A stretch of DNA of 64,000 nucleotides. Origin: Thermodesulfobacteriota bacterium. GTDB lineage: Bacteria; Desulfobacterota_D; UBA1144; Nemesobacterales; Mycalebacteriaceae. The stretch is taken from contig OZ242184.1 of assembly GCA_965205855.1 (NCBI GenBank), positions 886,570 to 950,569 on the forward strand. Direction: 5' to 3'. Of this stretch, positions 1 to 64,000 are shown one piece after another; position 1 is the stretch's first letter, and each line of letters opens with the position of its first letter. Made by a program: the position numbers and the translations under genes. Below the pieces are notes generated by a model, which saw nothing but the letters and a program-made list of their open reading frames with translations, ran no database searches and had not been told where the DNA came from.

Positions 1-913
1 CTCAAAGCGGAATATGTCCGTTGACATTTTCGGAGAGAAATTCTCAATGCCGATTTTTGTGGCTCCGACTGCTTTTCACGGGCTTGCATCACCCGAAGCG
101 GAGATTGCAACTGTAAAAGCCGCAAAAAAGGCACAAACGCTTATGATTCTCAGCACTCTTTCAAACACAACCCTTGAGAATGTGAAAAAAGAGACGTCCG
201 TTCCGCTTTTGTTTCAGCTGTATGTCTACAGAGACAGAAGTGCCACGGCGGAGCTTGTGAAAAGAGCCGAACAAGCGGGATACAAAGCAATTGTTGTTAC
301 GGTGGACGCGCCCATTCTCGGAACGCGCGAACGCGATGTGCGCAACGACTTCAAACTTCCCGAAGGACTGACCATAAGAAACATGACTCCGATGCAACTT
401 GAGAAAATGAGCAAGGAATCCGGCTCCGGTCTCGGCAACTACTTTGCCTCGTCAATAGACCCTTCCCTTTCGTGGAAAGACATTGAATGGCTCAAAAGCA
501 TAACAAAACTTCCCGTTCTCGTGAAGGGAGTTGTTCATCCCGAAGACGCGAAGATTGCGCTTAAAAGCGGAGCGGACGGAATTGTGGTTTCAAATCATGG
601 CGGAAGACAGTTGGATACAAGCCCGGCGACAATAGACGCGCTCCCCGATGTCGCAAAGGCTATGGACGGAAAGGGATTGCTGTTTGTGGACGGCGGGGTA
701 CGGCGCGGAACCGATGTTTTCAAGGCGCTTGCACTTGGAGCGGACGCCGTTCTTGTGGGAAGGCCTGTCCTGTGGGGACTTGCCGCAAGAGGCGAAGAAG
801 GAGCTTCTGCGGTGCTTGAAATCCTCAGAGCCGAGTTTGACAAAACGATGATGCTCTGCGGATTCTGCTCCGTGGATGAGATAAAACGAAAGGGAAAAGA
901 GATTCTGTTTTAG
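1..913 (+). CDS. FMN-dependent alpha-hydroxy acid dehydrogenase (glycolate oxidase / L-lactate dehydrogenase family). 5' end lies outside the window, so roughly 75 N-terminal residues are missing
   Basis: The translation aligns along its length with glycolate oxidase/LldD family proteins (SMPI..APTA, LFQLYVY, VDAPILGTRERD, SNHGGRQLD, GGVRRGTDVFKALALGA). The reading frame stays open back to the window edge. Confidence 0.85.
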   Translation, partial: SKRNMSVDIFGEKFSMPIFVAPTAFHGLASPEAEIATVKAAKKAQTLMILSTLSNTTLENVKKETSVPLLFQLYVYRDRSATAELVKRAEQAGYKAIVVTVDAPILGTRERDVRNDFKLPEGLTIRNMTPMQLEKMSKESGSGLGNYFASSIDPSLSWKDIEWLKSITKLPVLVKGVVHPEDAKIALKSGADGIVVSNHGGRQLDTSPATIDALPDVAKAMDGKGLLFVDGGVRRGTDVFKALALGADAVLVGRPVLWGLAARGEEGASAVLEILRAEFDKTMMLCGFCSVDEIKRKGKEILF

Positions 914-923
914 TTTCCTCAGA

Positions 924-1271
924 TTAAAGCAAATTATAAATCAACATAAATACATAGCGCATATTCGGGCTTGTTTTCTGCATGTTAAGTTTTGGCTGAA
1001 GGTTGTTTATGCCCCCGAAAAGAGCGGCGTTGTAGGCTCCCGCTACAATTTTGAACTCTTCAAAATCAACCACCGGCTCATCAGGCACCGAAAGCGGGCG
1101 CACATTCCTTTCCGCTCCGGTGATTTTAATGCCACCCCCCTCAACCCTGGCAAGAAACCATCTCTGAGAATCCGGCAACATATACTCTATGCCGTCTCCG
1201 ACTTTTTTCTTCAATAGTTCCCACTCTTTTTCGGGCGAATCGCCGAAATCCAATTTTCTGTCTTTAAGCAT
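924..1271 (-). CDS. hypothetical protein
   Basis: 115-aa ORF with no recognisable motif. Sits in a gap between two well-supported genes. Confidence 0.35.
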   Translation of the reverse strand: MLKDRKLDFGDSPEKEWELLKKKVGDGIEYMLPDSQRWFLARVEGGGIKITGAERNVRPLSVPDEPVVDFEEFKIVAGAYNAALFGGINNLQPKLNMQKTSPNMRYVFMLIYNLL

Positions 1272-1333
1272 TTTACACTTCCCTTTTTCAGTTGTTTGGC
1301 TTTAATATAACTGACCTATACAATTAGCCGAGT

Positions 1334-2704
1334 ATGGAAAATCAAGAACTGACAGAATCCGTAAAAAAACACATTAAAAACGGAAACAGGGCGGGAATTT
1401 TCCACGCGCTCTCTGAAATTCATCCTTCTGAAATAGCAAAGATTATAGACCCTCTGGAGACCGAAGAGCAGTCTTTTGTGCTTTCCTCCCTCGGAGTTCA
1501 AATATCTTCGGAAGTCATACCAGAGATGGACGAGAATGTCCGCGAAGAACTGCTTTCCAGACTTGATGAACAGCAGATAGCCGATATTGCCGGGAATATG
1601 GATTCGGACGACGCGGCGGATCTCATACAGGAACTGCCTGAAGAAAAAGCCGAAGAGGTTCTTTCCAAAATAGACCCCGAAGAGCTCAGGGAAGTTGAGC
1701 CTCTGCTCAAATACCCCGATGACTCCGCGGGCGGAATCATGCAAACAGAAGTTCTCACTGGAGGCACGGAGTCACCGGTCAGGGAAACCGTTGAGCGGAT
1801 TAGAGAACTCTCCCGTTCAAGAGAGATTGAGGAATACCAGAGAGTCTATGTGGTTGACGACCTGGACAAACTGGTTGGAATGGTCTCCCTTGGAAAACTC
1901 GCGATTTCGGACTCGGCGGCACCTCTGCGCGACATTATGGAGTCGGCAGAGATCACCCTGTCTCCGCTTACGGATCAGGAGGAAACCGCCGTTTTGTTCC
2001 GGAAATACAATCTGCTTTCCGCTCCCGTAATAGACGAAGACGGAAAACTTCTCGGCAGAATAACCGGCGACGACATTATGGATGTCATATCCGAGGAAGC
2101 CGAGGAAGACATATACCAGTTGGTCGGACTGGGAGACCATTTACACCCGATACATACTCCCACCGCGGAAAGAATTAAAGTCAGAATACCCTGGATTATT
2201 CTTACGCTTCTGGGAGAGCTTCTCATAGCGTTTGTGGTTCTGCACAACTTCCAGGTTACGCTTGAGCAGTTTGCCATCCTTGCCGCTTTTATGCCGGCGA
2301 TTATGGCGGCGGGCGGAAACGTCGGGGTTCAGACAAACACGGTTATCATAAGGTCGCTGGGAATGGAAACCATCAGAGGTAGCGGGCAGATATTGTCCAT
2401 CCTCCTCGCTGAAATAAAAGTCGGGTTCATCCTGGGAGTGATATGCGGAGTTATAGGGGCCATTACAGTGGAGCTTATAAATACCAAACCGGAACAGATA
2501 GACAACCTCGCGGTTGGCGCCACGGTTTTTATAGCCATGATTTCGGCAACAGTCGCCACATCTTCAATAGGGGTTTTTCTCCCGATAGTTTTGAAAAAAC
2601 TTAACATAGACCCCGCGGCTTCATCCGGGCCCTTCCTGATGATGTTCAATGACATACTTGGTTCGGTTTTCTACCTCTTTTTGGGAACATTGTTGCTGTT
2701 TTGA
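1334..2704 (+). CDS. mgtE: magnesium transporter MgtE
   Basis: N-terminal MgtE domain, tandem CBS domains and a C-terminal 5-TM channel domain, at typical MgtE length (456 aa). Confidence 0.9.
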   Translation: MENQELTESVKKHIKNGNRAGIFHALSEIHPSEIAKIIDPLETEEQSFVLSSLGVQISSEVIPEMDENVREELLSRLDEQQIADIAGNMDSDDAADLIQELPEEKAEEVLSKIDPEELREVEPLLKYPDDSAGGIMQTEVLTGGTESPVRETVERIRELSRSREIEEYQRVYVVDDLDKLVGMVSLGKLAISDSAAPLRDIMESAEITLSPLTDQEETAVLFRKYNLLSAPVIDEDGKLLGRITGDDIMDVISEEAEEDIYQLVGLGDHLHPIHTPTAERIKVRIPWIILTLLGELLIAFVVLHNFQVTLEQFAILAAFMPAIMAAGGNVGVQTNTVIIRSLGMETIRGSGQILSILLAEIKVGFILGVICGVIGAITVELINTKPEQIDNLAVGATVFIAMISATVATSSIGVFLPIVLKKLNIDPAASSGPFLMMFNDILGSVFYLFLGTLLLF

Positions 2705-3414
2705 CAAACCGCAATATAAAAAGCTGCGAGGCTTTGGTTATAAAAAAAACTCCGCTCGGCGAATCCGATATCGCGGTTGTGTTTTTCACAAAAGAGTTCG
2801 GCAAGCTCAGAGCGACGGCAAAGAATGCGGTTTCGAGCAGAAAAAGATTCGGCGGTCGGCTTGAACTTTTCACCCGTCTGAAAATTGAACTGAGAAAGAC
2901 CCTCGCGGGTACGACAACGCTGGAAAGCGCGGAATTGATAAAGAGTTTTGAAGATGTGGTAAAAGACATGAGAATCTTTCTCAAGGCAAACTGCATTGTT
3001 GAGTTTATAGACGCGGCACTACCGGAAAACGAAGAGCCGTGTGAAATAATGTTCACTGAAGCGCTGAAAGCCTTTTCATCAATGGAAAAAGGAGACGGGA
3101 TTGCGGCGATGATAAAATTCCAAATGGTCTCTCTTGAAACCCTCGGATACGGAGCGGATTTGTCGCGTTGTGGCGAGTGCGAAAGAAATGATTTCGCACG
3201 TGGGTCGCTGGTTTTTTCGACCGGTCTTTTCCTGTGCGACGAGTGCGGACGCAAAGAGGTAGCAAAGCCCGCGAAGAAAATCATGCGCGCAAACGCCCTC
3301 GTAGAAGACGAAGACGCGTTTGAAACCATCAACTGCCTGAACGCTTTCTTTCAATATCAGACGGGAAAAATATTGAAATCCGCGAAAGTTCTGGAGAGTA
3401 TGTTGCTGATATGA
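2701..3414 (+). CDS. recO: DNA repair protein RecO
   Basis: N-terminal OB-fold region. C-terminal zinc finger CGEC...CDECG. Start overlaps the mgtE stop. Confidence 0.85.
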   Translation: MTNRNIKSCEALVIKKTPLGESDIAVVFFTKEFGKLRATAKNAVSSRKRFGGRLELFTRLKIELRKTLAGTTTLESAELIKSFEDVVKDMRIFLKANCIVEFIDAALPENEEPCEIMFTEALKAFSSMEKGDGIAAMIKFQMVSLETLGYGADLSRCGECERNDFARGSLVFSTGLFLCDECGRKEVAKPAKKIMRANALVEDEDAFETINCLNAFFQYQTGKILKSAKVLESMLLI

Positions 3415-4622
3415 GCGCTGCAAAGTTAAAAAAAAATTCTCCCGTTTCGGTTCCAGGGTTTCTGTTCAGTTCGCTTTCGTGCGGAATAAAAAAAGGCGGA
3501 AAGCCCGATCTCGCGCTTATCTATGCGGAGAAACCCGCGGTCACGGCGGCGATATTCACAAAAAACAGACTCAAGGCCGCTCCGGTTCTTCTGGGAATGA
3601 AGCGCGTAAAACAGGGAAAATGCCAAGCGCTTTTGATAAACAGCGGACATGCGAACGCGATAACCGGAAAGGAAGGCGGCAAAGCGGCGGAATTGACCAC
3701 ACGTGCTCTCGCGGGCAAATTAAAAATTCCCCCCGGCCTTGTCATACCTTCGTCAACGGGACTGATTGGCGGAAGGTTTCCTTCCGGAAAAATTGTAAAA
3801 GCGGTTCCGCGCCTGATTTCACAACTTTCCGCAAGCGGAGCAGACAAAACGGCGCGCGCGATAATGACAACCGACCGGTTTTCAAAAATCTCTTCAAGAA
3901 AAATTAAAATCGGCGGACTTGCGGGAACCGTCTGCGCAATTGGAAAAGGCGCGGGGATGATTGCGCCTGACATGGCGACAATGCTTTGTTTTGTTCTGAC
4001 CGACATAAATATTTCAAAAACTTTCTCCGGAAAAATATTGCGAAAAGCCGCCGATGGCTCATTCAACCGCATAATTGTGGACGGCGATATGTCAACAAAC
4101 GATTCGGTGTTTCTTCTTTCAAGCGGAGAGCTGGGAAACAAAACCCTCGCGCCCGAAAGCACGGACAGCAAACGTTTTGACAAAGCCGTTTGCGAGGTGT
4201 GTTTTGACATCGCGCAAATGATAGTCAGGGACGGCGAAGGGGCGACAAAGACCGCGCGTATTGAAGTTGAAGGAGCAAAAAATGACCGTGATGCGGATAA
4301 AGTCGCGAGGGCTGTGGGTGGGTCTGTCCTTGTAAAATGCGCGCTTTTCGGAGAAGACCCTAATTTTGGCAGATTTGCTGCGGCTGCGGGGAGGTCCGGA
4401 GCGAATTTCAATCCCGCAAAAATGGATATTTTTATCGGCGCACTGAGGGTTGTAAGCGGCGGAAAAGAAATGACAAATGCTGAAAAAAAAGCCGCGGAAA
4501 TAATGAAAAAGGATGATTTGATAATAAAAATCCGCCTTTTCGAAGGAAAAGGAAAAGCGTTTACGCTTGTGTCAGACCTATCACTTGACTATGTGAAACT
4601 GAACTCGGAATATAGGAGTTAA
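3411..4622 (+). CDS. argJ: bifunctional glutamate N-acetyltransferase / amino-acid acetyltransferase ArgJ
   Basis: ArgJ family signature, including the autocatalytic cleavage site ..PDMATMLCFVLTD.. Length 403 aa. Confidence 0.9.
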   Translation: MSAAKLKKNSPVSVPGFLFSSLSCGIKKGGKPDLALIYAEKPAVTAAIFTKNRLKAAPVLLGMKRVKQGKCQALLINSGHANAITGKEGGKAAELTTRALAGKLKIPPGLVIPSSTGLIGGRFPSGKIVKAVPRLISQLSASGADKTARAIMTTDRFSKISSRKIKIGGLAGTVCAIGKGAGMIAPDMATMLCFVLTDINISKTFSGKILRKAADGSFNRIIVDGDMSTNDSVFLLSSGELGNKTLAPESTDSKRFDKAVCEVCFDIAQMIVRDGEGATKTARIEVEGAKNDRDADKVARAVGGSVLVKCALFGEDPNFGRFAAAAGRSGANFNPAKMDIFIGALRVVSGGKEMTNAEKKAAEIMKKDDLIIKIRLFEGKGKAFTLVSDLSLDYVKLNSEYRS

Positions 4623-4644
4623 GTGCCGCCTGAAAATCAGGCAA

Positions 4645-5742
4645 TTATTCCGTCCCCACAATTTCCGCAACAGAGTCAACCCCCTCCCTTTCCATAAAAC
4701 GCGCGATGCCCCTGTTGATTTGAGACGCGACACCGGAGCCCTCTCCCCTTATTGCCGTAAATACCTGAACGGCATTCGCTCCGGCTTTGATTTTCTCAAG
4801 AGCGGTTTTCGTATCCTTTACCCCGCCAGAGCCGATAATTGTCATTTTCCCTCCGGTCTGCGAGCGGATGTATCTAATCCGGTTTGTTGAGAGTTTTCTG
4901 TAACCCTCATCATCACCGCTTATTCCGCCGCTTTCGTCCTTCCATCTTGCGCCGTATTTTGATTTTATCCCGGAAGAACTGGTTGTGTTCGTGGCAATAA
5001 TGCCCGATGCGCCAGTTGTTTCAACCGCTTCAATCACCTCGTCTGTTTCAGAATGTGAAATCTCAGGAGATATTTTCACATAAACAGGAATTTTTTTGTC
5101 TTGTGAGGCAATTGTAACGACACTTTGAAGTATTTGATAAAGTGCATCTCTGCGCTGTAAATCCCTTAATCCCGGCGTATTCGGGGAGCTGACATTAACG
5201 GCGAAATATGACGCGAACGGAAGCAGTTTCCGAGCAACCGCCGCATGGTCTTTCGGAGCGTTTTCCGATGGAACTCCTCTGTTGAAACCGATGCTTATTC
5301 CTATGGGAATTGGGAACGGAGCAGTGTTTTGAAGGTTTTGGGCAACCCCCCCTGCGCCCGGGCTGTTAAAACCGAGCCGATTCAGGAACACTCCGGGGGC
5401 CAGAGAGAAAAGGCGCGGTTTCGGATTTCCGGGTTGGGGATGAAGGGTTACCGAACCAATTTCCACGCAAGAAAAACCGAGAGCGTAGATACCGGAAATT
5501 GCCCTTCCCTTTTTGTCCCAACCCGCCCCGACAATAAGCGGGTTTTCAAGGCGCAGACCGTCAATCTCAACCTCAAGCCGCTTATCTTTGAACCTTCTCC
5601 CGCTGTTTGCGGCAAGCTCGGCAAGCAAAAGCGTAATTCGCGTTTTAGCGGCAAAATGCAACCCTTCAACTGCAAGAAAATGAAGGGTTTCGGAATCTAA
5701 TCTGTCAAGAAACGGGCTTACAAAATTTTTATAGATTGACAT
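4645..5742 (-). CDS. pyrD: dihydroorotate dehydrogenase (quinone), class 2
   Basis: Class 2 PyrD with N-terminal membrane-association extension. FMN-binding TIM barrel motifs GFNSPG, GANAVQVFT. Confidence 0.9.
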   Translation of the reverse strand: MSIYKNFVSPFLDRLDSETLHFLAVEGLHFAAKTRITLLLAELAANSGRRFKDKRLEVEIDGLRLENPLIVGAGWDKKGRAISGIYALGFSCVEIGSVTLHPQPGNPKPRLFSLAPGVFLNRLGFNSPGAGGVAQNLQNTAPFPIPIGISIGFNRGVPSENAPKDHAAVARKLLPFASYFAVNVSSPNTPGLRDLQRRDALYQILQSVVTIASQDKKIPVYVKISPEISHSETDEVIEAVETTGASGIIATNTTSSSGIKSKYGARWKDESGGISGDDEGYRKLSTNRIRYIRSQTGGKMTIIGSGGVKDTKTALEKIKAGANAVQVFTAIRGEGSGVASQINRGIARFMEREGVDSVAEIVGTE

Positions 5743-5751
5743 TTCAACCCT

Positions 5752-6837
5752 CTACACATTGAAACGAAAAAGCATAATATCCCCGTCACAAACTTCATAG
5801 CCTTTTCCCTCGGCTCTCATTTTTCCGGCTTCCTTCGCCGCCGATTCGGAACCGGCGACGATGAAATCTTCATATTTTATTGTTTCCGCCCTTATAAAAC
5901 CTTTTTCAAAATCGGAATGAATAACTCCCGCCGCCGCAGGCGCCTTTGTTCCCAGTTTTATAGTCCACGCCTTCACCTCCTTGGGTCCGGCGGTGAAATA
6001 GGTTATAAGTCCCAAGCCTTTGTAAGCCGCTTGCACAAGTTTTTCAAGTCCTGTTCTGTCAATGCCCATTTCATTGAAGAACTCTTCCCTTTCTTCAAGG
6101 TCAAGCCCTGATATTTCTTCTTCTATTTTCGCGCAGATGTTCACTACGGGGCTTGAGGTTTTCTGTGCGTGAAGTTCCACCTGTTTTGAAAATTCGGACT
6201 CCCGCGCCACATCATCAATATTGCACACATACAAAACCGGCTTCGCGGTCAGCAAAAAAAGTTGCTGTTCTTTCTCAATCTCAAGCCAATCACAATGGCC
6301 GCGGACGGAATTGCCGTCTTCAATAAACTCTCTCAGTTTTCTAACATCAGACAGCTGTTTTTTTATGTCTTTGTCGCCGCTTTTGGCTTGCGTAGCAAGT
6401 TTCTGTTCTTTTTTTTCCAGAGTTTCAAGATCTTTCAATATCAGTTCGGTCTCAATTGTCTCAATGTCACGCCCGGGATTCAAAACGCCGTCAACATGCG
6501 TAACATCACCGTCCTCAAAACATCGGACGACATGAACTATTAAATCCATCTCGCGTATATGAGAAAGAAAAGCGTTGCCCTTGCCCTTGCCCTCGGACGC
6601 GCCCTTCACAATTCCCGCGATGTCAACAAACTCGATAAAAGCCGGAACCATTTTTTCGGGTTTCACAAATGACTGTATTTTTTCAAGCCGCTCGTCAGGA
6701 ACCGCAGCAACACCGATGTTCGGCTCTATTGTGCAGAAAGGGAAGTTTGCTGCTTCCGCGTTTCCGTTAGAAAGAGAGTTGAAAAGTGTTGATTTGCCCA
6801 CATTGGGAAGCCCTACCACGCCGCATTTGAGTCCCAT
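5752..6837 (-). CDS. ychF: redox-regulated ribosome-binding ATPase YchF
   Basis: MGLKCGVVGLPNVGKSTLFN P-loop, TGS domain at the C-terminus. The ORF-track start at 6915 is TTG and overlaps tRNA-His. The internal ATG (MGLKCG) at 6837 is the likely start. Confidence 0.9.
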   Translation of the reverse strand: MGLKCGVVGLPNVGKSTLFNSLSNGNAEAANFPFCTIEPNIGVAAVPDERLEKIQSFVKPEKMVPAFIEFVDIAGIVKGASEGKGKGNAFLSHIREMDLIVHVVRCFEDGDVTHVDGVLNPGRDIETIETELILKDLETLEKKEQKLATQAKSGDKDIKKQLSDVRKLREFIEDGNSVRGHCDWLEIEKEQQLFLLTAKPVLYVCNIDDVARESEFSKQVELHAQKTSSPVVNICAKIEEEISGLDLEEREEFFNEMGIDRTGLEKLVQAAYKGLGLITYFTAGPKEVKAWTIKLGTKAPAAAGVIHSDFEKGFIRAETIKYEDFIVAGSESAAKEAGKMRAEGKGYEVCDGDIMLFRFNV

Positions 6838-6870
6838 AATTTTTTCTTTCCTGGTATTTCCCTTTAAAAG

Positions 6871-6949
6871 TGGGGTGAATGACCGGATTTGAACCGGCGA
6901 CCTCCGAGGCCACAACTCGGCGCTCTAACCATGCTGAGCTACATCCACC
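6871..6949 (-). tRNA. tRNA-His (GTG) with encoded G-1 and 3' CCA
   Basis: Manual cloverleaf fold: acceptor GTGGATG/CATTCAC (one G-U), anticodon loop TTGTGGC, T-loop TTCAAAT, extra 5' G pairing with discriminator C. Confidence 0.85.
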
Positions 6950-6956
6950 ATATTTT

Positions 6957-7031
<75 letters not shown>

Positions 7032-7054
7032 AATATCGTATCAAATTCCGCAAG

Positions 7055-7131
7055 TGGTCGGGGCGAGAGGGCTCGAACCTCCGACCCCGGCGCCCCAAAC
7101 GCCGTGCGCTACCAAACTGCGCCACGCCCCG
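7055..7131 (-). tRNA. tRNA-Pro (TGG) with encoded CCA
   Basis: Acceptor CGGGGCG/CGCCCCG, anticodon loop TTTGGGG, T-loop TTCGAGC. Confidence 0.85.
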
Positions 7132-7208
7132 AATCCGATGCGGTTTTTCCTATTATACATTGAGAAAAAGACGGGACAATGAAAAAAAACAACTGCGGAA
7201 TGCGCATT

Positions 7209-8105
7209 TCAGTTTTCCATTCTGAATTTTTTCCAATATCTGACAAGCCCGCCGGTGTTCATCCCCACAGTGTCGGTCTTTCTGTATGTTTCGAGAAGGT
7301 CTTTGCCGTTTGTACTTTCAGTCACGCGCTTGTCAAGAATGTCCTGAAACTCACGGGTGATTTCGTCTTCGGACGTGCCACTTTCCACTTTTTCACCGAT
7401 CCAGGATGAAAATTCCTCAAGATTTGCGGATAATTCGTCCAGATGCGCTACAACATCGGTCGCGGGTCCAAAATGTGTCGGACAAAGGGTTTCGGGCGCG
7501 ATGCCGCGAATGGTTTTTATGGTTTCCTGCCAGAGTTCTATGTTGATTTCGGGCGGCGGAGTCGGAGGAATCACCGCGCCGCCTTCTATTCTGACACCCG
7601 TGGCGTCTCCCGTGAAAAGAGTTCCGTCTTCTTCGCAAAGGTAGCAGTGGTGGTGCCCCGCATGACCGGGAGTGTCAAAAGCCCGTATTTTTAAATTGCC
7701 TACCGAGACCGTGTCGCCGCCGTTGACAACACGAACTTTGTCCTCCGGCACGGGAAGTACTTCGCCCCAAAGCGTTTTCATTTTGTCTCCGAAAACTCTA
7801 GTGGCAGAGGATACAAGACGTTCGGGCGCGGTTAAATGCACCGCTCCGTTGGGATGAACATACACCCGCGCCCCGTTTTGAGCGTACTTCCACGCGCCGC
7901 CACTGTGATCAAGATGTATGTGAGTTACAAAAACGTGTTTTATATCCCCAAGCGACAAGCCAAGCCGCTCAAGATTTTTTTCAACATTCTGAGATGTGGA
8001 TTCCGGACCGCTCTCTATCAGAACAATGCCATCCGAGCTTTCAAACAAGTATGAGGCGATAACCCGCGGAGAAAGAAAATTGTGGTCTATTATCTTTGCT
8101 CTCAT
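7209..8105 (-). CDS. MBL-fold metallo-hydrolase
   Basis: HxHxDH motif (HIHLDHSGG) and downstream His/Asp ligands typical of the metallo-beta-lactamase fold. Confidence 0.8.
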
Positions 8106-8152
8106 AAATTACAATCTACTATCAGAAGTTTTTTTTACAAGGCGCAAAAACC

Positions 8153-9037
8153 ATGACCCCGATACTCAAATTGAAAACTACGAAAAAATCCGCCGATATA
8201 TGGATAAAACTTGAGAATATAAGCAACTCGGGAAGCTCCAAGGAAAGAATCTGCTCCGCGATAATTTCTGATGCGGAAAACAGAGGGAAACTCCATCCCG
8301 GCAAAACAACCGTGGTTGAGGCGACAAGCGGCAACACGGGCATCGCGCTCTCGCTTGTGTGCGTCGAAAAAGGATACCGCACGACTCTTTTCATGCCCGA
8401 AAACACCGCCGCCGAAAAAAAATCCCTTGCCAGGCTGTTCGGCGCGGAAATTGTTGAAACCCCCTCGGATGAGTCCTTGCGGGGGGCGATAAGAAGAGCC
8501 GGAAAGTTTGCCGCTGAAATGCCGGATGAGCGTTTCTTTGCCAATCAGTTCTCAAACCCGTTGAACCCCGCAACGCACAGGACACAAACCGCGCGTGAAA
8601 TAATCGCTCAGGCAAAACAAAAGGACACCGGTGCAATAGACGCTTTTATAATGGGGGTCGGCACCGGCGGAACAATTACGGGCGTGGGGCTTGAGATTAA
8701 AAATGTATTCCCGAACGCCGAAGTCGTCGCCGTTGAGCCTGAATCTTCGGCGGTTCTCTCCGGCGGAAAGCCCGGGAAACACTCAATTTCTGGCATAGGA
8801 ACGGGTTTTATTCCGGATATTCTGGACACCGGAGCATATAACCGGGTGGTTACCGTAACGGATGGTGAAGCATTGAAGGGAGTCTCCGAACTTGCCCTTA
8901 ACAACGGGATCTTCGCGGGAATTTCATCCGGCGCGAACTATGTCGCCGCATTGAAAATGGCGGAAGAACTGGGTCCGGAAAAACAGGTTTTCACCATCGC
9001 GTGCGATTCGGGAAACCGTTATATTTCAATGAAATAA
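8153..9037 (+). CDS. cysK: cysteine synthase (O-acetylserine sulfhydrylase), PLP-dependent
   Basis: PALP-fold with the PLP-lysine region NSGSSKERI, plus GNTGIALS and the glycine-rich loop GVGTGGTITG. Confidence 0.85.
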   Translation: MTPILKLKTTKKSADIWIKLENISNSGSSKERICSAIISDAENRGKLHPGKTTVVEATSGNTGIALSLVCVEKGYRTTLFMPENTAAEKKSLARLFGAEIVETPSDESLRGAIRRAGKFAAEMPDERFFANQFSNPLNPATHRTQTAREIIAQAKQKDTGAIDAFIMGVGTGGTITGVGLEIKNVFPNAEVVAVEPESSAVLSGGKPGKHSISGIGTGFIPDILDTGAYNRVVTVTDGEALKGVSELALNNGIFAGISSGANYVAALKMAEELGPEKQVFTIACDSGNRYISMK

Positions 9038-9100
9038 AACACGTCCCCACCATAAAGGTTGAAACACATTGTCGCGTATGATATTTTCACAAAATACCCA

Positions 9101-11047
9101 ATGAAAAGTAGCATATTCAAGAATATATTCATCTGGTTGCTGATTTTTGTCGGTCTCGTAGCGTTCTATCAGTTCAGGGGAATGCCGCAAGACAAGCCGC
9201 TGGAAATATCCTACAGCGATTTTCTCGCCCATGTTGAAAACGGGAAAATCAGCAGTGTGGAAATAACCCTTGAAGATAGCTTAATTCAGGGCTCATTTAC
9301 AAAAGGATTTATCCCGCTGCAAGAGGCATTGCCTGAAAACGCCGCGTCTGTACAAGGCGCTGAAGCGAACAAAACCGACCGGTCTGTTACTTTCAAAACA
9401 TTCGGTCCCGTGGAAGAGAACTACCTGCTTCAAACTCTCAGAGAAAACGGAGTAAAGTTCAGTTACGCGAAAAATTCGGGTAGAAGCTTCGGGCAGATTT
9501 TAATAAGCTGGGGACCGTTTCTGCTCCTTATAATACTTATGGTTTTCTTTCTGCGCCAGATTCAGGCAGGCGGCTCAAAAGCGATGTCCTTCGGCAAGAA
9601 CAAGGCTAAAAAACTGGACACTGAAAACAACAAAATAACATTTGACGATGTGGCGGGAATCGAAGAAGCAAAAGAGGAAGTCGGAGAGATAGTAGACTTT
9701 CTGCAAAACCCGGCAAGGTTCACTTCAATAGGAGGCAAAATTCCGAAAGGGGTGTTGCTTGTTGGGCCCCCCGGAACGGGAAAAACCCTTCTCGCCCGCG
9801 CGATTGCGGGAGAAGCCAACGTTCCATTTTTTCTGATAAGCGGAAGTGATTTTGTTGAAATGTTTGTTGGCGTCGGCGCTTCAAGGGTCAGAGACCTTTT
9901 CGCTCAGGCGAAAAAGAGTGCTCCATGCATAATATTTGTGGATGAACTTGACGCGGTCGGCAGGCACAGAGGAGCTGGTCTTGGAGGAGGCCATGATGAA
10001 AGGGAGCAAACCCTCAACCAGCTTCTTGTGGAAATGGACGGCTTTGAAAACAACAGGGGAACAATAGTTATGGCGGCAACAAACCGTCCCGATGTTCTTG
10101 ACCCTGCGCTTCTGCGTCCGGGGAGGTTTGATAGACAGATAGTTGTTTCCAGACCCGACTTCAAAGGACGCAAAGCCATACTTCAGGTTCACTCAAGAAA
10201 AACCCCTCTGCAAACAAATGTGGACCTTGAGGTAATAGCACTGTCAACTCCGGGGTTTTCCGGCGCGGATCTTGAAAACCTTGTGAATGAGTCGGTTCTT
10301 CACGCTGCGCGCAATGGAAACAAGATGGTCTCAATGGAAGACTTTGAATACGCCAAGGACAAAATAATGATGGGTTCGGAAAGAAAAAGTCTTGTCATAA
10401 ATGAGAAAGAGCGGAATATCACTGCTTACCACGAAGCCGGACACGCCGTGGTCGCAAAACTCACTCCGGGCGCGGACCCAGTGCACAAGGTAACAATTAT
10501 TCCGCGTGGAATGGCTCTCGGCCTCACGCAGCAGATACCCAAAGAAGACACATACACACAGTCGCGCTCTTATCTGAACACTTTGATAATGGTGCTGCTC
10601 GGCGGGCGCGCAGCGGAAGAAATCATCTTCGGAGAACGCACAAGCGGAGCCGGAAACGATTTGAAAAGAGTTACCGAAATAGCCAGAAAGATGGTCTGCG
10701 AGTGGGGAATGAGCGAAAAAATAGGCCCCATATCACTCGCGAAAACCGAAGAGCAAGTTTTCCTCGGAAAAGAGTTTGCGAAAGCATTCGACCACAGTCA
10801 GCGGACCGCCGAAAAAATAGACATGGAAATCAAAGCGATTGTGGAAATGAACTATGGGAAAAGCAAAAGGGTTTTGAACAACAACATAGAACTGCTCAAA
10901 TCGGTTGCCAAGAGGCTTTTAAAAAAAGAAAGCATCACCGGCAGGGAAATAGACGAAATAATGGAAGCCTCAAACCTTTTCGTCAAACATTTTAAAGACA
11001 GAAAATCCTCAGAAATGGAATCGGGGCCGCAACAAGCCCGCGCATGA
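9101..11047 (+). CDS. ftsH: ATP-dependent zinc metalloprotease FtsH
   Basis: N-terminal TM, AAA+ Walker A GPPGTGKT, second-region-of-homology, HEAGHA zinc motif. Start chosen at [10 protein letters not shown], which is the typical FtsH N-terminus. The ORF track extends 14 codons further upstream. Confidence 0.9.
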
Positions 11048-11124
11048 TAAAACACATGATATCAACAGTCCGGAACATCAAACCGACGCCTGCCGTTTTA
11101 AAAACAAAGAGCGGGGATATTCCA

Positions 11125-11937
11125 ATGTCCAAACCCCTTGTGATGGGAGTGCTGAATCTGACCCCCGATTCTTTTTACGCGGAAAGCAGATGCGCATCCG
11201 TTGACGAATCGCTTTTCAGAGTTGAAAACATGCTTGATGAGGGAGCGGACATTGTGGATATGGGAGCCGAATCCACACGCCCCGGTTCAATTCCCGTTTC
11301 CGAGAAAGAGGAAACCAAACGGCTGATACCGGTTCTTGAACAGTGCGTGAAAAAATTCGGAGATTCAATTTTTTCCGTGGATACAACCAAAGCCGCCGTC
11401 GCACAGCGCGCTCTTGAAAGCGGCGCTTCAATAATAAATGACATAAGCGGTCTTGCGTTTGAGCCTTCCATAGCAAAATGCGTAGCAGAGGCGGACGCAG
11501 CCATTGTTGTTTCCCACACACCTGAACGCCCGGGCAAAATGCAGTCCCGAACGGACTACACTTGCGTCGTACGCGATGTCATAAAATCCCTGAAACAATC
11601 CGTCGAAAAAGCCGTCAATGCCGGAGTGCGGATTGAGTCCATTGTGATTGACCCGGGAATAGGCTTCGGGAAAACGCAAAATCAGAACCTTGAAATACTC
11701 AACAGACTTGATGAATTCTTTGAAATTGGCCGCCCCGTCCTCGTCGGGACATCCCGCAAGTCTTTTATAGGCGGAGTTCTCGGAGGACTTCCGGCTGAGG
11801 AAAGGATTGAAGGAACCGCCGCGACCGTGACGGTAGCGGTGACGAAAGGCGCTCAAATAGTGCGCGTTCATGACGTAAAAGAAATGGCGCGCGTGGCTAC
11901 AATGTCATACGCGATAAAAAGCGGGATGGCGGCATGA
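11125..11937 (+). CDS. folP: dihydropteroate synthase
   Basis: Pterin-binding domain, VMGVLNLTPDSF and GADIVDxGAESTRPG motifs. Start at the ATG encoding MSKPLVMG. The upstream ORF extension overlaps ftsH. Confidence 0.85.
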   Translation: MSKPLVMGVLNLTPDSFYAESRCASVDESLFRVENMLDEGADIVDMGAESTRPGSIPVSEKEETKRLIPVLEQCVKKFGDSIFSVDTTKAAVAQRALESGASIINDISGLAFEPSIAKCVAEADAAIVVSHTPERPGKMQSRTDYTCVVRDVIKSLKQSVEKAVNAGVRIESIVIDPGIGFGKTQNQNLEILNRLDEFFEIGRPVLVGTSRKSFIGGVLGGLPAEERIEGTAATVTVAVTKGAQIVRVHDVKEMARVATMSYAIKSGMAA

Positions 11938-12752
11938 GTCAAATTATCGAAATTCTATCGCTGAGTTTTCTCGCCGGCTTTAACATAAAAGATGCCATAG
12001 ACTTGCTGCTAGTTACGGTGATTCTCTACAAACTGATATCACTGCTTGAAGGCAAGCGCGCGATACAGATGATAGTCGGACTGTGTTTGATCTTCGTTCT
12101 CTATCTGGTGTCCGGCGAACTCGGTATGTTCACAATAAACTGGATTTTGAGGGAGTTTCTGAGTGCCATAATAATAATAATCGTGGTGTTGTTCCAAAAT
12201 GACATAAGAAAGGCTTTGTCGAGCATCGGAGGTAGCTCACCGCTGCGGAAATTTCTCAAGAAGTCCGATTATAACGAAAAAACGGTTGATGAGATAGTCA
12301 AGGCGGCAAACTATCTGGCAAACAACAAAATAGGAGCCATTATCGCGATTGAAAGAACAAACAGTCTTATGGATTACTCGGAAGGAGGAATAGAAGTCAA
12401 CACATCGGTTTCATCCGAAATTCTGATAAGCATATTCAATCCGGATTCTCCTCTTCACGACGGCGGTGTACTTATTCAAGAAAACAAAATCACTTCGGCA
12501 GGCTGCTTCTTCCCCATAGACACAAATCCGGACATCCCCAATCACCTTGGAACCCGTCACCGCGCCGCTTTCGGCCTGTCCAATGAGACGGACGCAGTCG
12601 TTGTTGTTATTTCGGAAGAAAGAGGGGAAATCTCCGTAATGATTCAAGACAAGAGAAGATTCAGAATAGATGTAACCGCCTTGAGAAGCACCCTCAATTT
12701 GTTGCTTCAATTAAACTCGGAAAGCACGGGGGCAAAGGAAAGCAAACCATGA
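11934..12752 (+). CDS. cdaA: diadenylate cyclase CdaA (DisA_N / DAC domain, membrane-anchored)
   Basis: Three N-terminal TM helices followed by the DAC domain (DGGVLI, GTRHRAA motifs). Confidence 0.85.
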   Translation: MSQIIEILSLSFLAGFNIKDAIDLLLVTVILYKLISLLEGKRAIQMIVGLCLIFVLYLVSGELGMFTINWILREFLSAIIIIIVVLFQNDIRKALSSIGGSSPLRKFLKKSDYNEKTVDEIVKAANYLANNKIGAIIAIERTNSLMDYSEGGIEVNTSVSSEILISIFNPDSPLHDGGVLIQENKITSAGCFFPIDTNPDIPNHLGTRHRAAFGLSNETDAVVVVISEERGEISVMIQDKRRFRIDVTALRSTLNLLLQLNSESTGAKESKP

Positions 12753-13771
12753 CCCCAACAAGTGAAAAAGAAAACAAGCGCGGAGAGAAAATGATAAAAA
12801 ATCGCGCCGTGTCGCGGTTTTTTTCAAAAAATATGCCTTCTCTGAGTTTGGGACGTCTTGCTCTGGCATTTGCTGTCGCGAGCATTATGTGGTTCACCGC
12901 AAACTATAAATCCGATTTAGAAAAAGAGCTTGAAATACCGATTAACTACCTGAATTTGTCCGACAACCTTGTTATAAGCAACAAGCCGAATCTGCCAAGA
13001 TACGCAAAACTGAGAATCAAGGGAACGCGTAGCCAGGTTTCTGGGGTCGCAAAAACCAATGCGGCAATCAACATAGATATGGAAAACGAAGGGACGGGAG
13101 TTTTTCGCCGTCAGGTAAGTCCCGAATCTATCAGTCTTCCACGAAACGTGAAGATAATCAGAATAAGTCCGCGTGAGATTATTTTTGACATCGACACGAT
13201 TCTTGAAAAATTTGTTTCGGTCAAACCCGTCATAGGCCGACCTGGCAGCGGATACAGAATTGACAACAAACCGCAAGTCAAACCCTCCGCGGCAAAAATA
13301 AAGGGACCGAAAAAAATTATTCAGGATATCAAAGAGATTCTTACGAGCCCAATCTCCATTGACAAAGAAAAATCGGGTTTTTCAATAGATGTCGGACTTG
13401 TTTCCCCCGATTCGCGTGTTGAACTGAGCAATATAAAAACTGTCAAGGTAACGGTGAACATATCCGAATTAAATATTGAAAAATCCTTCCGGGATCTGAA
13501 AGTGGAAGTTCACAACGCTCCGAAGACCGGAACATTCAGGGTAAAGCCCGACAAAGCGAAGATAAAATTTGACGGGCCCGAGTCTATTATCAACAGCCTT
13601 CACAGCGAAGACATAATCATATTTCTGGATGCCTCCAACGCCGGAAAACTCCCCGCTGGCGGAGAGGCGGTCTACCGCCTGCGTTCCACATATCCGTACG
13701 ACGACAAAATTCAAGTAATAGAAATCACTCCTAAAAACGCAAAGATAATAAGAGAGGAGACGGAAAAGTAG
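12749..13771 (+). CDS. cdaR: CdaA regulatory protein CdaR (YbbR-like domain repeats)
   Basis: N-terminal TM anchor with repeated YbbR-like beta domains. Sits between cdaA and glmM, which is the conserved operon position. Confidence 0.7.
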   Translation: MTPTSEKENKRGEKMIKNRAVSRFFSKNMPSLSLGRLALAFAVASIMWFTANYKSDLEKELEIPINYLNLSDNLVISNKPNLPRYAKLRIKGTRSQVSGVAKTNAAINIDMENEGTGVFRRQVSPESISLPRNVKIIRISPREIIFDIDTILEKFVSVKPVIGRPGSGYRIDNKPQVKPSAAKIKGPKKIIQDIKEILTSPISIDKEKSGFSIDVGLVSPDSRVELSNIKTVKVTVNISELNIEKSFRDLKVEVHNAPKTGTFRVKPDKAKIKFDGPESIINSLHSEDIIIFLDASNAGKLPAGGEAVYRLRSTYPYDDKIQVIEITPKNAKIIREETEK

Positions 13772-13772
13772 A

Positions 13773-15137
13773 GTGCCGCCGGAAAAACTGTTTGGAACCG
13801 ACGGAATAAGAGGAATCTCCGGGGAATTCCCCGTGAACGAATCCGGTTCCCGCGCTATAGGATTCGCGGTAACGAAGGTGTTGAAAAAACAAGCCAATGT
13901 TCCTCGAATCGCGGTCGGAAGAGACACAAGAAAGCGCGGTGATTTGCTTCAACGGAAGATTTGCACGGGAATTGCCTCATGCGGAGGAAAAATCATTCGC
14001 GCGGATATCTGCCCCACTCCGGCGATTGTGGCTCTCGTTCTTGAGAGCCGCGCGGATGCGGGAGTTATGATTTCCGCCTCTCACAACCCGCCCGAATACA
14101 ACGGCTTCAAAATATTCAACTCCAAAGGCTTAAAGATTGGCTTGAGCGAGGAAAGTGAAATCCAAAAAAAGTTTGAGAAATTGAAATACGACACCCCAAC
14201 TGACGGTTTGAAAACAATACCGGAAGAAAAACCTGACTGGGAAAAAACATACTCTTCCTCTCTTGATACGTCAGCGCGGGAAGGACGCGACTTTTCGGGA
14301 ATGACAATCTGCCTTGACTGCGCCAACGGCGCAATGTTTAAAATAGCACCGAAGGTTTTTGAAAAAACCGGAGCAAAAATGTTTCTGACAGGTACAGAAC
14401 CTGATGGCAAAAACATAAACAAAGACTGCGGAAGCCTTGAAACCTCACTGCTCGGCAAGATGGTCAGGGAAAGCGGAGCCGCTTTCGGAGCGGCCCTTGA
14501 CGGAGATGGAGATAGGGTCGCTTTTTGTGATGAGAATGGAAACGAGGTAGACGGAGACATAATCATAGCCCTTTTTGCGCGAGAAATGCTGGAAAATGGC
14601 GCGTTGAAAAAACCGCTTGTGGCAACGACGGTTATGAGCAACAAGGGGCTTGAAATATTCCTGCAAAAAACGGGAATAGAAATAGTCAGAACGGATGTGG
14701 GAGATAGAAATGTGTCTGATATTATGAGGAAAGAACTCATAAACTTTGGAGGTGAAAAATCCGGTCATCTGATATTTTCAGACTATTCAACCAATGGAGA
14801 CGGATTGCTCGCCGCCCTGCTGATCGCGGATATTGTAAAGAAAAAAAACAAACCTTTTTCGCAAATACTTCCCCAATTTGAACTTTTCCCTCATATTCTT
14901 GCCAATTTGCGAGTTGCTCAAAGAGAGCCCTTCGACCAAATGCCCGGACTCACCGAAGAGATTCCGAAGCTTGAACAATACCTCGGCAACGGGGGAAGAA
15001 TCCATATGCGCTATTCCGGAACGGAACCTCTCGCGAGAATCCTTGTGGAGGGAAAAAACCACCGGGCTGTTAGGGAAGCCGCGGACAAAATCGTCGATAT
15101 TGTGGAGCGAAGAGTCGGAGCGGGGCGGAGAAACTAA
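13773..15137 (+). CDS. glmM: phosphoglucosamine mutase
   Basis: Phosphoserine loop SASHNPPEYNGFK and four-domain alpha-D-phosphohexomutase layout. Confidence 0.9.
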   Translation: MPPEKLFGTDGIRGISGEFPVNESGSRAIGFAVTKVLKKQANVPRIAVGRDTRKRGDLLQRKICTGIASCGGKIIRADICPTPAIVALVLESRADAGVMISASHNPPEYNGFKIFNSKGLKIGLSEESEIQKKFEKLKYDTPTDGLKTIPEEKPDWEKTYSSSLDTSAREGRDFSGMTICLDCANGAMFKIAPKVFEKTGAKMFLTGTEPDGKNINKDCGSLETSLLGKMVRESGAAFGAALDGDGDRVAFCDENGNEVDGDIIIALFAREMLENGALKKPLVATTVMSNKGLEIFLQKTGIEIVRTDVGDRNVSDIMRKELINFGGEKSGHLIFSDYSTNGDGLLAALLIADIVKKKNKPFSQILPQFELFPHILANLRVAQREPFDQMPGLTEEIPKLEQYLGNGGRIHMRYSGTEPLARILVEGKNHRAVREAADKIVDIVERRVGAGRRN

Positions 15138-15139
15138 AG

Positions 15140-15871
15140 TTGGTCGGGTTGAATATCAATATAGACCATATTGCCACTCTCAGACGGGCACGAGGCGGAG
15201 AGGAACCGAGTCCAATCAGAGCCGCTCGCGTAGCGGAGAAAGCCGGAGCGGCAGGCATTGTAGCTCATCTCAGAGAAGACAGAAGGCACATAACGGACAA
15301 TGACCTTTACGGGTTGAAAAAATCCGTAAAAACAAAGCTCAACATGGAAATGGCGGCTACCGATGAAATGCTTGCAATAGCCCTGTCCGTGCTTCCTGAT
15401 ATGGCAACCATTGTGCCGGAAAAAAGAGAGGAACTAACAACGGAGGAAGGTCTTGATGTCGCGGGAAATCGGTTGAAAATCAGGCGCGTTGTCTCAGCCC
15501 TTTCGGAAAGCGGAATAACGGTCAGTTTGTTTATAGATCCGGTTTTTGAACAAATAGAGGCGGCGGCGGATGCGGGAGCGAGAATGGTCGAAATACACAC
15601 GGGCGCGTTTGCTAATCAGTGTTTGGAAAAAGAGAAAGAAAAAGAATTTCAAATGATAGAAAAATCAGTTCCATACGCGCTTGACATGGGTTTACAGGTT
15701 TCAGCCGGGCACGGACTTGACTATGAAAACACCAAAGCAATAGCATCATTGGAAGGAATTAAAGAACTGAACATCGGATACGGAGTAGTATCAAGAGCGG
15801 TTTTTTACGGTATGAAACGCGCGGTTGAAGATATGGTTGCCATAATCGCGAAAGCCTCGGAGAGGAAATGA
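15140..15871 (+). CDS. pdxJ: pyridoxine 5'-phosphate synthase
   Basis: LNINIDHIATLR N-terminus and TIM-barrel PdxJ motifs. Length 243 aa. Confidence 0.9.
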   Translation: MVGLNINIDHIATLRRARGGEEPSPIRAARVAEKAGAAGIVAHLREDRRHITDNDLYGLKKSVKTKLNMEMAATDEMLAIALSVLPDMATIVPEKREELTTEEGLDVAGNRLKIRRVVSALSESGITVSLFIDPVFEQIEAAADAGARMVEIHTGAFANQCLEKEKEKEFQMIEKSVPYALDMGLQVSAGHGLDYENTKAIASLEGIKELNIGYGVVSRAVFYGMKRAVEDMVAIIAKASERK

Positions 15872-16245
15872 TACTCGGAATCGGAACCGACATTGTGGAC
15901 AACAAAAGAATTGCCTCTGTGGTTTCAAAACATGGAGACAGATTTATAAAAAAACTTTTCTCCGCGCGTGAGAGAAAAATTTTTCAAAAATTCAAGGGTG
16001 ACGAACAAAAACTGGGAACGTCTTTTGCCGCAAAGGAATCTCTTGTAAAAGCCATGGGAACCGGCTTCAGGTACGGAATATCTTTTTTAAACATTGAAGT
16101 GCTGAGAGGCAGACACGGGAAACCTCTTATCAAACTGTCCGGCAAGGCGGAAGAAGTTGCCCGGGCGATGGGAGTGAAACGTATACACCTGTCCATGTCA
16201 AACGAAAAATCACACAGTCTGGCGGTTGTCATTCTTGAAAGTTAA
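15868..16245 (+). CDS. acpS: holo-[acyl-carrier-protein] synthase
   Basis: ILGIGTDIV N-terminus. 125 aa, which is the AcpS family size. Confidence 0.85.
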   Translation: MILGIGTDIVDNKRIASVVSKHGDRFIKKLFSARERKIFQKFKGDEQKLGTSFAAKESLVKAMGTGFRYGISFLNIEVLRGRHGKPLIKLSGKAEEVARAMGVKRIHLSMSNEKSHSLAVVILES

Positions 16246-17512
16246 AAAAGACCCCTTTAAATACCTGGATTCGCTTGAACAACACACCGTAAAGCCCGGG
16301 CTTGAAAGAATCTCAAACGTTCTGAAAGCGGAAGGAAACCCGCATCTTGCCCTGAATACGGTTCTCATAGCCGGGACAAATGGAAAAACCTCCACCGCAT
16401 CAATACTGGCGGAAATTCTTACGGCGGGCGGTTTTTCAATTGGGCTTTACACTTCCCCGCATCTCATACGGCTCGGGGAAAGAATAAAAATATCCGGACG
16501 GGAAATTCCGATTTCCGTTCTTGGAGAATTGCTTTGCCGGGCACGCCGCCTTTCGGAAAACCTGAACCTTCAGATGAGTTATTTTGAAACACTTACCGCC
16601 GCCGCTTTTATTTATTTTAAGGAAAAAAGAGTTGATGCCGCGGTTTTTGAAGTTGGAATGGGAGGAAGGTGGGACGCGGTAAATGTCGCGCAACCTGTGG
16701 TGTCGGCAATTACCAATATCTCAATGGACCATATGCGGTATCTGGGAAGTACATTGGAAGAGATTGCTCTGGAAAAGGCGGGAATAATAAAACGGGAAAC
16801 TCCTCTTGTTACCGCTGCCGGAGAAGTGGCCCTTGGCGTGATTGAAAAAAAATGTGAAGAAAAACGCGCTCCGATTTTCAGAAACGAAAAAGAGTTTTTC
16901 TGCAGTGAAACTGAAAATGGAGCTTTTAATTACGCCGGACCACGGTGGACGGTGAATAACATCCGACCGGAAATAAAGGGAAGTTTTCAGCGGGCAAACG
17001 CCTGCGTCGCGCTTGCCTGTGCAGAGGTAATAGACCGTCTCAAAGGTTTTAACATTCCACCGGAGCGGGTGAGAAAAGCTGTCGGACAAACCCGTGTCGT
17101 TGGGAGAATGGAGTATGCGCGGACAAATCCTCCCTTCATTATAGACGGCGCTCACAATCCCGCATCGGCGCGGCACCTTGTGGAATCTCTCGGGGAACTT
17201 CACCGGGGGCTGCGGTTTGTTTTTGTCATAGCAATGTCCGGAGACAAAGACCACGCGGAATTTATAAAACAGATAGCACCGGTCTGCTTGCGTCTGATAC
17301 TCACCCGAAGTCCGGACGGGAAAAGCGCGCAACCGGAAACTTTGAGAAAATTCGCGCCGACAAACACTGAAACAGAAATAGCGGCAACACCCGAACGCGC
17401 GCTTGAAAAAGCCCGTCAAACCGCCCTGCCCTGTTGCGTAACCGGCTCTTTGTACTTTGCCGGAGAGGTGAAAAAACTAATTTCACGACCCGATTTTTCA
17501 ATCGAGGTTTAG
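16226..17512 (+). CDS. folC: bifunctional folylpolyglutamate synthase / dihydrofolate synthase
   Basis: Mur-ligase P-loop GTNGKTST and the FolC domain order. Closes the folP..folC cluster. Confidence 0.85.
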   Translation: MSFLKVKKDPFKYLDSLEQHTVKPGLERISNVLKAEGNPHLALNTVLIAGTNGKTSTASILAEILTAGGFSIGLYTSPHLIRLGERIKISGREIPISVLGELLCRARRLSENLNLQMSYFETLTAAAFIYFKEKRVDAAVFEVGMGGRWDAVNVAQPVVSAITNISMDHMRYLGSTLEEIALEKAGIIKRETPLVTAAGEVALGVIEKKCEEKRAPIFRNEKEFFCSETENGAFNYAGPRWTVNNIRPEIKGSFQRANACVALACAEVIDRLKGFNIPPERVRKAVGQTRVVGRMEYARTNPPFIIDGAHNPASARHLVESLGELHRGLRFVFVIAMSGDKDHAEFIKQIAPVCLRLILTRSPDGKSAQPETLRKFAPTNTETEIAATPERALEKARQTALPCCVTGSLYFAGEVKKLISRPDFSIEV

Positions 17513-18256
17513 AAATTGACACATCTTGGAAACCCTGTTGAACGTCAGGTCTCCCAGCTCGTGTTCAAGTTCGTTTTTTCCGTATTTTGTTGTGAGAATT
17601 ATTTTCCCCACCGCGCTGTGTCTTGCCAAAATCAATCTTTCAAGAATACCCTTTTCCCAGTCGGTAAGACCGCGCCCTCCGAACCCAACGCCATCAACCA
17701 CAAGCAACTCGACATTGAGAAACCGGCGGAGAAAGGCACGTTCCGAAACCCCTTCACCTCTGTCCTTTATTTGAAGTATAAAATCACCGAAATCTTGAAA
17801 CAGACAGTCTATGCCCTGTTTGAGTGTCTGATCGGCGACCGTGGCGGCGGCAAGATAGGTTTTTCCGCGTCCCGGGGGGCCTGTGAGTACAAAACCCTTT
17901 GCCACCGGATAGGAGTCTATAAAACCACGAATGTAGCTGCAGGCCAAAGCTGACTCCTTTGTGCCCAAATCTTCTACTTTGGCAGACACCATAGCAGACG
18001 GTATGCGCGCTTTGTTGTATTTTTTAATATTGCCGTAAAGCGCCGAGCATTGATCACAGGGAACAACGCACCTGTAGTTATCTTTGTCTCTTTGAACCAT
18101 AACGCCCCGTCCTTCGCATTGTTCGCAATTTTTTTTGCATTCACAAACACTTGCGTGCGCGAAAGGTTTTTCCTCGCCCAGGATAAAACCTCCCCCGCCG
18201 CATCTATCGCACGTCTTCACTTTCCATCCCGTTTGCCGAAGAAAACAGCCCGTCAA
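17498..18256 (-). CDS. AAA+ ATPase of the DnaC/DnaI/IstB helicase-loader type with an N-terminal DnaJ-type zinc finger
   Basis: Two CxxCxGxG repeats (CDRCGGGG, CEQCEGRG) plus further Cys pairs, then Walker A GPPGRGKT and Walker B LLVVDGVG. Confidence 0.65.
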   Translation of the reverse strand: MTGCFLRQTGWKVKTCDRCGGGGFILGEEKPFAHASVCECKKNCEQCEGRGVMVQRDKDNYRCVVPCDQCSALYGNIKKYNKARIPSAMVSAKVEDLGTKESALACSYIRGFIDSYPVAKGFVLTGPPGRGKTYLAAATVADQTLKQGIDCLFQDFGDFILQIKDRGEGVSERAFLRRFLNVELLVVDGVGFGGRGLTDWEKGILERLILARHSAVGKIILTTKYGKNELEHELGDLTFNRVSKMCQFLNLD

Positions 18257-18884
18257 GACCGGATTCCCTCATAATAATTTCATTCAGACAACCCGCCAAC
18301 GCTTTTTTTCTGTCACCCTTGTTTATAAAGCTCCTTCCAGAAACCGCCTCGCGCGCTTGCTTGTTTACGCGTTCTGTGCGCTCCAGGTCAAAACCCGCAA
18401 CCAGTTCTCTGCACATCCTGTCGCGTAATGTTTCCAAAAAATCACCCACGCTGTTTGCTTTTACTCCAGCTCTGGAAAGTTGTTTGCTGGCTTTTTCAAG
18501 GCACCTCTTCACATTGTCGTCCTTTTCCCTTGCCAGAGCTTTTCGCACATTGCGTGAAACTGCCGCAATCACCGAGTGAACAAACTGTTCCGGCGGCATT
18601 TGCCGGGAAGAAACTTTAGAAATGCCGCCGGCAAGAGAACGGGACTTTATGAAAGATTCCTCAACAAAACGGCTGCATCCCGATATCCGTAGCCTCTCCG
18701 GTCTGGAGCTGTTTTCAAAAGCCTTTTTTATCCCAAGAAGAACATCGCGCTTCGGAACTCCCTCCCGTTTCCACTGTATCAAAAGATAGTCGTCCTCGGA
18801 TGAGATTATCGCCCTACCGACAAGGGAGCAGAAATAGTCTTTTATTTCCCTCATATAGCTGCTTTCGGATATCAAATCGGTCAT
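18204..18884 (-). CDS. DnaD-domain protein (replication initiation / helicase-loading accessory, DnaB_2-like)
   Basis: The segment GRAIISSEDDYLLIQWKREGVPKRDVLLGIKKAFE matches the DnaD/DnaB_2 domain signature (GRxLSxxExxxLxxWxxEGxxxELIxEALKxA). Lies immediately upstream of the DnaC-like ATPase and overlaps it. Confidence 0.5.
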   Translation of the reverse strand: MTDLISESSYMREIKDYFCSLVGRAIISSEDDYLLIQWKREGVPKRDVLLGIKKAFENSSRPERLRISGCSRFVEESFIKSRSLAGGISKVSSRQMPPEQFVHSVIAAVSRNVRKALAREKDDNVKRCLEKASKQLSRAGVKANSVGDFLETLRDRMCRELVAGFDLERTERVNKQAREAVSGRSFINKGDRKKALAGCLNEIIMRESGLDGLFSSANGMESEDVR

Positions 18885-19558
18885 TGGGAAGTCCGCGGAG
18901 CAATCTCTTTCATATCCCTTACCGCTTTGGCTATATCGTCCCGCCCGAATATACCGGAACCGCTCACCACCGCATCCGCGCCGGATTCCACAACCGCTTT
19001 GGCTTTTTCAAAATGCAATCCGCCGTCCACTTCAATAATTGGAACCCCTTCGGTTGGAGGACCGAGAATACCGCGCACTGCTTCTATTTTTTTCAATGAC
19101 GACTCCATAAATTTCTGCCCCGAAAATCCCGGCTCAACGGACATGATAAGAACAATGTCCGCCACCGACAAAGCGCCTTCAATTGAAGAAACCGGAGTTG
19201 AAGGATTAAGAGCGACTCCCGCCATAACGCCAAGCGAACGGATATCCGAAAGCACGGACGAAACATCATCGCATGTTTCAACCTGGACCGTAATGTTGTT
19301 CAGTCTGTCTCCTCCGGCCTTGACAAACGCGCGGATTATCTTCTCGGGATTGTTAATCATCAAATGAACATCCATCGGCGGACACTCAATATTTGAAAGA
19401 GATTTAACCACAGGAAGGCCTATGCTTATGTTTGGAACAAAGCAACCGTCCATAACATCAACATGTATCCAATCTGCGCCGGCATCGGCGACGGCAAGAA
19501 CCTGTTCGCCAAGTTTTGTAAAATCGGCAGCGAGTATTGAAGGAGCAACAATGGCCAT
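18881..19558 (-). CDS. rpe: ribulose-phosphate 3-epimerase
   Basis: MAIVAPSILAADF start and HVDVMDG motif. The ORF-track upstream extension (64 codons) lacks homology, so the start is set at the MAIVAPS ATG. Confidence 0.9.
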   Translation of the reverse strand: MAIVAPSILAADFTKLGEQVLAVADAGADWIHVDVMDGCFVPNISIGLPVVKSLSNIECPPMDVHLMINNPEKIIRAFVKAGGDRLNNITVQVETCDDVSSVLSDIRSLGVMAGVALNPSTPVSSIEGALSVADIVLIMSVEPGFSGQKFMESSLKKIEAVRGILGPPTEGVPIIEVDGGLHFEKAKAVVESGADAVVSGSGIFGRDDIAKAVRDMKEIAPRTSQ

Positions 19559-19731
19559 TGCACGATAGATTATATCATAAACCGCCCCGCCCCACCGTAC
19601 CACAACCGGAGTGGTGGGGCGAAAACCCGCGCGCGAATGCCATCTCCGCACCGACACCGGTTTTGCTTGTCCATCTGGTTTCGGCACGGGTTGTGTGATA
19701 GATTTTATTTTAAAGGCGGGAGGCACATGCA

Positions 19732-19929
19732 ATGAGTGAAAAAACGACAATACAGATTCTCAAAGACGGTCCGCTGATTGTGTCCGGAATGTTTGAGATA
19801 ACCGGTTCTTCCAACGAAAAAATCGACTGCCGAGACAAAGTTGCCCTTTGCAGATGCGGCGCTTCGGCAACCAAACCGTTTTGTGACGGAACTCATAAAA
19901 AAATCGGGTTCCAAGAATCAAGAGACTGA
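19732..19929 (+). CDS. CDGSH iron-sulfur domain protein
   Basis: CRCGASATKPFCDGTH is the CDGSH zinc-finger-like 2Fe-2S motif. 65 aa. Confidence 0.75.
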   Translation: MSEKTTIQILKDGPLIVSGMFEITGSSNEKIDCRDKVALCRCGASATKPFCDGTHKKIGFQESRD

Positions 19930-19951
19930 CAGAAGACTCAGGAGGTCTATC

Positions 19952-20506
19952 ATGGCACTTACACCATCCAACATGGTTCCGCTCGGGATGAAAGCCCCCG
20001 ATTTCAATCTTCCCGATGTTATAAGCGGACAGAATAAAACTCTGGGGGACTTTCAATCCAACTTGGCAACCGTTGTGGTGTTTATATGTAACCACTGCCC
20101 TTATGTGAAACATATTCAGAGCGGACTCGTCTCTCTTGCCGAAAATTACATTCCGCGCGGCGTGTTGTTTGTCGCAATCAATTCAAATGATGTTGAGAAC
20201 TATCCCGAGGACTCGCCCGGGAAAATGCTTGAAGAAGCCAAACGGTTCAACTACCCGTTCGCGTATCTATTCGATGAAACACAGGAAGTGGCAAAGTCAT
20301 ATGACGCCGCATGTACGCCTGATTTCTTTGTTTTTGACAAAGATTTTTTCTGTGTTTATAGAGGGCAGATGGACGATTCAAGACCCGAAAACGGAAAGCC
20401 TGTCACCGGCAAAGACATAAAAAACGCCCTTGACCGTATTATTAAAGGGAACCCTCCGGTTGAAAATCAGATTCCGAGCATGGGATGCAACATAAAGTGG
20501 AAATAG
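19952..20506 (+). CDS. thioredoxin-fold thiol-disulfide oxidoreductase (redoxin family)
   Basis: CxxC active site CNHCPYV inside a thioredoxin fold. GGAGG Shine-Dalgarno 7-8 nt upstream of the internal ATG (MALTPS). The ORF-track start is 37 codons further upstream. Confidence 0.75.
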   Translation: MALTPSNMVPLGMKAPDFNLPDVISGQNKTLGDFQSNLATVVVFICNHCPYVKHIQSGLVSLAENYIPRGVLFVAINSNDVENYPEDSPGKMLEEAKRFNYPFAYLFDETQEVAKSYDAACTPDFFVFDKDFFCVYRGQMDDSRPENGKPVTGKDIKNALDRIIKGNPPVENQIPSMGCNIKWK

Positions 20507-22209
20507 AACCCGCCGAAAAACCCGGTGAGGTGAAAAAAAAAGATTTCATAAGAGAGATTGTTTCAAGCGACTTGGTCTCCGGGAAAAACGGCGGACTGGT
20601 TGTAACACGCTTTCCTCCGGAGCCCAACGGGCATTTGCATATAGGGCACGCCAAATCAATATGTCTTAACTTCTCCATCGCCACGGAAAACTCGGGAAAA
20701 TGCAATCTGCGCTTTGACGATACAAATCCCGGCAAAGAGAAGGGGAAATTTGTCGAGTCAATCAAATCCGATATAAAATGGCTCGGTTTTGACTGGGAAG
20801 ACCGCATTTTCTTTGCCTCGGATTATTTTGACAAACTGTTTGAATGCGCCGTTCATCTGACAGAAAACTCGCTTGCCTATGTGGATGACCTCAGCGCGGA
20901 AGACATTCGCCTGCATCGCGGTACTTTGACCAAACCGGGCAAAAACAGCCCCTTCAGGGAAAGAACAGTTTCCGTAAACCTCGCTCTTCTCCACGAAATG
21001 AAAAACGGGAAGTTTTCCGAAGGAGAAAAGGTATTAAGGGCAAAAATAGACATGACTTCTCCAAACATCAATATGCGGGACCCGGTGATATACCGCATAC
21101 TGGAAACCCCTCATCACAAAACCGGCACAATCTGGAAAATTTATCCGACTTACGATTTTGCCCATCCGCTTTCAGATGCAATTGAGAAAGTAACCCACTC
21201 CCTGTGCACTCTTGAGTTTGAAGACCACAGACCGCTCTACGACTGGTTTGTTGAGCGCCTTGGTGACCTGCTGGGGAACCGTCCGCGTCAGATAGAGTTT
21301 TCCCGCCTTGAGATGAGCCATACCGTTATGAGCAAAAGACAGTTGTCCGAACTTGTTGAGACCGGGGTTACGGACGGCTGGGACGACCCCAGAATGCCGA
21401 CAATTTCCGCAATGCGACGGCGCGGATATCCGCCGGAATCCATAAGGCTTTTTTGCGACAAAGTTGGAATCACAAAACAGAAAAGCTTAATAGAGCAGAG
21501 TTTGCTTGAGCACACGGTCAGGGAGTGTCTGAATAAAACCGCGCTGAGACGGATGGCGGTTTTGAATCCGCTTAAGGTTGTCATAACAAACTATCCGGAA
21601 GATAAAGAGGAGTTTCTGTCTGCGACAAACAATCCCGAAGACGATTCTGCGGGAACAAGACAGCTTCCATTTTCCCGGACAATCTATGTGGAAAGGGACG
21701 ACTTTATGGAAAAACCCCCGAAGAAATTCCACCGCCTCGCTCCGGGCACGGAGGTACGGCTCCGATACGGATATTTTGTTACTTGTGTTGATGTCATAAA
21801 AAACGACAAAGGAGAGGTTGCAGAACTGCATTGCGAATACGATCCCCAGACAAAAGGCGGACACGCGCCCGATGGACGCAAAGTACGGGGAACAATTCAC
21901 TGGGTCAGCGCGAAACACTCCGAACTCGCGCAAGTAAGAATTTACGACAGACTTTTCACGCCGGAAAACCCGTCCGCCGAAGGAAAGAATTTAAAAGATA
22001 TTATCAATCCCGCTTCAATTGAAACCCTGAAAGATATTCCCGTTGAGCTGTCATTGAAAAAAGCAAAGCCCGGAGAAGTCTTTCAGTTTGAGAGGAAGGG
22101 CTATTTCGTCGTTGATAAAGATTCGAGAAACGATGAGATTGTTTTCAACAGAACTGCAACGCTCAGAGATTCGTGGGAGAAAAAGGGCAAAAACGCAAAC
22201 AAAGGTTAA
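20485..22209 (+). CDS. glnS: glutamine--tRNA ligase
   Basis: Near-collinear with E. coli GlnRS: TRFPPEPNGHLHIGHAKS (HIGH), VMSKR (KMSKS), C-terminal beta-barrel anticodon-binding region. Confidence 0.92.
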   Translation: MQHKVEIEPAEKPGEVKKKDFIREIVSSDLVSGKNGGLVVTRFPPEPNGHLHIGHAKSICLNFSIATENSGKCNLRFDDTNPGKEKGKFVESIKSDIKWLGFDWEDRIFFASDYFDKLFECAVHLTENSLAYVDDLSAEDIRLHRGTLTKPGKNSPFRERTVSVNLALLHEMKNGKFSEGEKVLRAKIDMTSPNINMRDPVIYRILETPHHKTGTIWKIYPTYDFAHPLSDAIEKVTHSLCTLEFEDHRPLYDWFVERLGDLLGNRPRQIEFSRLEMSHTVMSKRQLSELVETGVTDGWDDPRMPTISAMRRRGYPPESIRLFCDKVGITKQKSLIEQSLLEHTVRECLNKTALRRMAVLNPLKVVITNYPEDKEEFLSATNNPEDDSAGTRQLPFSRTIYVERDDFMEKPPKKFHRLAPGTEVRLRYGYFVTCVDVIKNDKGEVAELHCEYDPQTKGGHAPDGRKVRGTIHWVSAKHSELAQVRIYDRLFTPENPSAEGKNLKDIINPASIETLKDIPVELSLKKAKPGEVFQFERKGYFVVDKDSRNDEIVFNRTATLRDSWEKKGKNANKG

Positions 22210-22223
22210 TCTCCCGAAGAACG

Positions 22224-23171
22224 TTAATTGCTTTCCGTCTCAAACCATTCTTCATGCTTTCCGTTTTCCGCGCGCGTGATTTCAAAAAACACTTTCTGAA
22301 GTTTTTTTGTAACCGGTCCGGGTTTGCCGTTGCCGATTTTTCTTTTGTCCACTTCGCGCACGGGAGTTATTTCCGCCGCCGTGCCGGTCAGAAAAACCTC
22401 ATCGGCGGTGTAAAGCTCGTCTCTGGTAAAACGCTGTTCACGCACCTCAAGCCCCTCGTCCGCAGCGAGTTGAATAACAGAGTCTCTGGTTATTCCCTCA
22501 AGCACGGATGTCAGCGGAGGGGTCTTTATAACATCGCCCCGGACGGCAAATATGTTCTCTCCGCTTCCTTCGGCAACATATCCCTCGGCGTCCAGAAGCA
22601 ACGCCTCATCAAAACCCATTGATATGGCTTCCTGTTTTGCCAGAACCGAGTTCACATAGTTGCCGCAAACTTTCGCCTTTGTCATAAAAGAGTTGACATT
22701 CATCCTTGTGAAAGAGGAAATTTTTGTTCTGATACCGTTATTTATTCCGTCGTCGCCTAGATAGGCACCCCAATTCCACGCGGCAATGGCCGTGGACACG
22801 GGATTGTTCTTGGGATACAAACCCATAGAGCCGTAACCGAGAAATGATATCGGGCGTATATAGGCTTCCTGCAGACCGTTTTTCTTGAGAAGTTCAAAAA
22901 TTGCGCCGCGAATTTCGTCTTTTGTATGAGGAATTTTCATACCCACTATGTGAGCGGACATAAAAAATCTGTCTATGTGCTTGCCGAGCTTCAACACGGC
23001 GGGTTTGTCCGGCTTCTTGGGGTTTCTGTACGCCCTTATGCCCTCAAAAACCCCCATTCCGTAGTGCAAAGTGTGGGTCAATATGTGAACATTCGCGCTT
23101 TCCCATGGAACGAGCGAACCGTTGAGCCATATAAGCTCAGGCATATCAATGGTATTTGAAGGTTCTGGCAT
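22224..23171 (-). CDS. ilvE: branched-chain amino acid aminotransferase
   Basis: PLP fold-type [18 protein letters not shown]-terminus and VFEGIRAY motif. Confidence 0.9.
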
Positions 23172-23267
23172 TGGGAAGTTCCGCTTGCTTACAAACGGGC
23201 TATTCTAACGACCACCGTCGAAAGTGCAATATGCCTTTTTCTCTTCGTGTGGTAGATTTCGATTTTT

Positions 23268-24515
23268 ATGGCTCAGAAAAACGGCGAAAAAAGAGTTCTT
23301 TTTATCAATCATTCGGTTCGTGACGGGGGTCCGGGAAGGAGTCTTTTCTACATACTGAAACATATTGACCGGAAAGTTATCCGTCCGGTTGTGCTTATAC
23401 CCCGTGACGACATATTCAGCGAAAGGCTGAAGGAAACGGGAATATACCGTGATGTGATTGTTGATTCCCGTTTTCCGGACGGGCTTTTCCGCCCTTACCT
23501 GCAGAAATTTCTCTCTAACTTCAGGTTTTCCTCTCCAGTGTTCACAACGTTTCTGAAGTTCATATACGCCACGGTCAACATATTGCGGATAGCAGCTCTT
23601 GTTTTCACTTTCGGAAATGTAATACGGGAGAGGCGCGTAGATTTGATACACTGCAACGGGACAATAGCAAAAATCACGGGCGCGTTTATGGGCACTATTT
23701 ACAAACGACCGGTTGTTTGGCATGTAAGAAACATACAGCAAACCCGTTTTTTGAAGTTTCTGATAACAAGTCTCGCCTCTTTTTCATCGGTTAAAAAGAT
23801 AATATGCGTTTCACGCGCCACCGCTCTTCAGTTTGGGAACAACCCGAAAGTATGCGTAATACATAACGGCGTGGATATTGAAGATTTTGACTCCAAAGAA
23901 ATGCGCCGGGGTGGGTTGAGAAAGGAGTTTTCAATCAAGCCGGACACAATTGTGATAGGAAACGCGGGCAGAGTGGTTCCGCGAAAAGGATATGAGCACA
24001 TTCTGGAAGTCGCGTCCTCGCTTTTGAAAAGGGAGGGTTTGAAAGAGAAAATCAAATTCGTGATTGTTGGTGATACGCCCGGTTTTTTCGGGGAAAATCA
24101 TCTTTCCAAACTCAAGGACGCAATCGTAAAAATGGGAATGTCGGACAGCTTTGTCTTTACGGGATTTAGAAAAAATGTCGCTACGTGCCTCGCGGACTTT
24201 GACATATTCATTATGCCTTCCAACTACCCCGATCCGTTTCCCCGATCCGTCATAGAGGCGATGTCTTGCGGTATACCGGTTGTGGGTTTCAAGGTGGGAG
24301 GAATAGAAGAATCGGTTGAGAACGGAGTAACGGGGATTTTAAGCCCTCCTGGAGACATAAGCCATATGACCGCGAGCGTAAGCAATCTTATGGAAAATGA
24401 GAACTTAAGAAAATCCATGGGAATAGCAGCCAAACAGCGCGCGGAAAATTTTTACTCGGCGCGGAGCAAAACGATGGAAATTCAGTCCGTTCTTGTTGAA
24501 GCGTCCGAAAAGTAG
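23268..24515 (+). CDS. glycosyltransferase family 4 (GT-B, group 1)
   Basis: N-terminal GT4 acceptor domain. C-terminal glycos_transf_1 motifs (PSNYPDPFPRSVIEAMSCGIPVV, E-x7-E region). Confidence 0.85.
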   Translation: MAQKNGEKRVLFINHSVRDGGPGRSLFYILKHIDRKVIRPVVLIPRDDIFSERLKETGIYRDVIVDSRFPDGLFRPYLQKFLSNFRFSSPVFTTFLKFIYATVNILRIAALVFTFGNVIRERRVDLIHCNGTIAKITGAFMGTIYKRPVVWHVRNIQQTRFLKFLITSLASFSSVKKIICVSRATALQFGNNPKVCVIHNGVDIEDFDSKEMRRGGLRKEFSIKPDTIVIGNAGRVVPRKGYEHILEVASSLLKREGLKEKIKFVIVGDTPGFFGENHLSKLKDAIVKMGMSDSFVFTGFRKNVATCLADFDIFIMPSNYPDPFPRSVIEAMSCGIPVVGFKVGGIEESVENGVTGILSPPGDISHMTASVSNLMENENLRKSMGIAAKQRAENFYSARSKTMEIQSVLVEASEK

Positions 24516-24520
24516 AGGTT

Positions 24521-25882
24521 TCAGACAGTCTTTCTTGCTTCCCTTTTACGGAAGAACAGCCTTATCGGAGTGCCCTCAAAACCGAACTCCTCTCTGAGCC
24601 GCCGCTCAATATATTTTGAATAATGAGAGGGAACCCCAGCTCCCGTGGAGTTTGTAAACACAACAAAACTCGGCGGCTGTGAGCGAACCTGACTCATGTA
24701 GTATGCCTTGAACTCCCGACCCCGAAAAACCGACGGGCCGCTGCGCACGGCTTTTTTCAGAAAGTCGTTCAGTTTTCTCGTGGAAATTTTTTTCCGGTGC
24801 CACAAGTGCGCCTGACAAACCTCCTCAAACAATTTGTGAACGTTCTTCCCTTTCAAAGCGGATGCTTTCATCACCGACGAAAAAGAAAGAACGCCTCCAA
24901 GCCGCTCAACTGTTTTTTCGCGGATATCCTTCACTTCCCTTACGTTTTCGGGCGCGAGGTCCCATTTATTCAAAACAACCACCGCCGGTTTTCCCCTGTC
25001 CTCTACGAGAGATGCAAGACGTATGTCCTGCCGTGAGGGGCCTTTACCAGCGTCTATCATTAGCACCGCAACATCACACGCTGCTATGCTTCTTATCGCT
25101 TTCAAGGTTCCAAGACGCTCAACCGAATCTCCTATTCTCGCCCTTTTACGCACGCCCGCGGTGTCCGTCATCACATATTTTCGCCCTCCGTATTCAAGCG
25201 GGACATCAACGGCATCGCGTGTGGTTCCGGGTTCGGAACTTGTTATCATCCTATCGCTTTTCAGTATTGTGTTGACGAGTGTGGATTTTCCCACATTGGG
25301 TTTGCCGAGAACCGCGACCCGTATCGGCGGCTCGCTATCGTCTTTGGTCTGCGCACGTTTCAGGGGCGATAGCGCCGAGGTTATGCTGTCAAGAAGCTCG
25401 TAGGTGTTACGTCCGTGAAGAGCGGAAATCCCGGCGGTTTCCAACTCCCCCATAAAATGAAAATTATTAACAAGTTTCTCGTGCTTTGTATGGTCTATCT
25501 TGTTCACAAAGCAAAAAACCTTTTTTCTGCTTTTTCTTAGCATCCTCATAATCTCCACGTCCTGAGGAACTGGGCTCTCCATTCCGTTGAGAAGCATCAC
25601 AATCAAATCTGCCTCCGCAATGGCGATTTTCACCTGCTCTTTTGCCCCCGACTCCGAGGTATCCCCACCCAGAGACTCAAGCCCAGCCGTGTCAACAACA
25701 GAAAAATCCAACCCGTTCCATCTTACGTCCGCATATATTCTGTCCCTTGTTACACCCGGCACACTCTCCACGATTGCCTTGTCTGTTCCCGTAATCCTGT
25801 TGAACAAAGTTGATTTACCCACATTGGGCCTTCCAACAATTGCAACAAGGGGAACCGGTTGTCTGGCGGATTGAGAAAACAT
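24521..25882 (-). CDS. der: ribosome biogenesis GTPase Der (EngA)
   Basis: Two tandem GTPase domains (GRPNVGKSTL and GKPNVGKSTL P-loops) and a C-terminal KH-like domain. Confidence 0.9.
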   Translation of the reverse strand: MFSQSARQPVPLVAIVGRPNVGKSTLFNRITGTDKAIVESVPGVTRDRIYADVRWNGLDFSVVDTAGLESLGGDTSESGAKEQVKIAIAEADLIVMLLNGMESPVPQDVEIMRMLRKSRKKVFCFVNKIDHTKHEKLVNNFHFMGELETAGISALHGRNTYELLDSITSALSPLKRAQTKDDSEPPIRVAVLGKPNVGKSTLVNTILKSDRMITSSEPGTTRDAVDVPLEYGGRKYVMTDTAGVRKRARIGDSVERLGTLKAIRSIAACDVAVLMIDAGKGPSRQDIRLASLVEDRGKPAVVVLNKWDLAPENVREVKDIREKTVERLGGVLSFSSVMKASALKGKNVHKLFEEVCQAHLWHRKKISTRKLNDFLKKAVRSGPSVFRGREFKAYYMSQVRSQPPSFVVFTNSTGAGVPSHYSKYIERRLREEFGFEGTPIRLFFRKREARKTV

Positions 25883-25904
25883 AACGCTGGCACATTATAT
25901 ATTA

Positions 25905-26372
25905 TTGTCCGTTATGCAAAGGAAAAGAGTTTTAAAAACAGGAGCCGAAGCAGGCGCGCCAGTATTAGTTGTCAACAGAAGCCTCAAGGCGGAGCCCCGG
26001 CACCTCCGCCTCATCAAAAAGTGCGCGCGCAAAGCACTTGAGATTCTTTCCCTCAAAGGCGAATTGAGCATAGCAGTTGTTGACGACCCGGAGATGCGGG
26101 AGATTAACCGGACTTACAAAAAAGCGTCAAAAACAACCGACGTACTCTCTTTTGAGCAAGGTGAAAACGGTTTGATAGGCGACGTTATAATATCTTTTGA
26201 AACCGCCCGCCGCCGTGCCGGTCTTTACGGCATCACGATTGAAGAGGAAATAAAGCGCCTCGTTGTCCACGGGACCGCCCACCTTGCCGGACACACTCAT
26301 AAGAGGAGAAAGGACGGCGCAGAAATGCGCGCCGAAGAATCAAAAATTCTCTCCGCCGTCTCAAAACTATGA
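25905..26372 (+). CDS. ybeY: rRNA maturation RNase YbeY
   Basis: HGTAHLAGHTH metal-binding motif (the YbeY HxxxHxxGxxH). 155 aa. Confidence 0.85.
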   Translation: MSVMQRKRVLKTGAEAGAPVLVVNRSLKAEPRHLRLIKKCARKALEILSLKGELSIAVVDDPEMREINRTYKKASKTTDVLSFEQGENGLIGDVIISFETARRRAGLYGITIEEEIKRLVVHGTAHLAGHTHKRRKDGAEMRAEESKILSAVSKL

Positions 26373-26960
26373 AACGTCCGGCACGGGCTCCGGTTTTTGG
26401 GGTTTGGCCTCCGACTGTTGCGCTCCGAGGTCTCTCTCTATTTCTTCAATCTCTTTGAGCGTGGGAAGGTCGGAAAGTCTTTCTATGCCGAAAGTCTCAA
26501 AAAACTCCCCGGTTGTTTTATAGAGAAACGGCCTGCCGGGAACGTCCTTTCTTCCGCATATTTCAAGCAGTCGCCTTTCCATAAGAAGGTTGACGACTGC
26601 GGATGAATCCACACCGCGTATTTCCTCCACATCGGCTTTTGTCAGAGGCTGCTGATACGCCGATATGGCAAGTACTTCAAGCGCTGCCTTGCTGAGGCGT
26701 AGTTTCTTTATTTTTTTGTTGAATTTGATTATCTCGCCCGCGTGCTCTTTTTTTGTGCGGAACTGATAACCGCCCGCGACTTTTACAAGCTCAAAACCCC
26801 TGTCCAACTCGTTCCACTCATTGGCAAGCTCCCTGAAAATTGCGCCGATGTCTTCACCGGCGAGTTCGGGCAGATTGTTTTTTACCTCCCCCGGGCTCAC
26901 GGGTGACTGTGATGTAAAAACAACCGCCTCAACCGTTTTCTTTATCAGTTTTTTCTCCAT
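26367..26960 (-). CDS. scpB: segregation and condensation protein B
   Basis: Tandem winged-helix ScpB domains. Start set at MEKKLIKK, because the ORF-track extension of 47 codons overlaps scpA. Confidence 0.85.
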   Translation of the reverse strand: MEKKLIKKTVEAVVFTSQSPVSPGEVKNNLPELAGEDIGAIFRELANEWNELDRGFELVKVAGGYQFRTKKEHAGEIIKFNKKIKKLRLSKAALEVLAISAYQQPLTKADVEEIRGVDSSAVVNLLMERRLLEICGRKDVPGRPFLYKTTGEFFETFGIERLSDLPTLKEIEEIERDLGAQQSEAKPQKPEPVPDVS

Positions 26961-27738
26961 CCTTTTTTTCCTCCGAATATAAAAGTCGTATTGAAGAGAA
27001 AGGTTTTTTTTGAAACAACTCCACAATTTCTTTTTTCGCAAGTTCAAGAATCGCCATAAAAGAAATAACAATATGTCTCTTTGATGGCGCGCCGTCCTCA
27101 AAAAGCATATTGAAATCTTCTATAACTTTCTTCTCTTTTATCTTTTCATGTATCTCGGCAATTCGCCGCTCCACCGACACGGGGTCTATGACAAAGGTTA
27201 TGTCTTCGGTGTCATTTTCGTTGATTCTCGCTCTCATCTCACACAGGGAAGCGATAAGTTTCCACACACCGGACGTTGCCGTTTCGGTTTCAATTTCCGG
27301 ATCGCCGAATTCCTCCGCATATCCGTATCCTTTTACAAACACATCCCTGCCCAGTAAATTCATATCAGCCATTTTCATCGCGACATCACGAAACCTCTCA
27401 TATACAACCAGCCGCCTCGCAAGTTCCATGCGAGGGTCGAGCTGCGAAACTTCATCCTCTTCTTCGGTACGGGGTAAAAGCATTTTGGATTTTATAAAAC
27501 CCAGCTCCGCAAGGAGGGGAAGATAAGCCCCAATGGCGTCAAGGTCGCACTCTTCAATCATTGTCAAATGGCGGTTGTACTGGTCGGAAATTTCCGAAAT
27601 TGGAATGTCATAAATATTTATTTCGCTTTTTTTAACGAGAGAAAGCAGAAGGTCCAACGGGCCTTCAAATTCTTCAATATCAACCGTATAAAAGTCTGTA
27701 TGCGTATCGTCGGTCAATTTTTGCTGTTTTTCCGTCAT
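26929..27738 (-). CDS. scpA: segregation and condensation protein A
   Basis: ScpA/kleisin family. FEGPLDLLLSLVKK N-terminal motif. Confidence 0.85.
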   Translation of the reverse strand: MTEKQQKLTDDTHTDFYTVDIEEFEGPLDLLLSLVKKSEINIYDIPISEISDQYNRHLTMIEECDLDAIGAYLPLLAELGFIKSKMLLPRTEEEDEVSQLDPRMELARRLVVYERFRDVAMKMADMNLLGRDVFVKGYGYAEEFGDPEIETETATSGVWKLIASLCEMRARINENDTEDITFVIDPVSVERRIAEIHEKIKEKKVIEDFNMLFEDGAPSKRHIVISFMAILELAKKEIVELFQKKPFSSIRLLYSEEKKDGEKTDKENG

Positions 27739-27750
27739 TGCAACACGGAT

Positions 27751-28395
27751 TTAAAGAATGCCCTGCACTCCCGATAACAAAACGGTCATCTCCTTTACAG
27801 GCGTCCATAAAACTTTCATAAACCCTTCCCTTGCAAATATAAAAATTCCAAACAGCAGAAGCATCCCGATTTTTTCAAAACGTATGTAAAAATCCGCCAA
27901 CCTTCCCGGAAGAATCCCGTAAAGAATCCTTGAGCCGTCAAGCGGAGGAATCGGAATAAGATTGAACAGCGCAAGGGCGATGCTGTAGAAAACGGTTAGA
28001 ATCAGTACATTCCTCATAAATATCTCCGCACCGGGAGAAAGCAAATTCCCCGTTCCAAAGTCCGCAAGAGCCCTGATTACCCATCCGGCGACAAATGCGG
28101 TCAGAAGGTTTGACAGAGGCCCGGCCGCCGCTATGTATATCATTTCTGTTTTCGGGTTTTTCAGTTTGGAGAGATCCACAGGCACCGGCTTCGCCCATCC
28201 GAACCCCACTATGAACATGAGCACGGTTCCGAGAATATCAAGGTGTGCTATCGGGTTGAGGGTCAGTCTCCCGAGCCTTCTTGCCGTATCGTCTCCAAGC
28301 GCGTCTGCCACAAAGGCGTGGCTGAACTCATGTACGGTCAGCACAAACAGTATGACGACCGACAGAACCACAATTTGCAAAGGGTCGAAAAACAC
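27751..28395 (-). CDS. site-2 protease family (peptidase M50) zinc metalloprotease
   Basis: HEFSHAF HExxH motif in a TM helix. Polytopic membrane protein. Confidence 0.8.
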   Translation of the reverse strand: MFFDPLQIVVLSVVILFVLTVHEFSHAFVADALGDDTARRLGRLTLNPIAHLDILGTVLMFIVGFGWAKPVPVDLSKLKNPKTEMIYIAAAGPLSNLLTAFVAGWVIRALADFGTGNLLSPGAEIFMRNVLILTVFYSIALALFNLIPIPPLDGSRILYGILPGRLADFYIRFEKIGMLLLFGIFIFAREGFMKVLWTPVKEMTVLLSGVQGIL

Positions 28396-28399
28396 CGCG

Positions 28400-30585
<2,186 letters not shown>

Positions 30586-31749
30586 TTATCCCAGACTGTT
30601 TTTCAAACCCTCCGCCCTGTCGGTTCTTTCCCATGTAAATCCTCTCTCCTCGCGGCCGAAATGACCGTACGCAGCGGTCTGTAAATACACGGGTCTGAGA
30701 AGTTCGAGATCTTCTATAATACCCGCGGGTCTAAGGTCAAAATTTTCCCTTATTGCGGACGCTATTCTGCTTTCCGGCTCGGTTGACGTCCCGAAGGTAT
30801 CTACCATTACGGAGACGGGATGTGCTATTCCTATCGCATAGGCGAGTTGAATTTCACACTCCTTCGCGATTCCTGCCGCCACAATGTTTTTTGCTATGTA
30901 ACGCGCCATATACGCGGCGCTGCGGTCAACCTTTGAAGGGTCTTTTCCGGAAAAGGCTCCCCCGCCGTGGCGTGCCCAGCCGCCGTATGTGTCTATGATG
31001 ATTTTTCTTCCCGTAAGACCGACATCCCCCATCGGACCGCCTATGACAAATCTTCCGGTCGGGTTTACAAAAATTTTGGTTTCTTTAGTAATAAGAGACT
31101 CGTCAATCACGGGCTTCACAACCTCTTCTACAATCCCCTCGTATATGGTCTTGCTGTTCGTATCAGCCGAGTGCTGGGAGGAAACCACCACCGTGTCTAT
31201 TGCAACAGGTTTGTTGTTTTCGTATCTGACAGTAACCTGGGATTTTCCGTCTGGCCTGAGAAACGGCAGAACGCCCTTTTTCCTTGCCTCGGAAAGATTC
31301 TTTGACAGCTGATGCGCGCACATAATTGGAAACGGAAGAAGCTCGGGTGTGTCATCATTCGCATATCCAAACATAAGCCCCTGGTCTCCGGCTCCCTGCT
31401 CTTTTCCGGGTCCCGAATCAACCCCCGCTGCTATGTCCTCGGACTGCACATCGGTTGCCACAACAACTGAGCAAGTCCTCGCATCAAAGCCCATTGAACT
31501 GTCCGTATATCCTATGTTTTCCACTGTCTGTCTGACCGTTTCGGGAATGTTAACCCGACTTGAGCTTGTTATCTCGCCCGACACAACGACAAGCCCCGTG
31601 GTTATCAAAGTCTCGCACGCGACCCTGCTGTTGGGGTCTCCGTCGAGCATTCGGTCAAGAACCGCATCCGATATCTGGTCTGCTATCTTATCGGGATGGC
31701 CCTCGGTTACGGACTCTGATGTGAAAATAAAACTCTTGTTGGAGGACAT
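30586..31749 (-). CDS. metK: S-adenosylmethionine synthase
   Basis: [21 protein letters not shown] and GGGAFSGKD motifs. Confidence 0.92.
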
Positions 31750-31845
31750 AATCTGAAAAATGACTCAACGAACTGAAAACTCAACATATTGCCTATATAC
31801 CTTTGTGTCAAGTTTTCCGGAAACGCAAAAGAGCGCGCGGCGGTT

Positions 31846-32514
31846 TCAGGCGAGAATCTTTGAGACCATGACGTTTTTCTCCCCTTCCGTTCTCTCCTGG
31901 GACGGAGGAATTCGGCTTCCCTTGTGAACCGCCGGGCGCGCGGCCACGCACTCAAACCACTTTTTCAGATTCGGCAGACGGGAGATATCAACGCCCGCCC
32001 TGTCGCAACTGTCCGCCCAGGGCCAAAGCGCCATATCCGCTATTGTGTAGTCCTGTCCGGCGACAAATGGAACAAGAGAAAGTCTTTTTTCCAGAACTTC
32101 ATACAACCTGTTTGTCTCTCTTGTGTATCTGTCCCGCGCGTAGTAGGTTTCCTCCTCGGTAACATAGTGGCGGAAAACATGCGCCTGCCCGTGCATGGGA
32201 CCAACTCCCGACATTTGAAACATAAGCCACTGCATCACAACCGACCTGCCCTCCAAGTCGCCCGGCAGGAATTTACCGGTTTTCTCGGCAAGATAGACAA
32301 GAATCGCACCGGATTCAAAAACGGCGAACCCTCCCATGTCTTCATCAACAATCACGGGTATCCGCCCGTTGGGATTCATTGCGAGAAACTCCGGTTTTTT
32401 CTGCTCCATCTCATCCAGTTTGACAGTGTGAACCTTGTATGGAACCCCTGTTTCCTCAAGCATTATGGAGATTTTTCTTCCGTTTGGAGTCGCCGCTGTG
32501 TAAAGATGAATCAT
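31846..32514 (-). CDS. glutathione S-transferase
   Basis: N-terminal thioredoxin-like GST domain ([20 protein letters not shown]) followed by the C-terminal helical domain. Confidence 0.85.
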
Positions 32515-32525
32515 TGGTAAAACTG

Positions 32526-33329
32526 TCAGCGAACAACTTCTATAACTCTGCTTTCACTGCCGAATCTGCCGGGAACAACATCGCCCGAACTGTCCAGGAG
32601 CTCAATCCGAAAAGTGTATACGCCGCTTTTCAGTCCTTCGACAAAAGCCGGACTCCACTTGGCAAACACCTCGGATGCCACAATGGAATCTCGGGACGCG
32701 CCCTCTCCTTCATGGACGGTCAGCCTCACCCTGTATCCATCTTTGCGGAGAACCGCATTGTGAATGTAGAAATCAACCATTATTCTCTCCGCGTCTTTAC
32801 CTTTATAAGAGCCCTTGGGACGACTGTATATAAGCGCGGGACCGGTTGAAAGGTTTTCAAGCGGATAGGGTTTCCCGAAAGATGAGAAAACACTGAAGTT
32901 TACAATATCGGACGCGCCTTCTGTTTTAACGCTTTCGTGATAAGAGCGCGACGGGAAAACGACAAGAGTATGGGTCCCCGGGCTCAAACCGTCCAGGCGA
33001 ACCGGCTTTGAAACATCGTAGATGGCTTTGTATGGCTTGTTGTCAACAATCAAATGTATATGCTGCCCCCGGTCCGAGTTTGCCACAAGAGTTTTTCTTC
33101 CGGTTCGGGTCTGAACTCCGAGTTTATAGCCGGCAACTTCCAGTTTGATTTTTGGCGACCGCGAGAAAACGGACTTACCGTGCTTCGGATAAACAACCCT
33201 GACCCGCGGGCTGCGGAACTCGGGCGACCTTGTAACCTTGGTAATGCGAACCTGCTCCGCTCCGCGAACATCTGTCGAAAAAACTGCTATAAAAAGCCCC
33301 GATACGGCAAAAAAAAGTAAAAACCTCAT
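32526..33329 (-). CDS. hypothetical secreted protein (signal peptide)
   Basis: N-terminal hydrophobic signal peptide [18 protein letters not shown]. No recognisable catalytic motif. Confidence 0.5.
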
Positions 33330-33405
33330 ATTTTAGTTTAACACTACAACGCCGTCCGGCGGAAAGAAATTTGAAAAACGCCACCGCCCGTGTAAGTTCC
33401 ACGCC

Positions 33406-34446
33406 ATGGGCGGAGACCGGAAAAAAAGTGGGGGAAACTTCGGCGTTCCGGACTCCGACACCACATTGCTTGACATACCGGCGCGTCCGCGCAGGAACAG
33501 AAAGACAGAGGCGATACGTTCCCTTGTGAAGGAAACAACTCTGTCTGTGCGGGAACTCATCTATCCTGTCTTTATTCACGCCGGCAAAGCGGATGAAGAA
33601 ATAGCCTCAATGCCCGGCAGAAAAAGGTTCACGCCGGACGGTCTTCTAAGGGAAACGGAAAACTGCCTCAAGGCGGGAATCACCTCATTTATGCTGTTTC
33701 CCGTGATTGACGAAAAACTCAAATCCCCGAACGCGAAAGAGGCGGAAAACCCTCACGGGCTTGTTCCCCGAACCGTGCGCAAATTGAAAAAGGAGTTTCC
33801 CGAAACAGTTGTCATAACGGATGTGGCTCTTGACCCGTATTCAAGCGACGGGCATGACGGGATTGTCTCTGCATCGGGTGAAATACTGAACGACGCGACG
33901 GTTGAAATCCTCTGCCGGCAGGCTCTCTGTCACGCGGATTGCGGAGCAGATATCGTAGCCCCGAGTGATATGATGGACGGACGGGTCGGCGCGATAAGGG
34001 AAACGCTTGATGAAAGCGGCTGTACGGACACTTCAATACTTTCCTACACGGCAAAATACGCTTCGTGTTTCTACGGGCCATTTCGCGGCGCGCTTGTCTC
34101 GGTGCCGAAGTCGGGAAACAAACAAACCTATCAGATGGACCCGGCAAACTTGAGAGAAGCCCTCAGGGAGTTGAGCCTTGATGAAGCGGAAGGGGCGGAC
34201 ATAGTAATGGTAAAACCCGCAAGCCATTACCTTGATGTCGTAAGCGCGTTCAAGGAATCAACCGACCTGCCCATTGCCGCGTATCAGGTAAGCGGCGAAT
34301 ATATCATGATAAAAGCGGCCGCCGAAAAAGGGTACCTGAATGAACATAACGCGATTATGGAAAGTCTGACTTCAATCAAAAGAGCGGGAGCGGATATGGT
34401 AGCGACATACTTCGCCCCCGAAGCGGCAAAGATAATCCGGCCTTAA
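33406..34446 (+). CDS. hemB: delta-aminolevulinic acid dehydratase (porphobilinogen synthase)
   Basis: RPRRNR N-terminal motif. Active-site lysine regions (MVKPA). TIM barrel, 346 aa. Confidence 0.9.
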   Translation: MGGDRKKSGGNFGVPDSDTTLLDIPARPRRNRKTEAIRSLVKETTLSVRELIYPVFIHAGKADEEIASMPGRKRFTPDGLLRETENCLKAGITSFMLFPVIDEKLKSPNAKEAENPHGLVPRTVRKLKKEFPETVVITDVALDPYSSDGHDGIVSASGEILNDATVEILCRQALCHADCGADIVAPSDMMDGRVGAIRETLDESGCTDTSILSYTAKYASCFYGPFRGALVSVPKSGNKQTYQMDPANLREALRELSLDEAEGADIVMVKPASHYLDVVSAFKESTDLPIAAYQVSGEYIMIKAAAEKGYLNEHNAIMESLTSIKRAGADMVATYFAPEAAKIIRP

Positions 34447-34463
34447 ACTCCCGTTTCGGTGTC

Positions 34464-35471
34464 TTACGGGTTTATCACAACCTTTCCGAACTGACTTGAA
34501 TTCTCAAGCGCCAGATGCGCCTCGGCAAGTTGCGCCAGAGGGAGAGTTCTGTCTATGACGGGAGACAGAATTCCCTCTGCCGCCATGTCAACCGTATCCT
34601 GCAAAACGCTTTGCGGAGAGTTAAAAACCGTTACGCCAATAATGGAAATATCCCTCATAATCACGGGGCCGAGGGAAAATTTCTCAACAAGCCCTCCTCC
34701 TACAACACCCACAAGAACAAGCCGTCCTCCGGGTTTGAGTATCTTTATGTTTTTCTCCCAGTAAGACGCGCCGACAGAGTCAAAAATCAGGTCAACCCCG
34801 CCTTTGATTTCTTTGGAAAAATCGGATTTTTTGTAGTTGAAAACTTCATCCGCGCCGAGGGTTTTTGCTTTTTCAAGTTTCTCATCGCTGCCCGCCGTCG
34901 CTATGATTTTCGCGCCGAGATGTTTTGCGAACTGTATCGCAGCAGTTCCCGTTCCGCTGCCTGCGGCGTGCACGACAACCGTTTCGCCCTTTTTCAGCCC
35001 GCCCCTGTTTACAAGCCCATAAACGGCTGTCACATAACAGATGGGAAGCGCAGACGCATCATCATGGGAAAGATTGTCCGGAATTTTGCACACATTCACG
35101 GCGGGAACTTTCACATACTCCGCAAAACCTCCCTGCCGGTTCGCGCCTATGATGCCCGTTCCTCTCTCCCCCGCGATTGCCGGATTCACAACCACCCGGT
35201 CTCCCGTGCCGAGGCTTCCGCCTGCCTTGTTTCCAACCTCTTCTATTACGCCCGAAATATCTATCCCGCCGATATGAGGAAGGTCAACGGGGCGAGGGGA
35301 TTTGCCAGATCTTAATCTGGTGTCCAGTGAGTTCATTGCGCATGACTTAACCCTGATTAAAACCTCGTCAGAAGAGATGGAAGGAGTTTTAATATCCTCG
35401 TATTTTATTACTCCAGCGTTTCCCAATTCGTGATATATACCCGCTTTCATTTTTTTCTCCCATACCGTCAA
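34464..35471 (-). CDS. qor: NADPH:quinone oxidoreductase / zinc-type alcohol dehydrogenase superfamily (MDR)
   Basis: GroES-like N-domain and Rossmann motif AAGSGTGTAAIQ. Quinone-reductase-like, with no catalytic zinc ligands. Confidence 0.8.
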   Translation of the reverse strand: MTVWEKKMKAGIYHELGNAGVIKYEDIKTPSISSDEVLIRVKSCAMNSLDTRLRSGKSPRPVDLPHIGGIDISGVIEEVGNKAGGSLGTGDRVVVNPAIAGERGTGIIGANRQGGFAEYVKVPAVNVCKIPDNLSHDDASALPICYVTAVYGLVNRGGLKKGETVVVHAAGSGTGTAAIQFAKHLGAKIIATAGSDEKLEKAKTLGADEVFNYKKSDFSKEIKGGVDLIFDSVGASYWEKNIKILKPGGRLVLVGVVGGGLVEKFSLGPVIMRDISIIGVTVFNSPQSVLQDTVDMAAEGILSPVIDRTLPLAQLAEAHLALENSSQFGKVVINP

Positions 35472-35526
35472 ATTTTCCTGTAACTATATATCCGGTCACG
35501 GATTTTGTGCAAAGCGACTGAGAAAA

Positions 35527-36480
35527 TCAACCCTTCGGTTTTCTTCCGAGAGACCAAAGCGTTTCCGCGACACTTGTCTGTAAAGCCCACAAGTCGTAGC
35601 CGCCTTCAAGCATAAAAGCCGCTCCGCAACCACACAGTTCACGGGCAAGGGATTGAACCTCGGACGCGATGGCTCCGAAACACTCGCTTGAAACATTCAT
35701 ACCGGCAAGAGGGTCCGCCCTGTGTGCGTCAAAACCAGCCGATACGAGAATGACATCGGGTTTATACGCGCGCGCCGCAGCCGCGAGTTCATTTTGAAAT
35801 ACGCTCATATAAGAATCGTCTGACTGTCCCGCGGCGAGGGGTATGTTCAAAGTGGCTCCCCTGCCATCTCCGCTTCCGGTTTCCTCTGAGCTTCCGGTGC
35901 CGGGAAAAGCCGGATGCTGGTGGACTGAAAAATAGAAAACATCGCCTCTGCCGTAAAAACTGTTCTGAGTTCCGTTGCCATGATGAACATCCCAGTCAAC
36001 TATCATTACGCGGCCCGCGCCACACTCTCTGAGCGCGAACTCCGCCGCGACAGCGATATTATTGAAAAGACAAAACCCCATCGCACGGTCACGCTCGGCA
36101 TGGTGTCCCGGAGGGCGGCAAAAAGCGAACGCGCTTTCCCTTCCGCCTTTGATAACTGTCTCACACGCGCAAATTGCCGCCCCCGCCGAAAGCGCCGCGG
36201 CTCGCCATGTTTCTCCCCCCGCGCCGGTGTCGGGGTCAAGCTGAAAAAAGGGTTTTCCGTCCGTTTTTTCAATCGTTTCCACATACCTTTCATCATGAAT
36301 CCATGCCAGTTGAGCGGGGGTCGCGGCTCTCAATTGCATACGTTCAACAAAAGGCGACACGCTTGCCAAGTTCAAAAGGGAGTCAATCGCGGTTATTCTG
36401 TCAGGGCTTTCGGGATGCGCGGGACCGTTTTGATGCCCTTTACAAATATCAGAATCAATAAAAACAGCAGTTTGTGTCAT
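35527..36480 (-). CDS. histone deacetylase / acetoin-utilisation (AcuC) family amidohydrolase
   Basis: HDAC fold motifs (HPESPDR, DWDVHHGNGTQ, GGYDL). Start set at MTQTAVF. The ORF-track extension of 38 codons overlaps the rpmE promoter region. Confidence 0.8.
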   Translation of the reverse strand: MTQTAVFIDSDICKGHQNGPAHPESPDRITAIDSLLNLASVSPFVERMQLRAATPAQLAWIHDERYVETIEKTDGKPFFQLDPDTGAGGETWRAAALSAGAAICACETVIKGGRESAFAFCRPPGHHAERDRAMGFCLFNNIAVAAEFALRECGAGRVMIVDWDVHHGNGTQNSFYGRGDVFYFSVHQHPAFPGTGSSEETGSGDGRGATLNIPLAAGQSDDSYMSVFQNELAAAARAYKPDVILVSAGFDAHRADPLAGMNVSSECFGAIASEVQSLARELCGCGAAFMLEGGYDLWALQTSVAETLWSLGRKPKG

Positions 36481-36576
36481 AGTGCTGAAAAGACTAACAT
36501 AAGATAACAAAGAGCGCTTCTTTACAAAGAAGCGCTCTTTGTTATAATTAATTCTTCTAAAGCGGGAAAGCGTAAG

Positions 36577-36825
36577 ATGAAAAAAGACATTCACCCAGAA
36601 TATAAACCGGTGGTTTTCAGGGATCCTTCAACGGATTTTATGATACTTACAAAGTCCACAAAGACCTCGAACGAAACAATAGAGTGGGAAAACGGCGAGA
36701 CCTATCCGGTTGTGAATGTCGAGATATCAAGTAGCTCCCATCCTTTTTTCTCTGGCAAAGAGCAGCAGTTTTCAAAAGAAAGCCGCGTGGAAAAATTCCG
36801 CAAAAAATACGGCTCGGCAGAGTAA
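36577..36825 (+). CDS. rpmE: 50S ribosomal protein L31
   Basis: [10 protein letters not shown]-terminus. 82 aa, non-zinc (type B-like) L31. Confidence 0.85.
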
Positions 36826-36830
36826 CCGCG

Positions 36831-37346
36831 TTATACCGCTTCGGACTCTTTCAGGTATCTGGCGACATCCTCCTGAATTGACTCGTCAACCATTTCACGC
36901 CAGTCATTCTCGTTGTTTTTGATTGAATCCCTTATTTTCGTGGCCGATATCCAGCCGATGTTCTCCGGAGGGAAGAACTCATTCATCTCATATCCGACTC
37001 CCCTGCCCCAGTTAACCGATTCAATATCGGGAATCTGTATCACTTCAACATCATCGCCTTTGCTCATATGGTATTTGCGTATCATGTCAATGGTCTGCGC
37101 CGTTGTAAAAGGATTTGTCGGGTCTGGCGGAATGTCTCTGACCATTATCAGGCACGGAACGCCCTTGTCCAGTTTCTGGCGCACAAGACTTATGTGCCCT
37201 TGATGATAGGGCTGATACCTTCCGATGAATATGGCCCTCTTGGACTTTACCGGCTCAATTCCGGTATGCCCGTGATTTGTAAATTTCCATTCAGACATGA
37301 TCTTCCTTCTTCGCCAGTTTTCGAATTCTGCTGGTGATTCAGACAT
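36831..37346 (-). CDS. cytidylyltransferase-like nucleotidyltransferase (NMN/NaMN adenylyltransferase-like HxGH family)
   Basis: GRYQPYHQGH is the (T/H)xGH nucleotidyltransferase motif, seen in archaeal-type NMNAT (GRFQPFHKGH). An alternative in-frame ATG 16 codons downstream (37298) is created by a tandem duplication of the initiation region. Confidence 0.7.
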   Translation of the reverse strand: MSESPAEFENWRRRKIMSEWKFTNHGHTGIEPVKSKRAIFIGRYQPYHQGHISLVRQKLDKGVPCLIMVRDIPPDPTNPFTTAQTIDMIRKYHMSKGDDVEVIQIPDIESVNWGRGVGYEMNEFFPPENIGWISATKIRDSIKNNENDWREMVDESIQEDVARYLKESEAV

Positions 37347-37410
37347 GATGTTTCTCCTTTGTCAGTTTGTTATTTTGGAAACCCATTCTACTGGTAATTC
37401 AGACAAGTTT
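37298..37410 (-). repeat. about 2.3 tandem copies of a 48-57-bp unit spanning the GATase stop and the nucleotidyltransferase start
   Basis: Minus strand reads TTGTCTGAATTACCAGTAGAATGG...AAGGAGAAACATC, then ATGTCTGAATCACCAGCAGAATTCG...GAAGGAAGATC, then ATGTCTGAATGGAAATTT. Each copy carries its own SD-like AGGA(G/A) and start. Confidence 0.55.
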
Positions 37411-38100
37411 CAAAAAAGCGCCGAATACGGACTCCGCGAGTTTGTTAATTCCGTCCGGATAAATCTCCGCGCCCCGCTCAATCTCTTCAATATCAAGACC
37501 GGAGTTTTCAATCTCCAGCCTGTTATCGTTTCTCTCAAGCCATTGCCGCACAATCTTTTCATCCGTCTCAAGGTGGAACTGAAGCGCATACGCCCTGTCG
37601 CCGTATCTGAACGCCTGATTTGGAAAATCATCCGAGAACGCAAGGTTGACCGCTCCAGCGGGCGTTTCAAAACCGTCTCCGTGCCACTGAAAAACCTTTT
37701 CGCTTTGCGAGAAAAGTGAAAATACGGGGTCGGATGCGGCAGAGGGTGCCGCGCTGACATCATACCACCCAATCTCTTTCGAACCACCCGCCCTGACCTT
37801 CGCGCCGAGCGCGGCCGCCATTATCTGCGCTCCGAGACATATTCCAATCACTGGCCTGCCACTTTTGATAAATTCACGCACAAACCGTATCTCCCGCGCG
37901 AGATACGGATACCTGTCGTTTTGATAAACGTTCATCGGTCCGCCCATTATGGCAAGAACGGAAAAGTCGTCCGCATTTGCCGGAGCGGACTCCCCGTCAC
38001 CGAAGTTCACCGTGACGATATCAAAACCGCGTTTGTCCATCAACTTTCCGAGCAGACCCGGAGATTCGTGGCTTACATGCTGAAAAACAAGCGCTTTCAT
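37399..38100 (-). CDS. type 1 glutamine amidotransferase (GATase1) family protein
   Basis: Catalytic triad context GICLGAQ (Cys), with His/Glu downstream. Stand-alone GATase domain of 233 aa. Confidence 0.8.
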   Translation of the reverse strand: MKALVFQHVSHESPGLLGKLMDKRGFDIVTVNFGDGESAPANADDFSVLAIMGGPMNVYQNDRYPYLAREIRFVREFIKSGRPVIGICLGAQIMAAALGAKVRAGGSKEIGWYDVSAAPSAASDPVFSLFSQSEKVFQWHGDGFETPAGAVNLAFSDDFPNQAFRYGDRAYALQFHLETDEKIVRQWLERNDNRLEIENSGLDIEEIERGAEIYPDGINKLAESVFGAFLKLV

Positions 38101-38378
38101 TTTATTTTTTTGTTAATATGCCCGAGGCTCTTTTCTGGCACGACACGGTCTCTCACAAGAGACTTGAGTTCTGCGGCAGATGGAAAACCGCCCTGTTCCC
38201 GCCTTGACCACACAAGATATTTTCCGACAAAGATTCTGAAAACCCCGCCGGAGGAAGGTGCAAGCGCAAAATCGCCTATCTCATCGTCAAAGGTGGAAAA
38301 CAACTCCTGCGCCATCCAGCCCGCTCTGAGAAGCCAGCCGCACCGGACACAATACTCTATTCTTATCTTTACGGGCAC
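38097..38378 (-). CDS. Rdx family protein (SelT/SelW/SelH-like thioredoxin-fold redox protein)
   Basis: N-terminal CxxC (CVRCGW) in a beta-alpha-beta unit, which is typical of the Rdx/SelW family. 93 aa. Confidence 0.65.
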   Translation of the reverse strand: MPVKIRIEYCVRCGWLLRAGWMAQELFSTFDDEIGDFALAPSSGGVFRIFVGKYLVWSRREQGGFPSAAELKSLVRDRVVPEKSLGHINKKIK

Positions 38379-38456
38379 AGCGGGCTTAAGATAACCGCGC
38401 GAACTCGTGGCGCAAACGTTTTCGCAATGTGCCTTATCGGGAATGTTCGGGGGAGA

Positions 38457-38532
38457 TGGCTCCGGCGGAGGGATTCGAACCCCCGACCTAGTGGTTAACA
38501 GCCACCCGCTCTGCCAGCTGAGCTACACCGGA
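38457..38532 (-). tRNA. tRNA-Asn (GTT) with encoded CCA
   Basis: Acceptor TCCGGTG/CGCCGGA, anticodon loop CTGTTAA, T-loop TTCGAAT. Coordinates could be off by 1. Confidence 0.85.
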
Positions 38533-38557
38533 ACTGAAGAAGATGTGTTAAATTATA

Positions 38558-39481
38558 TTGCCTATGAAAGACAGTCAAGAAAAACCCGTGTCCGCAACGG
38601 AGCCCGAAGAAAAGCCCAAACCCGCAATCCGGTCTGCGCCGCTTGTTGAAGCCTCGCCTCTGCAGCGCTATGTGTCCGAAATCGCTTCCAACCCCATTTT
38701 ATCAAATGAGGAAGAGCGCGAACTCGCCGTCCTCTACAGGGAAAAGGGAGACATAGAAGCCGCGCGCAAACTTGTCGCTTCAAACCTGAAGTTTGTCGTC
38801 AAAGTCGCCGGAGAATACAAAAACTACAACATCAACATTATGGACATTATTCAGGAGGGGAACCTCGGGCTTATGCACGCGGTCAAAAGATTCGACCCCA
38901 CAAAGGGTTACAGGCTTATCTCATACGCGGTCTGGTGGATAAAAGCATATATTCAGAAACACATAATGGACACATGGAGTCTTGTCAGAATCGGCACCGG
39001 CAGAGAGCAGAGAAAACTTTTCTACAAAGTCCGCTCCGCGAGTAGCGCGGCGGGAAGTGGGGCGGAAAAAAATGACGCCGAAATTGCGAACAGCCTCGGC
39101 GTTTCGGAAAAAAGTTTCTCGGAGATGAAGCGGGTTATGGGCACAAGAGATCTATCTCTTCATTCTCCGGTTCAAAATGAAGCCCAGCAGGCACATGTGG
39201 ATTTTCTGACCGACAGTTCCGAAGGGCCGGAAGCTGGTTTTGAGCGCGAGGAAACAAAGAGAATTATCCATAACCACATAGGGAAAGTTCTCGAAAAACT
39301 CAAAGAAAAAGAGAGGCATATAGTTGAAAACAGGCTACTGACGGAAAACCCCGAAACCCTAGACACAATCGGAAGCAGGCTGGGCATCTCGCGCGAAAGA
39401 GTAAGGCAGATAGAACAAACCGCTCTGAAGAAACTCAGGCGGGAATTCGAAAAATACGGCATCACCGCCCCACTGGACTGA
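38558..39481 (+). CDS. rpoH: RNA polymerase sigma factor, sigma-70 family, RpoH (sigma-32)-like
   Basis: Regions 2 and 4 of sigma-70. Contains the RpoH-box-like QRKLFYKVR (compare QRKLFFNLR). Confidence 0.75.
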   Translation: MPMKDSQEKPVSATEPEEKPKPAIRSAPLVEASPLQRYVSEIASNPILSNEEERELAVLYREKGDIEAARKLVASNLKFVVKVAGEYKNYNINIMDIIQEGNLGLMHAVKRFDPTKGYRLISYAVWWIKAYIQKHIMDTWSLVRIGTGREQRKLFYKVRSASSAAGSGAEKNDAEIANSLGVSEKSFSEMKRVMGTRDLSLHSPVQNEAQQAHVDFLTDSSEGPEAGFEREETKRIIHNHIGKVLEKLKEKERHIVENRLLTENPETLDTIGSRLGISRERVRQIEQTALKKLRREFEKYGITAPLD

Positions 39482-39505
39482 CACCCGCGCACCGGCAGGG
39501 ACACG

Positions 39506-42115
39506 CTAAATTGACTCAACAACACCGGCGGACATTTCAATCGCTTCGGCAACCCCTTCGGGACGGTCTCCGCCCGCCTGCGCGAGCACGGGCTTTCCGC
39601 CTCCTCTGCCGCCAATCAGCGGGGCAATCTCCTTGATGATTTTCCCCGCGTGAAACCTGTCTGAAATATCCTTTGTAACCCCGACAAGGATAAATGCCTT
39701 TCCCTCGCGCACGCCGCCAAGCACCGCGACCCCGCCTTTAATTTTCGCGCGTATCCCGTCCCACAATTCCCTCAACTCTTCGGGGCCGCAGTCCGGAACT
39801 TCGCGTGAAAGAAACCGCGCTCCGTTAATTTCCTTCATGCCGGATATCATCTCACCGGCGCCTTTCATAAGAGCGCTTTTTCTGCGCACACCAGACTCCT
39901 TTTCGAGCTCCGTGTTACGCTCAAGCAGTTTTCCGATTTTTTCCGCAACCGCTCCCGGAGCAACTCCGAGCATCTTTGCGGCGCGCGCAAGAGTCCTTTC
40001 GTTTTCCAGAGCGCGTTTGTACGCCGCCTCATGGCAAACCGCCTCTATTCTTCTCACTCCCGCGCTTGAAGCGGATTGCGAAACTATGCTGAACATTCCC
40101 GCCTCCGCGGAGTTGGCAATATGAGTTCCGCCGCACAGCTCAACGCTGTATCCGCCGATTGAAACCACCCTGACCCTGTCGCCGTATTTCTCCTCAAAAA
40201 TCGCCATTGCCCCCCCTTTCAGCGCCTCTTCGTAAGAAACATCCGCTCTTGTAACAACCTCGTCCGCGCGTCTTATTTTCTCATTCACCATATCTTCAAT
40301 CCCCTTAATGTCTTCGTGGCTCACGGGCGAGTGGTGTGTGAAGTCAAACCGCAATCTGTCCGGGGCGACAAGCGAGCCCGCCTGTGAAACATGGGTTCCG
40401 AGTTTGTCCCTCAAAACGGAGTGCAGTATGTGAGTCGCGGTGTGGTGCGCGCACGCGGCGCGTCTGCAGCTTTTGTCAACTGAAAGGCGCACGGTGTCTC
40501 CGGGGCGAACCGCGCCTTTTTCAATCACGGCGCGGTGGCGGATAATACCCGCGATGGGGCGGGTTGTGTCAATCACTTTCGCAAAAAACCCGTCCCCCTC
40601 AATGGTTCCCGTGTCTCCCGCCTGTCCTCCGGACTGTGCGTAAAAAGGCGTTGAATCGGTAACAATGTCCGCTGTGATGTCAGAATTTGCGAAAAAAACA
40701 ACCTTGCCCGTCCCTTCGGTGGCTTCGTAGCCGGTAAAAGCCGATGAGAAACCCGCGGAAACAAGTTCCGACAAACCCCCGCCGCCGTCTTCGGTGCCTT
40801 TCCACGACCCTTTTGACTGCTCTTTCTGTTTTGCCATCTCTTTGTCAAAACCTTCCCTGTCAACCCCGATATTTTTTTCCCTGAGCACATCCTCGGTCAA
40901 TTCAAGCGGAAAACCGTACGTGTCGTAAAGTTTGAAAGCCACATCGCCGGAAAGTTTTTCACCGCTTGAAAGTTTTTTCACTTCGCTCTCAAGAATCTCA
41001 AGCCCTCTGTCTGCGGTTTCAAGAAAACCCTCCTCTTCTTTCATCACGATTTGAGCCGCAAACTCGGTTTTTTCCACAAGTTCGGGATAGGTTCCGGCAA
41101 GTGTGCCGGAGACCGCGCCGAGGATTTTGAAAAGAAACGGCTCATTTGTGCCGAGGGTTTTCGCATGGCGCGCGGCTCTTCTGATAATTCTTCTAAGAAC
41201 ATAGCCCCTACCTTCGTTTGAGGGAAAAATCCCGTCCGCGATAAGAAACACAGCGGCGCGCGCATGGTCTGCGATAACGCGCATGCCGCTGTCAATCCTG
41301 CCTCCCTTTCCATCTGTGTATTTTATTTGCGAAAGTTCTTCAATCCGCCCGATTACGGGGCGAATCAGGTCGGTTTCGTAGTTTCCGGGCGCTCCCTGTA
41401 TGACCGCCGTTATCCTTTCAAGTCCCATCCCCGTGTCTATGTTCGGAAGAGGAAGGGGTTTTGTCTCGCCGGATTCATTCTGTTCATACTGCATAAAAAC
41501 AAGGTTCCACAACTCAAGGTAGCGGTCGCAGTCGCAGCCCGGCGCGCACTCCGGTTTACCGCATCCGGTTTTTTCGCCCTGGTCTATGAGAATTTCCGAA
41601 CACGGCCCGCACGGCCCCACATCTCCCATAGTCCAGAAGTTGCTTTCGTCTCCCATGCGCAGAATGTGGGATTGCTCAAGCCCCGCTTCTTTGCGCCAGA
41701 TTTCAAACGCTTCGTCATCGTCCTTGTAGACGGTAACCCAGAGTTTATTTTTGGGAAGTCGGAAAACATTTGTCATCAAATCCCATGCGAAATGCACGGC
41801 GTCCTGTTTGAAATAGTCGCCGAATGAAAAATTGCCGAGCATTTCAAAAAATGTGTGATGCCGTGCCGTGTATCCGACATTGTCCAGATCGTTATGTTTT
41901 CCGCCCGCTCTCAAGCATTTCTGCGACGAGACCGCGCGTTTGCTGGCGGGAGGCTGTTCGAGTCCGAGAAAGATGTTTTTGAACGGAACCATCCCCGAAT
42001 TGGTAAAAAGAAGAGTCGGGTCTTGCACGGGGATAACGGGTGCGCTTCTTACACGCTTGTGGCCGTTTTTTTCAAAGTAAGAAAGAAAAGTTTCCCTTAT
42101 TTCGTTTCCGGTCAT
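39506..42115 (-). CDS. alaS: alanine--tRNA ligase
   Basis: 869 aa. Class II core, HxxxH/CxxxH editing domain, C-terminal DHHA1. Confidence 0.92.
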   Translation of the reverse strand: MTGNEIRETFLSYFEKNGHKRVRSAPVIPVQDPTLLFTNSGMVPFKNIFLGLEQPPASKRAVSSQKCLRAGGKHNDLDNVGYTARHHTFFEMLGNFSFGDYFKQDAVHFAWDLMTNVFRLPKNKLWVTVYKDDDEAFEIWRKEAGLEQSHILRMGDESNFWTMGDVGPCGPCSEILIDQGEKTGCGKPECAPGCDCDRYLELWNLVFMQYEQNESGETKPLPLPNIDTGMGLERITAVIQGAPGNYETDLIRPVIGRIEELSQIKYTDGKGGRIDSGMRVIADHARAAVFLIADGIFPSNEGRGYVLRRIIRRAARHAKTLGTNEPFLFKILGAVSGTLAGTYPELVEKTEFAAQIVMKEEEGFLETADRGLEILESEVKKLSSGEKLSGDVAFKLYDTYGFPLELTEDVLREKNIGVDREGFDKEMAKQKEQSKGSWKGTEDGGGGLSELVSAGFSSAFTGYEATEGTGKVVFFANSDITADIVTDSTPFYAQSGGQAGDTGTIEGDGFFAKVIDTTRPIAGIIRHRAVIEKGAVRPGDTVRLSVDKSCRRAACAHHTATHILHSVLRDKLGTHVSQAGSLVAPDRLRFDFTHHSPVSHEDIKGIEDMVNEKIRRADEVVTRADVSYEEALKGGAMAIFEEKYGDRVRVVSIGGYSVELCGGTHIANSAEAGMFSIVSQSASSAGVRRIEAVCHEAAYKRALENERTLARAAKMLGVAPGAVAEKIGKLLERNTELEKESGVRRKSALMKGAGEMISGMKEINGARFLSREVPDCGPEELRELWDGIRAKIKGGVAVLGGVREGKAFILVGVTKDISDRFHAGKIIKEIAPLIGGRGGGKPVLAQAGGDRPEGVAEAIEMSAGVVESI

Positions 42116-42179
42116 TTAATTGCCGTCCGTGGCGCGACAGAGTGAAGTGGGAAAAGACGCACGCGGGGAATTGAGAAAA

Positions 42180-42434
42180 TCACTCTGCGGGAGAAACGAC
42201 CGAGACGGTGTTTCTTTTTCCTTTGCGGAATTTCACAACTCCGTCTGCAAGAGCAAAAAGCGTCCAGTCCCGTCCGGTTCCGACATTGTCTCCGGCGTGA
42301 AAAGAAGACCCTCTCTGGCGGATGATGATGTTTCCCGCTTTGACGACTTCTCCGCCGAATTTTTTAACGCCGAGCCGTTTGCCCGCCGAATCTCTTCCGT
42401 TTCTTGAACTGCCGCCGCCTTTTTTTGTGGACAT
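42180..42434 (-). CDS. rpmA: 50S ribosomal protein L27
   Basis: [25 protein letters not shown]-terminus. Confidence 0.9.
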
Positions 42435-42446
42435 TCTCTGTCTCTC

Positions 42447-42764
42447 CTACCCTTTTATACCGGTTATGCGAACCGATGTGTATCTCTGCCGGTGTCCGGC
42501 TTTAAGTCTGTATTTTTTGCGTCTTTTGAATTTAAAAACGGTAATTTTAGGTCCTTTCTTCTGAGAGACGATTTCGCCTTTAACTTCCGCTCCGTCAACA
42601 ACGGGAGTACCCACGCGCGCCTCACCCTCTCCGTCCGAAACCATAAGCACATCGGGAAATCCGATCGTGTCTCCGGGGCTACCCTCGATTTTTTCTATGT
42701 CAAGAACATCTCCGGATTTGACCAAGTACTGTCTGTTTCCTGTTCTTATTACTGCCTGCTGCAT
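42447..42764 (-). CDS. rplU: 50S ribosomal protein L21
   Basis: MQQAVIRTGNRQYLV N-terminus and C-terminal KKYRLKAGHRQ. Confidence 0.9.
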   Translation of the reverse strand: MQQAVIRTGNRQYLVKSGDVLDIEKIEGSPGDTIGFPDVLMVSDGEGEARVGTPVVDGAEVKGEIVSQKKGPKITVFKFKRRKKYRLKAGHRQRYTSVRITGIKG

Positions 42765-42788
42765 AAAGATTGCTCCGCTCTTGGAAGG

Positions 42789-43547
42789 TCAATTATGCCA
42801 CAAAAAGGGATGGAGTGTCAAACTATACGGCGACCGCCTGATAGTCGGGGAGTTCACCCATTGTTTTCCCTCAAGAGCGCGTCCCGTCTTCTTTTTGTTC
42901 ACACCGCCCCATTGTTTGAAGAAAAACGGAACCCCGCTTTCAACGCAGTTGTCCCTGATTTCCGTAACCCATTCCTCTTTCATCGGTCTTGCGCCGGGGC
43001 CGGACTCTCCACCGACAATGACCCAGTCTATGCCTGACAAATTGAGGTTTGGAAACGGGGCAAGCAACGGTTCAAGAGAAAGAAACTTCACGCAAGCATC
43101 GGTCTGTTTTAAAACTTCTGTACGGGAAAGATATTTCTCGGACTCTACGCTTGTTCCCATCCAGATGTTGGAAGTCCAGTGCAGGTGTTTGTTCGCCTTC
43201 ACAACCCTTTCCGGTCTTTTTGTGAGAACCTGAAAAGTGTGTTGAGATGCTTCGTTCATAACTTCAAAAACGGACATAATGAATTTTGCGGGAACATCCT
43301 TGTGGAACAAATCGCTCATTGAATTGACAAAAACTATTTTCGGTTTTTTCCATTTAAGCGGGTCTTTCAAAGTGTGTTCATGAGTGGTGAGTTTGAAACC
43401 GTTTCTGTATTTCTCCATCCCTTGAGCGTGAAGCCGCTTTGCCATCCGCTCGGCGTAGCAGTATTTGCAACCGTGGCTGATTTTTGAACAACCGGTAATG
43501 GGGTTCCATGTTGTGTGAGTCCATCCTATTTTGGAGGGTTGGGTCAT
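42789..43547 (-). CDS. phage Gp37/Gp68 family (DUF5131) three-Cys-motif protein
   Basis: N-terminal [26 protein letters not shown] matches the family's GWxxxTWNPxxGC..C..CY signature (C-x6-C-x2-C). The ATG overlaps the res stop (TAATG). Confidence 0.75.
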
Positions 43548-46090
43548 TACTGTTTGTTGATAACACCGTTTATATCGTCCCGCCAGCTGTCTTCAAACAT
43601 CATCCTGAAAGTAGCGGGCGTCTTATTGATGGCCATTTCGCCTCTGTCAAGGGCGATCCTGTATGTTTTTTCAAGCGTGTCGAGCAATTTTTTCTTGTAA
43701 CTCGTATCTTCGCTGCCTTTCAGGTGGATGCCCTTTGTTTCCAGAATTAGCAGTTTTCCGTTATCTTTTCGGCAGGCCACAAAATCGGGATACACGCGCT
43801 GGCGTCGCCAGCCTTGCAGATAGTACGCTTGTCTTGCAGCTATTCTGTGCCACCAGTAGATGGCGTTGCTCTTATCCAGATAAAGCGCAAAATCCCGCTC
43901 CAGACCGTTAAAACTACTTTCATAAACAGGTTCAAAAAGGTTTTGCTGTATAGGTCTGCCATGTTCGCTCTGTAATGATCTTTCTTGACTGGAAACAAAA
44001 ACCTCGAACGACTTGCTCAATTCGTAGTCCAGTCGCTGGTCGGTCTCAAGGTGAAACCGAATCACATTCCGCCCAACCTTTTCCCGAAACACCGCTTCGG
44101 CCTCGTCGTCTATGGCCTTGTTCACGCGGCGGCTCAATTCTTCGGAAAGGTAAATTCGGTTATTCAACAATTTGCTTTCATCGTGTTTCCTGTTTTTATG
44201 TGTTTGAATAAACCCCTCCGCCATGCGCGCCGCCTGCCACGGATTGGGCACCTTGTCCACAAGCCGCCGAACAAAATAATCCACGCTCAGCCGCTTTTCG
44301 CTGTCAGGGATTTGTTCCGAAGCCTTAACCTGCCCTTGAATGTCCACCGTGGTTTTGATCTCCTGAGTGATGTCTCTATCATCCAGATTCACCGCTGCGC
44401 CCGCGTCAATGGTGTCCCAATCAATCGCGCTTAATATATCGCGGTCGTAATCAATGGGGCGCCAGGTGCGCCCCGCTTTGTGTAACACCTGCGGGAGAAA
44501 AATTTTCAATGGCCGGTATTTACCACGACGTTTGACGGTGGTCGGTTTCGGTGCATCGCCCTCGCCATGCCCGTGAACAAAATCGCCAAGCCCGGTCAGC
44601 CCTTCATTCTCCAGGCCGGCCTTCACGCCTTTGATCGCCTTGCCTACGACCTGATTATAGCAATAGATATAACACTGGTTCAGCGCATCGCCTTGTGCGA
44701 TTCTGCGTGCATGGGGTTGCCGCATCACCCGACCGACCATTTGCGTGATGGCGGTGGTTGCGGTGGTGTTATCCAGCAAGGCAAGCAGATATGCAAACGA
44801 GCAATCCCAGCCTTCTTTCAGCGCGTCTTTGGTGATAATCCAGCGCACCTCGCTTGTCTCGCTCAACAAATCCTCACCCGCAAGTTCCTTGCGTTCCGAT
44901 GATTGAATCCTGATGTGATTCTCCGGCACAGCAAGATTTTGTATCAGGTATTCGCGCGCATCCTCCGAATGAATTTTTCCTTGCCCTCTTTGTTTTGCGC
45001 CCGTTCTTTCCACCCTGACCAAAGCGATGGGTCGGATATGGCGGTTTTCCTGTTCCTGTAATTTTTGCGCCGCACTTTCAAGCTCATCCAGTTTTTCCTG
45101 TGTTTTGGCAAGCGTGTGTTCCCAGTCGGAATTGCTGAAACTGTGAATCTCTATCGGCAGTTTGATCATCTCCTCGTCCTGGAGGTCGCGGCCCGATGTG
45201 TTGACCAGGATATTGCTGATGCCGATTTTCGGCGTGGCGGACAGTTCAAGCACAAAACGGGGGTTGAGCCGGTTGACGGATTTGACAAACTCCTGGTTGT
45301 TTTGATTATTCGGTCCATATGCTTTATGCGCTTCGTCCAAAATCACCGTGGGACGAATCAGTTTCAGCACATTGATCAGGCTTTGCTTAACCCAGTCGCC
45401 GGGTGCATTTTTCTCCAGGTCGGGATGGTGTTCCGAAAGCGTTGCATTGGCCGCCGCGTCATCCTGCTCGGGAAAAAACGACATATACCCGCTGCTGTCG
45501 CGGAATATTTTGAGAAACTCCCTGTTCTTTTGCCGGTTGGCGGAGGGTAGCATCAGCAGCATAATGCAAAGATAGTTTTCGGTATCCTGTCGGGTAAAGC
45601 GGTCGGTTTTTTGCAACAATTTGACCCTGCCGCCAGACATATGTTCGAGCATCTGCCGGTAGGTATGTTCGCGGGTGTGGAACGCCTGGCGGGTCTGCTC
45701 GTAGATCGCCCGGGTCGGCACAATCCACAACACAAAGCCGGTATCCCGCTTGATCCGCTCAAGCGTGGCCACGCCCAACAGCGTCTTGCCGCCGCCGGTC
45801 GGCACCTTCAGGCAAACATGCGGGATGGGTTCGCCGGATGCCGCAGTGCGGGAAATGTAGCCGGGAACTGCCATGTCACCGTCTTGGGAAATGCCGGGGA
45901 GGATATTTTGATCTTTCAGCGCCTTCCAAGCTAAGAGGGGATAGTTTTGCAGTTCTTCAGGAATATCAATCCCCGACTCTTCAAGAGCTTTGCCCGCCTT
46001 TTCACTAGTCAGCCGCGCTTCCTTGAGCGCGTCCAGCCAGCGGTCTAACTGTTCAAGAGCTTGTTGCTGATAGTTTTTCAGGGAGAGCAT
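43547..46090 (-). CDS. res: Type III restriction enzyme Res subunit (SF2 helicase plus C-terminal PD-(D/E)xK nuclease)
   Basis: Walker [13 protein letters not shown] box [11 protein letters not shown] (LSATP), motif [12 protein letters not shown]-terminal VYPDF...LILETKG nuclease core. Start set at the internal ATG ([10 protein letters not shown], 46090) abutting the upstream ORF. The ORF track extends to 46225. Confidence 0.8.
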
Positions 46091-46091
46091 A

Positions 46092-46649
46092 TCACGGATT
46101 TTTTGAGTCAGTACTGTCTGAATTATTTGGCAAATTGATGATTTCAACAGGCACATTCCTTTTACCAACTGCAAGACCGACAGCGTAGTTACGGATAATA
46201 GTTTGATCCATTTCCATATCCGCATAGCCTTGTGGATAGTACGAACCCCTTAGAATTTCCATCTGTTCTACCTTAAAATCTAGCACCTTGGCCATTGAGC
46301 TAAGCATCTCCGTGAGCAATTCCATTTGCTCCTTGCCGAGTCGTTCATAGTGCGAACGAGAATCATTTTCTTCGTTAGGCCTCTTAGCATGCGTTTCACC
46401 ATAATGCTTGCGGAGTGCTGCCCATTTTTCTATAACTTCTTTATGCTTAACAAATTCTATCTCAACCAGATTAATGGCTCCGACATAATCAGGTGATAAA
46501 CGCGCATTTCGTGTACGCATTAACGTCTTGAATATATCCATTTTTCGCGCCTTTTGTTCGCGCCATCTGTCAAGAAGACCGTTAACCCAGACAGCTGCGC
46601 AAGGACCGATTAAGATGGCTGCAATGGTGATGATAGAATATGAATTCAT
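46092..46649 (-). CDS. hypothetical membrane-anchored protein (single N-terminal TM), embedded between mod and res
   Basis: ATG start, N-terminal hydrophobic helix IITIAAILIGPCAAVWV, then a charged helical region. 2-nt gap to the mod stop and 1-nt gap to the res start. Visibly AT-richer than its neighbours. Confidence 0.55.
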   Translation of the reverse strand: MNSYSIITIAAILIGPCAAVWVNGLLDRWREQKARKMDIFKTLMRTRNARLSPDYVGAINLVEIEFVKHKEVIEKWAALRKHYGETHAKRPNEENDSRSHYERLGKEQMELLTEMLSSMAKVLDFKVEQMEILRGSYYPQGYADMEMDQTIIRNYAVGLAVGKRNVPVEIINLPNNSDSTDSKNP

Positions 46650-46651
46650 GT

Positions 46652-48291
46652 TTATCTTATACCCTCATATGGTAATTGGGCAAAAGTTATCCCCATCTCG
46701 GTTAATGCTTTTTGTCCCATGAATTTGTGAGTGGCGAACACCACCGCGGTTTTCTTTTTTGCCTTGGCCTGTTTGGCGATGCGTTCGGCGCGGGTGCTGT
46801 TCAAAGCGGAATCCGCACTGCGCAGAAAATCAAGGTTCGGCTCGTAGATCAGGTAAAACATTTTGTCACCTGCTTCATAAAATAAACCGTCTTTGCCACG
46901 CCTTGTTTTCGGGTTGAGTTTATGCGGCGATTGTCCGCTTGCGGTATAGATCAGATGGCGGGCAAAGGTTTCATAGCCCGGCAGGTTCCTGCCGGTGAGC
47001 ATTTTTTCAATGCTGATTTCATCGCCCAGTGTGCAATAGGCAAAACTGCCGCCCAGTCCGTTTTTTAGGTTCTCATCCTTTGCTTTTGGTATGCCCTTTA
47101 TCACACGGCGAACGCGCTCGGCGGTGATTTTGTCGGCGTAGTCTTCGCATTCCACCAAGATAAATTTGCGGTTGCCGCCGTCTTCCTTGTTCAGCGCAAG
47201 CACGGCGTGGGCAGTGGTGCCGGAACCGGCGAAGGAGTCGAGGATAATGGCGTTTTTTGTCGTTGCCAGTTGTAAAATCTTTTTCACAAGGGAAATTGGT
47301 TTGGGGTTTTGGAACTGATTAGAACCAAACACCGTCCTCAACTCGATTGTGCCGTTGGTTGTTGTACCTACATCATCCCACCAAGTGCTAGGCGTTAACC
47401 CCCTTCGGCGTGCCTCTGACAAAAAACGTTTGCGCTGAGGTCTGGAACTATTTCTCTTTCCGAATACGATTCTATTGTCTGCAAGAAGCTCCTCAAATTT
47501 GTTCAAATCGTTTTTCCAGCAATTACCTTCAGTGGGGTAAAATATTTCTTTTGTTTTAGGGTTTCTTATCGGATACATCTGATTAGGTCGAACCCCACCA
47601 GCCTCAAATGGATCCGCCTTCCATGGGCCTCTCGGATCATTATCAGGATTTTTGAATCCTTCTAAAATGGCAGGAAGTTTGAAATCTTTTCTAATGGTTT
47701 TTAATACATTCAGTTGTTTAGCATAAGCTATATTATGAGTGTGTGATATTGATACTAATGCAGGATTTGTAATTGATTTTGTGCTATGCCACACAAAATC
47801 TGCAACAAAATTCTCCTCCCCAAAAATCTCATCCATGACCATCCGCAGGCGGTGCTGTTCATTGTCGTCGATGGAAATAAAAATTACGCCATCTTCGGCC
47901 AGCAATTCTCTTAACAACTGCAATCTTGGCCACATCATGCACAGCCATTTGTCGTGCCGCTCCAGGTCTTCGCCATCCACCGGACTTTTGCCTTTCAGCC
48001 ACGCCTTCATCATCGGGCTGTTGACATTGTCGTTATAGACCCATTTCTCATTGCCGGTGTTGTAGGGCGGGTCGATGTAAATGCAGTTGACGCGGCTGGC
48101 ATAGCGCGGCAGCAACGCCTTGAGCGCGTGCAGATTGTCGCCGTGGATAATCAGATTGTCATCAAGGGAAGGGTTACCCCCCCATTTTTCGCTGAAAGAG
48201 ATTTTTTAGTGTCTATCTCAAGTGTCCTGGACGGAACAGTCAGGTGGTGCGCATAAATGAGTTGCTTCCCTTTGAAATCAATTGTCGGCAT
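46652..48291 (-). pseudogene. mod: Type III R-M Mod subunit (beta-class N6-adenine/N4-cytosine DNA methyltransferase), frameshifted at a G7 homopolymer (phase-OFF or sequencing slip)
   Basis: The in-frame body 46652..48115 carries DPPY (motif IV, CIYIDPPYN) and FAGSGTT (motif I). Upstream in the same frame there is NLIIHGDNLHALKALL but no start, and a stop codon follows. An ATG at 48291 opens frame +1 (MPTIDFKGKQLIYAHH..) and ends 47 codons later. The two frames join if the G7 tract at 48177..48183 is 8 G. Confidence 0.75.
48177..48183 (-). repeat. poly-G7 (C7 on the plus strand) simple sequence repeat inside the mod 5' region
   Basis: gggttaccccccca on the plus strand. Homopolymer tracts at the 5' end of Type III mod genes are the classic phase-variation switch. 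Confidence 0.8.
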
Positions 48292-48448
48292 TGAAAACCC
48301 CGTAAATCAGTTTGATATTGGCTTTGAAGATACCCGATTTACTCCCCCAACCTAAACCCCTCAACCTCCCGATGCACCGCCCCTTCCCGTCTCAATTCAC
48401 TCTCCATCAAACAAACTCTTTCAGAAGCAAAACCAAGTTCAAACTGCG
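48285..48448 (+). repeat. direct repeat A: copy of the thpR 3' end (last 36 codons, 48339..48448 on the minus strand) plus about 54 bp downstream. Identical to repeat B
   Basis: 164 bp identical by eye to 51106..51269. The minus strand encodes ..LPQFELGFASERVCLMESELRREGAVHREVEGFRLGE*, compared with native ThpR ..LPQFKLEFVSDRVCLMESELRREGAVHREVEGFRLGE*. The mod ATG lies inside this repeat. Confidence 0.8.
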
Positions 48449-48830
48449 CCCGCGGTGACATGGAGAACCGGATCAAGGATCAGCAGTTGGATTTGTTTGC
48501 GGATCGCACCTCTTGTCACCGCTGGTGGCCCAACCAGTGCCGGCAGTTGCTGTCAGGGTTGGCTTACACGTTGATTGAGGGATTGCGGCGCCTTGCACTA
48601 CAGGGCACCGAACTGGCCAAAGCCAGTCCTCACAGGATCAGGCTGACACTGCTTAAAATCGGTGCCGTGATCATCCGCAACACGCGCCGCATCCGCCTAC
48701 TGATGAGCAGTGCTTATCCCCATCAGGCGTTGTTCCGCACGGCAGCCTATCGGCTCAACTCCCCATAAACCCAACCCAGTGCTGCCCCGGCATGTTGATA
48801 AACAATGGGGGTAGGGGGAGTTGCGCCCGA
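48449..48830 (+). mobile_element. IS1380-family-like insertion sequence remnant (3' end only). The right boundary is approximate
   Basis: Begins abruptly at the repeat A junction and encodes only the C-terminal 100 aa of a DDE transposase. Downstream GGGGTAGGGGGAGTTGCGC could be a terminal inverted repeat. Confidence 0.5.
48460..48768 (+). pseudogene. transposase C-terminal fragment (IS1380/IS4-like)
   Basis: ENRIKDQQLDLFADRTSCHRWWPNQCRQLLSGLAYTL resembles the conserved C-terminal block of IS1380-family transposases (ENRIKE..L..ADRLSCH..ANQ.RL). The N-terminal roughly 350 aa are absent. Confidence 0.6.
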
Positions 48831-48959
48831 AATCTGTGAACAACGAAAGAATTGATCAAAGAACAGGCAACTGCATCATATGATGCATCGACAGGGATGG
48901 CGCTACCGAAAAATCGACCACCACCGCTTCACTCATGAAATATCCGGGATAGTCTCGCT

Positions 48960-50099
48960 TTATTTTCGGATGAGAAACAGAAATTCTTTATTCGGATCGC
49001 TGGATTCCCGCAACCACTCATTTGTCCATTTCATGGCGGCCATCACATTTTTTTTATACTCAATTTTTGCGCTATCCACAATTTCTCCGTTACGCGTTAT
49101 CACCTCGTTTAATTCCTCCGCGGTTGCTCGTCCACCGGAACTGTAAGAGAGCAAGATCCATCGGCAAGGAGTTTCCTTCAGCAAACGCTCTATGGCTTCC
49201 ACCACAACCAATCGTCCTGATTTGCTTCTACGAAATTCCTCGAACACTGAAGTCGCCACTTTATCGGATGTGTCTTTTCTGCGGAGGGACTTGCCAAATA
49301 GCACGGGATGATCATTTTTACATATGGTCGTCCACAAATGATAATATGAAGCGTACCGAACCCTTGAAGGTGGCATTTTTTCATTGTTTGACCCATACGG
49401 AGGATCAAAATAAGCAAGATCGGCGTCCGCTTCGGGAAGTACCTTAAAAACATCACCACACAGCACCGTGTTTTCGATTTCATTTTTCCACAACCGTGGC
49501 ACTTTCAATTGTAAATTTTTGAATGAACGCGGCGACCAATCTTTTAAATAAGAAACAAAATGACCAAGAGTACTGTCTATCTCATTCAACCCTAAAATCA
49601 GGCTTGTCAATGCCACACTTTTGGAAACGTCATCCAGCATCAAGGCATCGATCTCTCTCCTGATTGCATCAAGTTTTCTTGTATTTTTTTTCTGCCAAGG
49701 CTTTTTGGTTCCATCCTTCTGAATAGCATTATGGCAAGTTCCAGAGCGAACATCACCACCGTAATTCTCAGTAAACCATCCGTCTTCCGGAGGAAGCGAA
49801 TTTAAATGATCAATAAGAGGTTGGTATATTTTCGGGTTTTTTAAGTTTTTCAAATAGCACGTGGCAAAAATTCTTGACCATTCGGAAATATCATTTGATA
49901 CCACGCGATATCCTGCTTGTGCAAAAGATTGACTTACTCTGGTGGAGCCTGAAAAACCGTCAAAAATGCTTTTTGCTCCGGTCTGTTTTGACAGATTAAA
50001 AATATGTGGAAGCAGTTTCAGTTTTGAGCCTGCGTAATTGATGCCTTCGGTTTTTGGAACATCAATCCAATCACGAAAAATTTGAACTTGCCCTTGCAT
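48960..50099 (-). CDS. Dam-family (D12 class, alpha-type) N6-adenine DNA methyltransferase
   Basis: NYAGSKLKLLP (compare Dam WAGGK), FDGFSGS (motif I) and YFDPPYG (motif IV) in the alpha-class order. Has a C-terminal extension of about 100 aa. AT-rich. Confidence 0.8.
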   Translation of the reverse strand: MQGQVQIFRDWIDVPKTEGINYAGSKLKLLPHIFNLSKQTGAKSIFDGFSGSTRVSQSFAQAGYRVVSNDISEWSRIFATCYLKNLKNPKIYQPLIDHLNSLPPEDGWFTENYGGDVRSGTCHNAIQKDGTKKPWQKKNTRKLDAIRREIDALMLDDVSKSVALTSLILGLNEIDSTLGHFVSYLKDWSPRSFKNLQLKVPRLWKNEIENTVLCGDVFKVLPEADADLAYFDPPYGSNNEKMPPSRVRYASYYHLWTTICKNDHPVLFGKSLRRKDTSDKVATSVFEEFRRSKSGRLVVVEAIERLLKETPCRWILLSYSSGGRATAEELNEVITRNGEIVDSAKIEYKKNVMAAMKWTNEWLRESSDPNKEFLFLIRK

Positions 50100-50776
50100 T
50101 ATGTAACTTTAAAGCGGGAAGCCTGCTTGAGTCTAACAATATCATCTTTCACTTTTGCAAGAGCCTCATTCTGGCCGAAATCAGAAGAAACAAGCGCGTG
50201 AGAAAATAGTTGGACCAAGATAGGATTGTGAGAATAATCAACCCATCCATTGGTTATGCTATCAAAATAGTTTAAACCACTTTTTGTATGAGTCCAAAGC
50301 CCTCGCTGGAGGGCATTGGCGGTTGCGCTTCCATAACGCACCTCGCAAATATAAGAATCGCTTGCATCGTAGAAACGATATACTGGGTGCTTTCTACCTT
50401 TCTTTTTTGTTTCTTTTACTATTTTCACCGTTTCAGTTTCAGCGCGGTGGTAATCGAAGACAAGAATATTACACTGTCGATTTTTTTCGTCATAAATTAA
50501 TGGCAAAACATTTACATTGTAAAAATCCGAGAAAGCGGGGTCGGCAAGCACTCGTTGTACATTTTTCTTGCCCACTATTTCATCCCCCTCTTGTGCCAAT
50601 CTCGGAAACATTTTGAAATTCTTGTCGGTTGAAAGTTGAAGGGGACCATCACCATACGCTTTGATGCTAACAGGAAATTCAGCTTCGGTTACTTCATTTA
50701 TTATTTTGATGTCTTCTTCCCGAGATTTGGCTCTGTATAAATCTTTGCCAACATGGATCGAGCGAAAATCATACAT
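50099..50776 (-). CDS. hypothetical protein. Putative Type II restriction endonuclease partner of the Dam-like methyltransferase (by context only)
   Basis: Co-oriented with the methyltransferase gene, start-stop overlapping it. AT-rich. No motif I can name from sequence. Confidence 0.4.
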   Translation of the reverse strand: MYDFRSIHVGKDLYRAKSREEDIKIINEVTEAEFPVSIKAYGDGPLQLSTDKNFKMFPRLAQEGDEIVGKKNVQRVLADPAFSDFYNVNVLPLIYDEKNRQCNILVFDYHRAETETVKIVKETKKKGRKHPVYRFYDASDSYICEVRYGSATANALQRGLWTHTKSGLNYFDSITNGWVDYSHNPILVQLFSHALVSSDFGQNEALAKVKDDIVRLKQASRFKVT

Positions 50777-50777
50777 A

Positions 50778-50987
50778 CTACTGGTTGATAAATTCGGCTA
50801 TGGCGATTTCTGCCAAATCTCCATGTGTTTTATTTCCAATGAGGCGCATGGTGAAAATGTTGCTCAATGTCAAGATTATTAAATCCGGGCGTTTACTCGC
50901 AAGAAGCTTCAATCTCGAGATGAAATCTTTATATGGATCATTTTTCATGTTTTTCGTTTGATGCCTCTGTTTTGGTATTTTTATCAA
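50778..50987 (-). CDS. small ORF (TTG start). It may be the N-terminal part of the downstream endonuclease gene split by a frameshift, or a separate small gene
   Basis: Its stop lies 1 nt from the ATG of the 225-aa ORF, in another frame. Combined length would be about 294 aa. Confidence 0.25.
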   Translation of the reverse strand: MIKIPKQRHQTKNMKNDPYKDFISRLKLLASKRPDLIILTLSNIFTMRLIGNKTHGDLAEIAIAEFINQ

Positions 50988-51105
50988 CCTTCATTTTTCA
51001 GATCGTCGCATGAGCTTGGGTTGAGATGATTCGGTAGCGTCATCGAGAATTCATGTGTATCAATTGCTGTTCAAGTTTAACCCGTTTTGCCTGTAAATCA
51101 CCCAA

Positions 51106-51269
51106 TCGGCATTGAAAACCCCGTAAATCAGTTTGATATTGGCTTTGAAGATACCCGATTTACTCCCCCAACCTAAACCCCTCAACCTCCCGATGCACCG
51201 CCCCTTCCCGTCTCAATTCACTCTCCATCAAACAAACTCTTTCAGAAGCAAAACCAAGTTCAAACTGCG
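51106..51269 (+). repeat. direct repeat B: identical to repeat A
   Basis: 164/164 identity with 48285..48448 on visual alignment. Continues on the high-coordinate side into more thpR-homologous sequence. Confidence 0.8.
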
Positions 51270-51338
51270 GCAATTCGGGTAGCTTCATCCTTTTTTTTAT
51301 CCACCCTATCGTAACGTGCGACATAAAATCCCGTTATT
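51160..51338 (-). pseudogene. thpR 3' fragment (last 57 codons), diverged copy
   Basis: Encodes RDFMSHVTIGWIKKRMKLPELPQFELGFASERVCLMESELRREGAVHREVEGFRLGE*, compared with native RDFIPHITIGRIRKRIKLPELPQFKLEFVSDRVCLMESELRREGAVHREVEGFRLGE*. There is a stop codon immediately upstream in frame. Confidence 0.75.
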
Positions 51339-51461
51339 GTAGGCTGCTGTTATGTGTAACGGAGTTTCATATGAAAATTCTCTGCTATGAGCAATTGTGG
51401 TCACTGGGATTCTCACAATTGCTGGTTGTGCGAGCCAGCCAGATTTGACAATGACTCAGTA

Positions 51462-51872
51462 TTAGTGCTCGCCCTCTTGATTAATTTGTTTCCACAAACT
51501 GCCGATAGCAAGTAGTGCTGGAATAATAAGTAGCACCACTACAATTGGCACACTTGATTTAATTACCTCTACATTTAATGCATATACGGTAATAACATCG
51601 GATATGTCCGTCAATAATCTGACAATTAATATCGCTAAAAGTGCTTTATGAGACTTAAGGAATAAAGCAACTATTATCCCTATAACTACCATTACATTTC
51701 TTGTAATGTAAAGTTGTGTAACATAATTCAATTCGGAAACCTCTGGTATGAAACCACTTGGGTTCATGGCCGTACCAGCTGAGAAGAAAAGCACTAAAGA
51801 TATTTGTATTAGAACAATGACCCATACCCAAATAGGTAAGAATCCATTGGTTTGACCATTTTTGTAATTCAT
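51462..51872 (-). CDS. hypothetical 4-TM membrane protein
   Basis: Four hydrophobic helices and an ATG start. AT-rich. Lies between repeat B and native thpR. Confidence 0.55.
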   Translation of the reverse strand: MNYKNGQTNGFLPIWVWVIVLIQISLVLFFSAGTAMNPSGFIPEVSELNYVTQLYITRNVMVVIGIIVALFLKSHKALLAILIVRLLTDISDVITVYALNVEVIKSSVPIVVVLLIIPALLAIGSLWKQINQEGEH

Positions 51873-52050
51873 ATTTGCAACCTCTTATTTTTACCTAATT
51901 ATCACTTAAACTAAGCAGAGTTTCAAGATATTTTCCGGCATCGGCGGCGTTTTGAGCGCTGCATAAGCAAGTCTCGGTATTAACTCGCACAAATCAAAGC
52001 GACGATTGAAACGATACTGAAATTCTGACAAATAACGCTGTGCGTATTTT

Positions 52051-52256
52051 TCAGTTTGATATTGGCTTTGAAAATACCCGATTTACTCCCCCAACCTAAA
52101 ACCCTCAACCTCCCGATGCACCGCCCCTTCTCGTCTCAATTCACTCTCCATCAAACAAACCCTGTCAGAAACAAACTCAAGTTTAAACTGCGGCAATTCG
52201 GGCAGTTTTATCCTTTTTCTTATCCGCCCTATCGTAATGTGTGGTATAAAATCCCG
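52051..52256 (+). repeat. native copy (C) of the repeated thpR 3' terminus plus downstream flank
   Basis: About 85-90 percent identical to the B fragment over about 200 bp. Homology ends at cagtttgatattggc, 32 bp past the stop. Confidence 0.7.
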
Positions 52257-52643
52257 TTTCTCCGGCTCAAAACCGATTGTCTCAAGTTTTGAGTCAATCT
52301 CGTCCTTGAGACTGAAAAACGCGTCCCCGGATTCCGCAATCACCGCAAGCGTCTGCGTATAACGGCGGAGTATAAGCGCCTCAACCCCGTCCGTTGTGAT
52401 GTCGAGCGGCACAAACCGCTTGCAACAACTTTCAATAACCCCGCACAGTTCGGGAATCAATTCGCGGCGCGTCTCTCCGAGAAACCTTAAAGTAATATGG
52501 AATTTTTCAGACAGCTCCCAACGCACATGGCGGAGCGAGCGTATTGCGGCGGAACGGGATTTTATCACCCTTTTTGCTTTTTCGGGAACTTCAAGAGAAA
52601 TAAAAAGCCGGACGGTAGCGCTGTCAACTCTCAAGCTCAACAT
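52083..52643 (-). CDS. thpR: RNA 2',3'-cyclic phosphodiesterase (2H phosphoesterase, LigT/ThpR)
   Basis: Two H-x-T/S-x motifs (HITLRFLGE and HITIGR) in the 2H fold. Start chosen at MLSLRV (52643). The ORF track begins at 52664. Confidence 0.85.
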   Translation of the reverse strand: MLSLRVDSATVRLFISLEVPEKAKRVIKSRSAAIRSLRHVRWELSEKFHITLRFLGETRRELIPELCGVIESCCKRFVPLDITTDGVEALILRRYTQTLAVIAESGDAFFSLKDEIDSKLETIGFEPEKRDFIPHITIGRIRKRIKLPELPQFKLEFVSDRVCLMESELRREGAVHREVEGFRLGE

Positions 52644-53232
52644 TCCAGTATGAGGCATCAACAAAACTTACAAACGGCTCCCATTCTTTGTAGCGGATTG
52701 GGTGCGCGTAAATGTTTGCAAACGGTCCCCACTGCGGTTCGGAGGGAATTGTGAGCAATTTCATCCTTGCCTGTTCGGGAGTTCTACCGCCTTTTCTGCG
52801 GTTGCACGAGCCGCAGGAGCAGACAACATTGTCCCATCTGCTTTCTCCGCCGTGCGCGCGCGGAATAACATGGTCTATCGTAAGCTCGGTTTTGGAAAAA
52901 TGCTTTCCGCAGTATTGGCATTTACCGCTGTCTCTGCGGAATATGTTGAAGCGCGTAAATCTCGGACGCTTTCTGTGAAATCCGCTGTAACGGAGCAGGA
53001 TTATAACCCTCGGCGCTTTGATGATCCTTGTAACGGTTCTCACATAGTCGCCACGCCCTCCGGCGGCAGAGGCGGCGGAAACCTCCGCCCAACTCTCAAA
53101 ATCAAAAGTCTCGTAGGTTTTTGTTACGGCTTTCGCCTCGCCGCAATAGAGCATCACAAATGCCCGTCGCAAATTGGTAACGGAAACGGGCATATAGTTT
53201 TTGTTCAAAACCAGAACCGGCGAACTCAACAT
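52624..53232 (-). CDS. HNH endonuclease (COG1403-type with N-terminal VLVLNxxYxP domain)
   Basis: HNH core CQYCGKH...TIDHVIPRAHGG...N...CSCGSCNRRKG. Its 3' end overlaps the thpR start. Confidence 0.8.
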   Translation of the reverse strand: MLSSPVLVLNKNYMPVSVTNLRRAFVMLYCGEAKAVTKTYETFDFESWAEVSAASAAGGRGDYVRTVTRIIKAPRVIILLRYSGFHRKRPRFTRFNIFRRDSGKCQYCGKHFSKTELTIDHVIPRAHGGESRWDNVVCSCGSCNRRKGGRTPEQARMKLLTIPSEPQWGPFANIYAHPIRYKEWEPFVSFVDASYWNVELES

Positions 53233-53468
53233 ATCCCGATATTTTACAGTCGGAAACGGACTATTTCAAAAAAAAACCGGCCGCTGTTGAAAAAAAGTCT
53301 GAAAAGATATAAATAGAACAAAGGCGTTTGCCGGTTATGGATATTACAGCAAATATTGTTTTTCTTGTTAACTTTCTGCTCTGCGCGGGCTTTTTCTCCC
53401 TGCTGTTTGCGCTTTCGAGAACAAACGCGCGCGCGGAAAAAGCCGCCCAAGAGAAACGGCACGGTTAG

Positions 53469-54233
53469 ATGTATCCGGATCTTTTCAAAGCCGGAGACTT
53501 TACGGTCGGCTCATTCGGCGTTCTTGTCGCTCTGGCGTTTCTTGTCGCCTACATCGTTGCGGCGGGAGAGTTGAAAAGAAAAGGCGCGCCGCCCTCCGCC
53601 GCTCAGGACATGTTTGTGTGGATTTCTTTGTGCTCAATAGTGGGAGCAAAACTGTTCTTTGTCACGGAAAATTTCACATTTGCAGAAATAATCTCAGACC
53701 CCGTTCCGGTTCTTTTTTCGCGCAACGGGCTGACTTTCTACGGCGGTCTGCTCGGCGGGATTGCGGGCGGGATATACGCCGCGCGTAAAAACGGCGTGCA
53801 GGTGCGAAAGGCGCTTGACGCTGTGGCTCCCGCGCTTGCAATCGGCTACGCGATTGGAAGAATCGGCTGCCTACTTGTTGGAGACGACTACGGAACGGCG
53901 TCCGACCTGCCGTGGGCAATGGCGTTTCCAAACGGATATCCGCCCGTGGATTTTACCGTTCATCCGACCCAGATATACGAATCGGTTTTAATGTTCGCGG
54001 TGTTCGCCCTGCTGTGGAGAATCAGGAAAACCGCCATGCCCGACGGACGCCTGTTCGCGCTTTATCTCGCGCTTGCGGGCACAGAGCGGTTTCTCGTTGA
54101 GTTTATAAGAACAACCACCCAAAGCGGATTTGCCGGACTTTCAGTCGCGCAAGTCATTGCCCTTGCGTCAGTAACAATCGGATGTGTGTGGCTTGTCGTT
54201 TCCCGCCCATCGGGTTCGCGCCACGAACTATAA
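53469..54233 (+). CDS. lgt: prolipoprotein diacylglyceryl transferase
   Basis: Lgt signature GRIGCLLVGDDYG and a polytopic membrane topology. Confidence 0.9.
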   Translation: MYPDLFKAGDFTVGSFGVLVALAFLVAYIVAAGELKRKGAPPSAAQDMFVWISLCSIVGAKLFFVTENFTFAEIISDPVPVLFSRNGLTFYGGLLGGIAGGIYAARKNGVQVRKALDAVAPALAIGYAIGRIGCLLVGDDYGTASDLPWAMAFPNGYPPVDFTVHPTQIYESVLMFAVFALLWRIRKTAMPDGRLFALYLALAGTERFLVEFIRTTTQSGFAGLSVAQVIALASVTIGCVWLVVSRPSGSRHEL

Positions 54234-55313
54234 AACAGCCGGAACAATGTCGCGTAAACAGGCCTCAAACTCACGGTTTTCTTCCGCAAGTCCGACCGTA
54301 ACCCTGAGACAGTCCTCGACACCGCCACCGGAAAAATTGCGCACAAGAACGCTTTTTTCAACAAGCGCCCGGTAAACCCTGTCCGCCGCCGCCACGTCCG
54401 GGAAACGGATAAGAAGAAAATTGGAATCACTCCGATAAACGGTAACGCCTTCAACGGCAGAGAGAGATTTGAATATTTTTGCACGCTCCGCCGCGACGGT
54501 TTTCACGTTTTCCTCAAACATCGCGCGGTTTTCAAAAAAGAACATGACCGCCGCCTGCGTGAGCGAGTTTATGTTATACGGAAGCCTGACTTTTGACAGT
54601 TGCGCGGAAAGTTCGGGACGCATAAACAAAACTCCAAGCCGGAGAGCGGCGAATCCGATTTTGGAGAATGTGCGCATAACGGCAAGGTTCTCGTATTTTT
54701 CCATAAGCGGTGTGTTGTCCGCGCCGCAGAACGCGCCGTATGCCTCATCCACAACAACAACCCCCGGAGCGTTTTTTATGACCGATTCCACCCTTCGGGG
54801 CGACAGCAAATTTCCGGTCGGGCTGTTGGGTGAGGCGAGAAACACAATGTCGGGGTCGCATTTCTCAATAGCGTGTTGCATAGCAGCTTCTTCAAGGTCA
54901 AACTCCGGGTCAAGGTTTTCAGAAACAACCTTTCTGCCAAGAGCCGCCGCCGTGAGCGCATACATTGAAAATGTCGGAGACGGAACAAGCACGGTTTGAG
55001 AACCACCGCAAAAAGCCTCCACGGCCATCTGTATCAACTCATCCGAGCCATTGCCGAAAACAATGCCGTCCGGACAAACTCCGCTCCATTGCGACACCGC
55101 CTCTCTGAGACGCGAGCAGTCCGGGTCGGGATAACGGTTGAGCGGAACGCTCGAAAGGTTTTTCAGAATCTCGCCGCGCTCTCCCACGGAAAGCGGAAAA
55201 GGGCTTTCGTTGCCATCAAGCCGTATCCGGCACTGCGGTCTTGAGGAGTCGTAAGCCGAAAGGTCGCGCACGGAGCCGCGAACCCTGTGCAGAAGTTGTT
55301 CAACGCCCGCCAT
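54228..55313 (-). CDS. hisC: histidinol-phosphate aminotransferase
   Basis: Class II aminotransferase with the PLP-lysine region. Operonic with hisD. Confidence 0.88.
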   Translation of the reverse strand: MAGVEQLLHRVRGSVRDLSAYDSSRPQCRIRLDGNESPFPLSVGERGEILKNLSSVPLNRYPDPDCSRLREAVSQWSGVCPDGIVFGNGSDELIQMAVEAFCGGSQTVLVPSPTFSMYALTAAALGRKVVSENLDPEFDLEEAAMQHAIEKCDPDIVFLASPNSPTGNLLSPRRVESVIKNAPGVVVVDEAYGAFCGADNTPLMEKYENLAVMRTFSKIGFAALRLGVLFMRPELSAQLSKVRLPYNINSLTQAAVMFFFENRAMFEENVKTVAAERAKIFKSLSAVEGVTVYRSDSNFLLIRFPDVAAADRVYRALVEKSVLVRNFSGGGVEDCLRVTVGLAEENREFEACLRDIVPAVL

Positions 55314-56607
55314 TTGAGAAGTTTTTCTTCCTTGTGGTTACGGAAAGAGCGTGAGCGGAAAGCCCTTCGGCGAGGGCGAGGTTGACCACTGTGTCCGAGA
55401 GGTTTTCAAACCCTTTTTCCGTAAGTTCGGCGACACTCGGTGTTTTCACAAAATCCGCGGCGGAAAGAGGCGAAGAGAACCGCGCCGCGCCGCCCGTAGG
55501 TAGCACGTGGCTTGAGCCGCAAACATAGTCGCCAAACGCCTCGGTGGTGTTTTTCCCCATAAAAATGGCGCCGGCGTGCCGTATCAGAGGCAGAACCGAA
55601 CGCGGAGATTTAACGCAAAGCTCAAGATGTTCGGGAGCGACCGCGTTTGCGATACGTGCGGCCAGATTGATGTTTCTCACAACAAAGATTCTTCCGTTGT
55701 TTCGTATCGCCGCAAGAGCGATGGCGCTTCTTTCAATCCCGTGCGCCATTTCGTAAAGCGCGGATTTAACCTTGGCGGCGTGGGACGCAGAGGTTGTAAC
55801 AAGGGTCGGGGTCGCCATTTCATCATGCTCGGCTTGGGCGAGCAAATCCGCGGCAATCCACCGCGCGGGACATGAACCGTCTGAGATAACAAGCACCTCG
55901 CTGGGCCCGGCCATCATGTCTATGTCTGTTTCGCCGTAGACGAGTTTCTTCGCAATCGTAACATAGATGTTTCCTGGACCGACAATCTTGTCCGCACGGG
56001 GAACCAAGCGTGTTCCAAAAGCGAGCGCGGAGATTGCCTGAGCGCCTCCGATTTTGAAAATACGGTCAACACCCGCAATACCTGCCGCGGCAATCGTTTC
56101 GGGATTTAACTCCCCCCCGCGGCACGGTGTCGCCATGACTATTTCACGAACTCCGGCGACCTTTGCCGGAACAGCCGTCATGAGAACGGTTGAGGGATAC
56201 GCCGCTTTTCCTCCGGGAATATATATCCCGACTCTGTCAAGCGGCCGGACAACCCAGCCCAGTTTGTTCCCGTATTTGTCCCTGTGCTCATGAGAGCGCG
56301 GCAGTTTTTTTTTCTGGTATTCCGCTATGCGGCGGCGCGCGGTTTTCAAATCCCTTATGACGGATTTTGCAACCTTTGCAGTCGCCATCTTCGCTTCGTC
56401 CGGCGAGACCTCAACCGTCCGGGAGTTTACGACCGTGCCGTCAAATTTTTTTGTAAGCGAAAAAAGAGCCCGGTCGCCTCCGGTTCTTACGAGTTCAACA
56501 ATCTTCGCAACAGAGGCAACCTCCCGCGTACTGAACGGAGAAGCCGTCTTGCGTATCCGGGCAATCTGTTTCTCAATGTTGGAGAAATCTATTTTGACAG
56601 TTTTCAT
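55300..56607 (-). CDS. hisD: histidinol dehydrogenase
   Basis: HisD family over 435 aa. Zinc and NAD sites present. Confidence 0.9.
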   Translation of the reverse strand: MKTVKIDFSNIEKQIARIRKTASPFSTREVASVAKIVELVRTGGDRALFSLTKKFDGTVVNSRTVEVSPDEAKMATAKVAKSVIRDLKTARRRIAEYQKKKLPRSHEHRDKYGNKLGWVVRPLDRVGIYIPGGKAAYPSTVLMTAVPAKVAGVREIVMATPCRGGELNPETIAAAGIAGVDRIFKIGGAQAISALAFGTRLVPRADKIVGPGNIYVTIAKKLVYGETDIDMMAGPSEVLVISDGSCPARWIAADLLAQAEHDEMATPTLVTTSASHAAKVKSALYEMAHGIERSAIALAAIRNNGRIFVVRNINLAARIANAVAPEHLELCVKSPRSVLPLIRHAGAIFMGKNTTEAFGDYVCGSSHVLPTGGAARFSSPLSAADFVKTPSVAELTEKGFENLSDTVVNLALAEGLSAHALSVTTRKKNFSNGGR

Positions 56608-56619
56608 ATCCGCGCCGCA

Positions 56620-56907
56620 TCATTCTCCGGTGTGAGCACCCTCCCCGAATCCGCTCTCCACAAAGCCGGATATCTGCTCGGAGGCTTCCTGAGCATCGCC
56701 GCCCGAAACCCTGATATCAATCTCCGTGCCTCTTGTGGCGCCGAGGGAAAGAATTCCGAGAATGCTTTTGCCGTCCACTTCGTATCCGTTTTTAATTATC
56801 TTCACATCCGATGAAAATCTGCTTGAAAGTTTGACAAAACCCGCCGCCGCTCGCGCGTGCAAACCGAGGGTGTTGACAATTGTGAGGGTTTTGTTTATTG
56901 AATCCAC
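56620..56907 (-). CDS. ptsH: phosphocarrier protein HPr
   Basis: The block TIVNTLGLHARAAAGFV aligns to the HPr active-site His15 region (GLHTRPA). A probable GTG start at 56907 is preceded by GAGG. The ORF-track ATG at 56949 would add 14 atypical residues. Confidence 0.75.
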   Translation of the reverse strand: MDSINKTLTIVNTLGLHARAAAGFVKLSSRFSSDVKIIKNGYEVDGKSILGILSLGATRGTEIDIRVSGGDAQEASEQISGFVESGFGEGAHTGE

Positions 56908-56992
56908 TACTGTTGCCTCTGTAAAAATACGATGACGGATTATACACAATTATACGGCAAGCATTAAAAACCGTGGCACGGCAAGTTACAAT

Positions 56993-58078
56993 GTGAGCAG
57001 TATGAGCATCAAAGAAATATGTGGCAAGGTAATGGACTGCGAAAGACTGCGCGGCGATGACGGACTTGAACTCCTGCGCGGTGCGACCCTGACGCAACTC
57101 GGTGGCCTTGCGTCTTTTTGCAGACAGAGGTGCAACCCCGGCAAAACCGTAACCTTCATCTGCGACACAAACCCGAACTATACAAATGTGTGCGACACAG
57201 AATGCCTTTTCTGCGCCTTCTGGAGACCCGCGGATGCGTCGGACGCCTACACTCTTTCAGTGGACAGGCTCATTGAGATGATGAAAACATCTTATCACAA
57301 CGGAGCCACAACGGTTTTGCTTCAGGGCGGTCACAATCCCGATATCGGAATTGAGTATTACGAGAAAATTGTGAGGCGCGCGAGAGAGGAAATTCCCGGT
57401 CTTCATCTTCACGCCTTTTCCGCGCCGGAAATAGCGGCAATCGCGAAATACGAGGGCATCAATACGCGGGATGTGCTGTGGAGACTCTGGAATGCCGGAC
57501 TCAGAACAATCCCCGGCGGTGGCGCGGAGATACTTTCCAACAGAGTGAGAAAAAAAATCAGCCCGCTCAAGATAGATGCGGACAAGTGGATTGGAATTAC
57601 AAAAGAGGCACATGAAACCGGATTCAAAACCACCGCGACAATGATGTTCGGTCATTTAGAGCGGGACGAAGACATTGTGGAGCATCTCACGAGGGTGCGC
57701 GATTTGCAGGATGAAACGGGCGGTTTTCTCGCTTTTATACCCTGGATATTCAAGCCTTCCAACACCTTCCTTGAGCGCAAAATTTCCGCCGAAATAGGCG
57801 GGGAACGCTATTTACGTGTGCTTGCGGTGTGCCGAATCTTCCTTGACAACTTCAGATTTATTCAGGGCTCGTGGTTCACTCAGGGGTTTAAAATCGGGTC
57901 TGCGTCAATGAATTTCGGCGCGGACGACCTTGGGGGAACATTGTATGAGGAAAACGTGCTCAGATGCGCGGAGAACAGAATAAAGGCGAGTGCCGGAGAG
58001 ATTTCCGGAATGATAGAGCGCGCGGGCTTCAAGCCGGCGCGGAGAAACACTTTTTATGAAATCATACCCAAACCCTGA
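56993..58078 (+). CDS. radical SAM enzyme, MqnC/MqnE family (futalosine-pathway menaquinone biosynthesis, or the CofH-like clade)
   Basis: CDTECLFCAF (CxxxCxxC). The surrounding sequence resembles the MqnC/MqnE YTNxCxxxCxFCAF block. 361 aa. Confidence 0.7.
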   Translation: MSSMSIKEICGKVMDCERLRGDDGLELLRGATLTQLGGLASFCRQRCNPGKTVTFICDTNPNYTNVCDTECLFCAFWRPADASDAYTLSVDRLIEMMKTSYHNGATTVLLQGGHNPDIGIEYYEKIVRRAREEIPGLHLHAFSAPEIAAIAKYEGINTRDVLWRLWNAGLRTIPGGGAEILSNRVRKKISPLKIDADKWIGITKEAHETGFKTTATMMFGHLERDEDIVEHLTRVRDLQDETGGFLAFIPWIFKPSNTFLERKISAEIGGERYLRVLAVCRIFLDNFRFIQGSWFTQGFKIGSASMNFGADDLGGTLYEENVLRCAENRIKASAGEISGMIERAGFKPARRNTFYEIIPKP

Positions 58079-58821
58079 TGGCTGAGCGTATACAGAAACT
58101 GCTCGCGGGCGCCGGAGCGGGCTCGCGGAGACAGGCGGAAAAGTTGATAAAATCCGGCGCGGTTTTTGTCAACGGAAAGATTTGCAAACTCGGAGACAAA
58201 GCGGAGCCGCATGACGCCATTACAATAGACGGAAGGGAAATTGATTGTAAAACAGACCCGTCCGAAAAACTCGTAATCGCATACAACAAGCCCGCCGGAA
58301 AAATCGTGAGCAGAAGCGACCCTCAAAACCGCCCCGTTGTTTTTGATGATTTGCCCCCGTTAAAGAAAGCCCGCTGGGTTTGTGCGGGGCGGCTGGACGT
58401 GAATACATCGGGGTTGCTGCTCTTCTGTTCGGACGGACTGCTTGCGCACAGGCTTGCTCATCCCTCAAGCGGAATTGAGCGCGAATATATGGCGCGTGTG
58501 CGCGGAAACACGGGTCCGGAAACGATTAATAAACTGCTCGCGGGCGTTGTTCTTGACGGCAAAAAGGGGCAGTTTGAAAAAATTACAGCAGTTGCCTCAA
58601 AGAACAAAAGCAACAAATGGTTCAAGATAATTGTACAAGAGGGAAGAAACAGGTTTGTCAGAAGAATGTGGGAAAGTTGCGGGTGTTCGGTCAGTCGCTT
58701 GATAAGGGTCAGGTTCGCAACGGTGAGGCTTCCGAAAAAATTGCCCACGGGAGCGTCGGTATTTCTTGATGGGAAGGAAATCCGGAAGATTTATAAAGCC
58801 ACGGGGGTTAATACGGGTTAG
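58078..58821 (+). CDS. rluB: rRNA pseudouridine synthase, RsuA/RluB family (S4 domain plus catalytic domain)
   Basis: N-terminal S4 RNA-binding domain. Catalytic Asp context GRLDVNTSGLLLF. Confidence 0.8.
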   Translation: MAERIQKLLAGAGAGSRRQAEKLIKSGAVFVNGKICKLGDKAEPHDAITIDGREIDCKTDPSEKLVIAYNKPAGKIVSRSDPQNRPVVFDDLPPLKKARWVCAGRLDVNTSGLLLFCSDGLLAHRLAHPSSGIEREYMARVRGNTGPETINKLLAGVVLDGKKGQFEKITAVASKNKSNKWFKIIVQEGRNRFVRRMWESCGCSVSRLIRVRFATVRLPKKLPTGASVFLDGKEIRKIYKATGVNTG

Positions 58822-58848
58822 GCAATTTGCGTGCCGTCGCGGGTGGAA

Positions 58849-59415
58849 TCACTTCACCCTTTCAACATAACTTCCGTCCCTTGTATCAACCCTTATGATA
58901 TCCCCAGGGTTGACAAAAAGCGGGACGTTAACCTTCGCTCCGGTCTCAAGAGTCGCGGGCTTTGTCGCGGACGCGGCGGTGTCTCCCTTCACTCCCGGTT
59001 CCGCCTCGGTAACTTTCAATTCCACAACCGCCTTGGGAAACTCAACTCCACGCGGCTCCCCGTTGATGAAGTTGACCTGGACCTCCTGGTGCTCGCTGAT
59101 AAAATCCGCCATGCTCCCAACCTGAGCGGCCGAAAGCTCCCATTGGTCAAACTTCTCGCTGTCCATAAAATGGTAGGAAGAACCGTCCGAATACAGAAAC
59201 TGCATTGCCGTTTTTTTTATGTCAGGAGTATCAAATTTGTCTCCCGAACGGAATTTTTTTTCCTGTACCGCTCCCGTAACTATGTTGCGCACCTTTACCG
59301 TTACGATGGGACTACGTTGAGCCATCTTTGAGTGCTGATACTCAATGATCTCCCAAATCCCGTCATCGGTCTGTATTTTCATTCCTCTGTGAAAATCGTT
59401 TGTTTCAACAACCAT
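58849..59415 (-). CDS. efp: elongation factor P
   Basis: Three OB-like domains with the KPGKG-type loop region. Start set at MVVETNDF. The ORF track starts 16 codons upstream and overlaps mutL. Confidence 0.9.
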   Translation of the reverse strand: MVVETNDFHRGMKIQTDDGIWEIIEYQHSKMAQRSPIVTVKVRNIVTGAVQEKKFRSGDKFDTPDIKKTAMQFLYSDGSSYHFMDSEKFDQWELSAAQVGSMADFISEHQEVQVNFINGEPRGVEFPKAVVELKVTEAEPGVKGDTAASATKPATLETGAKVNVPLFVNPGDIIRVDTRDGSYVERVK

Positions 59416-59437
59416 TTTATTCTCCGGACAAGTGAGA

Positions 59438-61240
59438 TTACTTTCTCTTGAACATCTTCTCAAGACTGCCGTAAGTAATTCTTACCGCGACCGGCCTGCC
59501 GTGCGGACAGAAATGGGGAGACTCGCATTTGTCCATATCGGAGAAAAAAGTATTTAACTCCTCCTCCGCCGTTATGTATCCGGCACGGATGGACCGGTGA
59601 CACGCCATTGTGGCGAGAATGTGCTCGGTTTTTTCGTCAAGCTTGTTGGAAAGTTCCGGACAGTCGGCCTCTTTCAGTTCGGTAAAAATATCGATAAATA
59701 GGTTTCTACCACTTACGCACGGCAAAATGGCGGGAAGCGCACCAAGTCTGATGGCATCTTCTCCAAACGCTTCTGCGCCAAACCCTATTCTGCTCATTTT
59801 CGGTTCAATCTCCGCAAACAGGATGATATCTTCGGGACGCATCTCTATAATCTCCGGTATGAGAAGCCTCTGAGCCTTCAAGCCGCCGTCGTTGAGGTAA
59901 CTGTTTTTAAGCCGCTCAAAATTGACTCTCTCGTGCGCTGCATGTTGGTCAATCAGCACAAGTCCCTCTTTTGACTCACAGATAATGTAAAGCCCTGCTA
60001 CCAGCCCGATACGGTTAAGTTGGGAGAAAAAACCCCTCTCCGCAGGGGAAGAGATTCCTTGCGGATTGCCGGTTCGCGGTGGCTCCTCCAAAGCTGTGAA
60101 ATCCAAATCGGGGGCTTTGTTTACCGGTGGCTTTCCGTAAACCTGAGCACCGATAGACTGCCGTGCCGCGCGGGAGCCGGAACCGTACCGTTCGGATTCG
60201 GGGGTCTCTCTCATCGGAGATGTTTGCCGGGGAGCGGACGGTTCCGGATAACCGGTAATCCACGGAGCGGATGAAAGGAAAGCCTCCACCGCCGCGCGAA
60301 CTGACGCGGCAACCGCGGCGGGAGACTTGAAACGAACCTCGTGTTTTGTGGGATGCACATTGACATCAACCTCCTCCGACGACAGGTTGATAAAAAGCGC
60401 CCCTTGCGGATAACGCCCCCTTTCAAATGTGCGCCCGAAGGCGCCTATCACAACCTTGTTGACAAACCTGTCCCGCACATACCTGCCGTTAACATAGCAG
60501 TAAAAATGCGTCATTGAGGAAAATCCGTCCAAAGGGGAACAGAGAAATCCCTTTATTTCAACTGCGCCGCCCGTGGCTTCAATCTCATACGGCTTTATCT
60601 TTCCGAGCACATCCCCGACTCTGCGCTCAAGGTCGCCCGGAGAAAAACTGAAAATGCTTTTGCCGTTGTGCAGAACCTCAAAGCCAACTTCGGGATTTGC
60701 CAGCGCGATGGAACGGATAACTCCGGCGCACCTTGAAAGCTCGGTTTCATTTGTTTTCAGAAATTTGAGACGCGGACGCGTGTTGAAGAAAAGAGAGCGC
60801 GCCTCAACGGTTGTTCCTGCGGGACAGCCCGTGTCCTTCACACCGCCTGATCTTCCGCCCTCCACAACTATAAGGGTTCCGGTGTCGCAATCGCGCGGGC
60901 GTGTCTCAAGAGAGAATCTGGACACAGCGGCAATGGAGGCAAGCGCCTCTCCCCTGAACCCAAAGGTGGACACAGAGGCAAGCTCCTTTTCGTTCTTTAT
61001 CTTGCTTGTGGTATGCCGTTCAACGCTCAACACAGCATCTTCGCGCGACATTCCGCAACCGTCATCGGCAACCCTTACAAGGCGTTTTCCACCCGAATCA
61101 AGCTCAACCGAAATCCTTTTCGCTCCCGCATCAACGGAGTTCTCAAGAAACTCTTTGAGAACCGACGCGGGTCTTTCAATTACTTCTCCGGCAGATATTT
61201 TGGAAATAAGGATATCGTCAAGTTTTTGAATGTGGTTCAT
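59438..61240 (-). CDS. mutL: DNA mismatch repair protein MutL
   Basis: GHKL ATPase N-terminus (ISAGEVIERPASVLKEFLENSVDAGA). C-terminal dimerisation domain containing the endonuclease-type D..E..K motif region. Confidence 0.9.
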   Translation of the reverse strand: MNHIQKLDDILISKISAGEVIERPASVLKEFLENSVDAGAKRISVELDSGGKRLVRVADDGCGMSREDAVLSVERHTTSKIKNEKELASVSTFGFRGEALASIAAVSRFSLETRPRDCDTGTLIVVEGGRSGGVKDTGCPAGTTVEARSLFFNTRPRLKFLKTNETELSRCAGVIRSIALANPEVGFEVLHNGKSIFSFSPGDLERRVGDVLGKIKPYEIEATGGAVEIKGFLCSPLDGFSSMTHFYCYVNGRYVRDRFVNKVVIGAFGRTFERGRYPQGALFINLSSEEVDVNVHPTKHEVRFKSPAAVAASVRAAVEAFLSSAPWITGYPEPSAPRQTSPMRETPESERYGSGSRAARQSIGAQVYGKPPVNKAPDLDFTALEEPPRTGNPQGISSPAERGFFSQLNRIGLVAGLYIICESKEGLVLIDQHAAHERVNFERLKNSYLNDGGLKAQRLLIPEIIEMRPEDIILFAEIEPKMSRIGFGAEAFGEDAIRLGALPAILPCVSGRNLFIDIFTELKEADCPELSNKLDEKTEHILATMACHRSIRAGYITAEEELNTFFSDMDKCESPHFCPHGRPVAVRITYGSLEKMFKRK

Positions 61241-61426
61241 AAATTCAGAACGCCCCGGATACCCTCAAAACTGCTATGATCGCAATCACAGCAACGGGAA
61301 CAACAACGGCGGCAAAAGCGAAAAGTACATAGAAAAAAAGAGCGCGGGAAGCATTTTTGCCGTAAACATCACCGGACTGCTCTTTTAAGGAAGCAAATAG
61401 CGACAGAAAAAATCCGCCGTCCGAGC

Positions 61427-61744
61427 TCATCTTTTTTCGTTTCTCCTCTCGGCTTTGTCTTTGGCAAGAGTATCCACCACCGAGTCAATTGAAATAGCCA
61501 CAAGAGTAATAATCTCAACGGTTCCCCTTGAGCAAAGCTCAACCGACACCTGACCTATGGTTTCATTGTCCGGGGCTTCGACGATATTGACAAAATCGTA
61601 ATGACCGAGAGTGGCATACTGCTCAATAACCTGGACACCGAATTTTTCAAGCTCCCTGTCAACTTCTTTGATTCTCTCCGGCCTTTCCTTGACTGTTTTT
61701 CTTCCTTCGGGCGTTAACTTGCTGAGTAGAATATAGATTGACAA
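61427..61744 (-). CDS. GYD domain protein
   Basis: LGHYDFVNIVEAPD contains the GxYD signature. About 100 aa. Confidence 0.7.
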   Translation of the reverse strand: MSIYILLSKLTPEGRKTVKERPERIKEVDRELEKFGVQVIEQYATLGHYDFVNIVEAPDNETIGQVSVELCSRGTVEIITLVAISIDSVVDTLAKDKAERRNEKR

Positions 61745-61800
61745 AACCCTTTCCGTTCCTGTGATATAGTCTTATTTTAATTGTATCGGTTCTTTGCCAC

Positions 61801-62907
61801 ATGACAACAAGGAAAATAAATTCACTCACTCTTACTGCGTTCTTTTTTATGGTTTCGGCGTTTTGGATTGCGGATGCGCACGCTTTGTCGCGCATCGGCA
61901 TTTTCGGCGGGCGGCAAAGCACGGACATCACCGTTGAAAGCTTCAAATGGCAGTCTGGCGGAATCGGCAGAAAAGCGGTTTTTTCGGAAGTAACGCTCCG
62001 CAACAACAGCAATCTGGACTATTCCTCGGTCACATTGAGAGCCCGGCTTCTGGTATCGGGAAAGTCAAGAGGCGGCGTTCGGGGCAAACTGAACACCGCT
62101 TTGAAAGCCTGGGAGATGAAAACATTCAAAAATGTGCGTCTCGGAAGAATGAACTTCAATGCGGACTCCGTCTCGCTTGAGGTTGTCGGCGCAACTCTCG
62201 CGTCAGAGGACGGAAAACGGCGAAACCCTCTCAAAATAACGGATTGGGAATGGAAAAGCGGAGGGCAACAGATGGGAAGCGGAACAATTGAAAAAATTGT
62301 CATAAAAAACCCGTCAAATACTCCGTACGGGAAAGTGCGCATTCTCATAGTTCAGAAAAGAGCGGGAAAAAGACTTCAGGCTTATCCGGTAACGATAAAT
62401 AAAATCGCCCGACCCGGCACGGAGACGGTTTATGAAAACGTGAATCCAGGATTTATCCACCCTTCGGCCGACGAGATTGAAGTCTCCATCGTCTCCGCAT
62501 ATCCGGTCTCGGAAAAACAGATAGCTTTGATGAGCGAAAGAGCCGGAGAGAAAAACACAAAGGCCGTAAAGTTCGGTGGCAAAGCCAAGGCCGTTCCGGG
62601 TTACGATATTGTGGTAAGAGAATTCGAATGGGGAAGCGGAGTCGCCGGTTCGCTGGGGGTTGTCAAATCTCTTGTCTTGACAAATAGAAGCGCTGTCCGA
62701 TATGCGGAAGTTTCCATGGCGGTGGAGTTTCTCTCAAGAAAAGGAACGGTTGTTAACACAAAAGTTTTCAAGATAAAAAAACCACCGACACCCGGAGAAA
62801 CCGTCACTTTCAAAAACTTGAAATTGGGAATTCTAAATTACTCTCCAGAAAAAAGACTGATGAGAATATATGTTAAAGGTGGCAAGAACACAGACTTGGA
62901 ACAATAA
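61801..62907 (+). CDS. secreted protein with three internal repeats of about 110 aa
   Basis: Signal peptide ending AHA. Three repeats begin ESFKWQSGG, TDWEWKSGG and REFEWGSGV, each followed by a (V/I)xLxNxS region. Confidence 0.55.
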   Translation: MTTRKINSLTLTAFFFMVSAFWIADAHALSRIGIFGGRQSTDITVESFKWQSGGIGRKAVFSEVTLRNNSNLDYSSVTLRARLLVSGKSRGGVRGKLNTALKAWEMKTFKNVRLGRMNFNADSVSLEVVGATLASEDGKRRNPLKITDWEWKSGGQQMGSGTIEKIVIKNPSNTPYGKVRILIVQKRAGKRLQAYPVTINKIARPGTETVYENVNPGFIHPSADEIEVSIVSAYPVSEKQIALMSERAGEKNTKAVKFGGKAKAVPGYDIVVREFEWGSGVAGSLGVVKSLVLTNRSAVRYAEVSMAVEFLSRKGTVVNTKVFKIKKPPTPGETVTFKNLKLGILNYSPEKRLMRIYVKGGKNTDLEQ

Positions 62908-62910
62908 AAA

Positions 62911-63129
62911 TCAGTCCGTTACAAGAGATGCCTTTTTCATAATATCCGCTAAGCTTTCGCTAAACGATTGAGCCCCGCTGAGAGGAATCACTATGCATGA
63001 ACGACCGCCGCTCACTTCGGTTATGCGTACATATTTTCCCTTATGGTTTTCTTTCAAGTCAAAAAAGAACTTTTTCTGTTCTATGTTAATCTGTTTACTG
63101 ATATGGTCTTTTTCAAAATTTCCGCTCAT
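62911..63129 (-). CDS. bacterial PUR-alpha-like ssDNA/RNA-binding protein (DUF3276 family)
   Basis: KKFFFDLKENHKGKYVRITE fits the PUR repeat pattern of DUF3276 proteins (YFFDVKxxxxGxYLKITE). Confidence 0.45.
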   Translation of the reverse strand: MSGNFEKDHISKQINIEQKKFFFDLKENHKGKYVRITEVSGGRSCIVIPLSGAQSFSESLADIMKKASLVTD

Positions 63130-63239
63130 TGTTCACTCCCGCTAATTAAGACACTCTGACAGAAATTCTATACTACAAGCAAGCGGAGAAAAATCAAACC
63201 GGCTTGGCAGCCGCGGAAAATGAATTTATATTGCCATAT

Positions 63240-63686
63240 ATGGCGAAAATTAAGATAGAAATGCCGGATTTTTTTCTGTTTTCCACCGATATTACCGTAA
63301 GAATAAACGACATCAACTATGGAATGCACGTTGGGCATGACTCATTTCTTACAATAACCCATGAAGCACGGGTCAGGTTTCTGAGAAGTCTCGGAGCGAC
63401 CGAAGGCGATGTGTTTGGAAAAGGAATAGTGTTGTCTCACGCGGCCCTTTCATACACAAACGAGTCTTTCTACGGAGATGTGATAACGGTCAAAATAGGA
63501 GCCGGAGAGTTTAGTAAATACGGGCTGGAGCTTTTCTATCTGCTTTCCGAAAATACGCGCGAGACAGAGATAGGCAGAGTGCGAACCGGAATTGTCTTCT
63601 TTGACTACAAGAAACGGAAAGTGGCGCGCGTGCCGGCGAAATTCGCGCAAATGATTTCCAGTATCCGCGCGGCCGCGGACATTTGA
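63240..63686 (+). CDS. acyl-CoA thioesterase, hotdog fold (4HBT/YbgC-like)
   Basis: Hotdog-fold thioesterase layout with a conserved acidic/His region. ATG at MAKIKIEM. The ORF track starts 12 codons upstream at TTG. Confidence 0.7.
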   Translation: MAKIKIEMPDFFLFSTDITVRINDINYGMHVGHDSFLTITHEARVRFLRSLGATEGDVFGKGIVLSHAALSYTNESFYGDVITVKIGAGEFSKYGLELFYLLSENTRETEIGRVRTGIVFFDYKKRKVARVPAKFAQMISSIRAAADI

Positions 63687-63689
63687 CGC

Positions 63690-64000
63690 CTATTTGCCAT
63701 TCGGGTAATCAACCCTGAACGCAATAAACAGGTTGCCACCCCTTCTCCGGACAAGAAACCGCACCGGCTTGTTTTTATCAATGTCTTTTATCTTTGCGTT
63801 GTAATGGTCTACGGATTTTATCTCATCACCGTTCACCTTAAGCACAATATCCCCACGACGAACACCGGCATCCCACGCGGGACTGTCTCCGCGCACGTTG
63901 ACCACAACAACACCGGAGCGCGAATCCAGAGCGTAACGTTCCGCAAGACCCTGAGTAACCTGAGCAACCCGTATTCCGGTTGAGGAAGATGGCTCTTGCT
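63690..64000 (-). CDS. PDZ domain protein (probable C-terminus of an HtrA/S1C-like protease). 5' end outside the window
   Basis: VVVNVRGDSPAWDAGVRRGDIVLKVNGDEIKSV is a canonical PDZ (GLGF-type) segment. The frame is open to the window edge. The M in the ORF track is a GTG within the coding sequence. Confidence 0.5.
   Translation of the reverse strand, partial: QEPSSSTGIRVAQVTQGLAERYALDSRSGVVVVNVRGDSPAWDAGVRRGDIVLKVNGDEIKSVDHYNAKIKDIDKNKPVRFLVRRRGGNLFIAFRVDYPNGK

Follow-up and report, generated by a model that had tools for sequence, protein, structure and literature searches.

A probable mosaic upstream of rplU: a recurrent mod-DUF6680-res cassette beside a DUF5131 gene

Within the window, the 64-kb stretch of DNA that was analysed, four co-directional genes lie immediately upstream of rplU on the minus strand (Table 1). 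Their order is mod, a 185-aa ORF, res and DUF5131, exactly as described in the first-pass annotation, and the junctions are likewise as described: the mod stop is separated from the start of the 185-aa ORF by a 2-nt gap, the TGA of that ORF is followed by the res ATG after 1 nt, and the res TAA and the DUF5131 ATG share an A (TAATG). The position upstream of rplU also proved correct, with 24 nt between the end of the DUF5131 ORF and the rplU ATG; beyond rplU lie two genes that we take, from reading their ORF translations, to be rpmA and alaS. No terminator was found within the junctions of the four genes. The 185-aa ORF has at most a weak match to a Shine-Dalgarno sequence, and res and DUF5131 have none, so these three genes are probably co-translated. 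At the other end, the upstream end of the cassette is abutted by an IS transposase remnant, and the same island holds a Type II R-M system that profile-based family assignment identifies as a D12-class methyltransferase plus an endonuclease. The variable spot upstream of rplU is thus occupied by a defence island.

Table 1. Features of the locus in window coordinates.
Feature	Position	Strand	Details
Type II R-M system, same island	48960..50776	-	PF02086; PADLOC MTase_II 7e-162, REase_II 1e-99
IS transposase remnant	48460..48768	+	N-terminally truncated; PF13701 8e-34, profile positions 332-431 of 435 only
mod	46652..48291	-	ATG 48291; stop TAA 46654..46652
Poly-G tract (G7), 5' end of mod	48177..48183	-	Frameshift site; probable phase-variation switch
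mod central region, presumed target-recognition domain	47257..47807	-	Swapped relative to the closest cassette (L001); no alignment to L001
DUF6680 gene (185-aa ORF between mod and res)	46092..46649	-	Encodes predicted single-pass membrane anchor, then helical bundle
res	43547..46090	-	847 aa, intact; ATG 46090
DUF5131 (Gp37/Gp68, putative radical-SAM superfamily) gene	42789..43547	-	ATG at 43547
1-nt deletion in DUF5131	42856..42857	-	Frame shifted for last residues
rplU promoter, native	42792..42821	-	Predicted; TTGACA-N18-CATAAT with TG
rplU, conserved island flank	42447..42764	-	ATG 42764; protein 79% identical to L005 rplU, a Ribosomal_L21p member

Profile searches assigned mod to PF01555 (5e-32) and to the PADLOC family MTase_III (9e-146), and in its translation IDPPYNTG (DPPY) precedes FAGSGTT (FxGxG), the order found in beta-class N6/N4 DNA methyltransferases. 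Res matched PF04851 and PADLOC REase_III (6e-213 over residues 3-841); its translation contains SF2 helicase motifs, with PTGGGKT and DEAH, and a C-terminal YPDF...ILETKG of the PD-(D/E)xK type, and its start agrees with the N-termini of relatives. Because the NCBIfam EcoP15I-type equivalog gave only a weak match, the window Res represents a different Res clade. In Type III systems mod normally abuts res directly; here, a gene of 558 bp intervenes.

As assembled, mod is out of frame: its 5' part (48291..48151) is cut off from the main frame, which appears as the listed ORF (48115..46652). The frameshift falls in a G7 tract, and only four G/C runs of at least 7 occur in the whole window. A tract of G8 or G5 restores the frame and yields a 546-aa Mod. 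At the same codon position, the related cassettes L099 and L001 carry G9 and G24, lengths that, like the G7 of the window, were read from consensus assemblies and may include homopolymer errors; mod is out of frame in all three, and every allele is one step from ON. More distant mod relatives have no poly-G tract. The tract is a hypervariable simple repeat within the mod ORF, and the number of G residues decides whether the gene is in frame, as in the phase-variable Type III mod genes on which the phasevarion concept is built (PMC1976455, PMC12707154). It is probably a phase switch that would make Mod phase-variable, the assembled state being OFF. Given the weak or missing Shine-Dalgarno sequences of the genes behind it, the switch would also lower translation of everything downstream of mod.

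The 185-aa protein belongs to DUF6680 (PF20385, 5.9e-47, residues 1-177 on positions 1-168 of the 170-position profile), a family of 2828 cluster representatives. Its proposed membrane anchor is supported by a mean Kyte-Doolittle value of 2.04 at residues 4-22 and by an AF2 model in which a long N-terminal helix precedes a soluble helical bundle (pLDDT 93). The invariant residues of the family are kept across 111 sequences. The structural neighbours of the model were not informative, the fold being a helical bundle, and comparison with the PADLOC profiles returned no match. The family is not specific to Type III systems: of 80 genomic DUF6680 loci, 76 lack Type III genes in their vicinity. These 76 copies sit among unrelated housekeeping genes (for example between cysS and leuA, or after nrdJ) or together with a 112-aa partner; behind cysS and nrdJ, stop and start codons overlap, and the 122 flanking ORFs represent 91 different Pfam families. 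DUF6680 is present in only 2 of 72,556 plasmid records and at 2 loci on viral contigs. The surroundings of the 76 copies are as compatible with a small selfish or housekeeping gene as with a defence gene.

The mod-DUF6680-res order recurs in the genomes of three more probable sponge symbionts, which represent two phyla: one of Ca. Spongiihabitans (L001), where the junctions are equally tight, and two of Nitrospirales (L002 and L014), and a decayed copy is found in a member of the Poriferihabitaceae (L010). At these loci, as in the window, DUF6680 is nested between defence-system genes, and in the family tree the embedded copies group together in a single clade. Window and L001 share 92% DNA identity over 3.7 kb (47257..43582) and 87% over 48279..47807, flanking on both sides the mod central region, in which GC drops to 0.41; beyond the cassette, no flanking homology between the two was detected. 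Their Res proteins are 91% identical, with a dN/dS of 0.21. Res and DUF6680 do not share a history, as seen from the identity and dS contrasts: L002 and L014 are 86% identical in res and only 49% in DUF6680, whereas the window and L002 are 41% identical in res and 65% in DUF6680, with dS values of 2.7 and 0.74, respectively. DUF6680 has thus been swapped between divergent Type III cassettes. Among the cassettes its dN/dS ranges from 0.29 at longer distance to 0.62 in the closest pair, values in the purifying range, of which the latter suggests weak constraint. Judged from these alignments, mod-DUF6680-res is a real, recurrent and horizontally mobile cassette.

Other genes occupy the same junction elsewhere. 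Each of the six close res relatives that were inspected (74-93% identity) has genes other than DUF6680 between mod and res, and the alternative cargo at L099-L103 is diverse. In one relative, an IS separates an ORF with a HEPN-like motif at its end from a second ORF; further cargo comprises a Lipase_3 gene, elsewhere present as a pseudogene, a set of HicB, a 168-aa ORF and DUF1828, and, in another relative, HicB with an 81-aa ORF. Two of these cassettes (L100 and L102) show decay. In ten distant relatives (res 30-49% identical), mod abuts res. In this small sample of six close relatives and the window, the mod-res junction appears as a variable cargo slot. The cassette is a member of a large res clade whose mod-res junctions accommodate variable accessory genes, DUF6680 being one such cargo; at 72-79% identity, the res homologues of this clade number in the thousands.

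The DUF5131 protein matched PF07505 (4e-98) and the PADLOC profiles PDC-M41B (2e-117) and PDC-M30B. Its three cysteines (C20, C27 and C30) do not vary among 20 homologues, in agreement with the three-Cys Gp37/Gp68 identity assigned at first reading. They are spaced CX6CX2C as compared to the canonical radical SAM CX3CX2C, and the best NCBIfam radical-SAM model scored 85.6 bits, where the cutoff is 355; RadicalSAM.org includes DUF5131 as a subgroup (PMC9477430). At the site of the 1-nt deletion, the window reads TGGG-TGAAC, compared to TGGGATGAAC in L005 and, at the same position, TGGGAGGAT / TGGGATGAG in L004 and L006. The native-frame stop is TAG at 42825..42823; the frameshift recodes the last residues and carries the ORF on across the rplU promoter, leaving every invariant residue up to W230 intact. 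The promoter, predicted as the top promoter-like match in 7 kb (11 of 12 positions), lies within this extended tail, in a region homologous to the upstream region of rplU in L005.

L005 is a syntenic relative in which DUF5131 (81% DNA identity, dN/dS 0.07) also lies upstream of rplU, with the cassette absent and a different R-M system adjoining on the opposite strand. Across 19 related Type III loci (L001, L002, L014, L087-L097 and L099-L103), res is never followed by DUF5131, and none of the 80 DUF6680 loci has it within 10 kb. In L004 and L006, the gene directly upstream of DUF5131 is TcmP (TIGR04474); in the window this place is taken by res, and tblastn found no TcmP in the 64 kb (no match better than E = 0.2). 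TcmP may be encoded elsewhere in this genome. Since its association with Type III systems is sporadic, DUF5131 is a neighbour rather than a component of the cassette. We envisage it as a gene that was at the rplU locus before the cassette arrived; it has lost its usual neighbour TcmP and yet remains under strong purifying selection. The cassette would have landed so that the stop codon of res came to overlap the start codon of DUF5131, and DUF5131 is probably now translated via coupling to res, presumably without working with it, although the TAATG junction could reflect selection for co-expression of the two genes.

We therefore favour, with a probability of roughly 0.6, the reading that the four genes are a mosaic, in which a mobile, probably phase-variable Type III cassette with an embedded DUF6680 gene landed beside an unrelated resident DUF5131 upstream of rplU. 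The first-pass annotation had instead proposed one composite defence or DNA-modification system, with DUF5131 and the membrane protein working together with the Type III enzyme. Such a unit would account for the shared direction of the four genes, junctions of at most 2 nt, the lack of terminators and of strong ribosome-binding sites, the status of DUF5131 as a PADLOC defence candidate and the fact that its three closest homologues all adjoin R-M systems in defence islands. However, tight coupling, originally the main argument for a functional unit, is a poor guide here: of 39 adjacent pairs of co-directional genes in the window, 22 are separated by no more than 4 nt (a count from crude longest-ORF gene calls that may include too many overlaps), close packing being normal in this genome. 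The comparative data (0/19, 0/80 and L005) largely refute the composite: adjacency of res and DUF5131 was seen in this genome only, and DUF5131 is normally paired with TcmP. What survives of the proposal is the recurrence of mod-DUF6680-res as a unit, and we regard the full four-gene system as highly improbable. It is also improbable, if less strikingly so, that the locus is a decaying, functionless R-M remnant. Such decay could explain the out-of-frame mod in window, L001 and L099, the deletion in DUF5131, the adjoining IS remnant and the decay of L010, L100 and L102, but neither res nor DUF6680 is disrupted and both have dN/dS values under 1, the mod frameshift sits exactly in the length-polymorphic tract, one step from ON in three alleles, and the DUF5131 frameshift spares the conserved residues.

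Two further alternatives concern DUF6680 itself. It might be a selfish or neutral hitchhiker at gene junctions, expressed by translational coupling and contributing nothing to restriction or defence, a possibility that we consider real though doubtful. Its insertion behind cysS and nrdJ with overlapping codons, its diverse flanks, its phylogenetic incongruence with res, the dN/dS of 0.62 and the decayed L010 copy would all be expected of such a gene. Yet it has no accompanying mobility gene, plasmids and viral contigs seldom carry it, its confident fold and invariant residues as well as the dN/dS of 0.29 count against this reading, and the other slot genes are of types common in toxin-antitoxin and defence modules. 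Conversely, DUF6680 could serve this Type III enzyme as a dedicated accessory subunit or as a regulator, either tethering Mod-Res to the inner membrane at the entry site of foreign DNA or delaying expression of Res once the cassette has reached a new host. Its fixed position between mod and res in five cassettes with tight junctions kept, the single clade of embedded copies and the arrangement of a membrane anchor followed by a soluble bundle are compatible with this role, which nevertheless seems quite improbable: close res relatives carry unrelated cargo in its place, distant relatives lack any insert, so the enzyme does not need DUF6680, and most DUF6680 genes have no R-M neighbour. Within the favoured mosaic, DUF6680 would act either independently of the restriction enzyme or as its guard, and by analogy to genes embedded in Type I R-M, BREX, DISARM and Hma systems, it would most likely be an accessory defence or abortive-infection factor at the membrane.

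A bolder extension, which we rate as rather unlikely, is that the mod-res junction of this very large Type III clade is a dedicated slot for immune effectors, with DUF6680 as a new membrane-acting abortive-infection or R-M-guardian effector translated with res under the poly-G gating in mod. If true, guilt-by-embedding would apply to Type III systems as well, and DUF6680, a family of about 2,800 clusters, would have a first function. The published survey of embedded genes covers Hma, BREX, DISARM and Type I R-M systems, not Type III (Payne et al., 2024, bioRxiv 10.1101/2024.01.29.577857), and DUF6680 was not found in its text or 11 supplementary files. Individual cases include PrrC, embedded in the Type Ic system EcoprrI (PMC12707154), and TgvAB in a Type I R-M system of V. 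cholerae (PMC11411939).

In comparison with known systems, the window shares with the classical Type III enzymes EcoP15I and EcoP1I the motif order of Mod, the helicase and PD-(D/E)xK parts of Res, and a single operon with mod upstream of res, backed by strong PADLOC matches; it differs by the unrelated gene between the two and by the poly-G frameshift in mod. As in the phasevarions of Haemophilus, Neisseria and Helicobacter, a repeat in the 5' part of the mod ORF sets the frame and varies in length among relatives. Here, however, the carriers are probable sponge symbionts, as opposed to host-adapted pathogens, and res is intact; many phasevarions lack res. The window DUF5131 resembles that of the TcmP-DUF5131 pair (TIGR04474 and PF07505; PDC-M30, PDC-M41) in being full-length and conserved with three cysteines, but TcmP is neither adjacent nor within the window. 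Finally, the locus is a variant of the known theme of genes embedded in defence systems. As for PrrC, TgvAB and the rlo genes, an unrelated gene is nested between R-M subunit genes, and the slot cargo differs among relatives and includes toxin-antitoxin and abortive-infection families, the differences being that the survey did not include Type III systems and that the role of DUF6680 is proposed here by analogy.

Profile searches established the identities of the four minus-strand genes that the first-pass annotation had recognized upstream of rplU, and the open reading frames (ORFs) bore out their positions. The Mod translation contains the DPPY and FAGSG motifs, and that of Res carries PTGGGKT, DEAH and PD...ETK. 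The protein encoded between them, DUF6680, has a single strongly hydrophobic segment, located at the N-terminus, and its AF2 model (pLDDT 93) places a helical bundle after a long N-terminal helix. The genes are closely packed: the res ATG lies one base past the TGA of the DUF6680 ORF, and the DUF5131 ATG has its A in common with the res TAA (cagTAATGacc). The annotation had proposed that mod, the 185-aa gene, res and DUF5131 form one composite system. However, gaps of no more than 4 nt separate 22 of the 39 co-directional neighbouring gene pairs in the window (by crude longest-ORF calls, which may overcount overlaps), such that the tight spacing of the four genes is nothing special here. Moreover, DUF5131 never followed res in the 19 related Type III loci inspected, and the four-gene system is therefore not supported; nor did DUF5131 occur within 10 kb of DUF6680 at any of 80 loci. 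Instead, the data presented below show the locus to be of mosaic origin, with a mobile Type III cassette, mod-DUF6680-res, set against a resident DUF5131 that lacks TcmP. For sequence-only scans of compact genomes, this means that a stop/start overlap is no proof of joint function.

Features of the rplU-proximal locus and the adjoining defence island (window coordinates)
Feature	Position	Strand	Assignment or remark
mod	ATG 48291, stop TAA 46654..46652	minus	PF01555; PADLOC MTase_III 9e-146
DUF6680, 185-aa ORF	46649..46092	minus	PF20385 at 6e-47
res	ATG 46090, end 43547	minus	PF04851; PADLOC REase_III 6e-213, end to end
DUF5131	ATG 43547, end 42789	minus	PF07505 at 4e-98; PADLOC candidates PDC-M41B, PDC-M30B
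rplU	ATG 42764		24 nt past the DUF5131 ORF end
Transposase remnant	48460-48768	plus	DDE_Tnp_1_4, C-terminal 100 residues only
Type II R-M	48960-50776	minus	D12-class adenine methyltransferase and endonuclease
LigT-like and HNH genes	52083-53232	minus	2'-5' RNA ligase/phosphoesterase; HNH endonuclease

The four genes belong to a defence island of about 10 kb that ends before lgt (53469). Its other contents are a Type II R-M system, the remnant of an IS, and genes of the LigT-like and HNH types. The transposase remnant abuts the upstream end of the cassette and is truncated on the side facing it. The two Type II genes overlap by stop and start and have a GC content of about 0.39-0.41, and the LigT-like and HNH genes occupy the far edge of the island.

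The closest two DUF6680 proteins, 81% and 66% identical to that of the window, are encoded between Type III mod and res genes on two complete metagenome-assembled chromosomes, and DUF5131 is absent from both loci. We scanned one representative genome of each species with a profile built from 20 sequences and recovered 80 DUF6680 loci, three of which have the order mod-DUF6680-res: one in Ca. Spongiihabitans (Gammaproteobacteria) and two in Nitrospirales. A decayed copy of the same arrangement was present in one Poriferihabitaceae genome. Compared to the Spongiihabitans cassette (L001), window 47257..43582 is 92% and window 48279..47807 is 87% identical at the DNA level, while nothing outside the cassette aligned between the two loci. 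The mod-DUF6680-res set is a recurrent and recently mobile cassette. Within mod, the central portion (47807..47257, GC 0.41) could not be aligned to the L001 cassette, which is elsewhere 87-92% identical; this indicates a putative swap of the target-recognition region, which, if true, would give the window enzyme another specificity than that of L001. Plasmid and phage collections contained only distant res relatives. We also considered that the res C-terminus might be chimeric, fused to a gene once located upstream, which was ruled out by its resemblance to the tails of two close res relatives (L100 and L101). Since the tail looks native, the res stop codon essentially marks the end of the cassette.

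The closest homologue of the window DUF5131 (84% identical) resides in a syntenic relative (locus L005). The DUF5131 gene of L005 aligns with window 43547..42836 and its rplU region with window 42823..41650, the latter with 75% DNA identity and 79% identity of the rplU protein. Because this synteny spans DUF5131 and rplU without the cassette, DUF5131 is older than the cassette at the rplU locus and, by this comparison, reads as a resident neighbour of the cassette and not as one of its components. In L005, an HNH-methyltransferase set lies upstream of DUF5131 on the opposite strand, and an AAA_21 ATPase-RloB pair (L005 4843-6874), flanked by GTTTGACA direct repeats, is located between DUF5131 and rplU; the site upstream of rplU is a turnover hotspot. 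With a dN/dS of 0.07 relative to L005, DUF5131 is under strong purifying selection and is thus a working gene; it has been listed as a radical-SAM subgroup (PMC9477430). Near its 3' end, a 1-nt deletion (TGGG-TGAAC vs TGGGATGAAC in L005) recoded the last residues and made the reading frame run on across the native promoter of rplU (TTGACA-N18-CATAAT, 42821..42792); no better promoter-like site occurs within 7 kb. Despite this deletion, none of the invariant residues up to W230 is affected. A larger deletion clipping the 3' end was ruled out, the 1-nt deletion being the cause; the native stop directly adjoins the -35 box of rplU. The described partner of the DUF5131 family, TcmP (TIGR04474), is encoded directly upstream of two other close DUF5131 homologues (L004 and L006), and a search at E < 0.1 detected neither TcmP nor a remnant of it in L005 or anywhere in the 64-kb window. 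At L004, a frameshifted TcmP and DUF5131 adjoin another Type III-like system (8-7041) with M78 peptidase and DUF4411 genes between those for the methyltransferase and ResIII; the M78 peptidase matches PADLOC RmrA (RosmerTA antitoxin type).

Homologues of res at 72-79% identity number in the thousands. We inspected the mod-res junction in five close res relatives (L099-L103) and in L001, and all six carried an insert. The junction of L099 (res 93% identical; 3078-5190) contains a 94-aa ORF, an IS and a 168-aa ORF; the tail of the 94-aa product, ...FRNDIEHH, provides an Rx4H motif that is HEPN-like by motif only, with no profile match. At L101 (77%), HicB, a 168-aa ORF and DUF1828 (matching PDC-M24B) are inserted, and at L103 (74%), HicB and an 81-aa ORF. 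L100 (79%) harbors a decayed, fragmented Lipase_3 pseudogene (4956-6001), and L102 (75%) a Lipase_3 gene next to a mod broken by an IS200-like (Y1_Tnp) gene (2387-4817), illustrating decay in related cassettes. In ten metagenomic relatives with 30-49% res identity, mod abuts or overlaps res. The sampled loci thus show a cargo-slot pattern at the mod-res junction. A literature search returned nothing on genes between mod and res.

The two Nitrospirales cassettes (L002 and L014) have Res proteins that are 86% identical, whereas their DUF6680 proteins share only 49%. Between the window and L002, Res is 41% and DUF6680 65% identical, with a synonymous divergence of 0.74 for DUF6680 vs 2.7 for res. 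The embedded DUF6680 copies form one clade in the family tree, and dN/dS is 0.29-0.62. DUF6680 entered such cassettes once and was exchanged among them later, always at the same junction. The family at large (2,828 cluster representatives) is mostly alphaproteobacterial and chromosomal and nearly absent from plasmid and viral contig collections. Three gene contexts recur outside the cassettes. In 34 of the 80 loci (within L021-L083), DUF6680 is translationally coupled to a conserved gene product of some 112 aa (MDGFYAMYFTG...GPVNVIFKK; e.g. L037 9651-9986) without a match in Pfam, NCBIfam or PADLOC. Nine loci, the named ones from Rhodobacteraceae genera, keep the order cysS, DUF6680, leuA-like (HMGL) and SQS_PSY (L044, L050, L052, L058, L059, L066, L067, L069 and L080), and in about ten others DUF6680 directly follows a class II ribonucleotide reductase gene. 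DUF6680 itself matched nothing in PADLOC or NCBIfam, and a literature search found no paper on it. An assignment to HEPN, considered for the R...H spacing in its conserved MRTRR..SPEH motif, was ruled out, as the His is variable and replaced by Tyr in the window. We infer an accessory role in defence for DUF6680.

The window mod is frameshifted in a G7 run (48183..48177), and either G8 or G5 would yield a 546-aa Mod. Poly-G tracts occupy the same codon position in L099 (G9, about 1470) and L001 (G24, 8414-8437), and distant mod relatives without the tract have AAAGGCAAG or similar. The G7, G9 and G24 alleles are each one step from in-frame, as read from consensus assemblies, which are subject to possible homopolymer error. 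G/C runs of at least 7 occur only four times in the 64-kb window. Phase-variable Type III mod genes bear this tract signature (PMC1976455, PMC12707154), and the cassette is probably phase-variable. A Shine-Dalgarno-like match is clear for rplU and rpmA, weak at most for DUF6680 and absent for res and DUF5131. Given these weak or missing sites, the poly-G switch should lower translation of the downstream genes too, and would thereby gate the whole operon. Phase-variable restriction is familiar mainly from pathogens; the poly-G alleles suggest that it operates in symbiont communities as well.

That defence operons can harbor embedded genes is well established. PrrC is embedded in the Type Ic system EcoprrI and guards the enzyme (PMC12707154), and TgvAB is embedded in a Type I system of Vibrio (PMC11411939). 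A systematic "guilt-by-embedding" survey addressed Hma, BREX, DISARM and Type I R-M (bioRxiv 10.1101/2024.01.29.577857), and names neither DUF6680 nor DUF5131 in its text or supplements. The survey did not include Type III systems. If the slot pattern holds clade-wide, DUF6680 and the unannotated slot ORFs would be concrete defence-gene candidates, and Type III R-M would join Type I, BREX, DISARM and Hma as a source of embedded defence genes.

Follow-up and report, generated by a model that had tools for sequence, protein, structure and literature searches.

A solo DUF5131 gene kept under purifying selection, whose overlap with a type III restriction operon is best explained by recent insertion

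Does a gene that shares a base with the end of a restriction operon take part in restriction? The question is raised by a stretch of 64,000 nucleotides from a Thermodesulfobacteriota bacterium (GCA_965205855.1 OZ242184.1:886570-950569; the whole stretch is referred to as the window), where a gene for a protein of the DUF5131 family directly follows res, the restriction subunit gene of a type III restriction-modification (R-M) system. The operon order is mod - DUF6680 - res - DUF5131, all on the minus strand, and the conserved flank of this variable island begins downstream with rplU:

46652..48115, minus strand: mod, type III modification methyltransferase (PADLOC MTase_III, 9e-146; Pfam N6_N4_Mtase)
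46092..46649, minus strand: DUF6680, cargo between mod and res (Pfam PF20385, 5.9e-47)
43547..46090, minus strand: res, type III restriction subunit, 847 aa from the ATG at 46090 (PADLOC REase_III, 7.3e-213; Pfam ResIII)
43545..43549, minus strand: TAATG overlap, one base shared between the res TAA (43547-43549) and the DUF5131 ATG (43545-43547), read from the sequence
42789..43547, minus strand: DUF5131 (PF07505) ORF, intact, solo (no TcmP), radical-SAM-like (Pfam, PADLOC, conserved columns, dN/dS)
42447..42764, minus strand: rplU, ribosomal protein L21, conserved flank of the variable island (Pfam Ribosomal_L21p, 7.4e-36)

Mod and Res are encoded in one operon, as in type III systems. The genes are tightly packed: the stop codon of mod and the start codon of DUF6680 lie 2 nt apart, res most likely starts at the ATG at 46090, 1 nt after the DUF6680 stop, rather than at 46225, and DUF5131 follows mod-res on the same strand with no predicted terminator in between. 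Beyond it lie rplU, a probable rpmA, and alaS. The original prediction had suggested a role in DNA modification or in the control of restriction from the position after res, and the TAATG overlap on which it drew is indeed there. Whether the overlap carries this meaning is another matter, to which the identity of the protein, the history of the junction, and the habits of the family all contribute.

The ORF starts with ATG, encodes 252 aa, and is the only DUF5131 copy in the 64-kb window. Its match to PF07505 (E 3.8e-98; 328.3 bits compared with a gathering cut-off of 28.9) aligns residues 5-234 with profile positions 2-243 of 243, that is, with the full domain, which bears out the proposed family. 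PADLOC assigned the protein to PDC-M41B (1.7e-117) and PDC-M30B (7.8e-115). The predicted three-cysteine motif C-x6-C-x2-C is likewise present, within the N-terminal signature (I/G)WTxxTWNPxxGC-x6-C-x2-CY (in the translation: [13 protein letters not shown]20-SKISHG-C27-KY-C30-Y). The codons of C20 (43488-43490), C27 (43467-43469), and C30 (43458-43460) specify residues that are invariant in an alignment with 28 homologs, and at none of the 42 columns that are at least 95% conserved across 270 family members does the window protein deviate.

43458..43490, minus strand: three-cysteine motif C20-x6-C27-x2-C30, from the translation; predicted [4Fe-4S] ligands
42792..42835, minus strand: non-homologous C-terminal tail of DUF5131 (alignment ends near P234; blocks of homology to locus L082 end at 42836 and resume at 42823)

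Full-length match, cysteine motif, and every highly conserved column are thus shared with the family, and the only protein-level peculiarity of the window copy is a private tail: family homology ends near P234, and the last ∼16 residues are non-homologous. Homology to L082, a locus with a closely related gene, covers only the ORF and resumes 12 nt further on, at the conserved rplU promoter region; the tail is read from this region, which accounts for its being private.

Regarding the chemistry, RadicalSAM.org (SFLD-derived table) lists DUF5131 as radical SAM Megacluster-5-2 and spore photoproduct lyase (SPL) as 5-3, in agreement with the Fe-S or radical-SAM-like signature that had been predicted. 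Homology to TIGR04471 ("radical SAM mobile pair protein A"; NCBIfam) is detectable over residues 17-212 (E 3.3e-24), yet sub-threshold: at 85.6 bits compared with a cut-off of 355, the window protein is not a member, and no pair-B partner is present here. PF04055 (Radical_SAM) did not match the window DUF5131 at E ≤ 0.01, and the cysteine spacing is C-x6-C-x2-C, compared with the canonical C-x3-C-x2-C of radical SAM proteins. A cofactor-free AlphaFold2 model calculated with 28 homologs (mean pLDDT 80.7, pTM 0.80) is of low confidence in the cysteine loop and in the private C-terminal tail; it contains a partial (β/α) TIM-barrel core, which in this model is closest to SPL. Of the structure prediction and fold search that had been suggested, the first part yielded this barrel; in the second, Foldseek returned nothing at E ≤ 0.001, although SPL ranked highest in probability. 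A profile search of PDB sequences gave chance matches only, and no SPL at E ≤ 1. In the fold comparison, SplB is 12% identical to the window protein, and its cysteines are spaced C-x3-C-x2-C; the window protein probably falls outside the SPL family. The window DUF5131 is intact and probably belongs, as a divergent member, to the radical SAM superfamily. We considered whether the invariant GGESG might be the "GGE" SAM-binding motif of radical SAM enzymes, but in the model it comes after strand six instead of strand two, and the idea was dropped. Neither the Ophion radical SAM system nor DndC is related to DUF5131.

A literature search found no biochemical, genetic, or functional study of any DUF5131 protein or of TcmP, its usual partner (see below), which makes DUF5131 one of the largest radical-SAM-like families without known chemistry: it comprises 39,694 clusters at 50% identity (8,837 of them scoring below 1e-30), spread over bacterial and archaeal genomes. 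It is unusually conserved: the window protein shares 58-68% identity with members in Nitrospirota, Planctomycetota, Chloroflexota, Bacteroidota, and Methanoregula, and identity between bacterial phyla and archaea amounts to 60-70%. The statement that the family is otherwise known from phages did not hold, as it is mainly non-phage; only 178 of 50,697 phage records contain a homolog, all of them less than 60% identical.

In most genomes, DUF5131 is paired with a second gene in a small mobile cassette. When 80 genomic loci were fetched and their ORFs called and clustered to find neighbors, the dominant one was a protein of ∼290 aa; its gene directly precedes DUF5131 on the same strand in 45 loci, and in 7 it lies directly downstream. 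It is TcmP (TIGR04474, 1.8e-46) and also matches PADLOC PDC-M30A/M41A. By iterated search, TcmP was detectable in 64 of 81 comparison loci, and ∼11 loci with adequate flanks were without it; on viral contigs, it accompanied DUF5131 in 43 of 69 loci and was missing from 26. The TcmP-less state, which amounts to about 15% of the sampled genomic and 38% of the sampled viral loci, is thus common. A natural DUF5131-TcmP fusion protein exists (P0148); of the long DUF5131 "fusion" proteins that were inspected for additional domains of interest, it alone could be interpreted. The TcmP profile matches RlmJ, the 23S rRNA m6A methyltransferase (4.4e-7), with the YxDxxAGxG and DP(P)Y motifs aligned, and TcmP partners are 13-22% identical while their DUF5131 proteins are ∼60% identical. 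By these profile matches, TcmP is a fast-evolving protein of RlmJ-like SAM-methyltransferase fold. The asymmetry in conservation (alignments of L002-L081) resembles that of a conserved catalytic subunit and a diversifying specificity subunit.

The arrangement TcmP>>DUF5131 corresponds to the PADLOC candidate defence systems PDC-M30/PDC-M41 (Payne et al., bioRxiv 10.1101/2024.01.29.577857), which were put forward because of their "guilt-by-embedding" within loci of BREX, DISARM, and type I R-M, and are defined in supplementary file 8 (B gene: FAM_00989, DUF5131; A gene: TcmP, TIGR04474). The DUF5131 family and the defence-island habitat of the pair are therefore known already. In the window, the B component is matched and lies beside R-M genes, the habitat where these candidates were found, but the adjacent A gene is absent from the whole window, so that the two-gene system is incomplete here. 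The proposal of a co-opted phage anti-restriction module gained no evidence either: the pair is published as candidate defence, and the only Pfam matches of the window protein were DUF5131 and, weakly, GP88, with none to a described anti-restriction family (ArdA/Ocr/Klc-type).

The absence of a TcmP-type partner, which the original prediction had noticed, was corroborated with a profile of 44 TcmP partners. It found none in the six-frame translation of the whole 64 kb (best E 2.4); the positive control, L085, gave 1.1e-62. Neither in the 35-nt junction described below nor in the sequence preceding the DUF5131 gene of L082 did a TcmP remnant reach significance. Stages of TcmP loss are seen among close relatives: TcmP is intact in L085, split between two frames near profile position 90 in L001 (9132..9993; the DUF5131 there is 83% identical to that of the window), reduced to a C-terminal remnant of the last ∼55 residues in L084, and gone in L083 and L082. 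The split in L001 may be a real frameshift or a long-read sequencing or assembly error. In a neighbor-joining tree, 8 of the 11 copies in the clade of the window are solo, and solo copies elsewhere are scattered singletons. TcmP has most likely been lost in the lineage of the window, and the timing of the loss relative to the split between the window and L082 is deduced by parsimony.

How, then, did DUF5131 and res come to touch? The overlap is best explained by recent insertion. On a 3.3-Mb contig (L168), the same module, with Mod 96% and Res 91% identical at the amino acid level (94% and 92% at the nucleotide level), lies between fusA and a sulfotransferase gene, where DUF5131 and TcmP are absent. 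DNA homology between the window and L168 extends over 48279..46689 and 46081..43582, the latter block corresponding to L168 12803..15302 at 92.1% (blastn). It stops at 43582, 35 nt before the res stop codon, and the last ∼11 Res residues differ:

43550..43581, minus strand: junction segment, last ∼11 res codons ([11 protein letters not shown]), no homology to the res of L168

Because homology ends there, TAATG must sit where recombination joined the two sequences. The further Res relatives L169 and L170 (72% and 67% identity) are also without DUF5131, and a metagenome scan with Res gave two loci only, a number too small for statistics. The other side of the junction has a different history. 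In L082, a DUF5131 gene that is also solo (84% protein and 81% DNA identity to the window copy) resides in synteny with the window across rplU-rpmA-alaS (75% nucleotide identity), and on one side it is accompanied by a divergent MT-A70/N6_N4 methyltransferase/HNH set. Thus, DUF5131 is the older resident and the R-M module the newcomer, and the claim of restriction control from position is not supported: homology to a module without DUF5131 ends before the overlap, the closest Res relatives carry no DUF5131, and L082 keeps the solo gene beside different R-M genes. The locus is a warning on guilt by adjacency, since recombination can leave a stop and a start codon sharing one base, and joint function need not follow.

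The resident gene is under strong purifying selection. Between the window and L082, dN/dS of DUF5131 is 0.080 at a dS of 1.24, which is similar to that of rplU (1.52), and among the four closest DUF5131 copies dN/dS ranges between 0.06 and 0.11. DUF5131 can consequently persist for long without TcmP, under selection as strong as that on a ribosomal protein gene. In L082, a pair composed of an AAA_21/AAA_15 ATPase and RloB (4989..6858) fills a 2-kb gap between DUF5131 and rplU. In the window this gap has shrunk to 12 nt, a difference that again points to the site as a hotspot for defence genes. The end of DUF5131 also contains a promoter-like site (42821..42792, minus strand; TTGACA-18-CATAAT with an upstream TG), which at a score of 11/12 is the best in 42000..51500, lies within the last DUF5131 codons, and is conserved with L082. 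From its sequence and place, it is likely the rplU promoter; with this predicted promoter inside the end of DUF5131, a transcript of the R-M genes and DUF5131 would read into the ribosomal protein genes.

The sequence of events may be pictured as follows. Selection would have maintained a solo DUF5131 gene in the variable hotspot of defence genes that lies shortly before rplU, and a mobile type III mod-res module would then have recombined in recently beside it, ∼35 nt ahead of the DUF5131 start codon. As the junction is inside the 3′ end of res, the res frame continues in resident sequence and terminates at a TAA sharing one base with the ATG of DUF5131. DUF5131 would then be cotranscribed with mod-res by accident of insertion and not be a component of the R-M system. 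No Shine-Dalgarno-like sequence was read before its ATG (rplU has GGAG), and lacking a ribosome-binding site of its own, DUF5131 is probably translated by termination-reinitiation at TAATG. That a random junction should create exactly TAATG is somewhat unexpected, and the overlap may owe its form to selection that kept DUF5131 translated.

An enrichment of the family near R-M genes would still be expected if the two were functionally tied. Genes no more than two positions away from the pair included ResIII (4 of 123), N6_N4_Mtase (3), AAA_15/21, TIR, MADS components, EcoRV, and HsdR; most near neighbors of TcmP-DUF5131, however, were ordinary genes, and genes more than 6.5 kb away also included some defence genes. 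For 150 far genes, ResIII did not figure among the top families listed (p ∼0.04 if its count there is truly zero). DNA methyltransferases made up 1.5% of the near compared with 0.6% of the far genes (odds ratio 2.5, p 0.19); in 6 of 74 loci, window included, one lay no more than three genes away from DUF5131. The co-occurrence of PF07505 with R-M genes, which the original prediction had proposed as a check, is therefore not significant family-wide for DNA methyltransferases; the R-M and defence-island habitat is real but modest, and already published.

The operons in turn proved accommodating to many genes. From a second type III subfamily, with "BPTD_3080"-like Res (homologs of the Res of L001), five mod-res operons were randomly chosen (L171-L175); it is in this subfamily that TcmP-DUF5131 cassettes are sometimes embedded. 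None of the five contained DUF5131, which is a further count against a role in restriction control, and their cargo consisted of AAA_15/AAA_21 sets, DUF1828, M78-DUF4411, a Multi_ubiq/Prok-E2/ThiF/BubE set, and a CAP12-PCTIR TIR protein with a nucleotidyltransferase. Given this diverse and unrelated cargo, type III operons are evidently general landing sites. The gap between mod and res is occupied by DUF6680 in the window and by a 168-aa ORF and DUF1828 in L168 (11511..12796); with different inserts in modules that are otherwise 92-94% identical, it behaves as an exchangeable cargo slot. Like other R-M systems with embedded cargo (e.g., PrrC in type I R-M), the window has a tightly packed mod-X-res-Y array, but DUF5131 differs in being the older resident and in trailing res rather than lying between mod and res.

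Against this background, a reading in which DUF5131 is a working R-M accessory, with Mod in place of TcmP as the base-flipping partner, appears unlikely. Such an accessory could, for example, take off the N6-methyl mark or build on it, or adjust restriction in another way. The shared strand, the missing terminator, and the stop/start overlap speak for it, but a nearly identical module exists elsewhere without DUF5131 and the junction lies inside the 3′ end of res. Because the fold of TcmP is N6-adenine-methyltransferase-like (RlmJ), a Mod-type substitute is conceivable; nevertheless, zero of three close Res relatives and zero of five operons of the second subfamily carry the gene. L019, L061, and L065 have TcmP-DUF5131 inserted between their res and mod genes, and in L077 the pair lies close to a related type III system; yet in the neighbor-joining tree the DUF5131 copies from these loci, which share an R-M subfamily, do not come out as one another's nearest relatives. 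All five of the closest copies with usable context (at least 77% identity: window, L001, L082, L084, L085) adjoin DNA methyltransferase genes, which could be a real functional tie rather than a shared habitat, and the phage Bakery couples a C5 methyltransferase directly to DUF5131. However, the R-M neighbors differ between the window and the syntenic L082, and across the family only the 6 of 74 loci mentioned above have a DNA methyltransferase within three genes.

Somewhat less improbable, though still doubtful, is that DUF5131 protects against phages autonomously, either alone or together with TcmP, and that it resides in a defence island while acting independently of R-M. This would agree with the assignment of PDC-M30/M41 by guilt-by-embedding, with neighbors that include MADS components, OLD/Gabija-like ATPases, TIR proteins, and type I and type III R-M systems, with the pair in the immunity/integrase region of the temperate phage Jablanski, and with the two R-M systems in the island of the window. 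PDC-M30 and PDC-M41 are candidates only, however, and neither TcmP nor DUF5131 is an obvious effector nuclease; the A component of the defined system is missing in the window, and the 26 of 69 viral loci with a solo gene among ordinary phage genes fit DNA modification or counter-defence equally well. Very unlikely is a decaying remnant of a broken TcmP-DUF5131 cassette without present function. Although the partner has been lost, read-through into the rplU promoter now supplies the C-terminus in place of the native one, and there is no own ribosome-binding site, dN/dS is ∼0.08-0.11 at a dS above 1, every highly conserved column has been kept, and the same solo gene, diverged as much as its rplU, has been kept in L082; solo copies are also frequent elsewhere.

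On balance we lean, if only slightly, toward a selected, TcmP-independent radical SAM protein that acts on nucleic acid and became a neighbor of the R-M system by insertion; this account is strong in its evolutionary and weak in its chemical part. The predicted [4Fe-4S] cluster on C20, C27, and C30 would reductively cleave SAM to yield a 5′-deoxyadenosyl radical, which in turn would take a hydrogen from a nucleic-acid substrate, either from a base or from a base methyl group. Normally, TcmP would provide target recognition by base flipping; here, DUF5131 would act alone or with a resident DNA methyltransferase. In wybutosine synthesis, the radical SAM enzyme TYW1 builds on a methyl group that was installed by the methyltransferase Trm5. 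It is this precedent, together with the RlmJ-like partner and the SPL-like fold, that suggests a nucleic-acid substrate, whereas the chemistry as such is derived from fold and partner only. A base-flipping partner of the RlmJ type, a structural relative in DNA repair, and persistence without TcmP make nucleic acid the substrate to test first. That the solo protein is a self-sufficient radical SAM enzyme acting directly on DNA, and thus the second such activity besides SPL, is an improbable extension; such an enzyme might, for instance, convert or remove the methyl mark of whichever DNA methyltransferase is next door, and, if real, this would explain why the gene is fixed in the lineage while adjacent R-M systems are exchanged. 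What remains of interest is the DUF5131 family itself and the long retention of a solo copy at a place where R-M systems turn over.

Some observations on related loci and on the remainder of the island may be added. In a Methanoregula MAG (L026, 8963..14970), a solo DUF5131 gene lies in a type I R-M neighborhood, flanked on one side by a gene for a DUF1828/DUF1829 protein and on the other by the genes for a Fic protein and, next to it, HsdR. In the Gordonia phage Bakery (L087, 1421..3975), the stop codon of gp63, the C5 methyltransferase, overlaps the start codon of gp64, a DUF5131 homolog of 324 aa; both lie beside replication genes, and no TcmP is present. As to a prophage origin of the island in the window, no integrase or phage gene was seen (the small ORFs in 48300-52000 being outside the annotation). 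Upstream of the type III operon, the island contains a second R-M system:

48960..50776, minus strand: type II R-M pair, D12-class methyltransferase and endonuclease (PADLOC MTase_II, 6.9e-162; REase_II, 1.3e-99)

The two genes of this pair overlap at start and stop and have a GC content of 0.39-0.42, compared with ∼0.50 around them; the pair is probably a separate acquisition in the same island.

Follow-up and report, generated by a model that had tools for sequence, protein, structure and literature searches.

[quoted passage not shown] The operon described here lies on the minus strand of a window of 64 kb (the whole stretch of DNA that was analysed, 64,000 nucleotides) and resembles canonical Type III systems (EcoP1I/EcoP15I-type enzymes and phasevarions) in the motifs and profile matches of its Mod and Res proteins and in a homopolymer in the 5' part of mod. 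It differs from them in that a gene encoding a protein of the family DUF6680 (PF20385) is placed between mod and res, and in that a gene encoding a DUF5131 protein overlaps the res stop codon.

An additional gene within an R-M locus is not in itself without parallel. The Type Ic EcoprrI locus contains an extra gene, the product of which, PrrC, is a latent second-line defence that is held in check by the R-M enzyme (PMC1484252). The DUF6680 gene likewise lies inside an R-M operon. However, PrrC is a soluble ABC-ATPase/RNase and partners a Type I enzyme, whereas the DUF6680 protein is small, helical and, by prediction, membrane-anchored, with no nuclease or NTPase motif in its Pfam and NCBIfam matches, and its partner here is of Type III.

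A further point of comparison is Csx28, a protein of 177 aa with an N-terminal transmembrane (TM) helix and a cytoplasmic helical bundle, which forms an octameric pore that boosts the defence by Cas13b of Type VI-B CRISPR systems (bioRxiv 10.1101/2021.11.02.466367). Csx28 and DUF6680 are alike in having ~180 aa, one N-terminal TM helix and cytoplasmic helices, and in being encoded, as optional accessories, beside a nucleic-acid-targeting defence enzyme. They differ in that there is no detectable homology between them (profile E=3.2) and in that Csx28 has a divergent HEPN motif whereas DUF6680 is without a conserved R-x4-6-H; the Csx28 structure 8gi1 is also absent from the Foldseek PDB matches of the DUF6680 model. 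We considered Csx28 as a homolog on the strength of the weak profile match and rejected it since the match was not backed by the fold search; Csx28 is used below as an analogy only.

Two other groups of small proteins bear comparison. In P2 phages the position between gpA and gpQ is an anti-phage hotspot that holds old, tin and other systems (PMC9122126), and DUF6680 proteins resemble this P2 cargo and the inner-membrane proteins of phage superinfection exclusion and conjugative entry exclusion (Sie/Eex) in being small membrane proteins carried by prophages and mobile elements. They differ from Sie/Eex proteins in that they resemble no PHROG or BFVD entry in sequence or fold, and an activity that blocks entry would be putative for them. 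The controller (C) proteins of R-M systems, by comparison, are small Cro/C1-type helix-turn-helix (HTH) proteins, whereas the window protein has no HTH match. Within DUF6680 as defined in Pfam, the clade of the window protein is set apart in that its genes lie between mod and res instead of standing alone.

Results

A DUF6680 gene separates mod from res

The DUF6680 gene occupies positions 46092..46649 on the minus strand, begins with ATG and encodes 185 aa, an assignment based on the ORF, the Pfam match and an AF2 model. Reading the junctions directly from the sequence, the stop codon of mod (TAA, 46654-46652) is followed after 2 nt by the start codon of the DUF6680 gene (ATG at 46649), and the stop codon of the latter (TGA, 46094-46092) is followed after 1 nt by the start codon of res (ATG at 46090). 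The three genes are not separated by any terminator-like site on the minus strand. An earlier note on this DNA had described an ORF of this length that is AT-richer than its neighbours and retains tight spacing, and we find each of these to be so: the match to Pfam DUF6680 is far beyond chance (E=5.9e-47), the GC content is 0.42 as compared with 0.47 for mod and 0.52 for res, and the spacing of 2 nt and 1 nt is comparably tight in the orthologous operons L004 and L005, where the junctions range from a 4-nt overlap to a 4-nt gap. Tight packing is also typical of compact mobile cargo without any physical interaction between the products, an observation that counts against regarding the protein as an accessory of the R-M enzymes.

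The difference in composition extends to third codon positions (GC 0.421 and GC3 0.398 for the DUF6680 gene, 0.468 and 0.523 for mod, 0.517 and 0.607 for res), and the gene is among the lowest 5.4% by GC of 558-nt windows across the 64-kb window. A stretch in the target-recognition region of mod is AT-richer still than the DUF6680 gene, with a GC content of 0.36-0.40. We also considered whether the ORF might be a degraded remnant of another gene, which is ruled out by the full-length match to an independent family and by the conservation of length across thousands of clusters. The DUF6680 gene is thus real, conserved and compositionally foreign.

The protein has a conserved, predicted transmembrane helix

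It had been stated in the earlier note that the protein has no recognisable motif. This is wrong, as there is a catalogued family, albeit an uncharacterised one, to which the protein can be assigned: residues 1-177 align to positions 1-168 of the 170-position DUF6680 profile with a score of 159.9 bits (E=5.9e-47), the gathering cut-off of the family being 23.2 bits, and the family motifs FxxLMxTR, ALNLxExEF and YxP are present. An exhaustive profile search placed 2,828 clusters (at 50% identity) in the family at E<=1e-3 and 1,677 at E<=1e-10. In the literature searched we found no mention of DUF6680 or of PF20385.

A single N-terminal TM helix had also been proposed, and here our analysis agrees. 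Residues 4-22 are hydrophobic, with an average Kyte-Doolittle (KD) value of 2.04 that lies above the usual 1.6, and the predicted helix covers codons 4-25 (46575..46640, minus strand). Because residues 4-22 are followed by the basic stretch DRWREQKARK, the protein is predicted to be an N-out/C-in signal-anchor protein, the remainder of which would be cytoplasmic. The helix carries the pattern A11-x3-G15-P16-x2-A19, and among 229 family members these four residues, which share one helical face, are conserved at 94% (A11), 91% (G15), 99% (P16) and 93% (A19). A face of small-xxx-small type together with a central proline is what is expected for specific helix-helix packing in the membrane, and not for a passive anchor. 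The TM helix therefore probably self-associates through this conserved face of small residues and proline, which hints that the protein might assemble into an oligomer in the manner of Csx28.

In the same 229 members residues of the soluble domain are also nearly invariant (R47 99%, N60 99%, E65 91%, F66 96%, Y137 98% and P139 98%), and the window protein carries every one of these residues as well as the four in the helix; at position 55, which is H in 76% of the family, it has Y. The AF2 model, with 75 homologs in the input, is confident and all-alpha (pLDDT 89.8, pTM 0.72), with helices at residues 3-45, 53-65, 70-84, 97-122, 127-134 and 140-160. Searches of Pfam and NCBIfam returned nothing besides Pfam DUF6680, with no HTH family and no nuclease or NTPase motif; there was no match in NCBIfam or PHROGs, and none of the PADLOC-DB v2 families matched at E<=0.1. 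A profile search of the PDB gave nothing significant (Csx28 appeared at E=3.2), and Foldseek gave nothing below E=0.3 against the PDB or against the viral structures of BFVD. As modelled, then, the DUF6680 fold is unmatched in the structure libraries searched.

The flanking Type III genes retain their catalytic motifs

The mod gene extends over 46652..48291 on the minus strand and is frameshifted as assembled. Its start had been placed at 48115 in the earlier note, whereas the true ATG is at 48291, and the extent 46652-48115 represents only the part that follows the frameshift. The match to the PADLOC profile MTase_III (E=9e-146) starts at about position 55, and the missing N-terminus of Mod (MPTIDFKGKQLIYAHHLTVPS...) lies upstream in the other frame, where it is homologous to the intact Mod of L004. 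The frameshift falls at a G7 homopolymer in the 5' part of the gene (48177..48183, minus strand): with seven G residues translation would meet a premature TGA at 48153-48151, and an eighth G would restore the frame. At this site the mod gene of L005 has G24 and then (TAA)3, and it is likewise out of frame; the mod gene of L004 is without a homopolymer tract. The poly-G tract thus looks like the simple-sequence switch of a phase-variable Type III mod gene, the alternative being an assembly error in the homopolymer. As mod is out of frame in the window as well as in L005, the operon could be switched off or in decay, which is a point against an accessory role for its third product.

The Mod translation contains the DPPY and FAGSG motifs and matches Pfam N6_N4_Mtase (E=5e-32). 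The res gene (43547..46090, minus strand) encodes 847 aa that match PADLOC REase_III over profile positions 2-879 of 883 (E=6e-213) as well as Pfam ResIII, and the translation contains the motifs GGGKT, DEAH and PD...ExK (as PD...ETK). Judged as a Type III system, then, the operon has a Mod subunit with the motifs of a beta-class N6-adenine methyltransferase and a Res subunit with SF2 helicase motifs and a C-terminal PD-(D/E)xK nuclease, the frame of mod is not intact and the organisation is not that of two genes. Since Mod and Res together keep all of their catalytic motifs, DUF6680 would add a function rather than replace one that has been lost.

The DUF6680 gene diverges within related operons of sponge symbionts

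The earlier note had proposed a survey for homologues in other R-M operons, and such homologues do recur, both in sponge-symbiont MAGs and in Bacillota; the note had also named absence from homologous operons as a finding that would speak against it, and the ORF is present in those operons. We surveyed 47 loci from species-representative genomes, 71 from metagenome contigs and 1 viral contig using local HMMs for DUF6680, Mod, Res and a recurrent neighbour. The order mod-DUF6680-res is found again in L004 (a Nitrospirales MAG) and L005 (Ca. Spongiihabitans), both of which are sponge-symbiont MAGs, and in L007 both mod and the DUF6680 gene are degraded and res is gone.

When the window is compared with L005, Mod shows 92-98% identity in its conserved parts and a swapped target-recognition region (10-38%), and Res is 91% identical but DUF6680 only 79%. 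The dS values in this comparison (0.17 for the DUF6680 gene, 0.19-0.28 for mod and 0.23 for res) are similar in all three genes, which therefore share one history. By contrast, dN/dS is 0.62 for the DUF6680 gene and 0.04-0.21 for mod and res. Recombination was considered as the source of the divergence of the DUF6680 gene and rejected, as its dS of 0.17 is like that of the flanking genes (0.19-0.23) and the excess is of non-synonymous changes. The dN/dS of 0.62 would reflect either relaxed constraint or diversifying pressure; insofar as it could mean the former, it also weighs against an accessory role.

With L004 the window shares 65% identity in DUF6680 (dS 0.74, dN/dS 0.29) and only 41% in Res, where synonymous sites are saturated (pS 0.73). 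These figures suggest an exchange of the DUF6680 gene, and perhaps of parts of mod, between divergent Type III operons. The two dN/dS values of DUF6680 against the L004 ortholog are 0.29 and 0.24, and the claim that the gene is under constraint is thus upheld by the deeper comparisons (0.24-0.29), from which purifying selection on DUF6680 at greater depth can be read.

DUF6680 genes adjoin methyltransferase genes in gut Bacillota

R-M-linked DUF6680 genes are not confined to sponge symbionts. A clade from gut Bacillota comprises 942 clusters at 90% identity, some of them present on ~100 contigs. In the Bacillota loci L045 and L048-L050 the DUF6680 gene lies directly upstream of mod-res, and in these loci as well as in P0320, P0247 and P0308 it overlaps the start of the methyltransferase gene by 4-14 nt; in the large clade such an overlap, of 11-14 nt, was present in every context that could be looked up. 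These genes sit on at least three different mobile-element backbones. In P0320 and P0247 the order DUF6680-N6_N4_Mtase-ResIII is found on integrase/RepA_N/NikA elements, on a T4SS/TnpV element and on Mob_Pre/primase elements with RelB-ParE; in P0308 the order is HTH_26 (70 aa)-DUF6680-N6_N4_Mtase, followed by ResIII/SWI2_SNF2 or by other genes.

In P0319 (22 similar places) the DUF6680 gene is followed by an ORF of 44 aa, at the point where mod begins in sister loci, and then by an 831-aa enzyme with N6_Mtase and Eco57I matches. We read the 44-aa ORF as a remnant of mod; the Type III pair was thus exchanged for a Type IIG-like enzyme and DUF6680 was kept. Fusion ORFs were also seen, each on a single contig (HTH_26-DUF6680 twice and, in P0341, DUF6680-Mod once), and these may be sequencing artefacts, for which reason they are given little weight. 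Fusions of an HTH domain to DUF6680 would be topologically awkward if the helix spans the membrane N-out/C-in, which is a further observation at odds with an accessory role at the membrane.

In a neighbour-joining tree the two R-M-linked groups stand apart, each beside solo lineages, and recruitment of DUF6680 into R-M operons therefore occurred at least twice. The earlier note's suggestion that the gene was inserted secondarily into the operon is accordingly the most likely history, with the R-M-embedded copies nested among solo lineages and low GC being a trait of the whole family. DUF6680 is built into R-M operons repeatedly and always adjoins the methyltransferase gene. An R-M operon of three genes, as seen here, and the extent to which mobile elements of the gut carry it appear to be undescribed.

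DUF6680 genes are AT-rich mobile cargo

In roughly 40-45% of the loci surveyed DUF6680 is accompanied by a partner protein of ~111 aa, the gene of which mostly precedes that of DUF6680, the stop codon of the one overlapping the start codon of the other, and is sometimes convergent or downstream. This partner was considered as a member of the GrlR family and was not accepted as a firm one, the evidence being borderline only: the PDB entries 2ovs/4kt5 match with E~0.03 over 57 residues, and in NCBIfam one of 14 members matches GrlR, with E=0.15. About half of the surveyed members are solo, with neighbours that are mostly housekeeping genes, and no enrichment of defence genes was found around these solo members. 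All-against-all clustering of 533 neighbouring ORFs revealed no conserved neighbour besides Mod, Res and the ~111-aa partner.

Several members are carried by phages or plasmids. In a P2-like phage of Yersinia a gene for a DUF6680 protein (local HMM E=9e-32) lies between gpA and gpQ, a prophage in IMG/VR carries the pair of partner and DUF6680 genes as a moron between its minor and major head genes, and plasmids of Vibrio parahaemolyticus encode proteins annotated as 'DUF6680 family protein'. Among the loci with enough flanking sequence for a comparison of GC (n=60), the DUF6680 gene is AT-richer than its ±8-kb flanks in 59, with a mean difference of -0.10 (Wilcoxon p=1.8e-11). Low GC is therefore a family-wide mark of horizontally moving cargo, not one that is specific to the operon in the window, and DUF6680 genes are, as a group, AT-rich mobile cargo.

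Discussion

We tentatively favour the explanation that DUF6680 is a membrane-acting accessory defence component that is co-expressed with R-M, likeliest in the form of an oligomeric membrane effector. According to this explanation, the single N-terminal TM helix would self-associate and the all-alpha domain of ~160 aa would face the cytoplasm; the gene, which entered R-M operons on at least two independent occasions, would be translationally coupled to the methyltransferase gene, and its product would act at the inner membrane as a co-expressed accessory of the Type III system. There it could add a second layer, at the level of the membrane, once the enzyme that targets DNA becomes engaged or is blocked, and this second layer may take the form of depolarisation, growth arrest or exclusion, in analogy to the way Csx28 augments Cas13b and to PrrC inside its Type I R-M locus. 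Oligomerisation, membrane activity, a role in defence and any contact or signalling between the protein and Mod or Res are steps that we infer. In favour of the accessory explanation we count the constraint on the gene, the recurrence of the R-M linkage in independent lineages and architectures, the conflict-related nature of other contexts (phage, plasmid and P2 hotspot, with low GC throughout the family), the conservation of the TM motif far beyond what a passive anchor would need, the layout shared with Csx28, the precedent of PrrC within an R-M locus, and the catalytic motifs that Mod and Res have kept. The suggestion in the earlier note of an effector, toxin or sensor was drawn from context, and has found no backing in PADLOC (0 matches) or in the surroundings of solo members, which show no enrichment in defence genes. 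The missing homology or fold match to known effectors, together with these solo members, keeps our confidence modest.

A broader version of the same idea is possible, if doubtful. DUF6680 might represent a new and widespread class of membrane accessory that adds a third component to classical R-M systems of two genes (those of Type III and, through swapping of modules, Type IIG-like ones) and so couples restriction to an event at the membrane, and the same module, solo or with the GrlR-like partner, might serve as an independent mobile defence cassette. Candidates for the membrane event would be a pore or depolarisation, the exclusion of incoming DNA, or a sequestration that times restriction.

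It is also conceivable, if on balance unlikely, that DUF6680 is an autonomous, Sie/Eex-like exclusion protein that hinders the entry of foreign DNA and does not interact with Mod or Res at all. It would then be packaged with R-M systems because both are cargo directed against incoming DNA and share a promoter. Many members do indeed occur away from R-M genes, either solo or paired with the GrlR-like protein, and members are found in the P2 hotspot, as a moron in a prophage head module, on plasmids and on integrative mobilisable elements; DUF6680 also remains in place when the type of R-M system behind it changes, and the recent dN/dS of 0.62 is what would be expected for a protein that contacts components of an invader. 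Against this stands an adjacency to the methyltransferase gene specifically, which is kept on different element backbones and in two gene orders, the junctions overlapping or measuring 1-4 nt. Most of the protein is, moreover, predicted to be cytoplasmic, and it has no similarity to known Sie/Eex proteins in PHROGs or BFVD.

Rather unlikely, too, is the idea that DUF6680 is hitch-hiking or decaying cargo with a role outside defence, for example in membrane stress or housekeeping, and that its position between mod and res is merely a tolerated insertion. The frameshifted mod genes of the window and L005, the degradation of the whole unit in L007 and the dN/dS of 0.62 against the closest ortholog (L005), would fit such an idea, as would the placing of solo members among housekeeping genes without defence enrichment and the lack of a match to any known defence model. 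Against it stand the independent and repeated origin of the association with R-M, which extends over hundreds of contigs and several architectures, and the purifying selection apparent at greater depth. Polar residues that are nearly invariant across phyla (R47 99%, N60 99%, Y137 98%) likewise count against it, and the foreign GC signature and the carriage by phages and plasmids speak against a housekeeping role.

We regard as improbable a membrane tether or regulator whose cytoplasmic domain binds Mod or Mod2Res, and which would either localise restriction to the membrane, at the point of DNA entry, or restrain it while a new or newly-ON system methylates the genome: a position always beside mod with translational coupling (as is typical of subunits made in fixed ratio), carriage on mobile elements, which have to set up R-M in hosts that are naive to it, linkage here to a poly-G, phase-variable-looking mod, the Cro/C1-type HTH protein of 70 aa encoded directly upstream in some Bacillota loci (like R-M controller proteins) and the one DUF6680-Mod fusion ORF (P0341) are all in keeping with it, but solo and GrlR-like-paired members have no R-M partner to tether, a mere anchor needs no strongly conserved TM motif, DUF6680 is kept before a Type IIG-like enzyme that is not homologous to Mod, and the fusion ORFs, each from a single contig, may be sequencing errors.

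To return to the membrane-acting accessory that we favour, a conserved, membrane-anchored third component would, if true, constitute an undescribed layer of R-M biology. Such a component could bear on how mobile or phase-variable R-M systems spare an unmethylated host at establishment, on whether the cell organises restriction at the place where DNA comes in, and on the backing of nucleic-acid-targeting defences by membrane effectors, as in the case of Csx28 and Cas13b. The linkage to R-M genes also gives a first functional handle on DUF6680, a family of ~2,800 clusters for which we found no literature and no fold relatives, and our survey has identified a second uncharacterised protein, the GrlR-like partner of ~111 aa.

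Lastly, we note two features at the ends of the operon. Downstream, the DUF5131 gene (42789..43547, minus strand; Pfam DUF5131, E=3.8e-98) has an ATG that overlaps the res stop by 1 nt, and its product matches PDC-M41B and PDC-M30B, which are components of candidate systems in PADLOC (E~1e-115). It forms a fourth gene of the operon in the window only, being absent after res in L004 and L005. Upstream, ~15 nt before the start of mod, lies one copy of a 208-nt repeat (48307..48514, no strand assigned). No Rfam RNA was found in the repeat or in the operon region. The repeat is present in three direct copies, with 142 nt of this one 100% identical to the copy at 51128, and it may be a shared upstream or regulatory element.

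Mod reading frame and target recognition

We place the true start of the window mod gene at ATG 48291 on the minus strand, rather than at 48115 as first given. The reading frame of this 5' portion of the gene (48151-48291, minus strand) is broken at a tract of seven G residues (G7; 48177-48183), which leads to a premature TGA at 48153-48151, and the frame is regained if the tract is G8. The mod gene of L005, the mod-DUF6680-res operon of Ca. Spongiihabitans, carries G24 followed by (TAA)3 at the same site (within 6289-6440) and is likewise out of frame; the 539-aa Mod of L004, the corresponding operon of a Nitrospirales MAG, is intact and its gene has no tract. The window gene looks like either a phase-variable Type III mod or the product of a homopolymer assembly error.

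Between the window (46652-48115) and L005 (6490-7986), Mod identity falls to just 10-38% in the target-recognition region (approximately residues 110-320), against 92-98% in the domains flanking it. At the sequence level this difference between the two proteins is classic TRD swapping, a process that changes specificity. We also find a decaying copy of the mod-DUF6680-res operon in a Ca. Poriferihabitaceae MAG (L007, 7010-8530), in which Mod has an internal deletion, with its first 105 residues 93% identical to those of the window Mod, DUF6680 is frameshifted past residue 122, and res is absent.

The surrounding defence island

The operon in the window comprises four genes, the last of which (42789-43547, minus strand) encodes a DUF5131 protein and begins at the final nucleotide of the res stop codon. 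The four-gene form occurs only in the window, and DUF5131 is absent downstream of res in both L004 and L005. The DUF5131 protein matches PHROG 2045 and two PADLOC components of candidate systems, PDC-M41B and PDC-M30B (E~1e-115).

Upstream of mod lies the first of three copies of a 208-nt direct repeat (48307-48514, 51128-51335 and 52051-52258). Copy 1 matches copy 2 perfectly (100% identity) across 142 nt; the third copy has 91% identity. Read along the minus strand, each repeat directly precedes its own set of minus-strand genes, these being the mod operon, a putative R-M module of Type II, and an ORF encoding a 136-aa protein with multiple TM segments. The repeat, which may be a shared promoter or a cassette boundary, has no Rfam match and no copy in any of the fetched loci. 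Abutting copy 1 and flanked by the two R-M modules is a C-terminal fragment (100 of ~435 aa) of a DDE_Tnp_1_4 transposase (48460-48768, plus strand), an IS remnant within the defence island. The neighbouring genes (48960-50987, minus strand) encode a 379-aa D12-class adenine methyltransferase, whose ATG shares 1 nt with the stop codon of an upstream 225-aa ORF lacking a Pfam match, and a 69-aa ORF directly upstream of the latter. Together these probably constitute a second, Type II-like R-M module adjoining the Type III operon, and its two smaller ORFs (69 and 225 aa) may be a single interrupted endonuclease gene.

DUF6680 in other contexts

Two Bacillota mobile-element loci, L141 (4001-7250) and L142, share the backbone of an element that elsewhere bears DUF6680-mod-res; they have kept DUF6680 and carry an 831-aa N6_Mtase+Eco57I (Type IIG-like) enzyme in place of the Type III pair, an exchange of the downstream R-M module with DUF6680 staying fixed. 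A 44-aa ORF that follows DUF6680 in both, at the position of the mod start in sister loci, is probably a mod remnant. Three Bacillota proteins of the DUF6680 clade (P0231, P0237 and P0341), each encoded on a single contig, are fusion ORFs that join a Cro/C1-type HTH_26 to DUF6680 (at two different junctions) or DUF6680 to the N-terminus of Mod. These ORFs could be genuine, hinting at functional links, or could be artefacts of a frameshift or of sequencing; the HTH_26-DUF6680 fusions would have an odd topology if the TM helix is N-out.

The commonest partner of DUF6680 is a conserved glycine-rich protein of ~111 aa (consensus MxGxYAxYYTG..G.GHAV...GAD..GG.YDG.Y...VPAG..LVTG...GPVN..FKKLR), which is absent from the window. 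It is found at L013, L016, L018-L033 (for example, L021 7654-7986), L035, L037, L038, L043, L051, L052 and L056 and at ~30 metagenome loci, mostly upstream of DUF6680 with overlapping stop and start codons and sometimes convergent or downstream. The partner belongs to no Pfam family and weakly resembles the T3SS regulator GrlR (PDB 2ovs, 4kt5; E~0.03).

Lastly, Yersinia phage vB_YenM_31.17 (L128) encodes a DUF6680 homolog (5890-6552) with an additional N-terminal hydrophobic segment in the P2-type gpA-gpQ anti-phage hotspot, alongside a 3'-5' exonuclease gene and several small genes for hypothetical proteins.

What the first reader, a model, noticed from the sequence alone, without database searches (positions are those of the whole stretch)
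48116..48291. mod is frameshifted at a poly-G7 tract. It is either a phase-variable (currently OFF) Type III methyltransferase or a homopolymer sequencing error
The long mod frame has no start of its own, yet still encodes NLIIHGDNLHALKALL upstream of the TTG used by the ORF track. It hits a stop a few codons further up. An ATG at 48291 in the +1 frame encodes MPTIDFKGKQLIYAHH.., typical of a Mod N-terminus, and terminates after 47 codons. Changing the G7 tract (48177..48183) to G8 fuses the two frames into a Mod of about 545 aa. Homopolymer slippage in mod is the classic phasevarion mechanism, and without Mod the whole Type III system is inactive.
Basis: seen in the sequence. Interest (0 to 1): 0.7.

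Follow-up and report, generated by a model that had tools for sequence, protein, structure and literature searches.

The report
Frameshifted, probably phase-variable Type III methyltransferase
A DNA-methyltransferase gene of a restriction system in a sponge-symbiont-like bacterium is switched off by a run of seven G's, and relatives carry G, C or CA repeats of many lengths at the same spot, so this is most likely a reversible on/off switch of a known kind and not an assembly error or a dead gene.

Summary
The mod gene (minus strand, 46652..48291) is split at a G7 tract (48177..48183). An ATG at 48291 opens a 46-aa N-terminal fragment, and the catalytic frame runs on to 46652. G8 or G5 fuses them into a 546-aa Mod.

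Relatives decide the interpretation. Across 87 related mod copies, 10 of 13 G/C tracts of 7 nt or more lie in one 27-nt linker. With homologous flanks the tract reads G7 (window), G9, G11 and G24. Other relatives have G9, G10, G12, C9, C13, C14, C16, C17 or (CA)13 there. Ten of the 11 OFF copies, the window's included, are one repeat unit from ON with no other lesion.

Other findings fit a maintained gene:
- dN/dS against the closest copy is about 0.15.
- res is full length.
- The family shows swapped recognition domains around conserved ends.
- The window shows no general homopolymer error: 53 of 62 tracts of 7 nt or more lie in unbroken ORFs.

Best reading is a phase-variable Type III mod, OFF in the consensus (confidence about 0.65). 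A recent fixed frameshift or a miscalled G8 cannot be excluded without reads. This is a known mechanism, but I found no report of it in sponge symbionts. G7 is below the usual G9 cut-off.

The parts
48177..48183 (-). G7 homopolymer (C7 on the + strand). This is the simple sequence repeat that sets the reading frame of mod. G8, G5 or G11 would be ON.
   Evidence: The same site holds G9, G11 and G24 in relatives with homologous flanks.
48151..48291 (-). N-terminal fragment of mod in the current G7 phase: ATG at 48291, 46 aa, premature stop at 48151..48153. Residues 1-36 are the conserved N-terminus of the family.
   Evidence: dN/dS is 0.13 against L004 over 33 codons.
46652..48176 (-). Catalytic frame of mod downstream of the tract, about 508 codons. 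It holds the NLIIHGDNL motif, DPPY (motif IV), the recognition domain and FAGSGTT (motif I). The ORF tool calls it only from the TTG at 48115 (487 aa).
   Evidence: PF01555, E = 7e-32; EcoP15I Mod and other solved Type III Mods, aligned from residue 43; PADLOC MTase_III; the 487-aa ORF covers profile positions 53-538 of 542. dN/dS is 0.15 against L004.
47258..47797 (-). Central target-recognition domain (residues about 166-345 of the fused protein). It is low in GC and is swapped among relatives.
   Evidence: GC is 0.36-0.38 here against about 0.50 in the flanks. Relatives whose flanking regions are 79-96% identical are only 20-45% identical here in four cases. It is 81% identical in L001b and 99% in L004.
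46092..46649 (-). DUF6680 gene (185 aa) in the variable slot between mod and res.
   Evidence: PF20385, E = 6e-47. It is shared with L029. Other relatives carry different genes in this slot.
43547..46090 (-). res, the Type III restriction/helicase subunit. It is intact at 847 aa from the ATG at 46090.
   Evidence: ResIII, DEAD; PADLOC REase_III, E = 6e-213; residues 3-841 against profile positions 2-879 of 883. It is 92% nt identical to res of L004 and L029.

Best explanation
The locus is a Type III restriction-modification operon, mod - DUF6680 - res. Expression of mod is controlled by the length of a poly-G tract in a length-tolerant linker, which lies between a conserved 36-residue N-terminus and the methyltransferase core.

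Mechanism (inferred): slipped-strand mispairing during replication adds or removes G's. With G8 (or G5, G11) the ribosome reads through and makes a 546-aa Mod. With G7, as assembled, translation from ATG 48291 stops after 46 residues, and the catalytic frame has no usable start before a conserved core motif.

Consequence (from established Type III biology): Res depends on Mod, so the OFF phase should abolish both methylation and restriction in that cell lineage without killing it. The assembled sequence shows the majority state of the sampled population as OFF.

Shown here:
- the frame structure of the gene;
- the conservation of both halves;
- a repeat at this site that recurs in relatives and varies in length;
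- intact genes on both sides of the tract and an intact res.

Inferred: that the tract actually switches within this population at a useful rate, and that switching is adaptive, whether for phage defence, DNA uptake or gene regulation.
For: 1. Frame anatomy is confirmed, and full-length homologues span both pieces.
2. Position. Of 13 G/C tracts of 7 nt or more in 143.5 kb of mod sequence from 87 copies, 10 lie 96-122 nt from the ATG. The binomial P is about 4e-16 if copies are treated as independent. A (CA)13 repeat lies in the same place in L083. Two further examples are L164 (C14) and L165 (G12).
3. Length polymorphism on homologous flanks: window G7, L002 G9, L004 G11, L029 G24. L003 has no tract and is intact.
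4. Ten of the 11 OFF copies, the window's included, become a clean full-length ORF by changing one repeat unit. Two SSR-bearing copies are ON (L072 G9, L001a C17). Copies without a repeat are ON except two (L044, L068).
5. Purifying selection on both sides of the tract: dN/dS is 0.15 and 0.13 against L004.
6. res is full length.
7. The family has conserved ends and a shuffled recognition domain, the allele structure typical of phase-variable mod genes.
8. No general homopolymer problem in the assembly: 53 of 62 tracts of 7 nt or more lie in unbroken ORFs, 8 are intergenic, and only this one breaks a gene.
9. G7 tracts are documented to switch (PMC5909438).
10. L022, whose contig name suggests an assembly from a different project, also carries a G10 tract, and L165 comes from a Logan assembly of an SRA run. 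The tracts are therefore not an artefact of a single assembly pipeline.
Against: - G7 is the shortest tract in the set and falls below the G9 or longer criterion of the reference survey. Switching may be slow, especially if the organism has mismatch repair, which I could not check in 64 kb.
- No reads are available, so heterogeneity within the population is untested.
- No copy of this allele with G8 was found.
- The neighbouring Type II endonuclease is broken by a non-repeat 1-nt insertion. Restriction genes are therefore also decaying irreversibly in this island.
- L002 shows that a member of the family can acquire a second, irreversible lesion.
- Most SSR-bearing relatives come from long-read metagenome assemblies, in which the exact length of long homopolymers is uncertain. 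Their ON/OFF calls are soft, although the tracts themselves are real.
Confidence: 0.65

Rival explanations
1. Recent, effectively fixed pseudogene. A G8-to-G7 slip, or decay of a once longer tract, inactivated mod in a reduced-genome symbiont that is losing restriction systems. The tract is now too short and too slow to act as a switch.
For: - G7 is the shortest tract in the family set and is below the G9 criterion.
- The adjacent Type II REase carries an irreversible 1-nt insertion.
- An IS1380 remnant abuts the locus.
- L002 shows real secondary decay.
- The genome seems small: the contig is 1.40 Mb and the lineage is Dadabacteria-like.
Against: - There is no second lesion in about 1.6 kb of mod or 2.5 kb of res.
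- dN/dS is about 0.15 on both sides of the tract. This averages over the whole divergence and cannot exclude a very recent event.
- One slip restores the gene.
- G7 tracts do switch in other bacteria.
Confidence: 0.22
2. Assembly or consensus error. The true sequence is G8 and the gene is simply intact.
For: - Homopolymer indels are the main residual error of long-read data.
- Close relatives come from PacBio HiFi/metaMDBG sponge metagenomes, and the window probably does too. That is an inference.
Against: - All 53 other intragenic homopolymers of 7 nt or more, 18 of them 8 nt or more and three of them G/C7 (one inside alaS), are in frame.
- A 7-mer is well within the reliable range for a consensus of accurate reads.
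- Even if the call were wrong, the tract would remain a hypermutable repeat in a family where it clearly varies.
Confidence: 0.1
3. The G7 allele still makes active Mod. This could happen by ribosomal -1 slippage or transcriptional slippage on the G run, or as an N-terminally truncated enzyme from the TTG at 48115.
For: - Runs of G allow tRNA-Gly to re-pair in the -1 frame.
- In L002 a G9 tract puts an ATG that abuts the tract in frame with the core, and a gene caller used it.
Against: - There is no canonical slippery heptamer.
- There is no significant downstream RNA structure (z = -1.2).
- No Shine-Dalgarno-like sequence precedes the internal starts.
- The TTG product would lack NLIIHGDNLHALKA, which aligns with the start of the core in solved Type III Mods and with PADLOC profile positions before 53.
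- The ATG abutting the tract is not conserved in L004 or L029.
Confidence: 0.03

Closest known systems
Phase-variable Type III mod genes with mononucleotide G tracts (Helicobacter pylori modH/modJ/modL, Campylobacter upsaliensis modU), as surveyed by Atack et al. 2018 (PMC5909438)
   Same: - It is a Type III beta-class N6-adenine methyltransferase with a poly-G tract inside the ORF, upstream of the catalytic core.
- Frame depends on tract length.
- The family has many alleles that differ in the central recognition domain.
- A res gene lies downstream.
   Different: - The tract here is only G7, below that survey's cut-off of G9 or longer.
- The host is an uncultured Dadabacteria-like, probably sponge-associated, bacterium and not a host-adapted pathogen.
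- Switching, methylation motif and regulon are untested.
- res is intact, so the main effect may be on/off defence and not gene regulation.
Haemophilus influenzae / Neisseria modA, modB, modD phasevarions (tetra- and pentanucleotide repeats)
   Same: - The logic is the same: a repeat in the 5' part of mod, ON/OFF by slipped-strand mispairing, and recognition-domain alleles on conserved flanks.
- Horizontal exchange of alleles occurs in both.
   Different: - The repeat unit differs. Here it is a mononucleotide, or a dinucleotide in L083.
- In this family, repeats of different sequence (G, C, CA) sit at one shared linker in members from different phyla. That points to repeated independent origin and not inheritance of a single repeat.
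EcoP15I-type (non-phase-variable) Type III R-M systems (PDB 4ZCF)
   Same: - The domain order matches.
- The Mod core aligns with EcoP15I Mod from residue 43.
- Res is a helicase-nuclease subunit.
   Different: - This Mod has a shorter N-terminal extension, about 42 aa against about 90.
- It contains a repeat tract.
- An extra DUF6680 gene sits between mod and res.

Membership tests
Type III restriction-modification system (Mod + Res) | Mod is a beta-class N6-adenine DNA methyltransferase: motif IV (DPPY) lies N-terminal to the recognition domain, and motif I (FxGxG) lies C-terminal to it. | tested here: met
   PF01555 N6_N4_Mtase, E = 7e-32. IDPPYN lies before and DSFAGSGTT after the variable middle. 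PADLOC MTase_III, E = 9e-146.
Type III restriction-modification system (Mod + Res) | Sequence homology to experimentally solved Type III Mod subunits. | tested here: met
   6k0w Mod 1.4e-67, EcoP15I Mod 4zcf 2.6e-47, Mbo45V 7dsu 1.8e-37.
Type III restriction-modification system (Mod + Res) | A co-oriented res gene encoding a superfamily-2 helicase-type restriction subunit lies downstream of mod. | tested here: met
   ResIII and DEAD domains. PADLOC REase_III, E = 6e-213, covers the profile end to end. A DUF6680 gene is interposed.
Phase-variable mod gene / phasevarion | A simple sequence repeat inside the ORF whose length change moves the catalytic domain in and out of frame. | tested here: met
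   G7 at 48177..48183; G8, G5 and G11 are ON, while G6, G7, G9 and G10 are OFF.
Phase-variable mod gene / phasevarion | The tract is long enough by the survey criterion, 9 nt or more for mononucleotide repeats (PMC5909438). | tested here: not met
   The window tract is 7 nt. Relatives meet the criterion (G9-G24, C9-C17, (CA)13). The same paper notes that G7/G8 tracts can switch.
Phase-variable mod gene / phasevarion | Tract length differs between related genomes while the flanks are conserved. | tested here: met
   G7, G9, G11 and G24 on homologous flanks in the window, L002, L004 and L029. These are different MAGs or taxa, not strains of one species.
Phase-variable mod gene / phasevarion | Tract-length heterogeneity within one population (reads, colonies). 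| not testable with these tools
   No reads are available. The exact-protein look-ups found no record for this genome, and the DNA pattern scan of metagenome contigs found 0 hits.
Phase-variable mod gene / phasevarion | Multiple alleles differing in the central recognition domain on conserved N- and C-terminal regions. | tested here: met
   N-region identity is 94-99% and C-region identity 79-94%, while recognition-domain identity is 20-45% in four relatives.
Phase-variable mod gene / phasevarion | ON/OFF switching changes genome methylation and the expression of a set of genes. | not testable with these tools
   This needs methylome and transcriptome data from ON and OFF cells.

The most novel reading that the evidence does not exclude
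The window's mod is one member of a horizontally mobile Type III R-M family with shuffled recognition domains. The family circulates among sponge-associated bacteria of at least six lineages: Dadabacteria-like, Halieaceae, Ca. Spongiihabitans, Nitrospirales, Dehalococcoidia and others. Hypermutable repeats of different sequence (poly-G, poly-C, CA) appear to have arisen independently several times at one permissive linker. If so, stochastic ON/OFF switching of restriction and methylation would be a convergent, community-wide strategy in a non-pathogenic animal microbiome. It might serve to trade phage defence against DNA uptake or self-restriction cost. Eighty more distant relatives from other (non-genome) metagenome collections lack such repeats.
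Probability: 0.45. Interest if true: 0.6.

Novelty: new member of a known kind. Interest (0 to 1): 0.45.

Why it matters
Phase-variable methyltransferases have been studied almost only in host-adapted pathogens. A search of the held literature found no paper linking them to sponge symbionts.

This case suggests that the same switch operates in uncultured symbionts of marine sponges, on a restriction system that moves between phyla. It would be a route to population heterogeneity in phage defence and epigenetic state inside a dense, phage-rich host microbiome.

It is also directly testable from existing long-read data, because a single read carries both the tract and its methylation marks.

For annotation, it means such "truncated" mod genes should not be filed as pseudogenes or repaired as errors without looking at the reads.

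Tried and rejected
- Exact-protein look-ups for the window's own truncated Mod and for AlaS returned no contig record. I could not reach the source assembly, its coverage or its sample.
- A degenerate DNA pattern for the tract flanks found nothing in the JGI-type metagenome collection, so no strain-level variants were found.
- No ON (G8) copy of this exact allele exists in the protein database. The only cluster mate is the L004 copy, which is also called truncated.
- The promoter/terminator scan around mod gave nothing above shuffled background that helps.
- Programmed frameshifting is not supported. RNA folding of the region downstream of the tract is not better than shuffles (z = -1.2), and there is no canonical slippery site.
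- I considered a three-state switch using the ATG that abuts the tract (G9 would give a truncated Mod, as called in L002). I rejected it as a general feature, because L004 and L029 have ATC there and in L165 the ATG lies in the N-terminal frame.
- Neisseria origin, suggested by GC content near 50%, was rejected: no DNA uptake sequence was found, and AlaS points to Dadabacteria.

Full report
**1. What is in the sequence**

The gene lies on the minus strand. The sequence reads ...TCTCTTTCAGCGAAAAATGGGGGGGTAACCCTTCCCTTGATGACAATCTGATTATCCACGGCGAC..., with seven G's at window 48177..48183 (it is listed as C7 on the plus strand).

From the ATG at 48291 the frame gives MPTIDFKGKQLIYAHHLTVPSRTLEIDTKKSLSAKNGG and then runs out of frame to a stop. 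The product is 46 aa (ORF 48151..48291).

The neighbouring frame is open from just upstream of the tract (…KISFSEKWGGNPSLDDNLIIHGDNLHALKALLPRY…) to the stop at 46652. Its first ATG/GTG/TTG is the TTG at 48115, which is why the ORF list shows 487 aa. Adding one G fuses the two frames into a 546-aa protein; G5 and G11 also do so.

**2. What the gene and its neighbours are**

- The fused protein carries the N6_N4_Mtase domain (PF01555, E = 7e-32).
- It matches PADLOC Type III methyltransferase profiles. The 487-aa ORF covers profile positions 53-538 of 542, so only the N-terminus is missing.
- It aligns with solved Type III Mod subunits from residue 43-44 onward: 6k0w 1e-67, EcoP15I Mod 4zcf 3e-47, Mbo45V 2e-37. 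The core therefore starts at DDNLIIHGDNL, directly after the tract. A product started at the TTG would lack part of this core.
- Downstream lie a DUF6680 gene (46092..46649) and res.
- res is best started at the ATG at 46090, one base after the DUF6680 stop. At 847 aa it matches a Type III restriction-enzyme profile end to end (E = 6e-213).
- The locus is therefore mod - DUF6680 - res, and only mod is interrupted.

**3. Is the split real or an artefact?**

Homologues of 540-560 aa cover 99-100% of the fused protein, including the first 40 residues. The two pieces are one gene.

The window shows no sign of homopolymer trouble:
- It is densely packed with long ORFs.
- Of 62 homopolymers of 7 nt or more, 53 lie inside uninterrupted ORFs. 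Eighteen of these are 8 nt or more, and three are G/C7 runs, one of them in alaS.
- Eight are intergenic, and only the mod tract coincides with a frame break.

A plain consensus error is therefore unlikely. It cannot be excluded without reads.

**4. Relatives**

The closest relatives were fetched by exact-protein look-up and by a scan of one genome per species. Judging by their record titles they are mostly sponge-symbiont lineages: Poribacteria, Poriferihabitaceae, Ca. Spongiihabitans, Nitrospirales, Dehalococcoidia, Halieaceae and others. Many contigs carry metaMDBG-style names. The Sanger sponge genome notes describe such metagenome assemblies.

AlaS from the window is 71% identical to that of Candidatus Mycalebacterium sp. 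and 55-57% identical to other Dadabacteria and Thermodesulfobacteriota. The window therefore probably comes from a Dadabacteria-like symbiont. Its contig is 1.40 Mb.

**5. The key result: a repeat hot-spot**

A tblastn of the first 162 residues against all loci showed frame switches at the same place, query residues about 33-44, in many relatives. The DNA there holds repeats:

| Locus | Taxon or source | Repeat |
|---|---|---|
| L002 | – | G9 |
| L004 | Halieaceae | G11 followed by (TAA)3 |
| L029 | Ca. Spongiihabitans | G24 followed by (TAA)3 |
| L022 | Nitrospirales | G10 |
| L165 | – | G12 |
| L072 | Dehalococcoidia | G9, in frame |
| L001 | two tandem mod paralogues | C13 and C17, the latter in frame |
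| L164 | – | C14 |
| L079 | – | C16 |
| L080 | – | C9 |
| L083 | – | (CA)13 |

The window, L002, L004 and L029 share the flanks TCTCTTTCAGCGAA…(G)n…CCCTTC. These four are one homologous tract with lengths 7, 9, 11 and 24. L003 has AAAAGGGGAAAAACC at this site and is intact. The other tracts have unrelated flanks, which suggests several independent origins.

Across 87 mod copies (143.5 kb), 10 of the 13 G/C runs of 7 nt or more fall 96-122 nt from the start codon. The binomial P is about 4e-16 if copies are treated as independent, which they are only partly. The linker varies from 129 to 185 nt among intact homologues, so it tolerates insertions.

Eighty more distant relatives (45-67% identity) from other metagenome collections are all intact and have no linker repeat.

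**6. State of the repeat-bearing copies**

Eleven are OFF and two are ON as assembled. Ten of the 11 OFF copies become a clean full-length ORF when one repeat unit is added or removed. The exception is L002, which also has an extra C (CACCACC to CACCCACC) that kills the N-terminal ORF whatever the tract length. Copies without a repeat are in frame, apart from L044 and L068.

This pattern is expected for reversible slippage. For the long tracts it is also what length miscalls would produce. It is not what old pseudogenes look like.

**7. Selection and allele structure**

L004 carries the same allele: 94% nt identity over mod and 92% over res, with no homology in the flanks. The module has therefore moved between a Halieaceae genome and this one.

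Nei-Gojobori dN/dS between the two copies is 0.15 over the 505 codons after the tract and 0.13 over the 33 codons before it. Both halves have been kept as coding sequence.

Among relatives, the N-terminal core (residues 62-165) is 94-99% identical and the C-terminal region 79-94%. The central recognition domain is only 20-45% identical in L002, L003, L029 and L164, and 99% in L004. In the window this domain also has low GC, 0.36-0.38. Conserved ends with swapped recognition domains are the allele structure described for phase-variable mod genes (PMC5909438).

**8. Comparison with what is known**

Atack et al. [quoted passage not shown] They required 9 nt or more for mononucleotide tracts. They also note that G7/G8 tracts switch at 0.65e-3 or more in C. 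jejuni, and that a G7 tract switches at 1e-2 in N. meningitidis pptA.

The window's tract fails the strict length criterion but meets the others that can be tested here. The mechanism is therefore a known one. What appears unreported is the setting: searches combining phasevarion or phase variation with sponge symbionts found nothing relevant.

**9. Rivals**

- **Recent fixed pseudogene.** In its favour: this is the shortest tract in the set, and decay is visible next door. The Type II endonuclease at 50099..50776 has lost its first 56 codons to a separate ORF (50778..50948). The cause is a single-base insertion that creates a TAG and a frameshift at a non-repeat site. An IS1380 remnant also abuts mod. 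Against it: there is no second lesion, dN/dS is low, and one slip repairs the gene. I give it about 0.22.
- **Assembly error.** About 0.10, for the reasons in section 3.
- **Recoding or an active truncated enzyme.** About 0.03. There is no slippery heptamer, no significant downstream structure and no ribosome-binding site, and the TTG product lacks a conserved core motif.

**10. Verdict**

The most likely description is a phase-variable Type III mod, OFF in the consensus. It belongs to a mobile, multi-allelic family that has repeatedly acquired repeats at one linker in sponge-associated bacteria. Confidence is 0.65.

It is a new member of a known kind. Interest is moderate: the mechanism is textbook, but the ecological setting and the convergent repeat hot-spot are worth a follow-up. 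Existing long reads could settle the question.

Noticed in passing
window 50099..50948 (-): The Type II restriction endonuclease next to an intact D12-class methyltransferase (48960..50099) is split. A 56-aa ORF (50778..50948) matches profile positions 2-56 of PADLOC REase_II PDLC03568, and the 225-aa ORF (50099..50776) matches positions 58-278. The junction CAG TAG T ATG looks like a single-base insertion at a non-repeat site. It is probably a true pseudogene that leaves an orphan methyltransferase.
   Followed up: partly
window 48460..48768 (+): A 102-aa ORF matches only the C-terminal end (positions 334-418 of 419) of IS1380-family transposases. It is a remnant directly upstream of mod, near the edge of the horizontally shared mod-res module; homology with L004 ends at 48279.
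   Followed up: no
window 46092..46649 (-); L002 9630..10721; L004 7714..8999; L029 7696..8259: The space between mod and res is a variable cargo slot. It holds DUF6680 in the window and in L029, a Lipase_3-domain protein in L002, two unrelated ORFs (168 and 260 aa) in L004, and about 1 kb without a called gene in L003. The function of DUF6680 in this context is unknown, and it has no PADLOC hit.
   Followed up: partly
window 42789..43547 (-): A DUF5131 protein lies immediately downstream of res, with the stop and start overlapping. It strongly matches PADLOC candidate defence components PDC-M41B and PDC-M30B (E = 1e-117). It lies outside the block shared with L004 and L029, which ends at 43582.
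   Followed up: no
window 42800..52000: The whole stretch between rplU/alaS (39506..42764) and thpR (52083..52664) looks like a defence island with patchy low GC, 0.34-0.45 in places. It holds a Type III R-M system, a Type II R-M system, a PDC-like gene and an IS remnant.
   Followed up: partly
L001 5822..9156: Two mod paralogues lie in tandem on one contig. Each has a poly-C tract in the same linker (C13 OFF, C17 ON), and no res gene was called nearby.
   Followed up: partly
L002 7894..8020: This relative has G9 plus an extra C (CACCACC to CACCCACC) on a contig whose name gives 1543x coverage, which gives a stop before the tract. With G9, the ATG that abuts the tract is in frame with the catalytic core, and it was called as the start (MGGGNPSLDD...). 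The gene could be dead, or it could make an N-terminally truncated Mod.
   Followed up: partly
L004 6090..6150; L029 6100..6150: The G tracts of L004 and L029 are followed by (TAA)3, which reads as Asn-Asn-Asn in the ON frame and as triple stops in one OFF frame. L004 also has a 13-bp tandem duplication, CTCTTTCAGCGAA, just upstream of the tract.
   Followed up: no
L071, offset 499 in mod: A C11 tract lies at a different position in the mod gene of a Tepidiformaceae MAG. It may be a second, independent repeat site in the family.
   Followed up: no
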